This document shows positions 1 through 64,000 of a DNA stretch of 64,000 bases, piece by piece. Under the pieces are notes generated by a model, which worked only from the letters and a program-made list of their open reading frames with translations, made no database searches and was not told the DNA's origin. The position numbers were made by a program, and so were the translations under genes. The DNA lies in NCBI GenBank assembly GCA_051294375.1, contig JBJCIZ010000239.1, positions 5,909,074-5,973,073 of the forward strand. Direction: 5' to 3'. Within the stretch, counting starts at the first letter, position 1. Every line of letters begins with the position of its first letter. The stretch comes from Paraspadella gotoi (lineage: Eukaryota; Animalia; Chaetognatha).

Positions 1-88
1 GAAGAGAGAGAGAAGAGAGAGATGAGAGAGAGATGAGAGAGAGAAGAGAGAGAGAATTCTTGATTAGCTCTCTCCCGAAAGAATCATC

Positions 89-1097
89 ATTATGGTGGAC
101 TAAAATCCACCAAACCGTTCATCAGCGGCCATTGATGCCGGAGGCAAGTCATTCGCCTCCCAACCCAAAAGGTCCGGGTTTATAGCCCGGTGGTCGCCTC
201 GCAGTTAAGAGGGACAGGCGCTTAACCTGCCTGTAACTCGGAGTTACAGCCAGATCCGAAGCTCAGGGACTGCTTATATTGAATGGTTCTGTCACTAACA
301 CATATCAATTATCACTTTCTCTTTCAACTTTAGGCGACATGCCTCAACCTGGCATGCACTTTCCGCCAACAACACATCAGCGACGAATGCCTCAACTTGG
401 TGATGAACTTTCCACCAAACAACAATGTAAAGTCCAGACGAATATCTACAACTCAGATGCTCTTTTATAAAGGAGATATCGACGTTTGTCTCTTTCTCTC
501 TTTTGCAGTCATTCCAATTCTGCTCTGAAACGGGACTCTTCTCTAAAATAATAAACATTTGTGAACGCTTAGTGGATTCTTTGTGGATTGTTTATTTACT
601 ATTGCTTCTTTTATTATTAGTAGTATTATATTATTGTCTGTATGAATATCTAATAGTCTTTGATTATTTTATTAAGGTACCATTAAATATCAAGACTCCA
701 ATGTGGATAAGAAACTTTATTATAAACTTTAGCGGCGCCAGCGGTCCCGGTCTTTAGTCCAGTTTCTCTCCCGACGTCTTCCTCCCTCTCCGCTAGGTCG
801 AGGAGGGGTTCTTTCAACAACAATTCACTGAAGAGATGCAACAGACTTCTCCCTACAGGAGGGGGGGATGTATGGTGACTAAAATCCACCAACCGTTCAT
901 CAGCGGCCATTGATCGCCGGAGGCAAGTCATTCGCCTCCCATCCCAAAAGGTTCGGGGGTTCTAGCCCGGTGGTCGCCTAGCAGTTAAGAGGCGCTTAAC
1001 CCCGCCTGTAACTCGTGTGCTACAGCCTGATCCGAAGCTCAGGGACCGCTTATATTGAACTTCTGTCACTAAACTTATCATTTATCATTAATTTTCA
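89..1097 (+). mobile_element. Non-autonomous two-LTR mini-retroelement (TRIM-like): LTR1 ~89-326, internal 327-868, LTR2 869-1097
   Basis: Two ~230-bp direct repeats, both ending TTTCA. Polypurine tract AGGAGGGGGGGA (857-868) lies directly before the TG start of the second repeat, and a PBS-like TAGGCGAC lies at 331-338. No coding capacity and no clear TSD. Confidence 0.7.
125..198 (+). ncRNA. tRNA-like cloverleaf inside LTR1 (second copy 903-978)
   Basis: 7-bp acceptor stem GCGGCCA/TGGTCGC, D-like stem GAT/GTC, loop CT-CCC-AA with a degenerate anticodon stem, T-arm CCGGG-TTTATAG-CCCGG (copy 2 has GGTTCTAG). More likely a pseudo-tRNA or Pol III promoter than a functional tRNA. Confidence 0.65.
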
Positions 1098-1439
1098 TAT
1101 TCTTTTTTTCTTCTTTCTTTTTTCAATATTTTCTTTCTTTTTTCATTTTCTTCGCCACTGCCGCTTCAGCCGCGGCAGCTTCAGCCGCTGCAGATACGGA
1201 CGCCGTCGCGGCCGATGCCGAGGCCGCTTCGGCTGCTGCAGATACCGCCGTCGGCGCCTCTGCCGCCCCCCTCCGCTGTTTCGACCGAGATTCTTCCGAC
1301 ATCATTCTGAAACTTACTCACTCTAATTGTTGCACAAGTCTCTATAACTCGTTTCACTAAAATTATCCCCTTCAATCAACTCTCATCGACTCACTTTATC
1401 AGGTTTAAAAATGTATTCAACAATTTGTCAATGAAACAG

Positions 1440-1483
<44 letters not shown>

Positions 1484-1484
1484 G

Positions 1485-1731
1485 TCAAGCCTTTCCGCGA
1501 GAGGTCCCCACTTCCGCCACGATAGAGATCAGCGCCTCCGGTTTGAGTTCCACCACGGGATCGTCTCCCAACTCTTCTCCGTCGTGCAGCAACGTCAAGG
1601 AAGCGGCGCGGGCGTTCCTCACCGATATTCCCTCTCCCAAGTGGCGTTTTAGTGAAAGGGCGGAACCGCCAGTGGCGTCGCAGGATGTCGAAGCGTCACC
1701 GGTTGTCGGGTAACGACAATCGGAGGAAGAT
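1485..1731 (-). CDS. Golgi alpha-mannosidase II-like (GH38), exon 11 (last)
   Basis: Acceptor ttttcag; encodes SSDCRYPTTG...SCDATGG...SLTLLH...VELKPEALISIV...KA*, matching the MAN2A C-terminal pattern. TGA at 1487-1485; phase is consistent with exon 10. Confidence 0.85.
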
Positions 1732-2057
1732 CTGAAAAATACGAAATGGTAGATAGTAACTTAATTTTATGCTTTTTATAAATCATCAGCGTTACCACGG
1801 TACCATGGTAGATGGGGGAAAAAAAAGAGCATTCTTTATACCCATCAAGGTAAAAGAAATTGCACATTAAAACATGTTTGTTACTTTTTGAGGTTCTTTA
1901 TCAATTTTTTATAGTTAGTTTAAAAAAAATATAATTCAATATAATTCTTAAAGGGATATACAAAATGCAGATTTTTTTTCCCAAAAATAATTGTAAAATA
2001 CCTTCAATTCAAATTCAAAAAAAAAAGAAAACGAAAAAGTTTTTTTTTTCTTTTAAC

Positions 2058-2227
2058 CTGGATAGTATAAAGACGGCCTCTTTGCCCGGCAAAGTCATTG
2101 ACGCCTCGTCCAATCCTGTCCCGAGGTTCGGCAATGGACGAAGCGACAGGAGATCCACGTCACATGGAAAAGGCGGTGGGGCTTTTGTCGTTGTTTGGGA
2201 CTTGTGTGGAACCCAGTTTTTGTCGAC
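2058..2227 (-). CDS. Golgi alpha-mannosidase II-like (GH38), exon 10
   Basis: FPCDVDLLSLR...AVFILSR resembles MAN2A LPCDIHLVNLR...ALILHR; cag acceptor and gt donor in phase. Confidence 0.85.
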
Positions 2228-2450
2228 CTGTATTGTAAAATATGGACAGATCTGATAACTTACTTGTCTCACGGTTCAGAAACATCATTAATGGGAAAGC
2301 TAGGTGCTCTAGGAATTAATGACTACAATTAGAGAGTTTTTATCAAAAGCTTACGGGATTGTCCCGCTATGTTATCTTGTAAAAAGGAGAAATCATCACA
2401 CCCACCGTAGCTTGTCTAAATTCATGATTTATTGATTGATTATTTGTTTA

Positions 2451-2621
2451 TGAAGAGAGAGTAATTATTGTTATGAGTTAGTGACAGGACCATTCAATAT
2501 AAGCAGTCCCTGAGCATCGGAAAAAGCTGTAACACCGTGTTACAGCCGGGTTAAGCGCCCCGTCCCTCTTAACTGCACCAATGGCCGCTGATGAACGGTT
2601 GGTGGATTTTAGTCCACCATA
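2451..2621 (-). mobile_element. Solo LTR of the 89-1097 family, lacking most of the tRNA-like segment
   Basis: Reverse-complement match to LTR1/LTR2 with about 70 bp missing between GCGGCCATT and GCAGTTAAG; lies in intron 9. Confidence 0.75.
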
Positions 2622-2724
2622 TCTAGTTGATTTGATTTCGATTTGTTTGAAACAATAGACGAAACGGGAGGGGGGGAAAGAAATTTGGTCTTAAAATAAA
2701 AAAAAAATAAAAAAAAAACAAAAC

Positions 2725-3144
2725 CTGCACCGCCCCAGCCTCAGCCGCCGCAGCGTCAGCCGTCGCAGCCTCTGTCGCCCCTTCGATCACTCTCGGTTCC
2801 GCGCTGAAAAAAACTTCTATGGGCGAATTGAGACGACGACGAAGTTGTCGAGCGGCGAAAGAGAGAAGAGGTATCTCTGCAGCCTCCGCAGTCCCTGCAT
2901 CTCCTGCAGCCTCCTCCAGAACGAGATCGTACCGCAGCGTCGCGATTCCGTTGTCGAGAACTCCTTCTCCCATTCCTCGACCGTCGTCCTTCATCAATCG
3001 ACGATCCTGCATCATCTCCAGGCTGCCGTTTCGCTGCGACGAGGCGCCCTGCGGCTGCGCTGACAGCAGAGTCAAGCGTCTCCTGCCGCCGCTGCCGATT
3101 CTATCCTCGATGAACGCCGCGGATGGCATTGGGTAAAAGTTGCC
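2725..3144 (-). CDS. Golgi alpha-mannosidase II-like (GH38), exon 9
   Basis: GNFYPMPSAAFIED...RLTLLSAQPQGASS...GSLEMMQDRRLMKDDGRGMGEGVLDN, a GH38 C-terminal motif; 420 nt, phase 0-0. Confidence 0.92.
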
Positions 3145-3766
3145 CTGGGATATCGGGATATCGAATTAACAGGGAAATAAGAATGGAGATTCCAATGTGT
3201 ATTGCGCCGCGAGATATGTCCTCGAGGGGCAACAGAAGGGGCGGTCTCAGGAGGCAATCTTTTCCAGGGGAGCTACAATATATCTAAAGAATGGAAAAAC
3301 TTTTTGAATTCCCCTTAAAATGAGCCCATGGGGATGCCTTGCTGCCCCTGGGGGAACGTATTTTAGCTATTTTGGGGTGCCCCTAATGCTAATCCCCCAG
3401 AGGAAAGAAAAAGCTTGCCCTATCGGGGAGCCACAAAGGGAATCAGAATTTTCTCCCCTAAAGCCGTATCGACTTTTGTATTTTATTAATTTCCGGGTAT
3501 GTCATCAATCATTTGACATTTGTTAAACTTATCTTTCTTAATTAAGTAATCATATGATCATTGAGAAATATACATGATTAAAATTTTACTGAGTCGCAGC
3601 ACATTATTTTAAAACATTTTAAATAAGTCTTTTAGAAGAACATTCCAAGAGTCTGTTTTGATGTATTTTCCAAGGTCTATGTTAAGACCCTGGCCTAGCT
3701 GGAAATCCAGAAATATTCTTCACCTTAGAAATAGTGAAATCCCGATTGTTTATTAAACAGACCCAC

Positions 3767-3893
3767 CTGTATAGGGAGTTTAGCCAATCGTCGTCGCTTC
3801 ATCATAGCCAGGCTATTGGCGTCCGTGAAAAAGTCGGCACCAGAATCGATGTCCGTGTCAAAGCGCATGACAGGCTCCAGATTGGTATCACTC
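3767..3893 (-). CDS. Golgi alpha-mannosidase II-like (GH38), exon 8
   Basis: Hand translation NLEPVMRFDTDIDSGADFFTDANSLAMMKRRRLAKLPIQ resembles MAN2A FYTDLNG...KLPLQ; cag acceptor, gtgggt donor. Not in the ORF track. Confidence 0.9.
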
Positions 3894-5214
3894 CTGAGCA
3901 ATGAGCATGGAATGATGTTATTAATCCTAAGTTTTTATATACTAATACTCTCCTCAAAAAATTACAACAGCCCATACAAAAATTATCCATTTATTAAATA
4001 AGCTATCTTGTTCAAGACAATGGACAATGGTGATATTACAAGATATCATTATCACAAGATTGCAGAAGCCTGCAAGGTTTTTATTTAGACTCTCAAATAG
4101 TCTAGTTAATTAACTTCCAGAGCTCCTGGCATTCTAATCAATATGTTAGAATAGTATTTAAAAAAAACTGTTTTTCAATAAGTATTTTTTTCTTTTACTT
4201 TATTCAGCCCTGAAAAATGTATCTAAAATATTGTACAAAACTAATGGCATAAGCTTATTATTATTTTTGTGCTTTTAATAAAGAAAAAAATTGCTCTTTG
4301 GTTTTAATTTTTTTTAGCTGGATCTGATCTATAATATAGCTTATTTATTAAATGAATGGATAATTTTTATATTTGTTGTACCAATTTCATAAAATTCAGC
4401 TCCTTGTATTTTGATGCTAATGCGGAGTACAATAAGTATTCCCCGATCTAATACTTAAGGGAGTGGTCTTTTCATACAATTGAAACATTCTTTGAAATTA
4501 TTTTCCACTTCATTGATAGGGAAGCCAGGTACTCTGGGAGTGAATAAACGAGACTGTGAGAGTGTCTTGATTGAAAGCTTGCAGGGACCTGCTATGTCAT
4601 TATCTTGTAAGAGTGATGGAGGCCTTAAACACAAAGCCTGTCCAAAGCAGGGGCAAGATAGCTTATTTATTAAATGAATGGATAATTTTTATATTGGTTG
4701 TACCAATTTCATAAAATTTATAATTCACTTTGTTGGTCAATGGTCAGTCGGTCTCACCACAAAATTTTGTCAGTAAATCATTTAGATCATCTCAGATCAA
4801 AGAATTATGACAAATTATGTATGTAATTATGTCTTTCACTGTCTTTTATCTCTTATCCATCAGCCAATCCCTTCTTCAGATTTAAATGTTAGTTACTCAT
4901 AAGTGGATTAAAACATTTACTTAAGATTTTGTGTGTGTGTAAAGAAGTGTGTGATTGAGCTATAAATAAAGTTTCAATTTTATTATAATATAAAAATTAG
5001 TTTAAAAAGAAAAAATATAAATCATGTTTCACCATTTAATTTTTCTTTTTTTTTATTTAAAATACTACTATATACTACTACCACCACAACCACCGATATT
5101 TCTATAAAAACTATAACCATGTATAATTACCAGAATTTAAACATCTTCAACAACGACAAAAAGCTATTACTTTAAAAATATTGATAATAAATTTTATTTT
5201 TATAAAAAAGATTT

Positions 5215-8200
5215 CAAGATTATGGAGCCGCTACCCGCGACGCCTTTGTACGCGCGACTTTTCGAGATCAAGGAGCCCAACATGGAATCCGCCACTACAT
5301 CGCGACAACAAGGACGCCCATGTTCAGGCTCGTGGCCCGCCGCCTGTCGCCTTGAAAAGTTTAGCAGTGGCCAAGGCCGAATTGACAAAATGGTTAGAGC
5401 TCGGAGTGGCAAGTCCGGGGCAAAGAGTCCATGGGTCCATCGCCCCTCACTGCGTCCCGAAAGGAGACGGAGGATGGCGAGTCTTGCGTGTGATTACCGC
5501 TCAGAGCTTAACGCCACAGACCATACCAGATCGTTATCCAGTGAAATGGTTGGCGGATTTAACGCCAATTGGCAGGCAAAAATGTATTCTCCAAGATCGA
5601 CCTCTTGAAGGTTACCACCGATTCCGCGGTTGGCGCCTGAGGAGTACACAAGACGGCCGTCATTAACCTTTTTTGGCCTTCCGTTTTCCTGCGGGCCCTT
5701 TGGTTTAAAAAACGCAGGACAAGACTTCCAGCGTCTATGGACGAAATTACTCGGAGGCATGCCCCGTGTATATGTCTACCTCGATGACATAACTGGTCGC
5801 GGAGTGAGGATGACGATCAACATGCCAAAGGCATCTGGAGGAGGTGGTTTCGAGGCGCTGCAGGAGGAACGGCTAGTATAATAGCGGGGAAGAAATGCAT
5901 CCTCGGCGCAAGAATCTACTAGCAGTTCCTTTGGATTATCACGTCGAACGAGAGGAGTGGAAGCCACTCCCCCACCGTGTCGACGCCCTGTCGGAAGACT
6001 TGCGCACCCACGACCGTCAAGGAGTTACAACGTTTCCTCGGGATGATAAACTACTACCGACCTTTCATCCCGAGGGTGGCGGCATCAGCGTTGACGCCTC
6101 TTTACGATGCCCTCAAAGGGAAGCCGCTGCCGTTTAGAGTGGACGCCGAGTTGTTCAACGCGGATTTGACGCGTCAAGGGGCTTTAGCGAACGCCGTCTG
6201 CCTTCGCCATCCAAAAACCGGCGCCGCATCTACTCACAACGGAGCGCATTCGCGAGCCACGGCCATTAGGAGCCGTCCGGAGCAGCGCGGGCCAAAAGGC
6301 TGGGAGCCCTTGGCCTTTTTACTTCGGCCAAGCTGAGCGATGCCAAAAGGACAATGCCACCCCTATCGATAGGGAGTATATGGCGCCCTTCCGAAGCCGT
6401 CAGGCATTCTCCGACCATGGCTGGCAGGTCGTACATTCGTCTTATATACAGAATCACATGAGTGCTGATCCACGCCCTTCCACAAAAATTACGGAACCTC
6501 AAACGGCCCGCCAGACATTTAACATCTCGGCCATCTCGGAATATACTACAGATATTCGACATGTTTTTGTGCCGGGGGGGGGGGGGGGGGGGGGGGGGGG
6601 GCCGCAAAAAGGGGCAAGGGGAATGTCGTGGGCCGACGCCCTCTCGCGCCCCCTACTCAAGGCTCCGACATCTCCGCAGCAGACCAATTGGGCCGCTGAG
6701 AATGTCGGAACACGCTTCCCTTGTTGTTCGCCGCCAATTCAGCATCAAGGGTCTCGACCTTCGCAGATGGCGCGCCAAACAGCCATAGATCGAGATTTCC
6801 GTCGACTCTCACAAGATCCCGCCACGGGGCTCCATTTCAAGACGGATCCGCCTTGTGTGACGATTCCCATCTTCGTTGACATCTGCCAATGGCCCGCCAA
6901 GGCCGTTCGTGCCACAAGAGGCTGGCGCCGAAAAGTTTTTTCAGACAATTCATGGATCTGGCGCACCCAGGCATCGCGAGGACGCGAGACGCCTGTGGCT
7001 GAAAAATTTGTCTGGCCCATCGATGCGCGCGGGACGTAACGGTTGGGCACGTGAGTGTATCGCTTGCCAGCGCGCTAAGGTTGACGCGCCACGTCATTCG
7101 GAAATGGCGATTTCGCAGTGCCGCCACGTGCGTTTCCGCATGGTGCACGTGGACGCTTCGTTCAAAATGCCCTCTTCAAATGGTTTCAGCGTAATCCTCC
7201 TCACCGCCGTGCGACAGATTTACGAGATGGCCGATCGGGCGGTGCCGCATAAGGGATATTACAGCAACCGACCCGTCGGCTGATACCTTTGCACATCATT
7301 TGGTCGCATCTTCGGGCATTCCCTGCCGAATCCTACAGATCGCGCGCTCGCAATTTTCTACAACAATCTGGCGACAGCTGCAAGGAAGTCAGACGTCCAT
7401 CAAAACGCTGGGATTGCCAGCTGCGTTAACTACAGCTTACCATCCAGAAGCAAAATTGGATTGGTGGAGCGGATTCCATCGCCGACTAAAGGATCACTCA
7501 TTTGCAATCTCCCACAGACGACCCCGAGCGGGCTGGTATTTGGAGACTTCCCGTCGGCCCTCCTTGCAATTCGAACCACCATCAAACCGGATGTGGTACG
7601 CCTCCCAGCCCAGTTGGTCTACGGAGACCCCTTCACCGTTGCCCGGCGACATCCTGGGACCGAGCCAATCTGAGGCGGAAGAAGCGGGAAGCTCGTCGAA
7701 CGCCTTAGAGACGAACTCCGCAGTCGAAGTTCGAGCAGGCTCCAGCGGCGCCAACCAGCAGGCATCGAAGACCTCGGGTCACCTTCCGGACAGCCTCGCG
7801 GCATGCACGCACCGTCTCATCCGCGCGGGCGGCATATCAACCCGTCTCTACTTTGCACCATACCGAAGGTCCTTTCCGCGTTACAGCAAGAGACAATCAA
7901 AATTGTTAAAAATTGACATTCCGGGTAGAGGCATCGAGACCGCGCCATAGCCCGCGTAAACGGCTAATGTCGACAACGATAAGACGGCGACGCTGCCCAA
8001 GATGAGAGACCTCCGCACGGAGAGTCCAGCCGTCACCTCTCCAGTTCGTCGACGCACGTCGCCGTCCCCGGCAACCGAGCAACGGCGCCTAAATGATGAG
8101 CAAATTGAACCACTTCGCGCCACGCCATCTTAGCACCAACGTCTCCTCGAAGCTCCACCGCTCGACCAGAGCACCTCGCGAGGCCCTACGCGCGCCACGC

Positions 8201-8388
8201 CGCGTTCGGCCTCCGCGCCATTTCCTCGAGCCAAGCCAGCAGACGCCTCGTTGCCGGCCCGAGCGCAGCGGCGACACGCCCAAATTACGGCGCAGGTGTT
8301 ACGACACATCCTTCAGCAAATGATACAACTAAGCCAACAGCTGAAGAAATTGTCTCCTCGTCTCCAACGGTTTCCTCGTCAGGGGGGA
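5215..8388 (+). mobile_element. 5'-truncated, heavily frameshifted Ty3/Gypsy pol (RT-RNaseH-integrase), antisense within intron 7
   Basis: Fragments TIPDRYP, PFGLKNAGQDFQR, YVYLDD, LQRFLGMINYYRPFIP, WEPLAF, ADALSR, ECIACQR, VHVD and TTAYHP occur in RT-RH-IN order; PPT AGGGGGGA at 8381-8388. Some frameshifts may be read errors. Confidence 0.93.
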
Positions 8389-8620
8389 TGTGGGATTTGA
8401 TCCCAGTTTCTTCGCTTTTCAAGTTGACGGAGTTGGGCAAATCGCCAATAATATTATGAACAAACTATCCTTAAACTAATATACAAATTTAACAATAATT
8501 GAATCAAAATTAAAAGAGTCATCTCCGGATTCGATCACGGGAAAGATCATCCACAACAGTGAATTAGAGTTCATCACATCACTGTAATTAAATAAATATT
8601 CCCTTGTATAATTATTATAG
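8389..8620 (+). repeat. Probable 3' LTR of the Gypsy element (right end uncertain)
   Basis: Starts TGT directly after the PPT; AATAAA near 8591. No partner LTR is visible in the window. Confidence 0.45.
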
Positions 8621-9469
8621 CATGTCATATTGATATGTTGAACAAGAGAACATTATAACCTTATATTTTACTAGGGTACATAGTAGTATTTTAATAGTTC
8701 TCATTTCTGTTATATCATTTAGTTCTTAGTTCTTCTGTAAAGAATTTGTTATCAACACTTACTGTCCATCACTACAGTTTGAATACTTATTCTAATTGTT
8801 AAGCTTCATTGATTTTATGTATTCGCTTATTGGATTGTTAGTATTATTTCCTTTGTGGCTTGTTTGTGCATATAGATACTCTATGGAATTCTATGGAATA
8901 TCTTCTTATATGCCTTATGATTTTTTAGTTAAGGTGATTTTATAAATGAACAAAATAATATTTTGTTCTGAAAACATTTTTTCTTATTGAACGAACTAGT
9001 TGAGGCGGCAGACGCATACGTGGGTGGTTCGTTCACCACATTTATTGCATTTATCGATAAAACCGGGTTGATTAAGTACAATCATAATCAACAACCAGAC
9101 TAAATCTGAAACATAAAAATATATTAAAATAAAGAAAAATAGAAAACAAATTAATTTGTAAATAATAAATAATAAACAAACAATAAAAAACTGTTCTTAT
9201 GTTTTAAAAAACCGAATTTAGTTTCTGAATAACTGTATTTTTTATTACTTATTATTTTATTAGCCGCTTACCAATCTTAATGATCGTAAGCAGATCTCGC
9301 ATTGTTTCCTACTTCTTTCATTCTGTTTATTCTTCCACCCTTCAATCCCTTTATTTTATCTCTCTTTTCCTTGATCCCTTATCCTTTTATAATTCTGATA
9401 TTTAGCCTTCCACACCTTTATTCTTCTATCACTCTATCCTTCTATCCCCCTATCCTAACCCCAACAAAC

Positions 9470-9763
9470 CCTTTAAGCGAAATACGGTTGGTGATGAGAA
9501 TTGACTGACGCAATACGGAATCTTTGCAAGTTTGAATCGAAGGTAAGGACAGATTCCCTTCATCCCTCATCCCTCCGACCATTTCCAAAACGTGCTCGAT
9601 CATGGGAAAGAAGACCCTGACCGTGGTCACCAATGGACCCGCAATGATCATAGCCATCAGAGGTGGTGAACTGTCAATGGCCGGGCCCTTTGGCCTGAAG
9701 AGATAAGCCCCGCTGTTGTCCGACGGGTACCACCAGAACCCGATTCGCGCCTCGAGTTTGTTT
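9470..9763 (-). CDS. Golgi alpha-mannosidase II-like (GH38), exon 7
   Basis: KLEARIGFWWYPSDNSGAYLFRPKGPA...AGPLVTTV contains the SGAYLF motif. Acceptor gggtag is inferred from phase; donor gtttgt. Confidence 0.85.
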
Positions 9764-11189
9764 CTACCCAGTGAGCAAACGCGAATGACTTATTTAACGT
9801 TAAAATGATATTATTTTATATACTTATTAAATTTTTAGCTTATAGCAGATTCCGGCTCTATAATTCTCTTTGTTGGTCCATCGGTCCGCCCCCCAATCTT
9901 GTTGGGCATTCACTGATATCATGTCAGAACATTGAATTATGATAAATTATGCAAAAAAATTATGTTCATCTGTCCATCCGTCTGTCTGTCAGTCCATCCC
10001 AAAAAACTCTAATTACTCGAGATTGAATGATTGGATTGGGATGAAATTCTGTGTGTGGGTAGGGAAGTGTGTGATTGAGCTGGTTATGAAGTTTCGATGG
10101 AATTGTCTGAGTGGAAATGAGTTTAAATAAAAAAAAAACAAAAACCTGTTTCGCTAATTGATTATGCTTCTTTTTTTAAATATTAAATGACATTGTATAT
10201 TTATTATATTAAATGTAAATGTAAGATGCATTAATTAATCAAATAATTAATCAGTTAGTTAATTATTAGTCAATTAAATAATAAATAATTAATTAATCAG
10301 TCAATAATTAATCAATTAGTTATTCACTCAATAAATTAATTTATCTATTAATTAATTATTCAATCAATCAATTTATTTATCAATTAATTATTTAATCAAT
10401 CAATCAATTAAGTCATTCGTTATCGGTATTATTGTCGTCGTTGCCATCATCGTCGTCGTTGCTTTGATTGTAGTCAGTGACGAAAAAACCTAAAAACAAA
10501 CATTTTGGATCAAAATAATTAATTCATTAATTGCTTTATTTATTAATCGACTTGAATTAATTAATTAAATTATTACCGCTAATGATCCTTGGCAAATCCG
10601 ACATTGTTTGCTCAAACTTGTTTATTTGTAACTAAATTCATTTTTTATTATACCGTACAGAAATTAATTAAAAAAAACTATTTTTAAAATATTTCTTATT
10701 AAAAAAAGATTTTAAATATTTTAAACAATAAAAAATTATATTGATGTAAAAAAATGCTTTTCAATTTAGAGGGGTTTGACCATTTATCCAGAATTTTTTT
10801 AAAAAAATTATTAATTTAAAAGTATCAAATCTAAATAAATATTTTTTTTTATGTTTTAGCATCAAATTAATGTAGTTAATCATTAATTTTTTTTTGTATT
10901 TAATTTTAAAGTGAAAAGTTAAAAAAATATTTCAGTAATTTTTTGTTAATATTTCTCAAATAATATTAACAAGGTAAGACTTAATATTATGTCCGGATAA
11001 ATGGTCCCACCCTTGTATATCAACAAAAAATTTAATTTTATTTTCAAAAAAAAAAATAAATAAATAAATATAATAGATGATCAGCTTTCAGCAATAGTAT
11101 TATATAAAAAAAATTAAAAACCTTTCACTAGGTATTAAAAATTGATAATTTTTTTTGTTTTTTTTTGTAAGTCATTCGCGATGGGAGAC

Positions 11190-11616
11190 GCTGTATCATC
11201 CTTGGCTCCGGCCTTGACCATCCGCCTCATAAGCCCGTCGTTGCCATCGAACTCAACGGCCAGACATCCGTTGCTCAGATTGAATCCCTCTCCGCGAGTC
11301 CATGGATCAACGCGAAACTCGTCCGATTCTAGGGTGAGGTTCGGGTAAGTGAAGAGTTCGACGATGGTCGCGGCGGCGGAGGAAAAGCCGGACGAATCCC
11401 CAGTCGCCGAATGGACGAAGATCCTCTCGATCCGAAGAGGTTCCATTTCCAATTCGAAGATCAATTCGTAAAGGCCCGATTCGGGTTTTCCGGGGTTGAC
11501 CCAGACCGGGTCGATCTGATGTCGGAGGATCTTTCCCGTCGTCTTCGTCGTTTTTAATTGAACGTCTCGTCGATTGACGCGCAATCTTATCATCTCCCGA
11601 CGTTTGAAGGGTAAAC
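11190..11616 (-). CDS. Golgi alpha-mannosidase II-like (GH38), exon 6
   Basis: GLPFKRRE...QIDPVW...YELIFELEMEPL...LSNGCLAVEFDGNDGLMRRM. Donor gtctcc is inferred from phase and alignment length. Confidence 0.85.
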
Positions 11617-11617
11617 C

Positions 11618-11863
11618 TGTAGACGGGCATTGCTCTATGTTAACCCCGCCAAAAAGCATGTGATCTTCGATCGTGACCCGGTGGATCATTGCGTAAAGCC
11701 ATCAGCTAGGTGCCGGGTTTAATCCCAACCCGCTACCTACCCTGCGGCAAGTGTGAGGACGGCCATAAACTGCCTTAGGGCCCTGCCTGGTTCCAAGCCC
11801 TAGCGCCCCTTCCATGGCTGTTGAGGGATAGTAGTCTTTAGCCCACTTAGCGCCTCATCTACA
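11618..11863 (+). mobile_element. 246-bp solo-LTR-like element with internal tRNA-like A/B boxes (family 2, Helenus-like)
   Basis: Ends TGTAGA...TCTACA with 4-bp TSD AACC (11614-11617 and 11864-11867). Internal GACCCGGTGGATCATTGCGTAAAGC...GGGTTTAATCCC; homologous copy at 17832-18112. Confidence 0.8.
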
Positions 11864-12347
11864 AACCTTCAGAAAACCGGAAAATTCGGAATCAATGTTA
11901 TCAATCTAATGGCCGTATTTAATTAAAAATTAGATTGTAAATTAGAGTTAAGGATTAGGATTAGGATTAGTTAGGGACTTTGATAGTGACAAGGGTTAGG
12001 GATTTTGTTTAAGGATTAGGATTAAAAATTAAAGTTTAAGTTTAACATCCAATATTAGGTTAGGGTTTGGGATTAGGAGTTAAGGTGAGGGATTTGGGTC
12101 AGGGATTAAGTTAAAGAATAGGTTTTAAATTTAAGAATATTTTTAATTTAAAAATTAAATTATGGGATAAACGAAGAGAAATGGAGTACTCTAGGAAAAA
12201 AGAGCTAGTTAATATTAATTATAATTTAATTATAATAATAATATAATAATATATAATATAATAATAATAATAATAATTATTATAATAATTATAATTTAAT
12301 TCTTTCCGACGATATTCACTCCTCCCGGGTATTTTGTTTCTGCCGAC

Positions 12348-12663
12348 CGTTGACCAAAACGACGAGAGTGACGGACGGAGAGAAGTTACGGACATCCACG
12401 ACGACCGGTTCCACGCCAACCACCGTAGCTTTGGGCAAGAGGGTCACCCGAAGCGTCTCGTTCTCTTCTTCCTGCAAAGTCCCCAAGTCCATGAGCGAAC
12501 CAAGAGCTCCGACCAGCGCCCTCTGCGCTTTGACAAATCCTTCGCTGAGGCGTCGCGCGATGTCCGCCGCGCTGTGTTTTTTAGAAGTGCCGGTGATGTC
12601 GTCGTGGTGTTGGAAAAGAGCGAGCTGTTGATGAGCCGAACGGAGGTCTCGGAATTCGTGAAA
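12348..12663 (-). CDS. Golgi alpha-mannosidase II-like (GH38), exon 5
   Basis: Hand translation LALFQHHDDITGTSK (Zn-ligand His motif QHHDxITGT) through VVLVN; aacag acceptor, gtcggc donor. Confidence 0.92.
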
Positions 12664-13011
12664 CTGTTGGTGGACAAATGGACATTACGACAAGTTCATC
12701 CCCGCTTTTGAGCTCTGCTCATTGAGTAATAACGTGGAGCGATGAAAAGATTGAGACACAAGATTGAGGCCCGAGGCATTTCCTGCCTCTGTATATGTAA
12801 ATGATAAAATTAAGGCTCTTAACCAAAAAATAGGAATATCCTAAATAATATATATAATTTTTTTTTTCAACTTTAAAAATAAAAATAATAATAATAATAA
12901 TAATAAAAATAAGCTATATATTAGTAAAGAAAGATAAATAACTACATATAAGATAGTTTTTTCTAAATATAACTGCTATATTGTGATTTCTCTTCACCCT
13001 AATCCAGAGAC

Positions 13012-13141
13012 CTTTCTCTCTCGGCTGGCCGGAGGATTATCCCTGGCGTCGGCCGAGAGTGTAAAGAAAATATCAGTCACGCGAAGAAGCGATTCCAAAC
13101 GGCGGCCGAGAACTTTCCAAGACATTCTCGTAGTGTAGTAG
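13012..13141 (-). CDS. Golgi alpha-mannosidase II-like (GH38), exon 4
   Basis: Joins YWSG to YYTTRMSWKVLGRRLESLLRVTDIFF; tccag acceptor, gtctct donor. Confidence 0.88.
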
Positions 13142-13635
13142 CTGGAGGAGGGAAAACGACAACTGAAAAGTTCAAGGTGTTGCACCGCAGTTAGTTATCG
13201 TAAACGCATGTTATGCATTATTCATTACAATATACATTACAATATATTACAATATACATTACAATATACAAGTATGAAATATTAATTATTGTTACCTAAC
13301 TTCTATGCTAAATATTGATTGAGTATTTAGTTACAATGTTTTAACTTTTTAGTTATGAAATTGGTACAACCAATATAAAATTTATCCATATTCATATACT
13401 AACCGAAAAAATGGAATTAACACTTATTGATAAGCTCCACTATTACTTGTGGTGTAAATAAAAAACAAGTTTGAGCAAACAACGTCGAATCTGCTTATGA
13501 TAAATAAGTGGGAATAAGCTAAACCGATGATAAATCACGATAATTCTTTCTGACTTTCAATTGGTGATTTTAACAGATCATAACATACCATAACAGACTT
13601 CTTAATAAATCTTTAAAAAAAATTATGAATCATGT

Positions 13636-13884
13636 GCGTAATTTGGTCAACTTGAATAATTGGGGCAACTTGCATAATTTGGTCAAATGGCATAATTTGG
13701 TCAACTAGCATAATTTGGTCAGCTGGCATAATTTGGTCAACTGACATAATTTGGTCAACTGGCATAAATTGGTCAACTGGCATAATTTGGTCATCTTGGC
13801 ATAATTTGGTCAACTGTCATAATTTGGTTTACTTGCATAATTTGGTCAACTGGCATTAATTGGTAAACTGGCATAATTTGGTCA
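13636..13884. repeat. 18-bp minisatellite (CTGGCATAATTTGGTCAA)n
   Basis: About 13 diverged tandem units; the same repeat occurs reverse-complemented at ~29752-30032. Confidence 0.9.
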
Positions 13885-13973
13885 GAAAAAAAACACGAAA
13901 TTTAAGCCATCATAAAATATAGACTATGCAGCAAACAAATTTACTTTCTTAAAAGCTATTTCCAAGTTCTCAC

Positions 13974-14728
13974 CCGCTCCAATACGATTCATCGCCGTCA
14001 TTGTACGTGAAAAAGTCTCCGCTGAGAGTCTTGAGCGGCGAAACCTTTTCCAACGCCTCGTCCGCGGCTTCAAAGTATTCGGAGAGCGTCGCGAACTTGG
14101 CCTTAACCCTCAGCTCGTCCGAGTGTTTGTTGAAGTGTTCGAAGAGCTTGCTCCAATTCTCGAACTGCCGGTCGAACTCGCCCGGATCGCTGTAGTAAAA
14201 ATCATCTCCCAGTATGACCATCACCACGTTGTGTTTGAACCACAACGACTTTTTTCGCAATTGATCCAGGAGCTTGAGCGCTTGACCGCGAAGGTTCAAA
14301 GGATCGATGGCGGGCGCGGAATCCGTCGTCCGAAAATTGTATTCGGCGCAGATCCAATGCATGGGACCGCAAGATTTGATGGTGTAGACGTGGAGCGGGT
14401 TGAGGTAGACTCTGAGATCGTCGGAGCCTTGGTCGTCCCACATCTGACGCCAGACGAACTCGGCGTCGGCGTTCAGGTCCAAAAACTCTTTCATCTTGTA
14501 GTGGATCCGATTGATGACTGAATGCTTCAGTCCGGCCAATGATCGTATCCGAGCCGCCGTCGCCGAGTAGCCGAAAGGATCGATGTTGAAGCTCGTCTTG
14601 GGGGTGTATCCTAATTTTTGTCGCAGGAAGAGATGACCCTCCAGCATCTGATCCACGAGGGCGTAGCCAGTGGGGTTGGCTTCGTCGGGCATCACCCATC
14701 CTCCTCCAGCGATTTCGAAACGACCCTC
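13974..14728 (-). CDS. Golgi alpha-mannosidase II-like (GH38), exon 3 (catalytic core)
   Basis: EGRFEIAGGGWVMPDEAN, IDPFG (nucleophile Asp), NRIHY, LGDDF (acid/base Asp), GDFFTY...YWSG. Confidence 0.96.
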
Positions 14729-15270
14729 CTTGATTGACAATATTTTTTTTAGGAAGGGGCCCCTTTTTATCCTAATTAAATTTTACAATCTGATCCTTAT
14801 TAATGTTCCCTTATCTCAAATCCCTGATCAATGGGCTGATGAGTGATGTGATATTTTTTTAAATCAAAATTAAGGATTTATATCGTTAAAATTATCTTTG
14901 ATGATTTTATGATTTTATGCAGTAAGGCGTAGTGAAAGTTGCAGATCAAAATTCGAATAGTTTTTCAAGAACAGTCTTGTAACAAAGAACATTAATATAA
15001 AATATTAATTTATCAATTTTCGCATACACCCATATCTCTACCCATCTACCCATCTACCCATCTATACCCATATCTATACTGAGCAGACCTGAGAAGTCGC
15101 CTCATCCTGTTTTATGAATTTAAAAATTAAAATTCTAAAAGTCCTCAACCGAATCTTAAATCTAAACTAAATCTAAATCTAAAACTTAATCTTAACTAAA
15201 AAACCGAACTTAATTCCAAGTTTAAAGCTTGAAAAGGAAAGCCCCTTCCGAAAAAGCAAAATTATGTTCC

Positions 15271-15675
15271 CTTGATCAGAGCATTCAAGAGGCCCCGCAT
15301 AGTTGAGTTGGCAGAATCCCACCACCACGAAAGGTAAATAGATTCCATCCAGATGAAAGTCATTTTCTTGTATTGGTGCAGTTTGAGGACGGCGTTCGTG
15401 ATGACGCGGCTAGATTTCTCGTTGTAGTAGACCTCGGCAGTCTCGAGCCAACCCGGATCGGTGTGAGAGAAAGGAACGAGAAAGACTTGCAAAGGGTCGT
15501 CCCGCCAACGAGAGAGATTGTAGTCCAAGTACAGCTTGGCCCAGTCTTTGTCCCCTCCTCCCTTCTTTGGCATCGGGAGAATTTCGTACAGATTTAATGT
15601 TGAAATGTTTACGGAGGCTTCGCGTTGATCGTTGTTGCAACTCATCGATATTTCCTTAACCGTTGAGGAAATTAA
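15271..15675 (-). CDS. Golgi alpha-mannosidase II-like (GH38), exon 2
   Basis: LQVFLVPFSHTDPGWL (Zn-ligand HxD), FIWMESIYLSWWWD. The acceptor could be at 15675 or 15654; the donor is non-canonical (see findings). Confidence 0.9.
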
Positions 15676-15706
15676 CTGTCTTGATTTGACTTGGCAGTTT
15701 TTGGGT

Positions 15707-15708
<2 letters not shown>

Positions 15709-15777
<69 letters not shown>
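15709..15777. repeat. (TC)n microsatellite; one of many GA/TC tracts (also 1-56, 1443-1480, 30880-31018, 50550-50900)
   Basis: Seen directly. Confidence 0.95.
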
Positions 15778-15783
<6 letters not shown>

Positions 15784-15859
15784 CTCTTTCTTTCTCTCTC
15801 TTCTCTTTCACGGACTTCAACAAAAAACTCCACATTAAATATTTTCTTTTTATAGAATG

Positions 15860-16065
15860 TTGGCCTTATTTTCCGAGAGTGACCCTCTTCTGTTTGGTAA
15901 ACCCAGAATTTAATTTTGACTATAACCTTTAACCTAAATCCCTAACCATAATCACAAACCAAGTCCCTAACCTTAAATATTATTCTAATCCCTAACCTAT
16001 ACCCAAACCCAAACCTTTAACCTCCTCTTTGAATAAAATGGGCCGTTCTTGGAAAATAAGGCCAA
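15860..16065. mobile_element. MITE-like element with internal degenerate (CCCTAA)n
   Basis: 15-bp perfect inverted ends TTGGCCTTATTTTCC / GGAAAATAAGGCCAA; related ends plus TTAGGG-like tracts at ~62585-62800 and ~11909-12205. Confidence 0.6.
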
Positions 16066-16192
16066 TTCGGGTCTTTAAGGGAGACCCGCCAAATAATTTG
16101 CGAAGGGGCCTTGCCATTTCTCTACACTCACCCTCACAAGACCCGGATTCCCTTTCCGGGTCGGGCTCCACCTCTTAAAAAAAAATAATTAC

Positions 16193-16324
16193 CTTGTCTG
16201 AATGCGACCACTCTTCTTTTACCGTAGGTTCGTTCCAGGCGCTGAACAAAAGGCCAATGAAGAATAGAATGATGAAGAGCGCCGCGCAGAATCGTCGGCC
16301 GAGTCTGAAGCGAAAACGAATCAT
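16193..16324 (-). CDS. Golgi alpha-mannosidase II-like (GH38), exon 1 (type II signal anchor)
   Basis: MIRFRFRLGRR basic tail followed by hydrophobic FCAALFIILFFIGLLFSAW; AAG/gtaatt donor. Confidence 0.8.
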
Positions 16325-17104
16325 CCTGGCAAAAGCGGAATAGTCAACAGCTGAATCGGTAAAGGGTTTCTTTATCAAAGTTTTTTTTCTTTACTTCATA
16401 GGAGGGAACGACGGAGCGACGTCGACTGAGGAAGGTAGCATGTTGAGAAACTTTTAAAGATAAAGAAAACAAGATGCGATAAAATTCGTACTATTTAAAA
16501 GAAAAGTTTTAAAAAATGTACAATTTTATAAGTACAGTAAATCGATTTACAAGAATTGCAAAATTTAAAAGGGAAATGGCGAATTAAAAGTTTAAAAATT
16601 GCTGCGTTGAAAAATATGCTATAAAAAAATAAATTAATCCAATATGAATTGGTGCGTAACTAATATAGTGCTAAAAATTATTATATAAAAAAAAAATAGT
16701 ACAAAATTATTTAATTTTTCTGTCCGTAAAATATGTATCCGTAAGTTTTTGGTTGAAATGAACTTTTTTTTGTTGGATGATTGTTTTAATTGCATTCGCT
16801 TTATATATATTCATTTATCTTTTTAATCTTTATCGAAAATTTGTTTGAAAGTTCGTAAAAATATTTTTGGTTGCAACCTATCTTTTTTTTTCGTTCCGTA
16901 ATGCAATTTAAATTTGAAATCTTTTACTTGCAGTTTGAAGGTGAATTCGTCATTATTTTTAGCTCACCGTCTTTTTCTTTTAATGATTTCACTTTTCATT
17001 TCTTATCTGTTTTTCCCTATTCTTTGAATCGCACGTACTCTGGGAGTGAGTGAACAAACTAAACCGCGTGCGTCTTAATCGAAAGCTTGGAGGGTCTTAA
17101 TAGG

Positions 17105-17270
17105 TTACTAGGTGCGCCGCGAGTAATCGCGGAGCAACTCTATAAGTCGCTTTTCGGTCAGTCTGTCGGTTGGTCAGTCGGTATGTCTTTCCTTCGGTCT
17201 GTCCCATTTACGTTATAAAGCGCCTATATTTGGTTACTCATTTGTTAAGACAGGAAAAAACCTCAAATCT
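17105..17270 (+). mobile_element. Helentron-associated (HINE/DINE-1-like) non-autonomous element fragment
   Basis: Short hairpin CCGCGAGTAATCGCGG, then CTCTATAAG, then a GTCG/GTCT tetranucleotide tract; similar sequence at ~9835-9990, 38030-38180 (minus) and 39140-39290. Confidence 0.45.
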
Positions 17271-17831
17271 AAGCGACTAGTAGCGCCGCTTTTTGCTTTT
17301 TAAAGAAATCTCATATAAAGTTATAAACTATAAAAAATAAAAGATGTTATTCCTGTGCAGTATCGAAAATACACGGAAATACCCAGAATTTGGTTATAAC
17401 CAAGTCACTGCAGCGCAACACAACATTTGAATTTCCGTTCTTGTAATCTTATAAGAAGGATTGAAGCCTTTTAAAACAACATAGCCTGTCCAAAGTCAGG
17501 CAAGATAGCTTATTTGTGGAACGAATTGTTAATTTTTGAGTTTCTCTCTATTAACAAGATTTTTCTTTTCTTTTCTTTACTCTTATTAATTTTTTCCCTT
17601 CTTTTTCTTCTTTTTCCTTTTTTCCATAGAAACTTTGGCTGTCGTGGTTCATTGACATCAGATCTCCAAATTGCCAAGGACGTATTGTGCGGTCAGCACT
17701 AAACGCTCGACGTCGTCGTCTTTGTCGTCGTCGCCGTCGTCGTTTTCATCATGGTCATCGTCGTTTTCGTCATCGCGTCACTGTCGTCGTTGTCGCTGTT
17801 GTTGTCATTATCGTCTTCGTCTACAACATCA

Positions 17832-18112
17832 TGTGGATAAAGCACTAAGTGTGATGAAGATGACTATCCGCAACTTCTTAAACCCCTCTAACAGCGATGG
17901 AACGGTTCCTGGACTTTGAAGGCTTGAAAGTTTTCCGGACCCCCAAGGCGGTTTATGGCCATCCTCACACTTCCCGCAGGGTAGGTACCAGGGTAAGATT
18001 GAACCCTGTATCTAGTGGTCATGACCTGATGGCTTTACTCAATGAGCCATCGGGTCACAACTGAAGGTGTCTTGCTTATAGGCAGGGTCAACTTAGGCAA
18101 TGCCCGACTACA
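17832..18112 (-). mobile_element. Family 2 solo-LTR-like element with tRNA-like boxes (noisy duplicate at ~39945-40330)
   Basis: TG...CA ends, 4-bp TSD ATCA (17828-17831 and 18113-18116), colinear with 11618-11863; A box TGGCTCATTGAG, B box GGTTCAATC. Confidence 0.8.
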
Positions 18113-18396
18113 ATCATCGTCATTTTCTTTATCGTTGTCTGCGTAATCGTTGTTGTTGACATCGCCATTGTCGTAATCTTCGTCATCGTCATCAATTTCG
18201 TCGTTGTCGTCCTTGTTACATATTTTATTCTCTTAATTGTTTTCATCGTTTCTATACCCGCACGTCAATGCGCGACCAACAATGAAAAAAAATATTCAAG
18301 TTTTATTGCGTAATAATTAATCAATGTTTTTTATCGATTTTTTTTCTCTTTAATTATATTTTTGCGGAAATTCGATCGATTTCCATGAGAGACCGC

Positions 18397-19345
18397 GGAC
18401 GACGACGACGACGACGACGACGCGACGACACGACGACGTCGAAGACTATGACGACATCGATGTTCACGGCGACGTTGAAGACGCGACGATGACGACGACG
18501 ACGATGACGACGACAACAATGACGATGACAAAGACTATGACGACATCGATGTTACGGGACGATGAAGACGACGACGATGACGACGACGACGTGACGACGA
18601 CACATGACGATGACAAGAATGACGAATCGATGTTCACGGAGACGATGAAGACGATGACGATGACGTGATTGATTGGCAGGGCGAATGAGGAGTTAGGGAA
18701 TTTTGCAGGGTGGTGCTTATAATTCGAGCCTCTGTGTATATATACTTGATTGGCAGGGCGAATGAGGATTTAGGGAATTTTGCAGGGTGGGTGGCTTATA
18801 ATTCGAGCCTCTGTGTATATATACTTGATTGGCAGGGCGAATGAGGAGTTAGGGAATTTTGCAGGGTGGTGCTTATAATTCGAGCCTCTGTGTATATATA
18901 CTTGATTGGCAGGGCGAATGAGGAGTTAGGGAATTTTTGCAGGGTGGTGCTTATAATTCGAGCCTCTGTGCGACGACGACGACGACGACGGACGTCGAAG
19001 ACTATGACGACATCGATGTTCACGGCGACGTTGAAGACGACGACGATGACGACGACGGACGATGACACGACAACAATGACGATGACAAAGACTATGACGA
19101 CATCGATGTTCACGGCGACGATGAAGACGACGACGACGACGACGACGACGTCGAAGACTATGACGACATCGATGTTCACGCGGCGACGTTGAAGACGACG
19201 ACGATGACGACGACAACATGACGATGACAAAGACTATGACGACATCGATGTTCACGGCGACGATGAAGACGACGACGATGACGACAACGACAATGACGAT
19301 TACGAAGACAAAGTCGATGACAATGAAGATTAGAAGAAGACAAGG
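18397..19345. repeat. (GAC/GAT)n-based minisatellite enclosing about 4 units of a 77-bp satellite (18667-18970)
   Basis: Recurrent AAGACTATGACGACATCGATGTTCACGGCGACG modules; satellite units seen directly. Confidence 0.9.
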
Positions 19346-19370
19346 NNNNNNNNNNNNNNNNNNNNNNNNN
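19346..19370. other. Assembly gap (25 N); identical-size gaps at 38627-38651 and 61031-61055
   Basis: Seen directly. Confidence 1.
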
Positions 19371-22269
19371 ACTCTAATCCATAAGCTAATCCTTAGCTTA
19401 ATATCTATGTTCCTAACCCTAATCCATAAGCTAATCCTTAGCTTAAAATCTATGTTCCTAACCCTAATCCATAAGCTTATCCTTAGCCCAAATCTTTAAC
19501 CTAATCTAAAAATTTACGAAAAAAAAAATTTAAGTCGGTTGATTGCCATAATCCTTTAATTATTTGACTGAATCAGTAAATTCAAACTGGTAGTATTTAT
19601 TTATTCAATTTAATTTGTAAGGTTTTGAATTCTCTGATTATATGATTATCATATCTCAAGGCGAGTCCATCTTTTCTTCTAATTATCCAATCAGAGAGTA
19701 GGTTTCTTTCAGAAAATACTGAATTCTTAACAACCATTGATTATTATATGCATTGTCACGAAACTAGTAACGAACTAGTCTCAGTGGACCTCTCCTCGTC
19801 CGTTGACCCGTCAGGCTGTTACTGGGTGACGCCGTCGTCCACTCGCCTCGTCTTCGCCGGAAGTGGGCGCGGTCTTGTCCAGCGCGCCGTCGACGGTGTG
19901 AAGCCCTGTGTCACCGGCTTTGTGGAAAGGTCCCGAGTCCATCACGAGAGTCTGAGGCTCTGGTCTTGTGGACTCTTGGTGGCCCTTCGCCCGCAAGTCT
20001 CAGGGCTAGTGGTGTACTTGTGGGGCTCGTGGCCCTAACCACAGGACTCTAGCGGATCTGGGTATGTATAATATCGTGCACAAGGTTGCCGTAGAGAGTT
20101 TGTGTGCATCATTGCTCCCGTAAAAGGCTGTGCTTTCTTAGGGTGCACCGAGGGCCTGCTGTCTGACTCTGAAAACTGTTTGTGACGTGAGAAAAGTGAA
20201 AGGAAAAACACTGATAGCGAGAGGAATACACCAGACAAAAAAGCAGTGACACGGAAAAACACTACCCAGGGTTCGGTAACAATACAACGGTCTTCATCAC
20301 CAGCGCACCGAGCATTCTCACGTTATTTTTCCACTACACCGCGGCCGAGCCTATTATGACGTTCATCCGACGCTCCCATCCTCCGCGGCGCGTCGGTCCA
20401 GCAATCAGGAGAAACTCTATGTCGTACGTATCCCCGGCACCTCGGCAAGGCGGGGATGTGCACTGCGCGCAAGCGCGTGATACCCCTATATCGCGGGCCT
20501 GCGAAGGTGAGAGTCGAGCATGAAGAGCGTGGGAATGAAAAGAGTGACGACAGACAGAGTAAACATTAAGCGAAAAATCACAACTCTAATTATTATTATA
20601 CTACAAGATTAAAATAGATGATAATTTATGGTGATTTCTAATGAGAGCTCGTCCTTTATCGTATTGCCATAGCATTTTACTGTCTGGTTAACACTGAATG
20701 ATACCCACTCCTAATTCTCCCGGCCTCTCTCTGAATGTCTATATCTTCCATTCCTGTGCTGCTTAGGCATTCCTCCACTCCTAGGAGCACATCCCAGACC
20801 GTCGTCCGACATGCGAACGACTCCACTCTCCTCTCGGCAACACGCAAAGAATCACCATCTGAAATCTAATGTAAGTCACTCGCTCTCAAGAACGCGAGTG
20901 CATTATCGCATAATAGTGGGTCGCGAGGTTCTCCAGTGTGCACTCTAGCTACCTCAGCTCGTCTCACCGTCCTTCTGCGCGCCCACTGGCTCCTCAGGCG
21001 ACCTCCGGAATATGGCTGTGAATATTATGTTCACGATAATTAAAGGAGTAACGCGCGTAGAGATCTTCCTTAGTCTGATACATACGCGGTACATCGTGGG
21101 GTCTCATCAATCGTGCGTTCTGCTACAATTCGCTCATACGTCGTGATACGGGTGAATACATACACAGACACACCTCTCGAACACCGATAACTCACTCCTC
21201 TATAACCCTGCTCCACAGTACTTATCTTACCACAATTCTCAGTACTGTTCATCGAACCAACTCCGGCTACGTATCGCGTGTGATATTACGGCATCACCGA
21301 ACTCCTGTGGGTTACACGAGTGAATACGCTGTCTAAATGAACCTGGGATATCTCCGGAATTCGAATGCTGCGATTAGTTGGTACGTAGGTGATAGTATTG
21401 CTATACAATGCTATGCATCCTCTGACGAAACATCGTCGTCTAGCATCTTATGGTCTCAACTCTGGCCGAGCGTATTGGTAGTTGGTAGACTGATGGAGCA
21501 TACAATAGCCACCTCTAGAGCTAAGAGTGAATTGTTGAGAGGAAGACGAGCTCACACATCAGAAGGTAATGTACGCACGGCGATAATAGATTTCTGAGAG
21601 CACGGATGGATGAGAGAGAGGATCCTCGAGCACTCAGAATCTAGGACATCTGAAGAGGATGAATCGAGTATGGATAGAGAATGAAGGAGATCATTATAGA
21701 CTCAGAGAATGACGAAGCAAGATATAGATAATATTCCTCATCCTCTCAATCAAACTCTTCAGAGATCACCGTCCTGTCTTCCTCGTGATCTCCTTCACGT
21801 CTTCGTCCGCCTTTATTCCTGTCGTTATATATCTCCTTTCTGTCTAGCTCCACTCGATCGGACTTTCGCACCCCTGAAACGAGTTCTTCCGCTTAAGGCC
21901 AGCAGACAGATTGCCGATTCAAATTCATTCTGTGTTATACTTCGAACTAAGCATTCAAATCCGTGGACTTCCTCGAATGCTAGAGAGTACATAACCGGAC
22001 TAGATTCACTCGGTGCGACGTCCCTTATATACATACGTTAGTATAGGATCGATCCTCTCTTAGATCCGCTAATGCAACCATCTTCGCCCACAGCCGCTGT
22101 TTACACGTCTAAAGAAAACCACTCTCTACCTCTTACGATAGTAAAATAATCATCGTTTAAAAACAAATCTCAACTTTCTGTATAAAAAAGGATTCCACTT
22201 CAAGAGCCAAGGACTTTAATGCGATCTTGTCCCAACATCCAAGTGCCCGTTTGGCTGCCGCTTGAGGTT

Positions 22270-25200
22270 CCGAGATCCTGATTCCTTCGGCGCCTCTCGT
22301 TCTCTCTGCCTCGTAAACGCCCGCTCTCTCCTGTGCGCCGTGTTATTTCTCGCCTTGCCGGCCGCGGTCGTCGTTTCTTCCACGATCCTTGTGGGTGTGC
22401 TATTGGGCGTACGAAAATAATAACCGAAGACTTGTGCTCGTTACTGCGTCATGGAAACTCCGCTAAGCTAATTCTCGCTCACGTCTTGATACAGATGGTC
22501 CTAACATATAATTCTTAAACACTTTATTGCGTATAACATACATATCATACTTTCGTCAACACTTCATAATTAACTCCAGTGTACGGATTCTTTATCAAAG
22601 ATGTCGATTCTCTCCGCGCGAACAAAATCCATCAGCGCTTCCATGAAATGACCCCTCGTTGCGCCCCACCCCCCCCCCCTCGTCTTCTCTTCCTTTTCTG
22701 CAAAGCGACTCTCGTTCAAAACCACTATAGAATTTCGCGTCTTCGCGATCCGAAACAACGTTCATCTCCCATCCGGCGCTCTCTCTCGCTGCTCCATGCG
22801 TCGGCTTTACACAAGAAGCCGCCCCCGATTCATCCTGATCGCGACATCCTCGCCCGTGAGGGAAAACCGGCAAATCGCCGATAAGGCCGGATGCCGATTC
22901 TAAGGAGTTTGATCGAGTTGATACGATGCGAAGAAAAGAAGGCGTCGCCCCTTTCTCGCCCGTCATTCCCGATTCCATCACGATACCGCTTGTCTGGCGT
23001 TTCGTCCGAATCGACAACCGTACTTCTCTGCCCGCCTGTCTTCCTCGAAGCCCAAAGCCTCGCTTGCGGCCGGCGGCTGCTGAGGGCTCATGACGATCTC
23101 TGGTAGCCAGAAACGGACAAAGCAAACGCTCTTCGCTGATCCATCCCAACCGAGATGTTCTTAGCGGTGCCATCACGGTGCGCCCTTGACGTCTTTGCTG
23201 ACGTTCGTCTGAGCGCCGCCTTCGAGCTTTCGTTGAAACATGAGAATTGCAACGAAGGGATCGGCCTTCACGTTTCGCGGACTCATTTTCCCGGAGATTT
23301 TTCGAACCAGGCACGTTCGCTAATCAATTGTAATGAACTCTTTATGACATTATAACACAGTCTTACAATTATGGTGGCGAATCTAAATCCTAACCTAAAT
23401 TCACCAACCGTGAGTCCAGGGTTCAATCCCCTCACGGTCACGTTGGTTAAAGTTGATGGAGTCGGCATTAAACACGCCAGTGACATGGGTGCGTCCACTG
23501 CAGGTCCAAAGCCCTGAGCCCGCCCGCTGTCGGGAGAGGCTCACACCTGCACGCACATATCCCCCCGTTGCCCAAGTATCAATTTAAGTTTATGCTTTTT
23601 TTACTTTTAGGTTTTTCCGACTTCTCCCGTTCGTTGAGCGTTGTGGCTTTGAAATCAAACATGAGTTCATTCCGTCACGCTGATTTGACATTATTTGACT
23701 TATCTCGTTGGTTCACGTTTACTGAAGGCCTTGGCGGGTCTTCAAATGAGTTCTAATTGGTATGCAATAGAACACTCCGAGACTTGTTTAAAAGAAATTT
23801 ATTTCAAATAATTTAACTCATCGTCCCTTTAAGGATCAAAACCCATGTATACTGGCTTGTGCATCGCGCTTTTCGTTCATCACCTCCATCGGCGTCATAG
23901 ATCCGACTGTAGTGGCACGGTTTTTGCCGCTCAAACACGTAAACGTTGCGCATGAAAACCACGGTAGTTTGACAAAACCCAATATAAAAAAAAAATTTGC
24001 TTCTCGCTACTTTCTCTCCAGGCCCTTTGTTTCTTGTTTCCATATTCATGCTATCCCGCGTTATCGTACTTAAGTACCCTCATCTTGATGCGACTGTGGT
24101 CAACTTCGAGTCACCAGAGTTATTTGCTTTCCTGTTAATCCTTGCCTCGCCGGCATGACACCTCTTTACTGCTCTCGACATAATTCTTGTACAGATTTCT
24201 CTCCGTGTCAAATTGAATCTAGCGGAAGTTCGTCACGTTTCCTCCGTCCATACTAACTTTCGTCATTCGTCATTGGAGCGGCTGTTTTCTCACTAAACTC
24301 CCTAGTCTTAATCGCCTACAAAAATGAAAATCTCCAGCAACGACTAAACGTTCTTCTGGCGCTAAAGCTTTCAAATTCTCTGCGGAAGACATGACTCGTG
24401 AGTTTAATTACTATCAAACCCTGTCAATTACGCAATTCATTTTCCGAAAATTAAATCCATTTTTTTTGTTCTATCTCTTAACTTTCTCACTGATATAATT
24501 CTCTTTACAATTAGGAAGACTGCAATGTCGTCAGAAATTCCCTCCAAAAACCCCCGTTCGCTCTGGGGAGTTCCCGACGAACCAGTCGCATGCCCCTCAA
24601 GACTTCAAATACACCACCACGAAATACGGAGGCGGCCTGCGACCCAATCCGTCCTTTGACCTCGTGCAGAAGATTTACCGAACGGGTCCTGCCGATATTT
24701 GCGGAGAGATCGTCTCAACTTATTCTTCAATTTATTGTCCCTGGTCAGGAGAGTCCGTTTCAACCGAACCATCTACCTCCTTTGCCTGCACCCACCGCGA
24801 CTGTTGAAACCAAAAGAAGAGGGTAGGGTGGCTTGAGAGGTCAAGGCGATTTCCGTCTCGATGTCGAATTCACGAGTGACGACGGAAAAAAAAGCAGACA
24901 TTTTTCGAACTCGACGATGAATGGGAGACGAGGTAAGATGACGCCGATGATATATAGACTTCACCTTTGCGCAATTTAGAGCTCAAACTCGCGTGATCTT
25001 TGAGCAAAAGATTCAAGCCGTCGACGAAATCGGAAAGAGTCGTCGGTAATCGTCGTCAAGATAAATTCGAAGTCCAGCCAAGATTTTGCAAGACGTCATC
25101 GAGGAAGGAAATGTGACGGCTAAGAGCATTTCCAGCCTTTCTTAACATGCGATAGTGTAAGAAGATGAAGGCAAGCCATGAATGCACTGACGGTACATGT

Positions 25201-28200
25201 TTACAGCACACCTTCTCCTGATATTACATCCGCTCCGGGTAAGGGACGTGCGGAGAGACATAGCTTCGAGTATGTTGGGAGGACAAATGTCAAGCTCGAT
25301 GGATTAACGAGTTGCATCGTAAAAATACGGAGAACTGAAAGTGGCGGCGCTCATGGCTCGATCTCGCAGTCTCTTCCTAGTCGTTTCATACAGACACTGA
25401 TCGCCTCACTCGGAAATAATACATCCCCCCCGATTCGTTTCATGTCGCATACGTGTTGTGGGCGCACGCATCCAGCCATGTTTGATAGAAACCGGATTGA
25501 TCGACAAGCTCTATATCGCGTCTGAACCTGTATCAGAAGATTGCGGATCAACAGGCGAAATTTCGAGCCTGCAACTCACTTTGCCGGACCATGCAGGTCT
25601 CAAGTTATTACGCGACCGACTCATGGTGAACATATACCATAGCGACTTGTCGTCACGGTTTTGTCGTGTTCTGCTCGAACATGTCTCATGCGAACGTAAG
25701 ACGAACATATGCGCGCTATTCGTAGGAAGCAAAAATGCGTTCTGTTTTGCAAATTTCACAGAACTAGCTGAACTGCTCGAAGAACTATGATGTCAATGCT
25801 ATACCTAATTTGCATGACGTGACAACACATTTTGAATTTTTATGGATTGTGGACATCTGTATGTAATGGAACAGAAGCTAATTTGTACTTCGTGTAGAAT
25901 AAATTTTCTTCCTTCCACTCTTTTCTTTATTATGTTGGGTATCCTATAATATCTGCAAATTAAAGTGAATATGGCTAAATTGTGCCTTCTGTTATACGAT
26001 CAATAGTATATACAAATTTCTTCAGGACTTACTCCATGATTCGCGCTTTCTTCTCCATCACGTTTCTCAGTCAACTTAATACCAGATATTGAGGCGTCCG
26101 ACGAATTAAGCCATACCACTCCCTCCTCAGACTGGCTCTGAATTCGAACCAGTATTAGTGACTCGTCTTTTCCTCCATCTCGACGACACCATCCGATGTA
26201 CAACACATCGGAGCCCAGCAGTCCGAATCGCTCCGCCTCATCTTACAACGGCGTAGATTTTCACACGGTGATTCGACCCCTTTGCGTATGTCCTGTGTTG
26301 GCGTCGGCCAGACCGAACGATCCGGGACAACACCGAGTGGAGTCACACTCGTCTCGTTCGTATATATATGGTGCTAGAATTGCTATAATCTGCTATTCAC
26401 CTGTGAATATAAATCCGAACATATATTTACCCGGCGAACGTATGCCGAGAATCTTAAATGGGTACAACCCACCACGAATGTGTAGTAATGAATGACGATG
26501 GTAAGTCGATATGCCTTTACCTTGCTGCCCTCTCATTTCGCCGTGCAACACATAGTCGACACATCATTAGCCCGTTTCACTCTTCCCTTGTCGCCTTACA
26601 TATGGCGCTTAATTGCGTCTCTCTCAAACTATTACTCTTTCTTTGAGCCTCCTCTGCGCTGTATCTCTCTACTTCCCTGATGCTACAACATCTATGCTCT
26701 CGGTGACTACCGTTTGTACTCCTCTCTTTACTAATTTCTGTTGCAATGAATGTGGACATATATATATTTCTAATTTCACTCTAATATAGTCTCACAATTC
26801 CATATTGCGTTTATATAGTTATCAATTTTAAAAGCACCATGGTTATGTTCTGTTAAACATTATTTTGCCTTTCCTTACTTCTCTTGGGTTTCTAATCGTG
26901 ACTTGTTACACTTAGCTTCTTGAACTAGAATTATATCCTTTTGTAATTATTATCTATATATACTATACAATAATAATCAAGACTAAAGTAGTATCATCTT
27001 CTTCAAATATATGTCCCTTTCCCTTCTACCCTTCTCAAATAGGTGACGTCTTGTTGCGCGGAAGACTCTGATCATCGAAGTCGACTCACGCAGAACGAGA
27101 CGACGACATCTCAGACGGCACGCATAATCACTCGATGCGGGATAGAAAACCTAGTTTTTGGGTTAACATTAGACTCTACACGCATGTCTGACACTATCCG
27201 GTCGAACTGATCCAGTAGTTGAAGTCATTGAGATCCCGTAGCACTCTCATGCAACACACCTCTCATTCTTGTTGGCTTCGAAAGCTGGCATCGGCCAGGA
27301 GTGCGGAAGGACCCGTTGTGCCTCGGCATGACTCGGTGACCTCTCCGCGTTAGTTTTAGTAAAGGATATTAGTTAATCGTATCTTTAGACAATGATATAT
27401 CTGAAGCTCTCTGAAGTACCCGACTCCTGGATGTGCTGGGTGTGCGAGGATTTAAAGGAAGAAGAGTCGAACTCCTATGTGCGATGCGTGAATTTTTACT
27501 ATATGAATTCTATGTATAGAATCAATACAAGGGATTATTGTTGCAGCAGTATCACCACGGATTGATCCAGATTTATAGGCGATAAGTCGAAGATAGAACA
27601 TCTCCCTACCCACGTTGAGCGTAATCGATAACGCTCGCATCTCTCCCAGCCTCTCTCACTCTGGATGAGATATACCACCTTCACGTTTAGCGGGTCCAAT
27701 TATTTAACTACTGAATCTCATCGTCGAAGGTGAATAGGTCGAGAGAATCAACGATGCAACAAATCTGTCTTTTCCTTGCATATCTCTAATGGTCGAACTT
27801 TGTACTCGAAAGTCCACTGCGAAGTCGCCCAGACTTTGAACGCTGCCATATCTCTATTTACAGTGTTCGTCTCTCTCGCTGCCGATGGTCCATATGCCTT
27901 GACTACTATAGATGCTACTTTACGCTAGTTAAGTTACTCGACTCTGGACATCGTATAACGCGTCAACGTTCTATGCTTTAATTCCTTTTTCCGCCGCTCA
28001 CAAAGAAGATGCGAATTCGTGATTCATACTCCGCAAAGATTACAAAATTATATCTCCGACCAGCGTCAAGTCGATAATTAAGTGTCCGACCCCCTCAATA
28101 TGGGGTGATGAATACAGCGCTAGTAAACAGAAATTGGGAGTCCTGACATCATGTGCAGACATGCGTCGTTGACATAGCCGTTAATCACACGTTCGATCTG

Positions 28201-29050
28201 GCTCAGTGAGACGAATAACGACTTTCGATCCGATTAATCAATGCGATTTAAGGAAAGTAGTCGGGTGCTGACATCACGTATAATAAGATAAGCTAATATG
28301 TCTAAATGTCCTCTCTCGACGATCTTGCGCGGCTTATAGAACCTATCAATGTATCCGTCTCTCAATGATGCACATGTAATCCATGTCCAATCCAGTTGTA
28401 TAAACATTCAACTTAGGAATATTCTACATCACGCAAGAGACTCGCGGTACGCCGGCCCAACGCCTTCACACCGACTCGTATGTTACGTCTGCTCTTCCTT
28501 GAAAAGTCTGCTCTCCAACTGGTCGCCACAAGTTGCTTCACGAGAAAATCAAATCTCGAGATCTCTTCTCATCGCACACGTCTTACCCTCGGTCTGGAAT
28601 CTCTCGGCAGACCCGCGTCGTCCGGCCTCTTTTCCCTCTATGCCACAAAAACCTTTAAATTCTGACGCCGGTAGGACGACGGCGGCCTATGAGCGTTCGG
28701 AGAGGCTCGTCGCGGAGTACAACTTTTTACATCGTACTGAGTGTCTCGACTGGCGAACGCAGAACAAAGAACTTTCTTACTTATTTAGCCGCCTTTTAAT
28801 CGGAGAGACCATAGTTCAACCTCCTGTATGCCTATTTCTGGAACCAACTCTGAGGAGATATCCTCCTTTCCTGTTGACGGTAGCGTGTGGTCGAACCGTT
28901 TTGGAGACTTTGTCGATTGATTGTCGACGCGCCTCGCGATCTTTCCCCCAAACTTTATCGGCGTACTGTTTGCCGCTTGTCATGGGACCCTGTCCGTTTG
29001 ATGTGGAGGAGGGAACATTTGGAGTTGTCATAAAGAAATCAAATATACTG
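22270..29050 (-). pseudogene. Probable second GH38 mannosidase paralog, obscured by sequencing noise or decay
   Basis: Short colinear echoes of the first gene at ~22360-22388 (DR..DDRG), 25044 (cf. 12592), 25431 (cf. 13985), 25770 (cf. 14133), 26307 (cf. 14449) and 27151-27280 (cf. 14611-14683). Confidence 0.4.
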
Positions 29051-29389
29051 GGTCTCTAACAATTATCGGCATCTTTTTTTAAAACACCAGTTTGCTCGGG
29101 TTCGGTTCTTCCGAGATCCTGATCCTCCAATGTTCCGAGATCTGCCTCAAATTACTATCGGTGAACCAAACGTGACGATCTGTATCCCCCACGTCCAGAG
29201 TCTCTGATATCATGTGAATGAGTAAAGGAACTTGTGTGATTGAGATGGATATAAGTATTCGATGAAGTGAATCGTTGCGGGTTACGTGAGAAAATATGGT
29301 TCTAACCATGCCGAGGAAGACCAAAACCAAAAAATATATTTCACTATTTGAACGCCAATTGCTCATAGGGTGGAATAGTGCAATTGACT

Positions 29390-29718
29390 TGAAATTTTGT
29401 ATGGTTAGGAAAGTGTGTGATTGAGCTCGATATAAAGTTTTCGATGGAATCGTGCGAGTGGAAATGAGTTAAAATGGAAAAAAAACAAAAGTCACTAATT
29501 TACTTGAAGTATTTTACTTAAATTTACTCATAATTATTTTTGTTTATTAAATTGGATAGATAAATCGAAATTGAATTTTGTGTGTGGGTAGGAAAGTATG
29601 TAGTAAAGGTGGATAAAAATTTTTTGATGGAATCGTAGGAGTGAAAAAGAGTCAAATAAAGAAAACCAAAAGACACATTTATTTGAATTTTTTAAAGTTT
29701 CTCTCTCTCTCTTCTCTC

Positions 29719-29751
<33 letters not shown>

Positions 29752-30815
29752 TACCAAGATTATGCCAGTTGACCAATTCTGCAAGTTAATCAAGTTTTGG
29801 GCAAGTTTGACCAAATTATGCCTGTTGACCAAATTAGGCTAGTTGATAAAATTATGCCAGTTAACCAAATTTATGCCGGTTGACCAAATTATCTTAATTG
29901 ATCATAATTATGTCAGTTGACCAAATTATGTCAGTTGACCAAATTTATGTCAGTAGACCAAATTATGTCAGTTAACCAAATTATGTCAGTTGACCAAAAT
30001 TATGCAAGTTGATTAAATTATGCAAGTTGACAAAGAATAGCTTATTACCACTTAATTATCGATTGACCTGGAATTTTGTATGTGAGTAGAAAAGGTGTGT
30101 GATTAAACAGGAAACCAAGTTTCGATGGAATCTTTTGAGTGGAAATGAGTTTAAATGGAAAAAAACAAAAAACCTGTTTCACTAATTGATTATGCTTCTT
30201 TTTCCTTTTATATTAAATGTATATGCAGGATGTATTATAGTCAAATAATTAATCAGTTAATTAATCAATTAGTCAATTATTAATCAAAATTAATTAATCA
30301 GTCAAATCAATCCGTCCATCCGTCCCACCTTAGCCAAAAAGCTCCAATAACTCGTGATTGGCTGGTTGGATTGAAATGAAATTTTGTTGTGTGGGTAGGA
30401 AAGTGTGTGTGATAAAGCTGGATTAACGTTTCGACGAATCGTGTGAGTGGAAATGAGTTTAGTGGAAAAAAACATAAGTCGCATTTACTAAAATCTTTTT
30501 TACTTATTTAACAATAAGTACTCTAATTAATCATAATTGGATGGATAGATTGAGTTTCAATTTTTTTGGTGTAGAAAAATGTGTATCGATGCTTGATATT
30601 AAGTTTGGTGGAAACGTACGAGTGGAAATGAGTTTAATGAAAAAAATATAGTCATTTACTTGAATCTTTTTATTATTTTTAACCCATAATAGATTGAGAT
30701 GAAATTTTGGTGAGGCGGTAGGAAAGTGTGTGAAAAAATCTAGATATAAAGTTTGACGGGAATTGTGCCAGTGGAAATGAGTTTAAATGGAAAAAACCTA
30801 AGTCACATTACTTGA
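29390..30815. repeat. Cluster of ~6 copies of a ~120-bp dispersed repeat (GAAATTTTGTGTGTGGGTAGGAAAGTGTGTG...GAGTGGAAATGAGTTT)
   Basis: Copies at ~29390, 29570, 30070, 30377, 30557 and 30700; also at 10042 and 55510. Confidence 0.8.
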
Positions 30816-30875
30816 AGCAGAAAATGATTACAAGTTAAAAAAATCCTAAAAGCATAAGGATCGTCGCATTTGCAA

Positions 30876-30921
<46 letters not shown>

Positions 30922-30950
30922 CAGTAATGAGCATAAGGATCGTCGCAATT

Positions 30951-30989
<39 letters not shown>

Positions 30990-31799
30990 TGAGAGAGAGA
31001 AAGATAGAAGAGAGAGAGTCCGAGATAAAAATTACGAAATAAAAAAGTTGTTATTTTACTCACTGAATAAAAATACTTAAAATACTTACAAAATACATAA
31101 AATTGATAAATTATTATTCCATAACATTGTTTTAATCACATGCAATATATCTAGTAAGGCCAATATCTAGTAAGGCGGGCCAAATTGAACACTTTTATAA
31201 CTTCTAGTTCTCTTTAAATTTTTTTTTCCTTTTACTACTAAATCGATTTTCAATATAACTTTTTTGAATTATTTCATTGGGTTGTTGCACTGAAGCTTTT
31301 AAATATTTATTAATATATAATAATTATAAAGTATTGACGGATTGTGCCAGGGAATGTGTTTAGATGGAAAAAACATAAGTCACATTTACTTGAATCTTTA
31401 ATATTAATGATTACTATAAATGTTTTAATTAATTAATAATTAATTAATGAATTAATGTGAAAAATGATCAAGTTAAAAAAAATCTGAAAAGCATAAAGAT
31501 CGTCGCAATTGCAGAAAAAAAAAAAAGAGAGGAGAGAGAGAGAGAGAGAGAGTGAGTGAGAGAGAGAGAGAGAGAGAAGGAGACATAAAATAAAATAGAG
31601 GATATTTGGTTTGTTTTGATAACAATGTAAACAAAACATATTTAATAACTGTCCTAACCAATTTAAGGACATCGATGATGATAAGTTTGAATATAATTTA
31701 AAATTAATTATTACATATTAAATTAATTAATTAATTAATTAATTATCGATTAATATTAATTAATTATCGTAGGCAGATCCGACATTGTTGCTCAAACTT

Positions 31800-32870
31800 T
31801 TTTTTTTTTTTGAAAATGGAATGATAATAAAACTGAGCCCAAAAAAAAAGGTGAAAGGAAAAGAAGGTTGAAATTTTTTTGAATCTCCCTCAGGGACCGA
31901 AAAAGCGGAAGGAAACAGTGGCTTGGGTAAATTTGTCAGGCGCCAATATGATTTCATACTTTCACGTATTTCAAATAAAAAAAATCATATATAATAACAT
32001 AAACTTTTTTTCTGTATTTGAAAAATATCAAAACATTAAAACAATCTAAATAAATATACTAACATACATTTATAAAAAAAAGCCTGCTAGTTTATGATTT
32101 AATAAGAATGTTATAATGTTTGTCGAAAGTAAAAACCACTGAGCGAACTTGTCAACTTTTGATTGATCTCATATCGAAACGAAAATATCTATCATCTCTT
32201 ACAACTAACTCAACTTGTATTTTGATGCTAGTACGCAGCACAATATAATCTTCCACGATCTAATACGTAAGGGAGGGGTCATTCGTACATTGAAACATTC
32301 TATGAAATAATATACCACGTCATTGATAGGGAATAAACGAGACAGTGAGAGGTAGCCCAGTCAGCCTATTTTGTATATAGTACCACCCTTATTATAATGT
32401 CAAAATTCAAAATGTTATCTTATAATTTTGATCAAGATTCTTACAAAAAGTTTAAAAGGAAAATATATTTTTTTTAAAAAATATATTATTAATTAGGTTA
32501 AAATTTCACAAAACTGTATTTTTAAGCTGGAAATTAAAAATTGGTATCTTAAATATATTTATAAAAATCTGACATTTTTCGACTCTTCATCAGCGTTTGT
32601 CATTTTTGTCATTTTTAAAAAGATTATACTTTCTGGATTTCAAAATTTATATTTTCACAATTTTAGCCTTTTATATCATCGCAGGAGAATCAACGAATAT
32701 ACTTATACTTATACTGAATCAATGATATACTTATTCCTAAATATAGATATAGGGTTAGATTTTTATTCTCACGTTTTAAACGCTAAATTTTAATTTTTAT
32801 AAAATTGTATCATTTTCACATCACTCTGTTCTATACTCACGTCACTTTTTTTTTATATCCGACTGCAGCT
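31800..32870 (+). repeat. ~1.1-kb segment present three times (also ~51550-52630 and ~58565-59990)
   Basis: Near-identical sequence seen directly; the third copy carries an insertion. Confidence 0.9.
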
Positions 32871-32914
32871 CTATTTTCAACGACGACTCCCTTAAGGGAA
32901 AAACAAACCCTGTC

Positions 32915-33940
32915 CTCTCCTGAACTACTTTCTATCTTCTCCCTCATCTTCTATCTCCTCAACTCCTCTCTCCTCTTCTATCCTCTCCTACTACTCCTCT
33001 CTCACTTAAACTATTCTCTATCTCCCCTCATCCTTCTATTCCTCAACTCATCTCTCCGCTTCTATCCTCTCCTACTTCTCCTCTCTCCTAACTATCTTTC
33101 TCTCTTCTCCCCTCATCGTTCTATCTCCTCAACTCCTCCTCCCCTTCTATCCTCTCCTACTACTCCTCTCTCCTTAACTAATCTTTTATCTTCTCCCCTC
33201 ATCCTTCTATCTCCTCAACTCCTCTCTCCCCTTCTTATCCCTCTCCTACTACGTCCTCTCTCCTGAACTATCTTTCTATTTACTTCTCCCCTCATCCTTC
33301 TATCTCCTAAACTTCTCTCTTCCTCTTCTATCCTTCTCCTACTACTCCTCTCTCCTGAACTTATCTTTCTATCATCCTCCCTCATCCTTCTATCTCCTCA
33401 ACTCCTCTCTCCTCTTCTATCCTCTCCCTACTACTCTTCTTTCCTGAACTATCTTGCTATTTTCTCCCTCTTCCTTCTAATCTCCTCACTTCCGCTCTCT
33501 CTTTTATCCTCTCCTTACTACTCCTCTCTCTTAACTATCTTTCTATCTCTTCCCCTCATCCTTCTATCTCTCAACTTCTCTCTCCCCTTCTATCATCTCC
33601 TACTTCTCCTCTCTCCTTAAACTATCTTTCTCTCTCTCTGCCCCAGTCCTCTATCTCTCAATCTCCCTCCTCCTCATCTAATTCCTCTCCTTCTTCTCCT
33701 CTCTCTTTAACATCTTTCTCGTCTTCTCCCCTCATCCTTCTTCTTCTTCAACTCCTCTTCTCACCTTCTATCTTCTCTACTTCTCCTCTCTCCTTAACTA
33801 TCTTTCTCTCTTCTGCCCTCATACTTCTATCTCTTTCCTCCTCTCTTCTTTCTTTCCTTCTTCTTTCTCTCTTCTCCCTCTCAATTGATTTCTCCTCCTC
33901 CTTCTCCTCAACTCCTCTCTTCTCTTCTCACGTCTCCTCT
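32915..33940. repeat. ~86-bp polypyrimidine minisatellite (also 60040-60600 and 61100-62110)
   Basis: Unit AACTATCTTTCTATCTTCTCCCCTCATCCTTCTATCTCCTCAACTCCTCTCTCC...CTACTACTCCTCTCTCCTT; almost G-free on the + strand. Confidence 0.9.
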
Positions 33941-36900
33941 CTATTTATCTCTCTTTTCTTTCTCTCCTCCTCTCTCTTTTTCTCTCCTCTTTCCTCTCCT
34001 CTCCTCCTTCTCCTTCTTTTCTCATCTTTCTTCCTCCACACATTTCCTTCCCTCCCTTGATTTTTTCTCCTCTCTCCTCCCCTCTCTCCTTTTCTCCTCG
34101 TCTCCTCAACTTTTTTTCTCCCTCTCGTCTTTCTTTTTTCTCTCTTCTCATTCCTCTATTTTTTTCATTATAACCAGCAACATTTCCCTCTCCAATGAAA
34201 AAAAAAAAACCTGCCAAAATACTTGGGATTGACTTCTTTCCTTTGTTTTTCCCTCTGAAACGTTTTTTTTTTAGTTTGTCTCTCTCTCTGAGTCTCTCTT
34301 CTCTCTCTCTCTGAGTCTCTCTCTCTCTCTCTCTTCTCTCTCTCTAGAGAAGGATCTATCATCTTCATCATTCATCATTAATATCTATTCTCTGCTTCTC
34401 TCCAAGATCTTGACGTAATAGCTGTTCATACTAATGCTTTGGACCGTAAATATTTCCATTATTCCTATTATGTGTCCAGTATTTTCTCTATTGATGATAT
34501 CCTTGTAATTAATCACTGTTGTACAAAGTAACGAGTAAAAGAGAAGATATTATAAAAATTAAAAGAGAAATTAAAGAAACAAAGAACACAAATATAAATC
34601 TATATATACACACGACGACGGTTACATTTCGATAAGAACTGCTTTAGACGATTCTTTTGGCGTGCAGGAAATCTTAGGTAATAATGTGATTATAGATAGT
34701 AATTTTGAGGACTGCTTAATTTTATATAAATTTATATTTCCAAATATACACCTCAGATCACTATTGGCTGGGTTAGAGTGACTAAAAATAGGTTAAGTTC
34801 CGATATGTTATTTACGCGTTGTGCATTGTATCATTTGGTAAGGTTGATGGGCAAATAAGATTCGAGACTCGTATTATGATCAGATGATTTAGACTTTGAT
34901 ATAAAGGAAAATTAAGTCTCATAATTATTTTCTATAATTTTTTCTTGCACCTGTTATCAATACACTCTCTTCTGTGCCGATATGTGTACATGTTGTGACA
35001 GTTGAATACCGTTTGTATTGATCTACAAATGTAGATATTCAGATATATATTTTTGCTGACAGATATTGTTATTAGGAAATGAGATTAGTGTAGTTACGTT
35101 AGAAGACTTGAGGTAGTATCAGCATCGCATTATTTCTTCGACAATAATAATTTGTATTGTTTGATGTCTTTTGCTGCATTAACACTTTTCTAGTCATTAT
35201 CATCTGTGCCTTTTGCGTTAGCCTTATTTTTCCCAAACACGTTGCGCCGTTGTAACATTTCGGCAAATTCGAATAGCAGTCTTGAGATTTTTATATGATG
35301 TAACATATTTTTCAGTAGGTTCAGGATCCTAGGAGTTACGAGGATTATTATGTTTACAAGGAACATAAATATTAGCAATTAATAGGTTTCATAATTGTTG
35401 TTTTATCGCACTAAGCTTAATAAGAATATTATGTGTTATTAGATCACTTTTGATTGGATTTCAGGTTGTCTTAGTGATCTACGTTTATAAAGTCGAATCA
35501 ACGAACTGGTATATACAGACGGAATCGGTATCGCGTTATCAGTGCCTTTGACATTCGATATGTTCGTTTATCCAGTCTTTCGCACAGTTATTCTATAGAT
35601 GTGACAGTTCAAAGTCAGCAAATGAAGGTTAGTATCATACTTTTCGCATTTTTAATTTCGATACTCGACAGCGTGGCGCTACGACTTTTTATGCGGGTGC
35701 ATAGCCTGTTCGATAGGATTGTTCAGTGTGTACAGCGTGAGCTGTATAGCGTCAATCCGTGTGAGTACATTTTACACACTTAGAAGTGGTATATGCGGGG
35801 TAGGCGTTCACGAATGTCACTGAACTACAAGTAAGGTTAGGAGGAGAGTAGAGGTGTGAATGGAGTTATTAAATAAGTATTATGTTTAGGTCTATTTTGT
35901 ATACGTTAGTGGATCAGTTGTGTATGTTTTTTTGGAAGAGTCGACCAGGTGAGGCAATCGGGCATTTAATCATATCAAGATCCCGTCGACAACTCGCGAT
36001 CGCCGACCTCTCCTGTCTCCACCAAAGTGGGTACTCTCCATACATACATGTCGTACATGACCGATGTTTGTCCTCTCTGCTTCGGAAAAACCCTGGTCAG
36101 TGCCAAAACTCGATGGTCAAGGTCGAAGGCCACAGATAACAGAGGTGTGTGGTAGTCAGAGGGTCCGTGACGTACTCATTGTGTCCGGTGAAATTTTGTG
36201 TCGGTCTGTCGGTAAAATAAAAAAAAGGTCATCTTTTTTTGTCGTGGCTGCAATTCACCAGACGTCGACATCCGTCCCGATTTATATCCTTAATCAGTCT
36301 TCAAATTAATACCAACTCATGTCTTTCTCTTTCTCTCTTCCTCCTTCTCTCTTTTTGTCTCTCTCTTCTTGTCTTACTTTGTCTCTTCTTCCTTTCTCTC
36401 TTCTCAATTCCGGGCATCTCTTCATCCTTCTTAATCTCTTCTCTCTCGTCTTCTTCTCTTTCTCCCTTCTCTCTTCTTTTCCTTCTCTTCTTTCTTCTTT
36501 TTTTTTCTCAATATTCTCATCACGATATCTCTCTTCTTTCTCTTCCTTTCTCTCCTTCTTCTCTCCTTCTCTCTCTTCTCTGTCTCTTGCCTCTCTCTCT
36601 CTTTCTCCTCTCTCTCGACCCTCTCTCACTCTCTCCCTCGTCCTCTCTCTCTGCTCTCTCTTTCCTCTTTCTCCCTTCCTCTTTATTTTCTGGTTCTTAC
36701 TTTCTCTCTCTCGTCTCTCTGCTCTCTCTCCTCAGCTCTCCTCGTCACTCCGTCTCAGAGTGTCTTCATCGCTCTCTCCCTCTCCTCATCTCTCTCTCTC
36801 TCTCTCTTTTCCTCCTTGCGATAACCAAGCCTTTCTCTTCTCTTTTCCTTTTTCTCATTTTCTTTTTTTTTTCTTTTAATTTCGCGAATACTTTTTTTTT

Positions 36901-38651
36901 GCTTTTTTTCTCGTTTGATTTGTTGTTGTTATTGGCGAAAAACCAATTAAGGCTGCGAGCACGCAGGAACAACTCGGGCGTGTTGAAACGACGACTGACG
37001 ACGATGATGGCGACGAATAACGACGGCGACATAAGATGATGAAGGACAATGACGACCACCGACGAAGATGATGGCTGATAATAACGACCCAGATGATGAA
37101 GACAAAAACGACAATAATGACGATGATAACGACCAAGATGATGAAGACAACGATGAACAACAATGACGATGATAACTATCAAGACGATGAAGACAACGAC
37201 GACAACGAACGAGGATGATGGCGACAATAACAACGACGACCAAAATGAAACAATGAACGACAATGAAGACAATGATGGGCGTCATAAACAACCAGATAAG
37301 ACAAGACACAATAATGACGATGAGCCGACGATAATTGACCACGATGATAAAGACCGATAACGCGACGATTACCGACGAGATGGCGACGACGAATGGCGAC
37401 AAACGACGACGATGAAGGTTTGATGAGAATAATGATGACGAACGACAATAACGACAATGATGACGTTGTCAAAGTAATGACGAGAAAAGAAAAGGCGACG
37501 ATGATGACAATGAAGATTTTGACGAGGATAATGATGAAAATGAACGGATGATCGACGATGACGACGACAATAAAAGTTTGACGATGAGACGACGACGACG
37601 AATACAACGTGGGCGACGACGACGACGCACACGACGACAAAAGGAAGCCGGGCCCAGATGTTTGGTTGGCGAAAAAAAAATTAAAGGACGAAAAACTTAA
37701 AGGAGAAAAAAAGATAAGGATAAGAAAAGAAAAGAAAAAAGACAAAAAAATAAAAAGAAAAGAGAAAAAGAAAAAAAGAAAATGAAAAAAAAGAAAAAAG
37801 AAAAGAGAAAAAGGGAAAAAAGAAAAGAATGAAAAACAAAACGGAAATTCCAAATGTGCTGCGAGCAGTGACTGCCTTATCACGAGTATTTCTCAAGACG
37901 TGACATGACATTACTTGACATGACGCTACTATGAATGACGATGCGCTAGCAGAACTTGTGATTTGAGGTTTTTTTTCTGTCTAACAAATGAGCAGATCAT
38001 ACACTATAGGCTAATTATATGGCTTTTTAACGTAGTGGACAGACCGACTGACAGAGCATACCGAACCGACCGACCGACGACAGACGACTGACAGACATAC
38101 CGACCGACGCTGACTGACTCTACCCGCGACGGACAGACCGACTGACGACTCATATCGCCACCGACCAGGACGGACCGCACGCGAAAGTGGGCAACTAAAA
38201 GTAGGGAGAAGAGAAGAGATGAAGAGAAGAAATGGTCTCGAAATGAGATCAAAAGGGTCGTGTCTTTGCCGGTCATAGACTGGAAAGCCGTATCGCTCAC
38301 CATTGGGCACATGCCCCATCAAATCCATCAGTAAGCGAGACGCGGTTGTTCAGGCCGCTGCGGCCGATGGGCGCCGCTGCCGTCGCGGCGCGCGTCGCTA
38401 GCTTATCCTGAGTACACAAGTGATATGATAGCCTTCTGTATGAATACTGGTACGAACCAATATAAAAAGTATCTATTTAGTTTAATAAACAAGCTATAAT
38501 GACCCTACTTTGGGCACAGGCTTATGTTGAGTATATTAATATAATATAGATATAATATAAAAGATAGGTCGCTTTAAATTTCTATTAATATGGTAAATAA
38601 AACAAGTGTTGAAGCCACTTGAAGACNNNNNNNNNNNNNNNNNNNNNNNNN

Positions 38652-40830
38652 AAGAAATAAATTAATCCAAATATTGAATTTGTGCGTAAAACTAATATAG
38701 TGCTAAAAATATTATATAAAAAAAAAATAGTACAAAATTATTTAATTTTTCTGTCCGCTAAAATATGTATCCGTTAAAATTTTTTAGTCCTGAAATGAAC
38801 TTTTTTTGTTGGATGATTGTTTTAATTGGCACTCGGCTTGTATATATATTATTTATCTTTTATCTTTATCGAAAATTTTGGTTTGCAAGTCGTAAAAATA
38901 TTTTTTGTTGCAACCTACCTTTTTTTTCGTTTCCGTAATGCATTTAAATTTTAAATCTTTACTTTGCAGTTTGAAGGTGAATTTCGTCATTATTTTTTTA
39001 GCTCCCGTCTTTTCTTTTAATGATTTCACTTTTCCATTTCTTATCTGTTTTCCCTATTCTTTGAATCACACGTCTCTGGATGACGGAATAAAACTTAACG
39101 CGTGCGTCTAAAGTCGAAAGCTTGGAGTTGTCTAATAGGTTTACTAGGTGCGCCGCAGAGTAAATCGCGAGCAACTCTATAGGTCGCTTTTCGGTCAGTC
39201 TGTCGGTTGGTCAGTCGGTATGTCTTTCCTTTCGGGTCTGTCCCATTTACGTTATAAAGCGCCTATATTGGTTACTCATATTGAGACAGGAAAAAACCTC
39301 AAATCTAAAGCGACTTAGTAGCCCGCTTTTTGCTTTTTAAAGAAATCTCATATAAAGTTATAAACTATAAAAATAAAAGATGTTTTCCTGTGCATATCGA
39401 AAATACACCGAAATACCCAGAATTTGTTATAACAAGTCACTGCAGCCGCAACACAACATTTTGAATTTCCGTTCTTGTAATCTTATAAGAATGATTTGAA
39501 GCCTTTTAAAACAACATAGGCCTGTCCAAAGTCAGGCAAGATAGCTTATTTGTGGACGAATTGTTAATTTTTTGAGTTTCTCTTCTATTACAAGATTTTT
39601 CTTTTCTCTGGTTCGTTAGTTTACTACTCCTGAATTAATTTGTTTCCCATATCCTTTTCTCTTTTCCTTCTCTTCTCCACCAGCAACGTAGCCTTTCGGC
39701 GTCCTCGTGCAGTTATGGTGTTCTATTGATCATCGATGATGCTCAGAAATTAGCGACAAGGACGAATAATTAATGTGAACGAATCATGGCACTAACGCCT
39801 CGACGACGTTGCGTGTCTTGATCGTTCGTCGCTGTCATTCTGTCTTCGATATGGTCGATGTCATATTTCGTCATCCGTCGACAGTGTCCTGTCGGTCGCT
39901 CGTGGTCGATCACAATACCGTCATTCTGTAAACCAATCAACATTATGCTGGAATAAAACACTATAGTGTGCAATGAAGGATCCGACAAATTCCGCCAACA
40001 TCTAATAAAACCCCTCTAACAGTCGCTTTGAACGCGTTCTCTGGCAAGATCTGTTAGAACAGGCCATGTTGAAAAAGAATATGTACCGGACCACTAATCG
40101 GTTGGGACCTGGCCGGATACCTAACAGCGTGTCCCAGCAGGATAAAAGTACGCGACGCGAAAGGATTACTCGTGAGATGAACCGCGCTTTATCTCCGCTG
40201 GTCATGACCTGATCGCTTCGTCACTCAATTAGCCAGTCGGCAGTCACACTAGTGAAGGAGATTACATTGACAAATTGAATTAGGCAGGGTCAAAGTTCAT
40301 TAGGGCACAGTTTAGCTAACCTGACTACAAGATCATTCGTGCGTAGTTTTCTGATAATCGGTTGTGTGCGTAATGCGTGCTTGTGACTAACTCCGCATTT
40401 GTCATTCGTCTGATCGTCAAAGTGCTCGAGATATTTCTTCAGTTGTCGTGTCTCTTGAATCGTTCGATCGCTGATGAACTCTGTCACTTGGATCGACTCG
40501 ACTCTCTCGGTCTCGACTAGAATGACCGGTATCGGAGTCTCGTGCCGAGCGTGTGTCCGGTCAAATCGTCGTCGAGGTACCGTCTGCACTCAGTCGCCCG
40601 GTCGAGATGAAACCGACCTGACATTACGAGTCCCGTCGAGTAGCCACACCATCCTGATACCATAACGATCAATGAAGATTGTCGTCAGACTTGTCAATCG
40701 ATCTCCGGACTATCCGGATTGTTCTACCCTGGACGAACGATCGCCTGATAACAATCGACGGACCAGTGTAGTCAGATAGAGTTGACATTTCTTGGACGTC
40801 ATTGGCTAGGGCGAATGAGGAGTTAGGGAA
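38652..40830 (+). repeat. Direct duplicate of ~16626-18700 with progressively decaying quality
   Basis: Begins right after an N gap; differences from the first copy are mostly 1-nt indels. Confidence 0.85.
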
Positions 40831-43800
40831 TTTTGCAGTCGTGCGGTTCGTTCTGCTTGTATAATCCGCTTCGCTCCTTCACCCCGTTCGCTCGGTTTGA
40901 ATCATCGATGTCGTCATAGTCTTTATTATTTCAACCTTTCGTCATGTATGTTCGTCGCTACGGATCGGTGCGTACATCGTCGTTTCGTCTTTCAATTTAC
41001 GTGGACGCCGTGGAGAGACATCGATGGGTCGTCATGAGAATCTTTCGATTCGTTGCCCGAGGTCGGTCGTCTTGTCGTTGCGTCGCACTAGTAAAGGCTA
41101 TTCACGGTTATACCCAGTCCACTGACGCTGCAAATATATTCTATCACTTGCTTCTCGGCTAGGGCGATTCGCTGATGAGGGTCCCGTAAATGGCTCAATG
41201 AGGTTTTTTGGCCAGTGGCGACCACACATACTACTAGCTTGGTATGTATTCAAGGTAGCTGGGTATACTATAGCACTAAGATGGGTCCGAGTTCCCCTCT
41301 GGCTGTCTGATTATAAAAGCATCACATACCCTGCAAGAATTTCACCCTGAACTCCTCATTCGTGTACTTTGCCACTGCCAATGGTCAAGAGGCTAGATAT
41401 ATATACACATGGAGGCGGTCGAAGTATTTTAAGCGGAGCGCATTTATTCTGCCCTGCAAAATTCCCTAACTCCTCATTGGCCCTGCCAATCAAGGGTTGG
41501 TATACACCAGAAGGCTCGAATTATAATGCTTTATAATTCCGAGCCCTCTGCGTATATAACTTGATTGCAGGGGAATGAGGAGTTAGGGACATTTTTGCAG
41601 GGTGGGGCTTTATAATTCGCAGCCTCTGTGTATATATACTTGATTTGCAGGGCGAATGAGGAGTTAGGGATTTTGCAGCGGTGGTGCCTTTAATTCGAGC
41701 CTCTCTGTATATATATTGATTGCCCAGGCGAAATGAGGAGTTTAGGGAATTTTACAGGGGTGGTGCTTGATTAATTTCGAGCCTCGGTGCTATCAATCAT
41801 TTCACTTCATTTTGTCTACGGGAATGGGAGTTAGGCGACAGGATTTTGCAGAGGTGGTGACTTTCTCATTACACTTTAACCGTCAGCCCTCCTGCATGTT
41901 TCGCATCTGACTCAATCATAACAGTCTGATTATTATGGCAGGGTACACAGAGCGCATGAGGAGGGTTAGGGGAATTTTTCGCGAGGGTGGTGCTATTATT
42001 AATTTCGAACCTTTCTAGGTGCTATATAATACCTCTCAGCCACTTGGCCCCAAAATTCCCTAACTCCATCATTTCGCCCTTGCCGAATCAAAGTTGAAGG
42101 AGTTAAAGTGAGTAACATCATTTGATGCGAGTGCGAGGTATGTTATCACTATAGTCAATCTCCACCCCTGCAGAAATTCCTCCTGACTCCTCATTGGCCC
42201 TGCCAATCAATAATGTATAACTATATAGTACACATGGCTCGGGACTATGGTAGACAGAGCACCACCCTGCCAAAATTCCCTAACTCCTCATATTGCATGC
42301 CGTACGATATAGGGTGAAAATTTTTTGCTAGATACACAGGAGGGTGGCTTATATCGATTTCTAATCACATAGCTGCATCCACCCCTGCATATATATACTT
42401 GAATTGGATCAGTTCGCCGGCTCGAACTCCTCATTAGTGGCACCTGCCAATCAAAGTATATGATGGAACTACAGAGTTAGGGAATTTGGTTGGCAGATTG
42501 TGTCATAATTCGAGCCCTTGTGCGACATTATATATATTACTTGGATTGCCGCACCACCACCCCCACCTGCAAAACCATAAGTCCCCTACCAACTCCAAGG
42601 TGGCATTCGCGCCTGCCAATCAAGATATATTATACAAGGAGGCTTCGAATGTATAACACCACCCTGCAAAAATTCCCTGCAACTCCTCATCGCCCTGCCA
42701 ATCAAGTATATATACACAGAGGCTCTGGAATTATAAGCACCAGCCCCGGCAATAATTGCCCATAACTCCCTCATCGCGCCTGCCATCAAGTATATATACA
42801 CAGAGGCTCGAATTAGATAAGCACCACCCTGCAAATAATTCCCTAACCCTCATTCGCCGCCAGCAATCAAGTTATATAACACAGAGCTCGAATTTATAGC
42901 ACACCGTGCAAAATTCCCTAAACTCCTCATTCCGCCCTGCCAATCAAGTATATATAACAGAGGCTCGAATTATAGAAGCACCACCCTGCCAAAATGTCCC
43001 CTAAATCCTCATTCGCCGCTGCAAATGCAAGATATATCATACACAAGAGGCGCCTCGAATATAAGCACCACCCTGCAAAATTCCCTAACTCCTCCATTCG
43101 CCCGCTGCCAAACCTCTCACCAGTACTACTATACACAGAGCAGGGCGTCGAGATTATAAGCACCACCCTGCAAAAATCCCTAATCTCATTACGCTCCTGC
43201 CAATCAAGTTATATATACACAGAGGGTTCCGGAGCGATTCATAATGAGGAGGTTTTAAAGGGAATTACACCCACCCTGCAAAATTCCCTAACTCTCATCG
43301 GCCCTGCCAATCAAGTATATATACACAGAGGCGATTCTGTAATATTGATCAGCAACGGCCACCTGCAAAATTCCCTAATACTCCTCATTCTTCCCTGCCA
43401 ATCAAGTTATTATAACACAGAGGCTTCGAATTATAAGCACACCCTGCAAATTCCCTGTAACTCTCATGTCTCGCCCTGCCAATCAACGGTGTATGCTTTA
43501 ATAATTCGAGCCTCTAGGTTATTATTGATAATACCACATTGAAGTATAGCTTGATTACCTTGATTTGCGGCCAACGGGCGAATATGAGTGAGATTAATCA
43601 AGGCGGGAAGCTCACTCTTCTGGCAAAAGAAATTCCTAACTCCTCAGTTCGCCCTGCAATCAAGTATATATACCAGCAGGCTCGATTATAAGCACCACCC
43701 TGCAAACTTCCCTAACTCCTCATTCGCCCTGCCCAGATCAAGTGGTACTATATATAACACAAGTAGTGCGCAGCTCCTCGATGTAATAATAAATCATAGA

Positions 43801-46800
43801 AGTCTACCACCCTGCAAAAGTGTCCCTAGGAACTCTCATCGCCCTGCCGACGAATCAAGTATATATACACAGAGGCATGAGGTCGAATTGGATATAAGGG
43901 ACACCAACACCTCTGCCCAAAAGGCATTCCTTAACTCCTCATTCGCCCTGGCGCTAAGTCGACTTATAATTTCCCAGCATTAGCTTGTGTATATATTAAC
44001 TTGAGTTGCAGGTATATATACACAGGCGAATGGCATGGAGGGAGATCGAATGTAATATAATGCACGCACCACCCTTGCAAAAATTCCCTAACTCCTCATT
44101 CGCTGCCTATTGTCCAATCAATTATTTATACACAGAGGCTCGAATTATAAAGCAGCCACCCTGCAAAAATTCCCTAACTCCTCATTCGCCCTGGTCCATG
44201 ACTTCATAATAAAGAATATGACGGATACACAGACAGGCTCGAATTATCAAGCCAGCCACCCTGCAAAATTTCCCTAACTCCTTCATTCGCCCTGCCAATC
44301 AAGTTTAATATTATTAACACAGAGGCTCGAACTATTGATAAGCAGCCACCTGACAAATCATTCCCGTGACCACTCGCGTCATTCGCGCGGGCCTGCCAAA
44401 GATCGAGAGATGAATGATAGGTAAGTACGAACAGAGGCTCGAAGTGTATATGGCAGCACCACCTCAAATGCAGAAATCCCTAGACCTTCCTCACTCTCGC
44501 CACTTTCCTAATGGGCAAGTGGTATATATACACAGTAAGGCTCGAATCTACATATTGATTGGCCAGGGCGAAGTATACCGACCACTAAGCGTTTTAAGAC
44601 GGAATTTTGCAGATTCCCGTTGTATCCTAGTGAACTCCAGCCCTCCATTCGCGGGCCTGCCAATTTCAAAGTAGAGTATAATACACAGTAAAGTCGTCGA
44701 AGGGCCAGGGCCTCGAATTATAATTCACCACCCTGCAAAAAGGAATGGGTCCCTAAGAGTTATCTCCTCATTCCGCGCCTGGGAATTGTCACGCATCGAT
44801 AGGTGATGCCTTAATTTTTAATTTCCGAAGTCTACTGGTGTTAAAATATACTTGGATGGACCAGCAGGAGGCTTCGAATTTATAAGACACCACCTGCAAA
44901 ATTCCCCTAAACTCCTCATTTCGCCCTGCACATTCGAAGTATAGATACACAGAGGCTCGAATTATAAGCACCACCCTGCAAAATTCCCTAATCCTCATTC
45001 GCACCATGATAGGCCAATCAATGTATGATAATACACAGAGGGCTCTGAATTAGGGTATATATTGCCAGGGTGTCTAGCTATAATTCGAGCCTCGTGTATA
45101 ATACTTGATGCCAGGAGGGAATGAGGAGCTTCACGGCCAATGCTAAGCAGCAGTGGTATGCTTTATAATTCTCGAGCCTCGTGCTACTTATTATAACTCT
45201 GACTGGTCCAGCCTCACTCTTCAAAAGCTGGAGCAGTTAACGGGAGTCCTGGCCAGGTGGGCTTAGTACATTCTCCAGCTTACCCGGAAGATAAGTGATG
45301 TGCGGCCAAGTATATATAACGAAGAGGCCCCGTCAGAATATATAAGGCAGAGGCCAATGCTACGGCTGACAAATTATTCCCATAAGCTCCTTCATTCGCC
45401 CTGAACCAGATCCGAAGCTATGAGAGTAACACAAGAGGAATCCCCGAAATTAGTTAAAAAGCACCAACCGTAACTTGCAAACATCTGCCTAACTCCTCAT
45501 GTGCCTGTCACAATATCACAGACTTATATATGACAACAAGAGGGCTTCGAATTATAATCTGACTACCCCACCTGCAAAATTCCACAACTCCTACATGGCG
45601 CAGCCTGGCCAATCAAAAGCAGTTACCTATATACATCAGAGAGCTCGACAATCTCAGTTACAGCACCCATCCCTGCAAAAAATCCCCTAACATCCTCATG
45701 TCGCCCTCGACGGCAGTCAGCGAGACCTATAGATATGCAGCAGGGAAGGTTAGCACGAGAATTATGATACCGCAAGGCCACCCTGCATAGATATGTCCTA
45801 ACTCACTCATATTGCGCACCCTGGCCACGATCAAGGATTATAAATATATACCACAGAGGATCGAATTATAAGCACCACCCTTGCAAAAAAATCCCTAACT
45901 CCTCATTCGCCCTGCAATCAAGTATATATACACAGGGCTCGAATTATAAGCACCCACCCTGCAAATTTCCCTAAACTCTCATTCGCCCTGCCAATCAAGT
46001 ATAATATACACAGAGGCTCGAATTATAAGCAAAACACCCTGCAAAATTCCTAACTCCTCATTAGGCCCTGCCAATCAAAAGTATATATACACAGAGGCTC
46101 GAATAATAAGCACCACCCTCAAAATTCCCTAACTCCTCATTCGCCCTGCCAATCAAGTATATAACCACAGAGGCTCGAATTATAAGCACCACCTGCAAAA
46201 TCCCTAACTCCTCATTCGCCCTGCCCCAATCAAGTATATATACACCAGAGGCTCGAATTATAAGCACCACCCTGCAAAAATTCCCTAACTCCTCATTCGC
46301 CCTGCCAATCAAGTATATATACACAGAGGCTCGAATATAAGCACCACCCTGCAAAATTCCCTAACTCCTCATTCGCCTGCCAATCAAGTATATATACACA
46401 GGAGGCTCGAATTATAAGCACCACCCTGCAAAAAATCCCTAACTCCTCATTCGCCCTGCCATCAAGTATATATCCACAGAGGCTCGAATTATAAGCAACA
46501 CCCTGCAAAATTCCCTAACTCCTCATTCGCCCTGCCAATCAAGTATATATACACAGAGGCTCGAATTATAAGCACCACCCTGCAAAATGCCCTAACTCCT
46601 CATTCGCCCTGCCAATCAAGTATATATACACAGAGCTCGAATATAAGCACCACCCTGCAAAATTTCCCTAACTCCTTCATTCGCCCTGCCAATCAAGTAT
46701 ATATACACAGAGGCTCGAATTATAAGCACCACCCTGCAAAATTTCCCTAACTCCTCATCGCCCTGCCAATCAAGTATATATACACAGAGGCTCGATTATA

Positions 46801-47697
46801 GCACCCACCCTGCAAAATTCCACTAACTCCTCATTCGCCCTGCCAACAAGTATATATACACAGAGGCTCGAATTATAAGCACCACCCTGCAAAATTCCCT
46901 AACTCCTCATTCGCCCTGCCAATCAAGTATATATACACAGAGGCTCGAATTATAAGCACCACCCTGCAAAATTCCCTAACTCCTCATTCGCCCTGCCAAT
47001 CAAGTATATATACACAGAGGCTCGAATTATAAGCACCACCCTGCAAAATTCCCAACTCCTCATTCGCCCTGCCAATCTAGTATATTATATATCAGAGGCC
47101 TCGAATATAAGCACCACCCTGCAAAATTCCCTAACTCCTCATTCGCCTGCCAATCAAGTATATATACACAGAGGCTCGAATTCATAAGCACCACCCTGCA
47201 AAATTCCCTAACTCCTCATTCGCCCTGCCAATCAAGTATATATACACAGAGGCTCGAATAATAAGCACCACCCTGCAAAAATTCCCTAACTCCTCATCGC
47301 CCCTGCCAATCAAGTATAATTACACAGAGGCTCGAATTATAAGCACCACCCTGCAAAAATTCCCTAACTCCTCATTCGCCCGCCAATCAAGTATATATAC
47401 ACAGAGGCTCGAATTATAAGCACCACCCTGCAAAATTCCCCCTAACTCCTCATTCGCCCTGCCAATTCAAGTATATATACACAGAGCCTCGAATTATAAG
47501 CACCACCCTGCAAAATTCCCTAACTCCTCATTCGCGCCTGCATCAAGTATATATACAAGAGGCTCGAATTATAAGCCACCACCTGCAAAATTCCCTACTC
47601 CTTCATTCGCCCTGCCAATCAAGTATATATACAACAGAGCTCGAATTATAGCACCACCTGCAAAATTCCCTAACTCCTCATTCGCCCTGCCAATCAA
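40800..47697. repeat. 77-bp satellite array (clean from ~45850; noisy and mixed orientation before that)
   Basis: Unit CCCTGCAAAATTCCCTAACTCCTCATTCGCCCTGCCAATCAAGTATATATACACAGAGGCTCGAATTATAAGCACCA; period measured from 46861 to 46938. Confidence 0.95.
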
Positions 47698-48819
47698 TCA
47701 CGTCATCGTCGTCGTCTTCATGTCGTCTCCGTGAACATCGATGTCGTCATAGTCTTTGTCATCGTTCTATTGTTGTCTTCGTCATCGTCGTCGTCGTCAT
47801 CTGTCGTCGTCTTCAACGTCGCCGTGAACATCGATGTCGTCCATAGTCTTCGACGTCGTCGTCGTCGTCGTCGTCGTCGTTCGTCGTCGGTCGCTCCATC
47901 GGTCTCTCATGGAAATCGATCGAATTTCCCGCCAAAAATATAATTAAAGAGAAAAAAAATCGATAAAAAACAGATAATTATTACCGCAATAAAACTTGAA
48001 TATTTTTTTTCATTGTTGGTTCGCGCATTGACGTGCGGGATATAGAAACGCATGAAAACCAATTAAGAGAATAAAATATATAACTATCGAGTAAATCGAT
48101 TGTAATAAAAAAAAAATTATGCTCTTAGGCATAATCGGATTTTTCTTATTTACTGTACATAAAAATGAGATATTACGTTGTTTATCTGCGTGGAGAATTA
48201 CATCTTCCTTTCATTTGCCGTGTGACATGTAATGAGTTGTGAAGCACTGGAAAATGAAGAATAAGCAGGATGCACACCACACGCACACCCTGGTTTCACG
48301 AAGCGCACCACACCGCACTCAAAGACAATCAAAGCATTACAACAAACGAGGATACTTAACACTTAACATTAACATATATTCTTTAAGAACAACAAAAAAA
48401 TAATGCGACGAGGAAACGGCTGGGAAAAACAAATTGTTACGCTTCGTCGGTATAAAAAAGCCAATAAAACATCGGCTCCTCGGCGAGAAAATGCCAATTA
48501 AAGCAAAATAAACAACTTTTTAAAAAAAAGCATAAAGCATTGTTCTTCGATCATCCTCGTCAATCTCCGGCCATATTTTTCCCGCCAACAATTATTTTTT
48601 TCTCTTCTTCTCCTCTCATCGCAGTTTATCTGTCGGACCAGCGACGCTTCGCAGAGATGGAGCCACGCATCTCGCATAAGGAAAAATGGTTCTCTTTTCC
48701 AAATACCCCTGTTTTCCAATTTTGTTTTGTCAAATTTATTTTAACCTTAATTTATAATTTATAATCTATTACCCAAAACGCATAACCTTAACCTTATCCT
48801 TAACCCAAAATCTATGTCA

Positions 48820-49720
48820 CCTAACTCTAATCCATAAGCTAATCCTAGCTTAATATCATTATGTCTCCTAACCCTAATCCTAGCAATCTTAGCTTAAAAT
48901 CTATGTTACCTAACCCCTCAATCCAAAAGCTTATCCATTAGTGCCCATAATCTTTAACCTAACTCTAAAAAATTTACGAAAAAAAAAATTTAAGTCGCGT
49001 TGATTGCCATTAATCCTTTACAGGTTATTTGCTGAAATTCACGTATATATTCAAACTGGGTAGTTATTGTATTATTCAATTGTACATTTGTAAGGTTTTC
49101 GCCCATTCTTCTGACTTATATGCATTTATCATATCTTCAAGAGGCGAGTCCATAGCTTTCTTCTCTTCAAACTTTAATCACAATCAGATAGTAGGTTTTC
49201 TTTCACGAAAATATCTGAATTCTTAATCAACTCATTTGATTATGTCATATCATTGTCACGAAACTAGTAACCGCAATAAGTTCTCAGCTGGACCTCTCCT
49301 CGTCCGTTGACCGTCCAGGCTGTGTACGGGTGACGCCGTCGTCTCACCTCGCCTCGTCTTTCCGCCGGTATAGGATAGGGCGCAATGGTCTGCTCCCGAG
49401 CGCGCGCGTCGACGGTGTGTAAGCCCTTGAGTCACGCTTTGTGGAAAGGTCCCGACAGTACCATCACGAGAGTCGTGCAGGCTCTGTGCGGTTGTGGACT
49501 GCTTGGTGCCCCTTCGCCCGCGAAGTTCAAAGGGCTAGTGGTGGTTACTTGTGCGGGCCTCGTGCCCCTAACACACACGGACTCTGGGTAGTAAAATGTG
49601 CACAAGGTTGCGATAGAGTTGTGTGCCATCATTGCTCCCGTAAAAGGCTGCTTTCTTGGGGACCGAGGGCTGCTGTCTGACTCTGAAAACTGCTTGTGAC
49701 GTAGAAAAGTGAAAGAAAAC
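48820..49720 (+). repeat. Duplicate of ~19371-20210
   Basis: Colinear, indel-rich match. Confidence 0.85.
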
Positions 49721-50574
49721 ATGTACAGGTACACGCAGAAAAAAAGCAGACGAAAAGTACAAAGGCAATTGAAAACAACGTGAATGAACGATATCTCATC
49801 CACCCCCACCTCCGCTTTCCAAAAGGAAACGGATGGAAACCGGGATGCACGGATTGGCAATCGGCCCTTATGCCGGGGTAGGTGTAATCAGATGAAATGG
49901 ACCAAGAGAAAAAAAATAAAAAATGAAAAAAATACAAAATAAAATTACTAAAAATACTGAAAACAGGTGGAAAAAGCGGCATATCTCATCATGCATTTAC
50001 TGTCTTTAATCAATATTTATTATTTATGTTTCGTGTTTTAATGTCAATATTGCCGTTGGCAGTCGTTAAGAGATCGAACTCAAGCCCCTGACTCCCCCCC
50101 CAAAGGACCATTTCTGAAAATCTAATGGTAATCTTGCCAAGCATCATTATCCATTATTGGAAGTTAGGTTTCCTTTACGCGACTTTATTATTCCGCGCCC
50201 GGGAAAACGAACTGCGATATTGTTTCAAAATACATAATTATCCTATAATGTCTCTATCACTGTCTCTTCATCTCTCTCTCTACTCTCTCTCATCTTTACT
50301 TCCACCTATTCCCTATCACCCCAAACCTCCACAGCTTTACCACAATTTCCATCGTCATGAAAATCGGCAGATTACGAGAACAAAATTTTTTTCGAACGGG
50401 AAGGTTTAATGAACCCTGGGTATATGATGATTTCACTCATTAGTTTGACTTGATAGTTTATTATATTACAGTTTACAATTTAACTATCTGGCACACTATT
50501 TGGGAATATGCAGAAAAACTAGTAAATATATGAAAGGGAAGAAAGAAAGAGAGAGAGAAGAAGAGAGAGAGAGT

Positions 50575-50605
<31 letters not shown>

Positions 50606-50754
50606 GAGAGGAGAGAAGAGAGAGCGAAAAAGTTTAAATTCATACAACAGACACTCGTTTCGAAATTTTCTTTCTCTTAAAATTCCACCAAGGCGGTTAA
50701 GGTATGGAAAAAAATGAAGAAAATAAAGGAATCGACCTCTGCTCCCTATCCTAA

Positions 50755-50803
<49 letters not shown>

Positions 50804-53800
50804 CTCTCTCTCATCTTCTCTCTCTCTTCTCTCTCTCTCTTCTCTCTCTTTCTCCCTCTTCCTCTCTCTCTCTTCTCTCTCCTCTCTCTCTCCTCTCTTT
50901 TTCCTTCTCTTTTCACTTTAACTTCCAAATCCCTATCTACTCCCTCTCTCTTTTGATCTCTCGAAAGGAGAGTCGTGAAAACGATGTATCATGGAAACGA
51001 ACTCAAGGAACAGATGTTGTCTTTTTTTTTTTCAATTGGATCCTGGAATGTTTACTTCTTTTTTGCGAATTTCTCTTTGTTTTTCCTCCTTTTTTTTTTA
51101 CCCTTAACCTTAATTCCACTTTTCAACTTTTAATCTTTGGGACGGAGATTGTCGAATTTCCTTTCCCTTTCCCTTTCCCTTTCCTTTCCTTTCCTTTCCT
51201 TTCCTTTCCTTTCCTTTCCTTTCCTTTCTTTTCTTTTCTTTTCTTTTCTTTTCTTTTCTTTTCTTTTCTTTTCTTTTCTTTCCTTTCCTTTCCTTTCCTT
51301 TTCTTTCCTTCTTCTTTTCATTTTTTTTCCTTTCTTCTCCCTAGTAGGTAACATTTAAATCCGTGGTGGGATTTACTTCTTAGTTAAAAATATTTTTTTT
51401 ACATTTTTTGTTGTACCATTTTGTGGTTTTTCGTGGGAGAAAAAAAAATTATTTCGGAAAGAGATACGTACGTACGTACGTACGTATTTATAAAAAAATT
51501 AATACGAAAGAGAAAAATATTTTTTTCATTTTTGATTCTAAACCCAATATTTTTTTTTTGAAAATGGAATGATAATAAAAACTGAGCCCAAAAAAAAAGG
51601 TGAAAGGAAAAGAAGGTTGAAAATTTTTGAATCTCCCTCAGGGACCGAAAAAGCGGAAGGAAACAGTGGCTTGGGGTAAATTTGTCAGGCGCCAATATGA
51701 TTTCATACTTTCACGTATTTCAAATAAAAAAAATCATATAATAACATAAACTTTTTTTCTGTATTTGAAAAATATCAAAACATTAAACAATCTAAATAAA
51801 TATACTAACATAATGGGAACCGAGTCTCATTTATAAAAAAAAAGCCTGCTAGTTTATGATTTTTATAGAATGTTATAATGTTTGTCGAAGTAAAAACCAC
51901 TGAGCGACTTGTCAACTTTTGATTGATCTCATATCGAAACGAACATATCTATCATCTCTTACAACTAACTCAACTTGTATTTTGATGCTAGTACGCAGCA
52001 CAATATAATCTTCCACGATCTAATACGTAAGGTAGGGGTCATTTCGTACAATTGAAACATTCTATGAAATAATATACCACTTCATTGATAGGGAATAAAC
52101 GAGACAGTGAGAGTAGCCCAGTCAGCCTATTTTGTATATAGTACCACCCTTATATAATGTCAAAATTCAAAATGTTATCTTATAATTTTGAACAAGATTC
52201 CTTACAAAAAGTTTAAAAGGAAAATATATTTTTTTTAAAAATTATATTATTAATTAGGTTAAAATTTCACAAAACTGTATTTTTAAGCTGGAAATTAAAA
52301 ATTGGTATCTTAAATATATTTATAAAAATCTGACATTTTCGACTCTTCATCAGCGTTTGTCATTTTTGTCATTTTTTAAAAAAGAATTATACTTTCTGGA
52401 ATTTCAAAATTTATATTTTCAAATTTTAGCCTTTTATATCATCGCAGGAGAATCAACGATATACTTATACTTATACTGAATCAATGATATACTTATTCCT
52501 AAATATAGATATAGGGTAGATTTTTATTCTCACGTTTTAAACGCTAAATTTTAATTTTTATAAAATTGTATCATTTTCACATCACTCTGTTCTATACTCA
52601 CGTCACTTTTTTTTTATATCCGACTGCAGGATGGCTAGATATGATGATAAATGAACGTGAACTTAGTTCACCAAACATATATAGATGGGAAGAGGCTGGA
52701 ACCCGAACAACCCGACAACAGTAAAGAACCGAAGAAAAAGGAGAGAGAGCAGAGAGATAGAGAGAACGAGGAGAGATATGAAGACTGTGTACAGTGGACC
52801 GAGGTACCATTCTCGCAAGTCGAAGGAACTAATAAGGTAAACGAGGTGGGTACCGTTTCATTTAATTTTCTTTTGAACAGTGTTTAGGAAAAGTGCTAGC
52901 GACCAATCAACGCTATAGTTGCCTAAAAGGTTCGAATACATCATGAAAGTTAGTACTCAAGTTCAAAAAAGGATTGCGCCGTTATAACCTACTGAGCTAC
53001 GCTAAAATGTACTTCCTATAAGAATACGCATGAGAAATTGTTAGTAACTGGACAACATTGTCATCGTCTAGCGAATTGGTGTTCCAGGATTGATTGATTG
53101 ATGATGATGGTTCTTTTTCCCTTATCTGTTGGTGGAATTAGATCCCAATAGATTTCTGTGTTTTGAGGGATGTGGAAAACTTTCGGTTTTTGGGCTCTTT
53201 TTTGAAAAGGGTTTCTGCAAAGTTAATTTCGCAACATGCGTCGAGTAGCGCTCAGCGCTTTTCTGTTGATCTTGAAGATTGTTCGGTAGAAAACTGTATC
53301 TTTACAGCCTTTCAGTGAAACTGGTCAATCTATTTTGCATGAACTCCACTCCATGAAGGTATGGCTGAGGAGCATGAGAGTTAGCCTAGGTTGAGATCTG
53401 GGGAATAGCGCCAGTATAGAAACCGAGCCCAGGAGGCTATCAAATAGCGCAGGACATTCTGAAAAGTCATCACCACTTGGCTAATCATCTGCAAGCTTGA
53501 GTAGCTTCGCGACATTAATATTTTGTTAGCTCCTGGCTTATAGTTTTATTGGAATGGTTGAAACCACAGAGCAAAGAGAGAGAGAGAGAACAAGGAAGAA
53601 AGAAGAAGAGAGAGAAAGAGAAAGAAAGAAAGAGAGAGGGAAAGAAAGAAAGAGAGAGAGAAGAGAAAGAAAAGATGAGAGAGAGAGAGAGAGAGAGAAG
53701 AGGAGCAATAATGGTCTGACTTTTTCTCTCGGCAGTTTCTCAGCGACTGATTTGTCTAGCCTCGTGACTTAGCCGCGCGAACTTGACCGCCGTCAGGCAC

Positions 53801-56800
53801 CGACAGAGTAACGGTTCGAGCGTTACTGATGGCACGCGTAATGGGCCTCGGGCGTTTGGTGCCAAAGGCGAGGCGTTGCTTTCTTTGCCGATTCTCGCAC
53901 TCGTGAGAAGGAGTGAAAAGAATGGATTGGACGAACCGGACGAAAACGGACGGCGAAGAGAGAACGACGAATCACTCACGACAGACCGAAAAGAAGACAA
54001 GAGAAGAATGAAAAACATGACGGCGGACGGAAGTCGATGACGATAAAAAGGCACGAAACCCCGACGGCGGAAGACGAATGAATCTGACAAAGAGACTCAT
54101 GAGCGACCGAATGAACAACGACGAGAAAACAGACGAAGACCCGACCGAGAAGGCTACGAAGCCTCGTAGACAGCTGTCAAGTGATTTTTTGTTTTAGAGA
54201 TTTTTTAAAACACTAGGTGAGATGAGCATGGAGGAGGAAGAAAAGATAAAGTTATGGGTAATTTGACATCTGCTCACGTCGCATTTCAACATTTTATTAT
54301 CAATTCAATTTGTTAAATTCAACTAAGAGCACCTGCTGAGACGTATTTGCTGTTAATTTTAGGAGCTCAAATGATTTGAACAAACACGACGACGATGAAA
54401 TGAATATAACGACAAACGTCTTTTGTATCGTCTGTGACCCTATACCGTTGTGGTTATTTCTGTTTAGAAAAATTGATAAGAATTAAATGTTATTGTCATT
54501 CCAACCGTGTTCACTGACTTTATAGCATAGGGGATTTCAGGGTTCATTAGCCCATATTATTGTTCGGGAATTTGCCAGTCTTTTCCGTTAGCCACTTGTT
54601 GTTTCGTCAATTTCCGTCTGGCGACACTCGGGTCGCTATTTATACTTTTTTTCGCCTTCAAAAAAAACCGAAATAAAAAATGTCGGGGATATGGGTTGGA
54701 AGATGGTAATAGAAAAGGCATTTTGTAACTCTAGTTTCTCTTCTAGCAAATGCAACGAGTCATCTTGGTAATTTAGGAGTCGGGTACGGATAATAGCGCT
54801 TAACTGTAGCGATGGGTGATTAAATGACAATGTATGCAGTCAACGAGAATGCGAAGGGCTCGTATATCTCTCCTAAAAGTCAAATCGTGATTGCGAAACA
54901 AGCAGTGCTATGCGGACCCGGAAAGAATACGAATGAGATAGGGATGGCAGGATCGCATATAGGATGTGTGTACGCGGTGGAATGTAGATAAATCGCATTG
55001 TTTGAATTTTAGAGGTATTTGACTTTTTTTCGTGTCCGTTTCCTGGCGTGTAGGTGAAGAATGATAGATAGAAGTGAATTTAAATATGTTATATGATATA
55101 GCGAACGGTAGCACCAGACGGCAAGAATTCATGCTTTGTACAATCAAACAAATGATTTCAAAAAATTTGTGAAATGTGACTGCCCAAGTGAAAGTAAGGA
55201 GAATGAATAGGGGAAAAATCACTCTTAAGCACGGAAGATCATGGAGATAGATTTTCGAAATATAATCATGGCGGTATCGTCTTGTTTCGGATTTGCAATC
55301 AACAAGGAGAGATGGGATTTTTCTCCCACTTTCCCCCGCGCGGAAAGAAAATTAATGACTATCAACCATTCGAATCTCCTTTAATGATAGACCATAAGCC
55401 TTATGTATCAATGTTTATCATGGTCCCTTTAATGAAAAAAAAAATATTGCCTATTTTAAACAATTGCTCATCCAAGATGGATGTGACAGGCGATGACTGA
55501 GTGACCTGGAGATTTTGTATGTGGGCTAGGAAAGTGTGTGATTGACAGGAACTACCAAAGTTCGCTGACATAGTTAGTGGAAATGAAAGTTTAAATGAGA
55601 AAAAAACAAAACCTGATTTTTAACTAATTGTTCAATGCTTGCTTTTTCCTTTTTATCTAGTTAATATGTATTGCAGGCATGGTATTAATAAATCAATGAA
55701 TTAATCAGTTAATTAATCAATTTAGTAAATAAAGATATCATAAAATTAATTAATGTCAGTCTCAATTCCGTCAATCCTACCATCTTTAGCAAAAAAGCTC
55801 AATAATGTGATTGGCTGGGTTGGGGATATTGGAACTTAGATATTTGTGTGTGGGTAGCGGAAAAGTATGTGCTGAATAAGCTGGCACTATAATTGAATTG
55901 GTATCGCAGCGCGGCCAGCGCACCTGCGACGCGCCCGCTCGTTGAGTCTCGGAAATTCCAGTATAAATGACAAAAACATAAGTCGAATAATTATAATAAT
56001 CTCTTTTAACCTTAATTTATTAAGTCAATAAACATCAATCAATTATCAAATTGGAGTAGATTGAGATGAAATTTTCGATGTCCTGGGTTAGAGGAAAACG
56101 TCAATGAGAAGTGATATAAAGCTTCAGTGGGAGATACGTACCAGTGGATTCGAAGCTTTAATTGAAAAAATATGGAAGTCAACATTTAAACTTGGACATC
56201 TATTATAATTTATATTACCATAGATAGATTGAGCATGAATTTGTGACCAGTAGAAAGTGAGGAAGCAGCATAAGATATAAGTTTGGCGAAGCACTTGAAA
56301 AATAAATTCGATGCAATTGGAGAAAATGACTGCAAGTTAAAAAAAATGATTAAAAGATGACATAGGATCGTCTATCGCAAAAATGGATATTGATGAGAGA
56401 GAAGAGGAGAGAACTAAGAGAGACGGAGAGAGATGCAGATGAGAGTGAGAGAGGACAGAAGCAGAGCACCTATGAGGAGAAGGCGATGCGAGAGCATGAG
56501 AGACGAGAGACGGGAGACATAAATAAATAAAATCTTTAAAAAGGACTCGAAGAATCGAGTGCAGAGCCCACTATATCAGTCAATAAATCTATATTGAAAA
56601 GAAACCGAGGAAAAAACGAATGACTGATAATCGGAGATTGGCGGACATTGTATAGACTTGATGGGTAATCTAATTGATCTGTATACGTATGTGATGCATG
56701 TAATGTATTTTATTAATGTAATAGGAATTCGATATTGATTTGTTATGATAATCTAATTATTGATCCCGCGATGATAGTCTTACTGCTGTGATCATATAGT

Positions 56801-59657
56801 CATTCAGGTGATGCGAATGATCTGTCATCTCATTTGATGGATCGATTGTCATTGGCTATGGTGGCTGCGCATGATAGTTCAATAAACACAATGCGTGTAT
56901 CGAGTGAAAGAGAGAGAGAGAGAGAGAGAGAGAGAACGGAGAGAGAGAAGAGAGAGAAGAGAAGAGAAGAGAAGGGTGAGCAGAGAAGAGAAAGAGAGGA
57001 GAGAGATGAGAAGAGACGAATGAGAGAGAGAAAGAAAATAATCCACGAAAAATCTCGGATGAAATATTGGGATTTTGTATTCTGAAAAGAAGCGCGGGAA
57101 ACACAAATGGCAATAATAAAAGTTTTTAGTAGGGAAAAAATAAGTCAGGAATTTTTCCAAAAACAAACGATCACAGCATAGGAGATCGGACAGATAGGGA
57201 CAAGACACCTAGCAACAGAGAGACAGATGAGAGAGAGGATGAAGAGTAGAGTGAGAGAGAACCGGTTTCCGCTGCTGAGAAAAAGGCAGAAGAGAAGAGA
57301 GCCGTATTGAATAATTAAATGGATAGAGCGAGAGAGAGTTACAGCGCCTTTACTCGTTAAAGTAGATCAGCGAGTACTTATATGGTCGCGCACGCAGTTA
57401 GAAGTCTGAGACTACCACCGGTTCGCGTGTTACTTTAATTGCGAAGACCCGTATTCGCTTATGCCGGTAATTCTTTTTGTAAAGACGAGTTAGTGACGTA
57501 CAGATTAGGGATAATATCAGACAGAATTTTGGATAAGAAGAAGAGGAAAACGAGGAGAAGAGAGTAGAGAGGAACGAAGCTGGACACTCGCTGAGGAGTC
57601 GACTGCGTTTATTAGAAGAAGCAGGTGCGGGAAAAGAGAGAGAGAGGCAGCAGACATTAATTACAGGACGTTTTGTTTTGTAAATAAAACAATAAAACAA
57701 ATACCAATATTGATATGGAAATGAGAGATTTTAAGATCTGATCTGGATTAGAAAGCCAGTATATGTAAAATTCAACTCTCTATGATATCAGAGCATTTAA
57801 GAAGCATGATGCAAATGATAGCGATAGACAGAAAGCTTGAAACGAAAAAAAATCTGAGACAGGGACGGGAACTATTACGCCAGACCTGGCATAATAGGAG
57901 GATATTTGTTTGTTTGATAATGTAAACGAAAACGATTTAATAACTGTCCTGACTCAATTGTGTAAGGACATCGATAGATGACAAGCTGAATATAAATATA
58001 ATTAATCTATATTAATTATATTAATTAATTCATGCTATTAATTAATTATTAATTATGCAATTAATTTAATTAATTATCGGATAGAGCAGATCACATTGTT
58101 TTGCTCACTTTTTTTTTACCCTTAATGTCCACTTTTCAACTTTTAATCTTTGGGACGGAGATTGTCGAATTTCCTTTCCCTTTCCCTTTCCCTTTCCTTT
58201 CCTTTTCTTTCCTTTCCTTTCCTTTCCTTTCCTTTCTTTCTTTCTTTTCTTTTCTTTTCTTTTCTTTTCTTTTCTTTTCTTTTCTTTTCTTTTTCTTTTC
58301 TTTTTCTTCCTTTTCTTTCCTTCTTCTTTTCATTTTTTTCCTGTTCTTCTCCTCAGTAGTACGGTAACATTTAAATCCGTCGGTGGGATTTTACTTCTAA
58401 TAGTTAAAAATATTTTTTTTACATTTTTTGTTGTACCATTTTGTGGTTTTTCGTGGAGAAAAAAAATTATTTCGGAAGAGATACGTACGTACGTACGTAC
58501 GTATTTATAAAAATTAATACGAAAGAGAAAAATATTTTTTTCATTTATTGATTCTAAACCCAATATTTTTTTTTTGTGAACATGGAATGATAATAAAAAC
58601 TGAGCCCAAAAAAAGGTGAAAGAAAAGAAGGTTGAAATATTTTTGAAATCTCCTCAGGAGCGAAAAGCGGAAGGAAAACGATGTGGCTTGGGGTAAATTT
58701 GTCGAGGCGCCAATATGATTTCATTTTCACGTAATTTCAAATAAAATCATTATAATAAACATAAACTTTTTTTCTGTATTTGAAAAATATCAAAAAATTA
58801 AACAATCTAATAAATATACTAACATAATACATCTCTTATAAAAAAAAGCCTGCTAGTTTTATGATTTTAATATAGAATGTATATTGTTTGTCGAGTAAAA
58901 ACACTGAGCCTACTGTCAACTTTTGATTGATCCTATATCGAAACGAAACATATTCTTCATCTCTTACAACTATACTCAACTTGTATTTTGATTGCTAGTA
59001 CGCAGCACAATATATCTTCCACGATCTAATACGTAAGGTAGGGGTCTTTCGTACATTGAAACACTTCTATGAATAATATACCACGTCATTGATAGGGAAT
59101 AAACGAGACAGTGAGAGGAAGGCAGACCAAGGTGCAGGCATATTTTTGAGTATATATGTGACCAGCGGAAGAAGGCAGGGCTTGCAACCTATACAGAGGC
59201 AAGAACATTCTCTGCCCCTAGACGGGCTTGCTCGCGCATAACACCCACCAATCCTCAACGCTCTGCGTTCTCTCTCCTGTGGATAAGGACGGTGCGGACA
59301 TCCTGCTAGTTCGAATGCGAATCACCGCGCGCCAAGAGAGAGACGAGGGTGTGAGTCATCTCGACGCAGTGAGGATCGGGATAGCATGTACTATCTGGGC
59401 AACATGATAAGATCCTCGCACTCCGTTCTCGATGAGAGGGTCTGAAACCTTAGTGCTCGAGCTGAACTCTGGCTCGCGTTCTATGCTAGCACTTTTAGTA
59501 GTGGGTGAATGATCGATGACTAAGAGTGCGACATTAGGATTTATGTATCTGTTTCCTATTAACATATTATATACTTACCATACTTACCATCTTTTCCTGA
59601 TGAGAGACTAAGGTTAGAACCTACCGCTTTAGCTAGATATACTCCACATCTTCCAAG

Positions 59658-59733
59658 TGGGCGGCCCAAATGTGGGGGCTCGAACCCACGACCAGGATTA
59701 AGAGTCCTGTGCTCTTACCGACTGAGCTAACCC
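59658..59733 (-). tRNA. tRNA-Lys(CTT)-derived copy, 5'-clipped, apparently including CCA
   Basis: Reverse complement reads GGTTAGCTCAGTCGGTAAGAGCACAGGACTCTTAATCCTGGTCGTGGGTTCGAGCCCCCACATTTGGGC..CCA, matching eukaryotic tRNA-Lys-CTT apart from indels. Confidence 0.75.
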
Positions 59734-62700
59734 TTATATAATGTCAAAATTCAAAATGTTATCTTATATTTGGATCAATTCCTACAAAAGTTTAAACGAT
59801 AGGAAAATTTTTTTTTAAAATTATATTATTAGATTAAGGTTAAAATTTCACGAAACTGTATTTTTAAGGCCTGAAATTAAAATCGGTATCTTAATATATT
59901 TTTTTAAACATTTTTTTCTAAAAAGAGAGAAAAATTTCGATGGAACAACAGAATTTTTATTAAAAAAAATTTTTATATCCGACTGCAGCCCTATTCTTCA
60001 ACGACGCCTCCCTTAAGGGAAAAAAAAACCCTGTTCGACTCTGAACTATCTTTCTATCTTCTCCCCTCATCCTTCTATCTCCTCAACTCCTCTCTCCTCT
60101 TCTATCCTCTCCTCTACTTCTCTCCTACACTTCAACTATCTTTCTATCTTCTCCTCTCTCCTCATCCTACTATCTCTCCTCCTCTCCCTTCTATCCTCTC
60201 TATCTCTCCTCTTCTCCTTATATCTTTTCTCTCTTCTCCCCTCATCCTTCTATCTCTCAACTCATCTCTCCCATTTCTATCCTCTCCTACTCCTCTCTCC
60301 TTAACTATCTTTCTTCTCTCTGCCCTCATCCGTCTATCTCCTCAACTCCTCACTCCTTCTATCCTTCCTTTCCTTCTCCTCCTCTCCTTAACTATCTTTC
60401 TCTCTTTCTCCCCTCATCCTTCTATCTCCTCAACTCCTCTCTCACCTTCTATTCCTCTCTACTACTCCTCTCTCCTTAATTATCTTTCTCTCTTCTGCCC
60501 TCATACTTCTATCTTTTTCCTCCTCTCTTCTTTCTTTCCTTCTTCTTTCTCTCTCCTCTCTCAATTGATTTCTCCTCCTCTCTCCTCAACTCTCTCTTCT
60601 CTTCTCACCGTCTCCTCTCTATTTCTCTCTCCTTTTCTTTCCTCCTCCTCCTCTCTTTTCTCTCCTTTTTCCTCTTTCTCCTCCTTCTCCTTCTTTTCTC
60701 ATCTTTCTTCCTCCACACATTTCCTTCCTCCCTTGTTGTTTTTCCTCCTCTCCTGCCCCTCTCTCCTTTTCTCCTCGTCTCTCAACTTTTTTTTTCCCCT
60801 CTGTCTTCTTTTTTCTCTTCTCATTCCTCTATTTTTTTCATATAACCAGCAACATTTCCTCTCCAATGAAAAAAAAAACCTGCCAAATACTTGGGATTGA
60901 CTTCTTCCTTTGTTTTTCCCTCTGAAACGTTTTTTATTGTTTAGTTTGGTCTTTCTTTCTCCTCTTTCGTCTCTCTGTTCTTTCTCTCTCTTCGTTCTTA
61001 ATATCTCTCTCTCTCTCTGCTCTGGCTTTANNNNNNNNNNNNNNNNNNNNNNNNNCTCTATTTTCAACGTCGACTCCCTTAAGGGAAAAAAAACCCTGTC
61101 CTCTCCTGAACTATCTTTCTATCTTCTCCCCTCACTTCTATCTCCTCAACTCCTCTCTCCTCTTCTATCCTCTCCTACTACTCCTCTCTCCTTAAACTAT
61201 CTTTCATCTTCTCCCCTCATCCTTCTATCTCCTCAACTCATCTCTCCCTTCTATCCTCTCCTACTTCTCCTCTCTCCTTAACTATCTTTCTCTCTTCTCC
61301 CCTCATCGTTCTATCTCCTCAACTCCTCTCTCCCCTTCTATCCTCTCTACTACTCCTCTCTCCTTAACTATCTTTCTATCTTCTCCCTCATCCTTCTATC
61401 TCCTCAACTCCTCTCTCCCTTCTATCCTCTCCTACTACGTCCTCTCTCCTGAACTATCTTTCATCTTCTCCCCTCATACTTCTATCTCCTAAACTTCTCT
61501 CTCCTCTTCTATCCTTCTCCTTACTACTCCTCTCTCCTGAACTATCTTTCTATCATCCTCCCTCATCCTTCTATCTCCTCAACTCCTCTCTCCTCTTCTA
61601 TACCTCTCCTACTACTCTTCTTTCCTGAACTATCTGCTATTTCTTCCCTCTTCTCTTCTAATCTCCTCACTCCGCTCTCTCTTTTATCCTCTCCTTACTA
61701 CTCCTCTCTCCTAACTATCTTTCTATCTCTCCCCTCATCCTTCTATCTCCTCAACTTCTCTCTCCCCTTCTATCATCTCCTACTTCTCCTCTCTCCTTAA
61801 CTATCTTCTCTCTTCTGCCCTCATCCGTCTATCTCCAATCTCCTCACTCCCATCTATCCTCTCCTTCTTCTCCTCTCTCTTTAACTATCTTTCTCTCTTC
61901 TCCCCTCATCCTTCATTCTCCTCAACTCCTCTCTCACCTTCTATCTTCTCTACTTCTCCTCTCTCCTTAACTATCTTCTCTCTTCTGCCCTCATACTTCT
62001 ATCTCTTTCCTCCTCTCTTCTTTCTTTCCTTCCTTCTTTCTCTCTCTCCTCTCTCAATTGATTTCTCCTCCTCCTTCTCCTCAACTCCTCTCTTCTTCTT
62101 CTCACGTCTCATTCTCTAAGCTTCGACTTAAAATTTCCATTTTCTATTCTGCCATATTTTCTAGTGAAACGAATTTCATGGACAAAGAAGAGAAAAAGAA
62201 GAATAAAAAATAAAGAATTAAAAAAACAAAACAAAAAAACAAACAGAGACTGAATAAAAAGCTTTAGAAACTTTGCGCAAACGTAAAATTTAGTAGTAAT
62301 GTAGTTTTAATTTTTAACTAATCATGTTTAGAAAAAGGAGGCCAATTTATTACCGTACATTCAATTGACTTCGTTCTACTGATTTAGATTTGATAAAAAA
62401 ATTTAAGCTCAAATTTTAAATTCCGAATATACAAACACCCATTTGTCCGAAAGTGACAGTTGTGACAGTTGAAATAGTTGTGACAATTGAAATATTTGCG
62501 ACAGTTGAAAGAGTTGTGACAGACGGGAGACAGACGCATCCGCAATAAAGATTTTTATCTTCTCTCCTTTTCTCTCTGCCTTTTCGGCCTTATTTTCCCA
62601 AAACGGCCCATTTAATTTGAAATTCAGAATAAGATTTAATTTAAGTGAAATATTAGGTTAGATTAGGGTTAGGGATTAGGTAAAGAATTATATTAAGTTT

Positions 62701-63382
62701 AAGGTTTATGATTAAGCTTAAAGATTTAGGTTAGGGATTAATATTTAGATTAGGCCTTAGTGATTAGTTTATAAACATAAAACTGAAAAGAGAACGGTCG
62801 CGACACGCGCTGCATAAGTCTATCAGTCGCACAGATTCTAGGTCGCAGCAAAGTCAGCAAAATAGTCACCAAATTTAAACCGCGCTAAATTTTTGGGTCA
62901 ATGTGTTCGTATTTTCAGGTGATCACGTGACTTTAAATGTGATAACATATTCACATTAAAAGTCGTTTGTATAGGCTCACTTTTCATACTAAATATGAAG
63001 TAAATTGATGAGTTATTAAATAAGTATTAAGCAATTTTTAACGTTAAGTGGGACAGAGCAATGGACGAACATGACCGACCGAAAAAGTGAAACTCAAAGA
63101 ACAGAGAGTCTCGTGGAAAAAACCCTGGAGGAAACTCGAGGTCAAGGTCGAAGGAAGAAACAGAGGGTGGGGAGAGGGGAGAATTGTGTCGTGGAAATTT
63201 GTGTCGGTCTGTCGGTAAAAATAAAAAGGATTTTTTTTGTCGTGGGAAAGACCGTCGAAGTCGAAATTTAATCAGTCAAAAATACAACATCGCTCTCTCT
63301 GTCTATGTCTCTCTCTCTGTCTTACTTTGTCTCTCTCTCTCTCTCTCTCATTCTCTCTCCTCTCTCTCTCCTCTCTCTCTCG

Positions 63383-63416
<34 letters not shown>

Positions 63417-64000
63417 TGGTTTTTCTTTAGTAATAGACATGAAACCGTTCTTAATCGCGAACATTGTGTTGTATTGACTTATTATTTCTTTTCCATACTT
63501 TAATTGAAACATATTTTCATTTATATGATAGTTTTTATAGCTGTGAGTCTGTTGTTGAAATCTAGTTTTCTCAAAAATTGTGTTTACAGTAACCGTTACT
63601 TCTAATTTTTACCATTTAACCATTTTAACATTTTAACATTGAACGACGTGACTAAAAAGGTCGTATAGGCCGCGGAGTGGTGTTGCCATGACCGTATCCG
63701 TGTATTTCATTTCAATGTCATCTCATTCATTCATTTCTATCTTCTCCTGTGCGATAACCAAAGCCTTTCTCTACTCTTTCCTTTTTTTCTCATTTTTTCT
63801 TCTTTTTTTACTCAATATAATCGCGATACTTTTTTCTTTTTTCTCGTTGTAGTTGTTGTATTTTGCCGAAAAAACCGAATTTAAGGCGCGAGCACGCAGG
63901 AACAACTCGGGCGTGTTGAAACGACGACGATTAATGGCGACGATAACTGACGACAACTAAAATGATGAGGACAATGACGACCACGACGACGATGATGCTG

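What the first reader, a model, noticed from the sequence alone, without database searches (positions are those of the whole stretch)
3145..15270. Introns with self-complementary ends: candidate structure-guided splice-site pairing
Seen: four of ten introns have unrelated GC-rich inverted repeats close to both ends. Intron 2 has GGAAGGGGC/GCCCCTTCC (14752-14760, 15241-15249) with extendable flanks. Intron 5 has three nested 6-nt blocks (11870-11891 with 12304-12342). Intron 6 has a perfect 13-bp repeat (9780-9792, 11168-11180). Intron 8 has a perfect 8-bp repeat (3152-3159, 3739-3746). Three of the four have poor donors (GG, GTCGGC, GTCTCC), and several acceptors lack a pyrimidine tract. Known analogies: euglenid non-conventional introns, MITE-derived larvacean introns, AC/GT bridges in fish. 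Inference: terminal stems bring splice sites together and compensate for weak signals, or these introns derive from diverse TIR elements.
Basis: partly seen in the sequence, partly recalled or inferred. Interest (0 to 1): 0.8.

Follow-up and report, generated by a model that had tools for sequence, protein, structure and literature searches.

The report
Transposon-relic introns with paired ends
In one invertebrate mannosidase gene, two of ten introns have ends that base-pair more than chance gives and also have the weakest splice donors (one is a rare GG-AG intron); they are likely leftovers of jumping-DNA insertions that became introns, and whether the pairing helps splicing is untested.

Summary
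The region is an intact, spliced invertebrate Golgi alpha-mannosidase II gene (minus strand, 10 introns; contigs of a probable RNA run skip all ten). The quoted repeats are present, but only introns 2 and 6 pair end to end beyond chance. Intron 8 is borderline. Intron 2 looks like an aged introner: GG-AG, a 7-nt direct repeat across the junction, imperfect inverted repeats reaching the insert ends, and a position absent from relatives. Intron 6 has a perfect 13-bp repeat and almost no U1 match but no duplication. These two have the weakest donors, yet across ten introns donor weakness does not track stem strength (p=0.19), other weak donors lack stems, and the stems show no sense-strand bias. 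No second copy of any arm was found in the window and no genome was available, so neither a family nor a splicing role is shown. The scan had noted LTR inserts in this genome's introns and introner-like introns in a protist, not this. Verdict: likely transposon relics of a known kind.

The parts
1485..16324 (-). Golgi alpha-mannosidase II (GH38) gene, 11 exons, about 1133 codons; start codon inferred
   Evidence: Pfam PF01074 and PF07748; Drosophila GMII structure 1hty E 6e-53; junctions from X1 contigs; open frame
14729..15270 (-). Intron 2, 542 nt; the only register that ends in AG is GG...AG; donor context AAG|GGA
   Evidence: Joint 14727/15270, 7 letters fit either side; register from the sequence
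14728..14734 (-). Downstream copy of the 7-nt junction repeat (ATCAAGG on the gene strand); supplies the acceptor AG; candidate target-site duplication
   Evidence: a run of 6 or more seen in 1 of 90 cross-intron pairs
15270..15276 (-). Upstream copy of the 7-nt junction repeat; supplies the +1 G of the donor
15232..15269 (-). Intron 2 5' arm (imperfect inverted repeat, intron +2 to +39)
   Evidence: duplex -28.7 kcal/mol, p=0.002; 26.7 expected end-to-end pairs against at most 6.7 in 10 swapped controls
14736..14768 (-). Intron 2 3' arm (intron -40 to -8); its A-run sits where a pyrimidine tract would be
9764..11189 (-). Intron 6, 1426 nt, GT-AG; donor AGC|GTCTCC matches the donor consensus at 2 of 9 positions; no junction repeat
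11168..11180 (-). Intron 6 5' arm of the perfect 13-bp inverted repeat (+10 to +22)
   Evidence: p=0.002; 1 in 4000 background pairs; 16.2 end-to-end pairs against at most 7.2 in 5 of 9 possible swaps run
9780..9792 (-). Intron 6 3' arm (-29 to -17)
10409..10419 (-). Third, internal copy of 11 of the 13 arm bases, same orientation as the 5' arm
3145..3766 (-). Intron 8, 622 nt, strong donor; 8-bp inverted repeat 3739-3746 / 3152-3159, borderline
11617..12347 (-). Intron 5 as spliced, 731 nt; ends not complementary beyond chance
11867..12347 (-).
   Evidence: sequence; inference
11618..11863 (-). 246-nt solo-LTR-like insert, TGTAGA...TCTACA, 4-bp duplication GGTT; its CA plus the duplicated G forms the present acceptor
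   Evidence: second copy at 17832-18112 with duplication ATCA
17832..18112 (+). Second, diverged copy of the solo-LTR-like insert, upstream of the gene

Best explanation
Intron 2, and less securely intron 6, are likely aged insertions of unrelated inverted-repeat DNA elements that became spliceosomal introns, so their paired ends would be relics of terminal inverted repeats rather than a dedicated splicing signal. Shown: both are removed from the transcript; their ends are complementary beyond chance; they have the two weakest donors; intron 2 has a 7-nt repeat across its junction and can end in AG only as GG-AG; relatives run through the intron 2 site. Inferred: an element inserted at an exonic AAG|G site with a 7-8-bp duplication; the first copy gave the +1 G, the element's terminal G gave +2, and the second copy gave the AG; the spliceosome tolerates the result, as in Eurytemora. 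The stems may ease splicing as a by-product (untested). Intron 8's repeat is probably chance or a more decayed relic. Intron 5's stem is chance and lies at an older acceptor that a solo-LTR-like insert displaced by 250 nt. That insert is removed either with the whole intron or as a second, recursive intron (AG|GT at 11867/11866).
For: I2 and I6 statistics. Junction repeat. Taking an 8-bp duplication with one mismatch, the insert starts GA and ends TC and 9 of its first 12 bases match the opposite end (sequence). 5 of 5 related fragments that cover the I2 site (57-60% identity, 2 clusters) run through it; 4 fragments end exactly at I3; one runs from its Met to I3 with no I1 or I2. 7 of 7 fragments run through the I8 site. 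No sense-strand preference of the stems: I2 -28.7/-31.0, I6 -22.9/-25.2, I8 -18.5/-19.5 sense/antisense, as expected of DNA-level repeats. The same gene shows a mobile element building a splice site from its end plus its duplication (I5). The donor context AG|GGA matches the copepod GA/GG pattern (PMC5714493).
Against: No second copy of any arm in the 64-kb window, so no family. The 7-nt repeat is only modest evidence (1 of 90 cross pairs, about 0.1 over ten introns). I6 has no junction repeat and its arms are offset from the ends. I1 is also absent from the one relative that covers it and has no repeat. That the related fragments are genomic is inferred from where they end, and they may be paralogues; loss in relatives is not excluded. 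A perfect 13-bp match in an otherwise AT-rich, insert-laden intron is easier to explain if selection keeps it.
Confidence: 0.5

Rival explanations
1. The stems are kept by selection as RNA bridges that hold the two splice sites together and let introns with unreadable donors or no pyrimidine tract be spliced, whatever their origin.
For: The two strongest stems are on the two weakest donors by U1 duplex energy, I6 +0.1 and I2 -3.5 kcal/mol; I2 also has the poorest pyrimidine tract. Whole-intron folding predicts the stems with probability about 0.9. Native end pairs beat permuted pairs, p about 0.009. Precedent in fish (PMC4691745) and euglenids (PMC11282704).
Against: Spearman p=0.19 over 10 introns. 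I4, I5, I7 and I9 have weak donors (U1 duplex -4.1 to -5.6) with no stem; I8 has a stem and the strongest donor. No sense-strand bias. The I2 and I8 stems would cover the region just upstream of the acceptor. No orthologous intron sequence, so no covariation test.
Confidence: 0.27
2. All the repeats are chance: GC-rich patches near exon borders in AT-rich, repeat-laden introns find partners, and attention was drawn to the best cases.
For: Holds for I5 and probably I8. Non-native pairs can pair as well: I7 5' with I8 3' gives -25.9 kcal/mol, and I1 with one swapped end gives 21.4 pairs. The I6 arm motif has a third copy in the intron and near-copies in another repeat.
Against: I2 and I6 survive a tenfold correction in shuffles (0.02, 0.01) and against real non-coding background from this window (0.0045 and 0.00025-0.001 per pair).
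Confidence: 0.15
3. The GG donor is an assembly error or a private variant of an ordinary GT donor, which would remove the most unusual feature of intron 2.
For: The spliced product does not fix the base at 15269; the window has error-prone-looking stretches such as a long G run at about 6575-6601.
Against: The exons of this gene carry no frameshift over 1132 codons. G at +2 is the base complementary to the C at the other end of the insert, and the AG|GGA context is the one reported for real GG donors (PMC5714493).
Confidence: 0.08

Closest known systems
Introners with TIRs and TSDs (Micromonas, Aureococcus, Florenciella, Symbiodinium; bioRxiv 10.1101/2022.06.06.494994 passages; review PMC11282704 parts 1-3 of 5)
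   Same: New intron position; splice sites co-opted from the duplication and the element end; terminal inverted repeats
   Different: Those are families of 5 or more similar copies; here each intron has its own unrelated, decayed arms, no sister copy was found, and I6 lacks a duplication
GA/GG-donor introns of the copepod Eurytemora affinis (PMC5714493, whole text) and GA-AG introns of Oikopleura dioica (PMC7072748, passages)
   Same: GG donor preceded by exonic AG and with A at +3; recently gained, obligatory intron
   Different: Those papers, as far as read, report no inverted repeats or duplications; here 1 of 10 introns is GG and the genome-wide rate is unknown
Fritillaria borealis non-canonical introns (via review PMC11282704 and bioRxiv 10.1101/2025.08.15.670264 passages)
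   Same: Animal introns traced to non-autonomous DNA transposons with terminal repeats
   Different: There under 10% of introns are GT-AG and the acceptor is changed; here 9 of 10 are GT-AG and all end in AG
Zebrafish (AC)m-(GT)n bridged introns (PMC4691745, abstract listing and passages)
   Same: End-to-end pairing in introns that may lack a pyrimidine tract
   Different: Simple repeats shared by thousands of introns, with function shown by experiment; here unique sequences and no functional data
Euglenid non-conventional introns (review PMC11282704)
   Same: Unrelated introns each with paired ends; pairing that reaches the last bases in I6 and I8
   Different: Those lack GT-AG borders and leave as circles; here the borders are G(T/G)-AG and ordinary spliceosomal removal is assumed
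Solo-LTR introners of Panicum virgatum (PMC12130899, passages)
   Same: A solo LTR that forms a removable intron, as the I5 insert would
   Different: Here the insert landed on an existing acceptor and extends an old intron; only two copies seen

Membership tests
Introner (TIR/TSD DNA-transposon type) | Intron is spliced out at a lineage-specific position | tested here: met
   I2 spliced; 5 of 5 covering relatives lack it. I8: 7 of 7 lack it. I6 position not covered by any close relative
Introner (TIR/TSD DNA-transposon type) | Terminal inverted repeats of 6 nt or more near the intron ends | tested here: met
   I2 imperfect about 33-38 nt; I6 13 bp perfect but offset
Introner (TIR/TSD DNA-transposon type) | Target-site duplication at the junction | tested here: inconclusive
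   I2 has 7 nt (1 of 90 cross pairs); I6 has none; I8 has only CAG|G
Introner (TIR/TSD DNA-transposon type) | Several sequence-similar introns in the genome (a family) | tested here: inconclusive
   None in the 64-kb window; no genome held
Eurytemora-type GA/GG donor introns | GG or GA donor after exonic AG, A at +3, obligatory for the frame | tested here: met
   AAG|GGAACA; frame needs the removal
Eurytemora-type GA/GG donor introns | About 10% of introns genome-wide | not testable with these tools
   One gene only; no other host gene recognised among 90 ORFs scanned outside it
Structure-bridged introns (fish AC/GT type) | Complementary simple repeats at both ends | tested here: not met
   Arms are unique sequences
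Structure-bridged introns (fish AC/GT type) | Pairing needed for splicing; independence from U2AF2 | not testable with these tools
   Needs minigenes
Euglenid non-conventional introns | Non-GT-AG borders of pyrimidine|purine type, circular excision product | tested here: not met
   9 of 10 GT-AG, 1 GG-AG; excision product not testable
Solo LTR (I5 insert) | TG...CA ends, short inverted ends, 4-6-bp duplication, more than one copy | tested here: met
   Two copies, duplications GGTT and ATCA
Solo LTR (I5 insert) | A full element with two such repeats and an internal region | not tested
   None seen in the window; a small TG...CA DNA element is not excluded

The most novel reading that the evidence does not exclude
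This animal lineage keeps gaining introns from unrelated mobile elements and splices those with unreadable donors (GG, or C|GTCTCC with almost no U1 match) by means of each intron's own end-to-end stem: a euglenid-like, sequence-independent bridging rule inside an animal spliceosome, with solo LTRs adding recursive AG|GT steps.
Probability: 0.15. Interest if true: 0.75.

Novelty: new member of a known kind. Interest (0 to 1): 0.4.

Why it matters
If intron 2 is a decayed introner, it links GG donors, reported in a copepod without an origin, to transposon insertion, and shows what an introner looks like after its family resemblance is gone. It also adds an unidentified invertebrate lineage to the few animals with such donors. 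If the stems are needed for splicing, this genome would be a natural test of whether RNA structure lets new introns with poor signals survive, a step in intron gain that is still open. On present evidence it is one gene with two good cases.

Tried and rejected
No listed holder is on record as RNA; X1 is treated as probably RNA because its contigs skip introns. Laying X1 on 14600-15400 at 80% likeness gave no cover at either end of intron 2: this neither confirms the GG base nor tests for a family. X2 and X3 held next to nothing. Two scans of metagenome contigs gave no related locus (250 pattern hits, none confirmed; one locus, L001, a chance match in bacterial-looking DNA). Rfam over 1-17000 gave one match at E 0.51, taken as chance. 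Pfam found no other host gene among 90 of 118 candidate ORFs scanned outside the gene; 41000-47700 was left out as tandem repeat. Vertebrate exon borders inferred from isoform indels coincided with none of the ten introns (nearest: 3 codons from I2), but this recovers only some borders. A FastTree tree placed the protein on a long branch among invertebrate sequences (Diaphorina, Nilaparvata, Lottia, Patella, Haliotis) with only unnamed neighbours, so the phylum stays unknown. A U12 reading of the I6 donor was considered from recalled consensus and dropped: one mismatch at +3, no convincing U12 branch site. A reverse-transcription artefact at I2 (repeat plus stem) was rejected because the frame and homology require the removal. 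Paper searches: (0 papers); none listed describes this combination in this kind of animal, but the library lacks most subscription papers and no supplements were read. Earlier-findings look-ups by place near, by the insert's sequence and by words found nothing on this.

Full report
What the region is. The minus strand carries a Golgi alpha-mannosidase II gene (GH38; Pfam; Drosophila GMII 1hty at E 6e-53; best named hits about 45% identical). Contigs of run X1, probably RNA, skip nine introns directly; the tenth (2228-2724) is fixed by the 34 letters between two pieces of record 1. For seven of the nine joints the tool marks the letters between as not known; the exons nevertheless join into 1132 codons without a stop, and the I2 joint is clean. 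A tree places the protein on a long branch among invertebrate sequences; the phylum is not known.

Check of the observation. Duplex energies of the first and last 40 nt against 1000 shuffles give p=0.002 for I2, 0.001 for I6, 0.043 for I8 and 0.45-0.98 for the other seven; native pairs beat permuted pairs at p about 0.009. Against 4000 random non-coding pairs from this window, a duplex as stable as I2's occurs in 0.45% and a 13-bp perfect match in 0.1% (0.025% with four or more G/C); an 8-bp match like I8's occurs in 7.9% (0.45% with four or more G/C). One non-native combination reached 21.4 pairs, so strong pairing does arise by chance. Result: two real cases, one borderline, one not.

Intron 2. 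Seven bases are repeated across the junction, so eight registers give the same mRNA; only one ends in AG, and it begins GG. The context AAG|GGA has the exonic AG and +3 A that Robertson reports for GA and GG donors in Eurytemora (PMC5714493, whole text read). Five related fragments (57-60% identity, two 90% clusters) run through this site; four fragments end exactly at intron 3, where reading on into the intron gives Gly-stop in our gene, which is why I take them as genomic; one runs from its first Met to intron 3 with neither intron 1 nor 2. This is the layout of an introner that takes its splice sites from its duplication and its end (bioRxiv 10.1101/2022.06.06.494994, passages; PMC11282704, parts 1-3 of 5). 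Against it: a run of six or more occurs in 1 of 90 cross-intron pairs, about 0.1 over ten introns, and no sister copy of either arm is in the window.

Intron 6. The donor AGC|GTCTCC matches the consensus (recalled) only at GT, with a computed U1 duplex of +0.1 kcal/mol, the weakest of the ten. The 13-bp repeat lies at +10 and -17, with a weaker pairing out to the AG. There is no junction repeat, and 11 of the 13 bases recur inside the intron at 10409-10419. A transposon origin is plausible but less supported; this is the best candidate for a stem kept by selection.

Intron 8. The position is absent from 7 of 7 fragments of other animals. The donor is the strongest U1 match in the gene, so compensation is not needed. 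The repeat is borderline.

Intron 5. The extra block is a 246-nt insert with TGTAGA...TCTACA ends and a 4-bp duplication GGTT; a diverged copy at 17832-18112 has its own duplication ATCA. It landed three bases into the exon, and its terminal CA plus the duplicated G rebuilds CAG| before the same first exon base. The old acceptor is now followed directly by GTTTGT, the same hexamer as the intron 7 donor, so two-step (recursive) removal is possible and would give the same mRNA; use of the old acceptor alone would shift the frame. Two rows of equal depth 12.1 at 11623 and 11991 suggest one unspliced contig across the insert, so the sequenced animal likely carries it (inference).

Do the stems compensate for weak signals? 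The two strongest stems are on the two weakest donors (1 in 45 by chance), and I2 has the poorest pyrimidine tract (0.38). But the rank correlation over ten introns is not significant (rho -0.45, p=0.19), four weak donors have no stem, and the I2, I6 and I8 duplexes are slightly more stable on the antisense strand, giving no sign of RNA-level G-U tuning. Transposon-born introns are expected to have both poor donors and inverted repeats without any causal link. Fish AC/GT introns show that bridging can replace U2AF2 (PMC4691745, passages), and fungal sister stwintrons carry 45-55-nt terminal repeats (PMC8469720, abstract), so the idea has precedent but is untested here.

Verdict. Most likely (0.5) decayed transposon-derived introns, a known kind, with a GG-AG example in an unidentified invertebrate; stems selected as bridges 0.27; chance 0.15; GG an error 0.08. 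Interest 0.4. The bold reading, a sequence-independent bridging rule in an animal, has probability about 0.15 and would merit 0.75. No supplements were read; those of the introner surveys may list this lineage.

Noticed in passing
window 11618-11863 and 11866-11867: Solo-LTR-like insert that rebuilds a splice acceptor from its CA end plus the duplicated G and leaves an AG|GT site, a possible recursive splice point
   Followed up: partly
window about 5200-8420 (+), inside intron 7: GC-rich, frameshifted retroelement-like pol remnant antisense to the gene (YLDD-like motif near 5770, recalled as Ty3/gypsy type; not scanned)
   Followed up: no
window about 2453-2620, 91-323, 871-1072: Repeated element in intron 9 with two more copies downstream of the gene; resembles the twister-bearing LTR family in earlier notes on this genome; Rfam gave no hit
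   Followed up: no
window 13636-13884 and 29750-30034: 18-nt tandem array in intron 3 with a second array elsewhere in the window
   Followed up: no
window 11947-12120, 15895-16010, 62586-62733: Degenerate telomere-like (GGTTAG/GGATTAG) arrays in introns 5 and 1 in opposite orientations and near the window end
   Followed up: no
window 10751-10792 and 10992-11033: 42-nt inverted repeat, 71% complementary, inside intron 6; a candidate MITE
   Followed up: no
window 1146-1301 and 2725-2790: An Ala-rich coding-like block downstream of the stop codon resembles the Ala-rich end of exon 9
   Followed up: no
X1 records 2 and 3 on window 14613-14731: Two further mannosidase II paralogues about 85% alike in the same run; both keep a Lys-Glu-Gly junction at the intron 2 site
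   Followed up: partly
introns 4, 5, 6, 7, 9, 10: Donors in this gene are generally far from consensus (GTCTCT, GTCGGC, GTCTCC, GTTTGT, GTTTTG, GTTAAA), suggesting relaxed 5' splice-site recognition in this animal
   Followed up: partly
P0279, P0293: Relatives in one 90% cluster differ in an apparent intron before the DPLK motif, suggesting ongoing intron turnover in this lineage
   Followed up: partly
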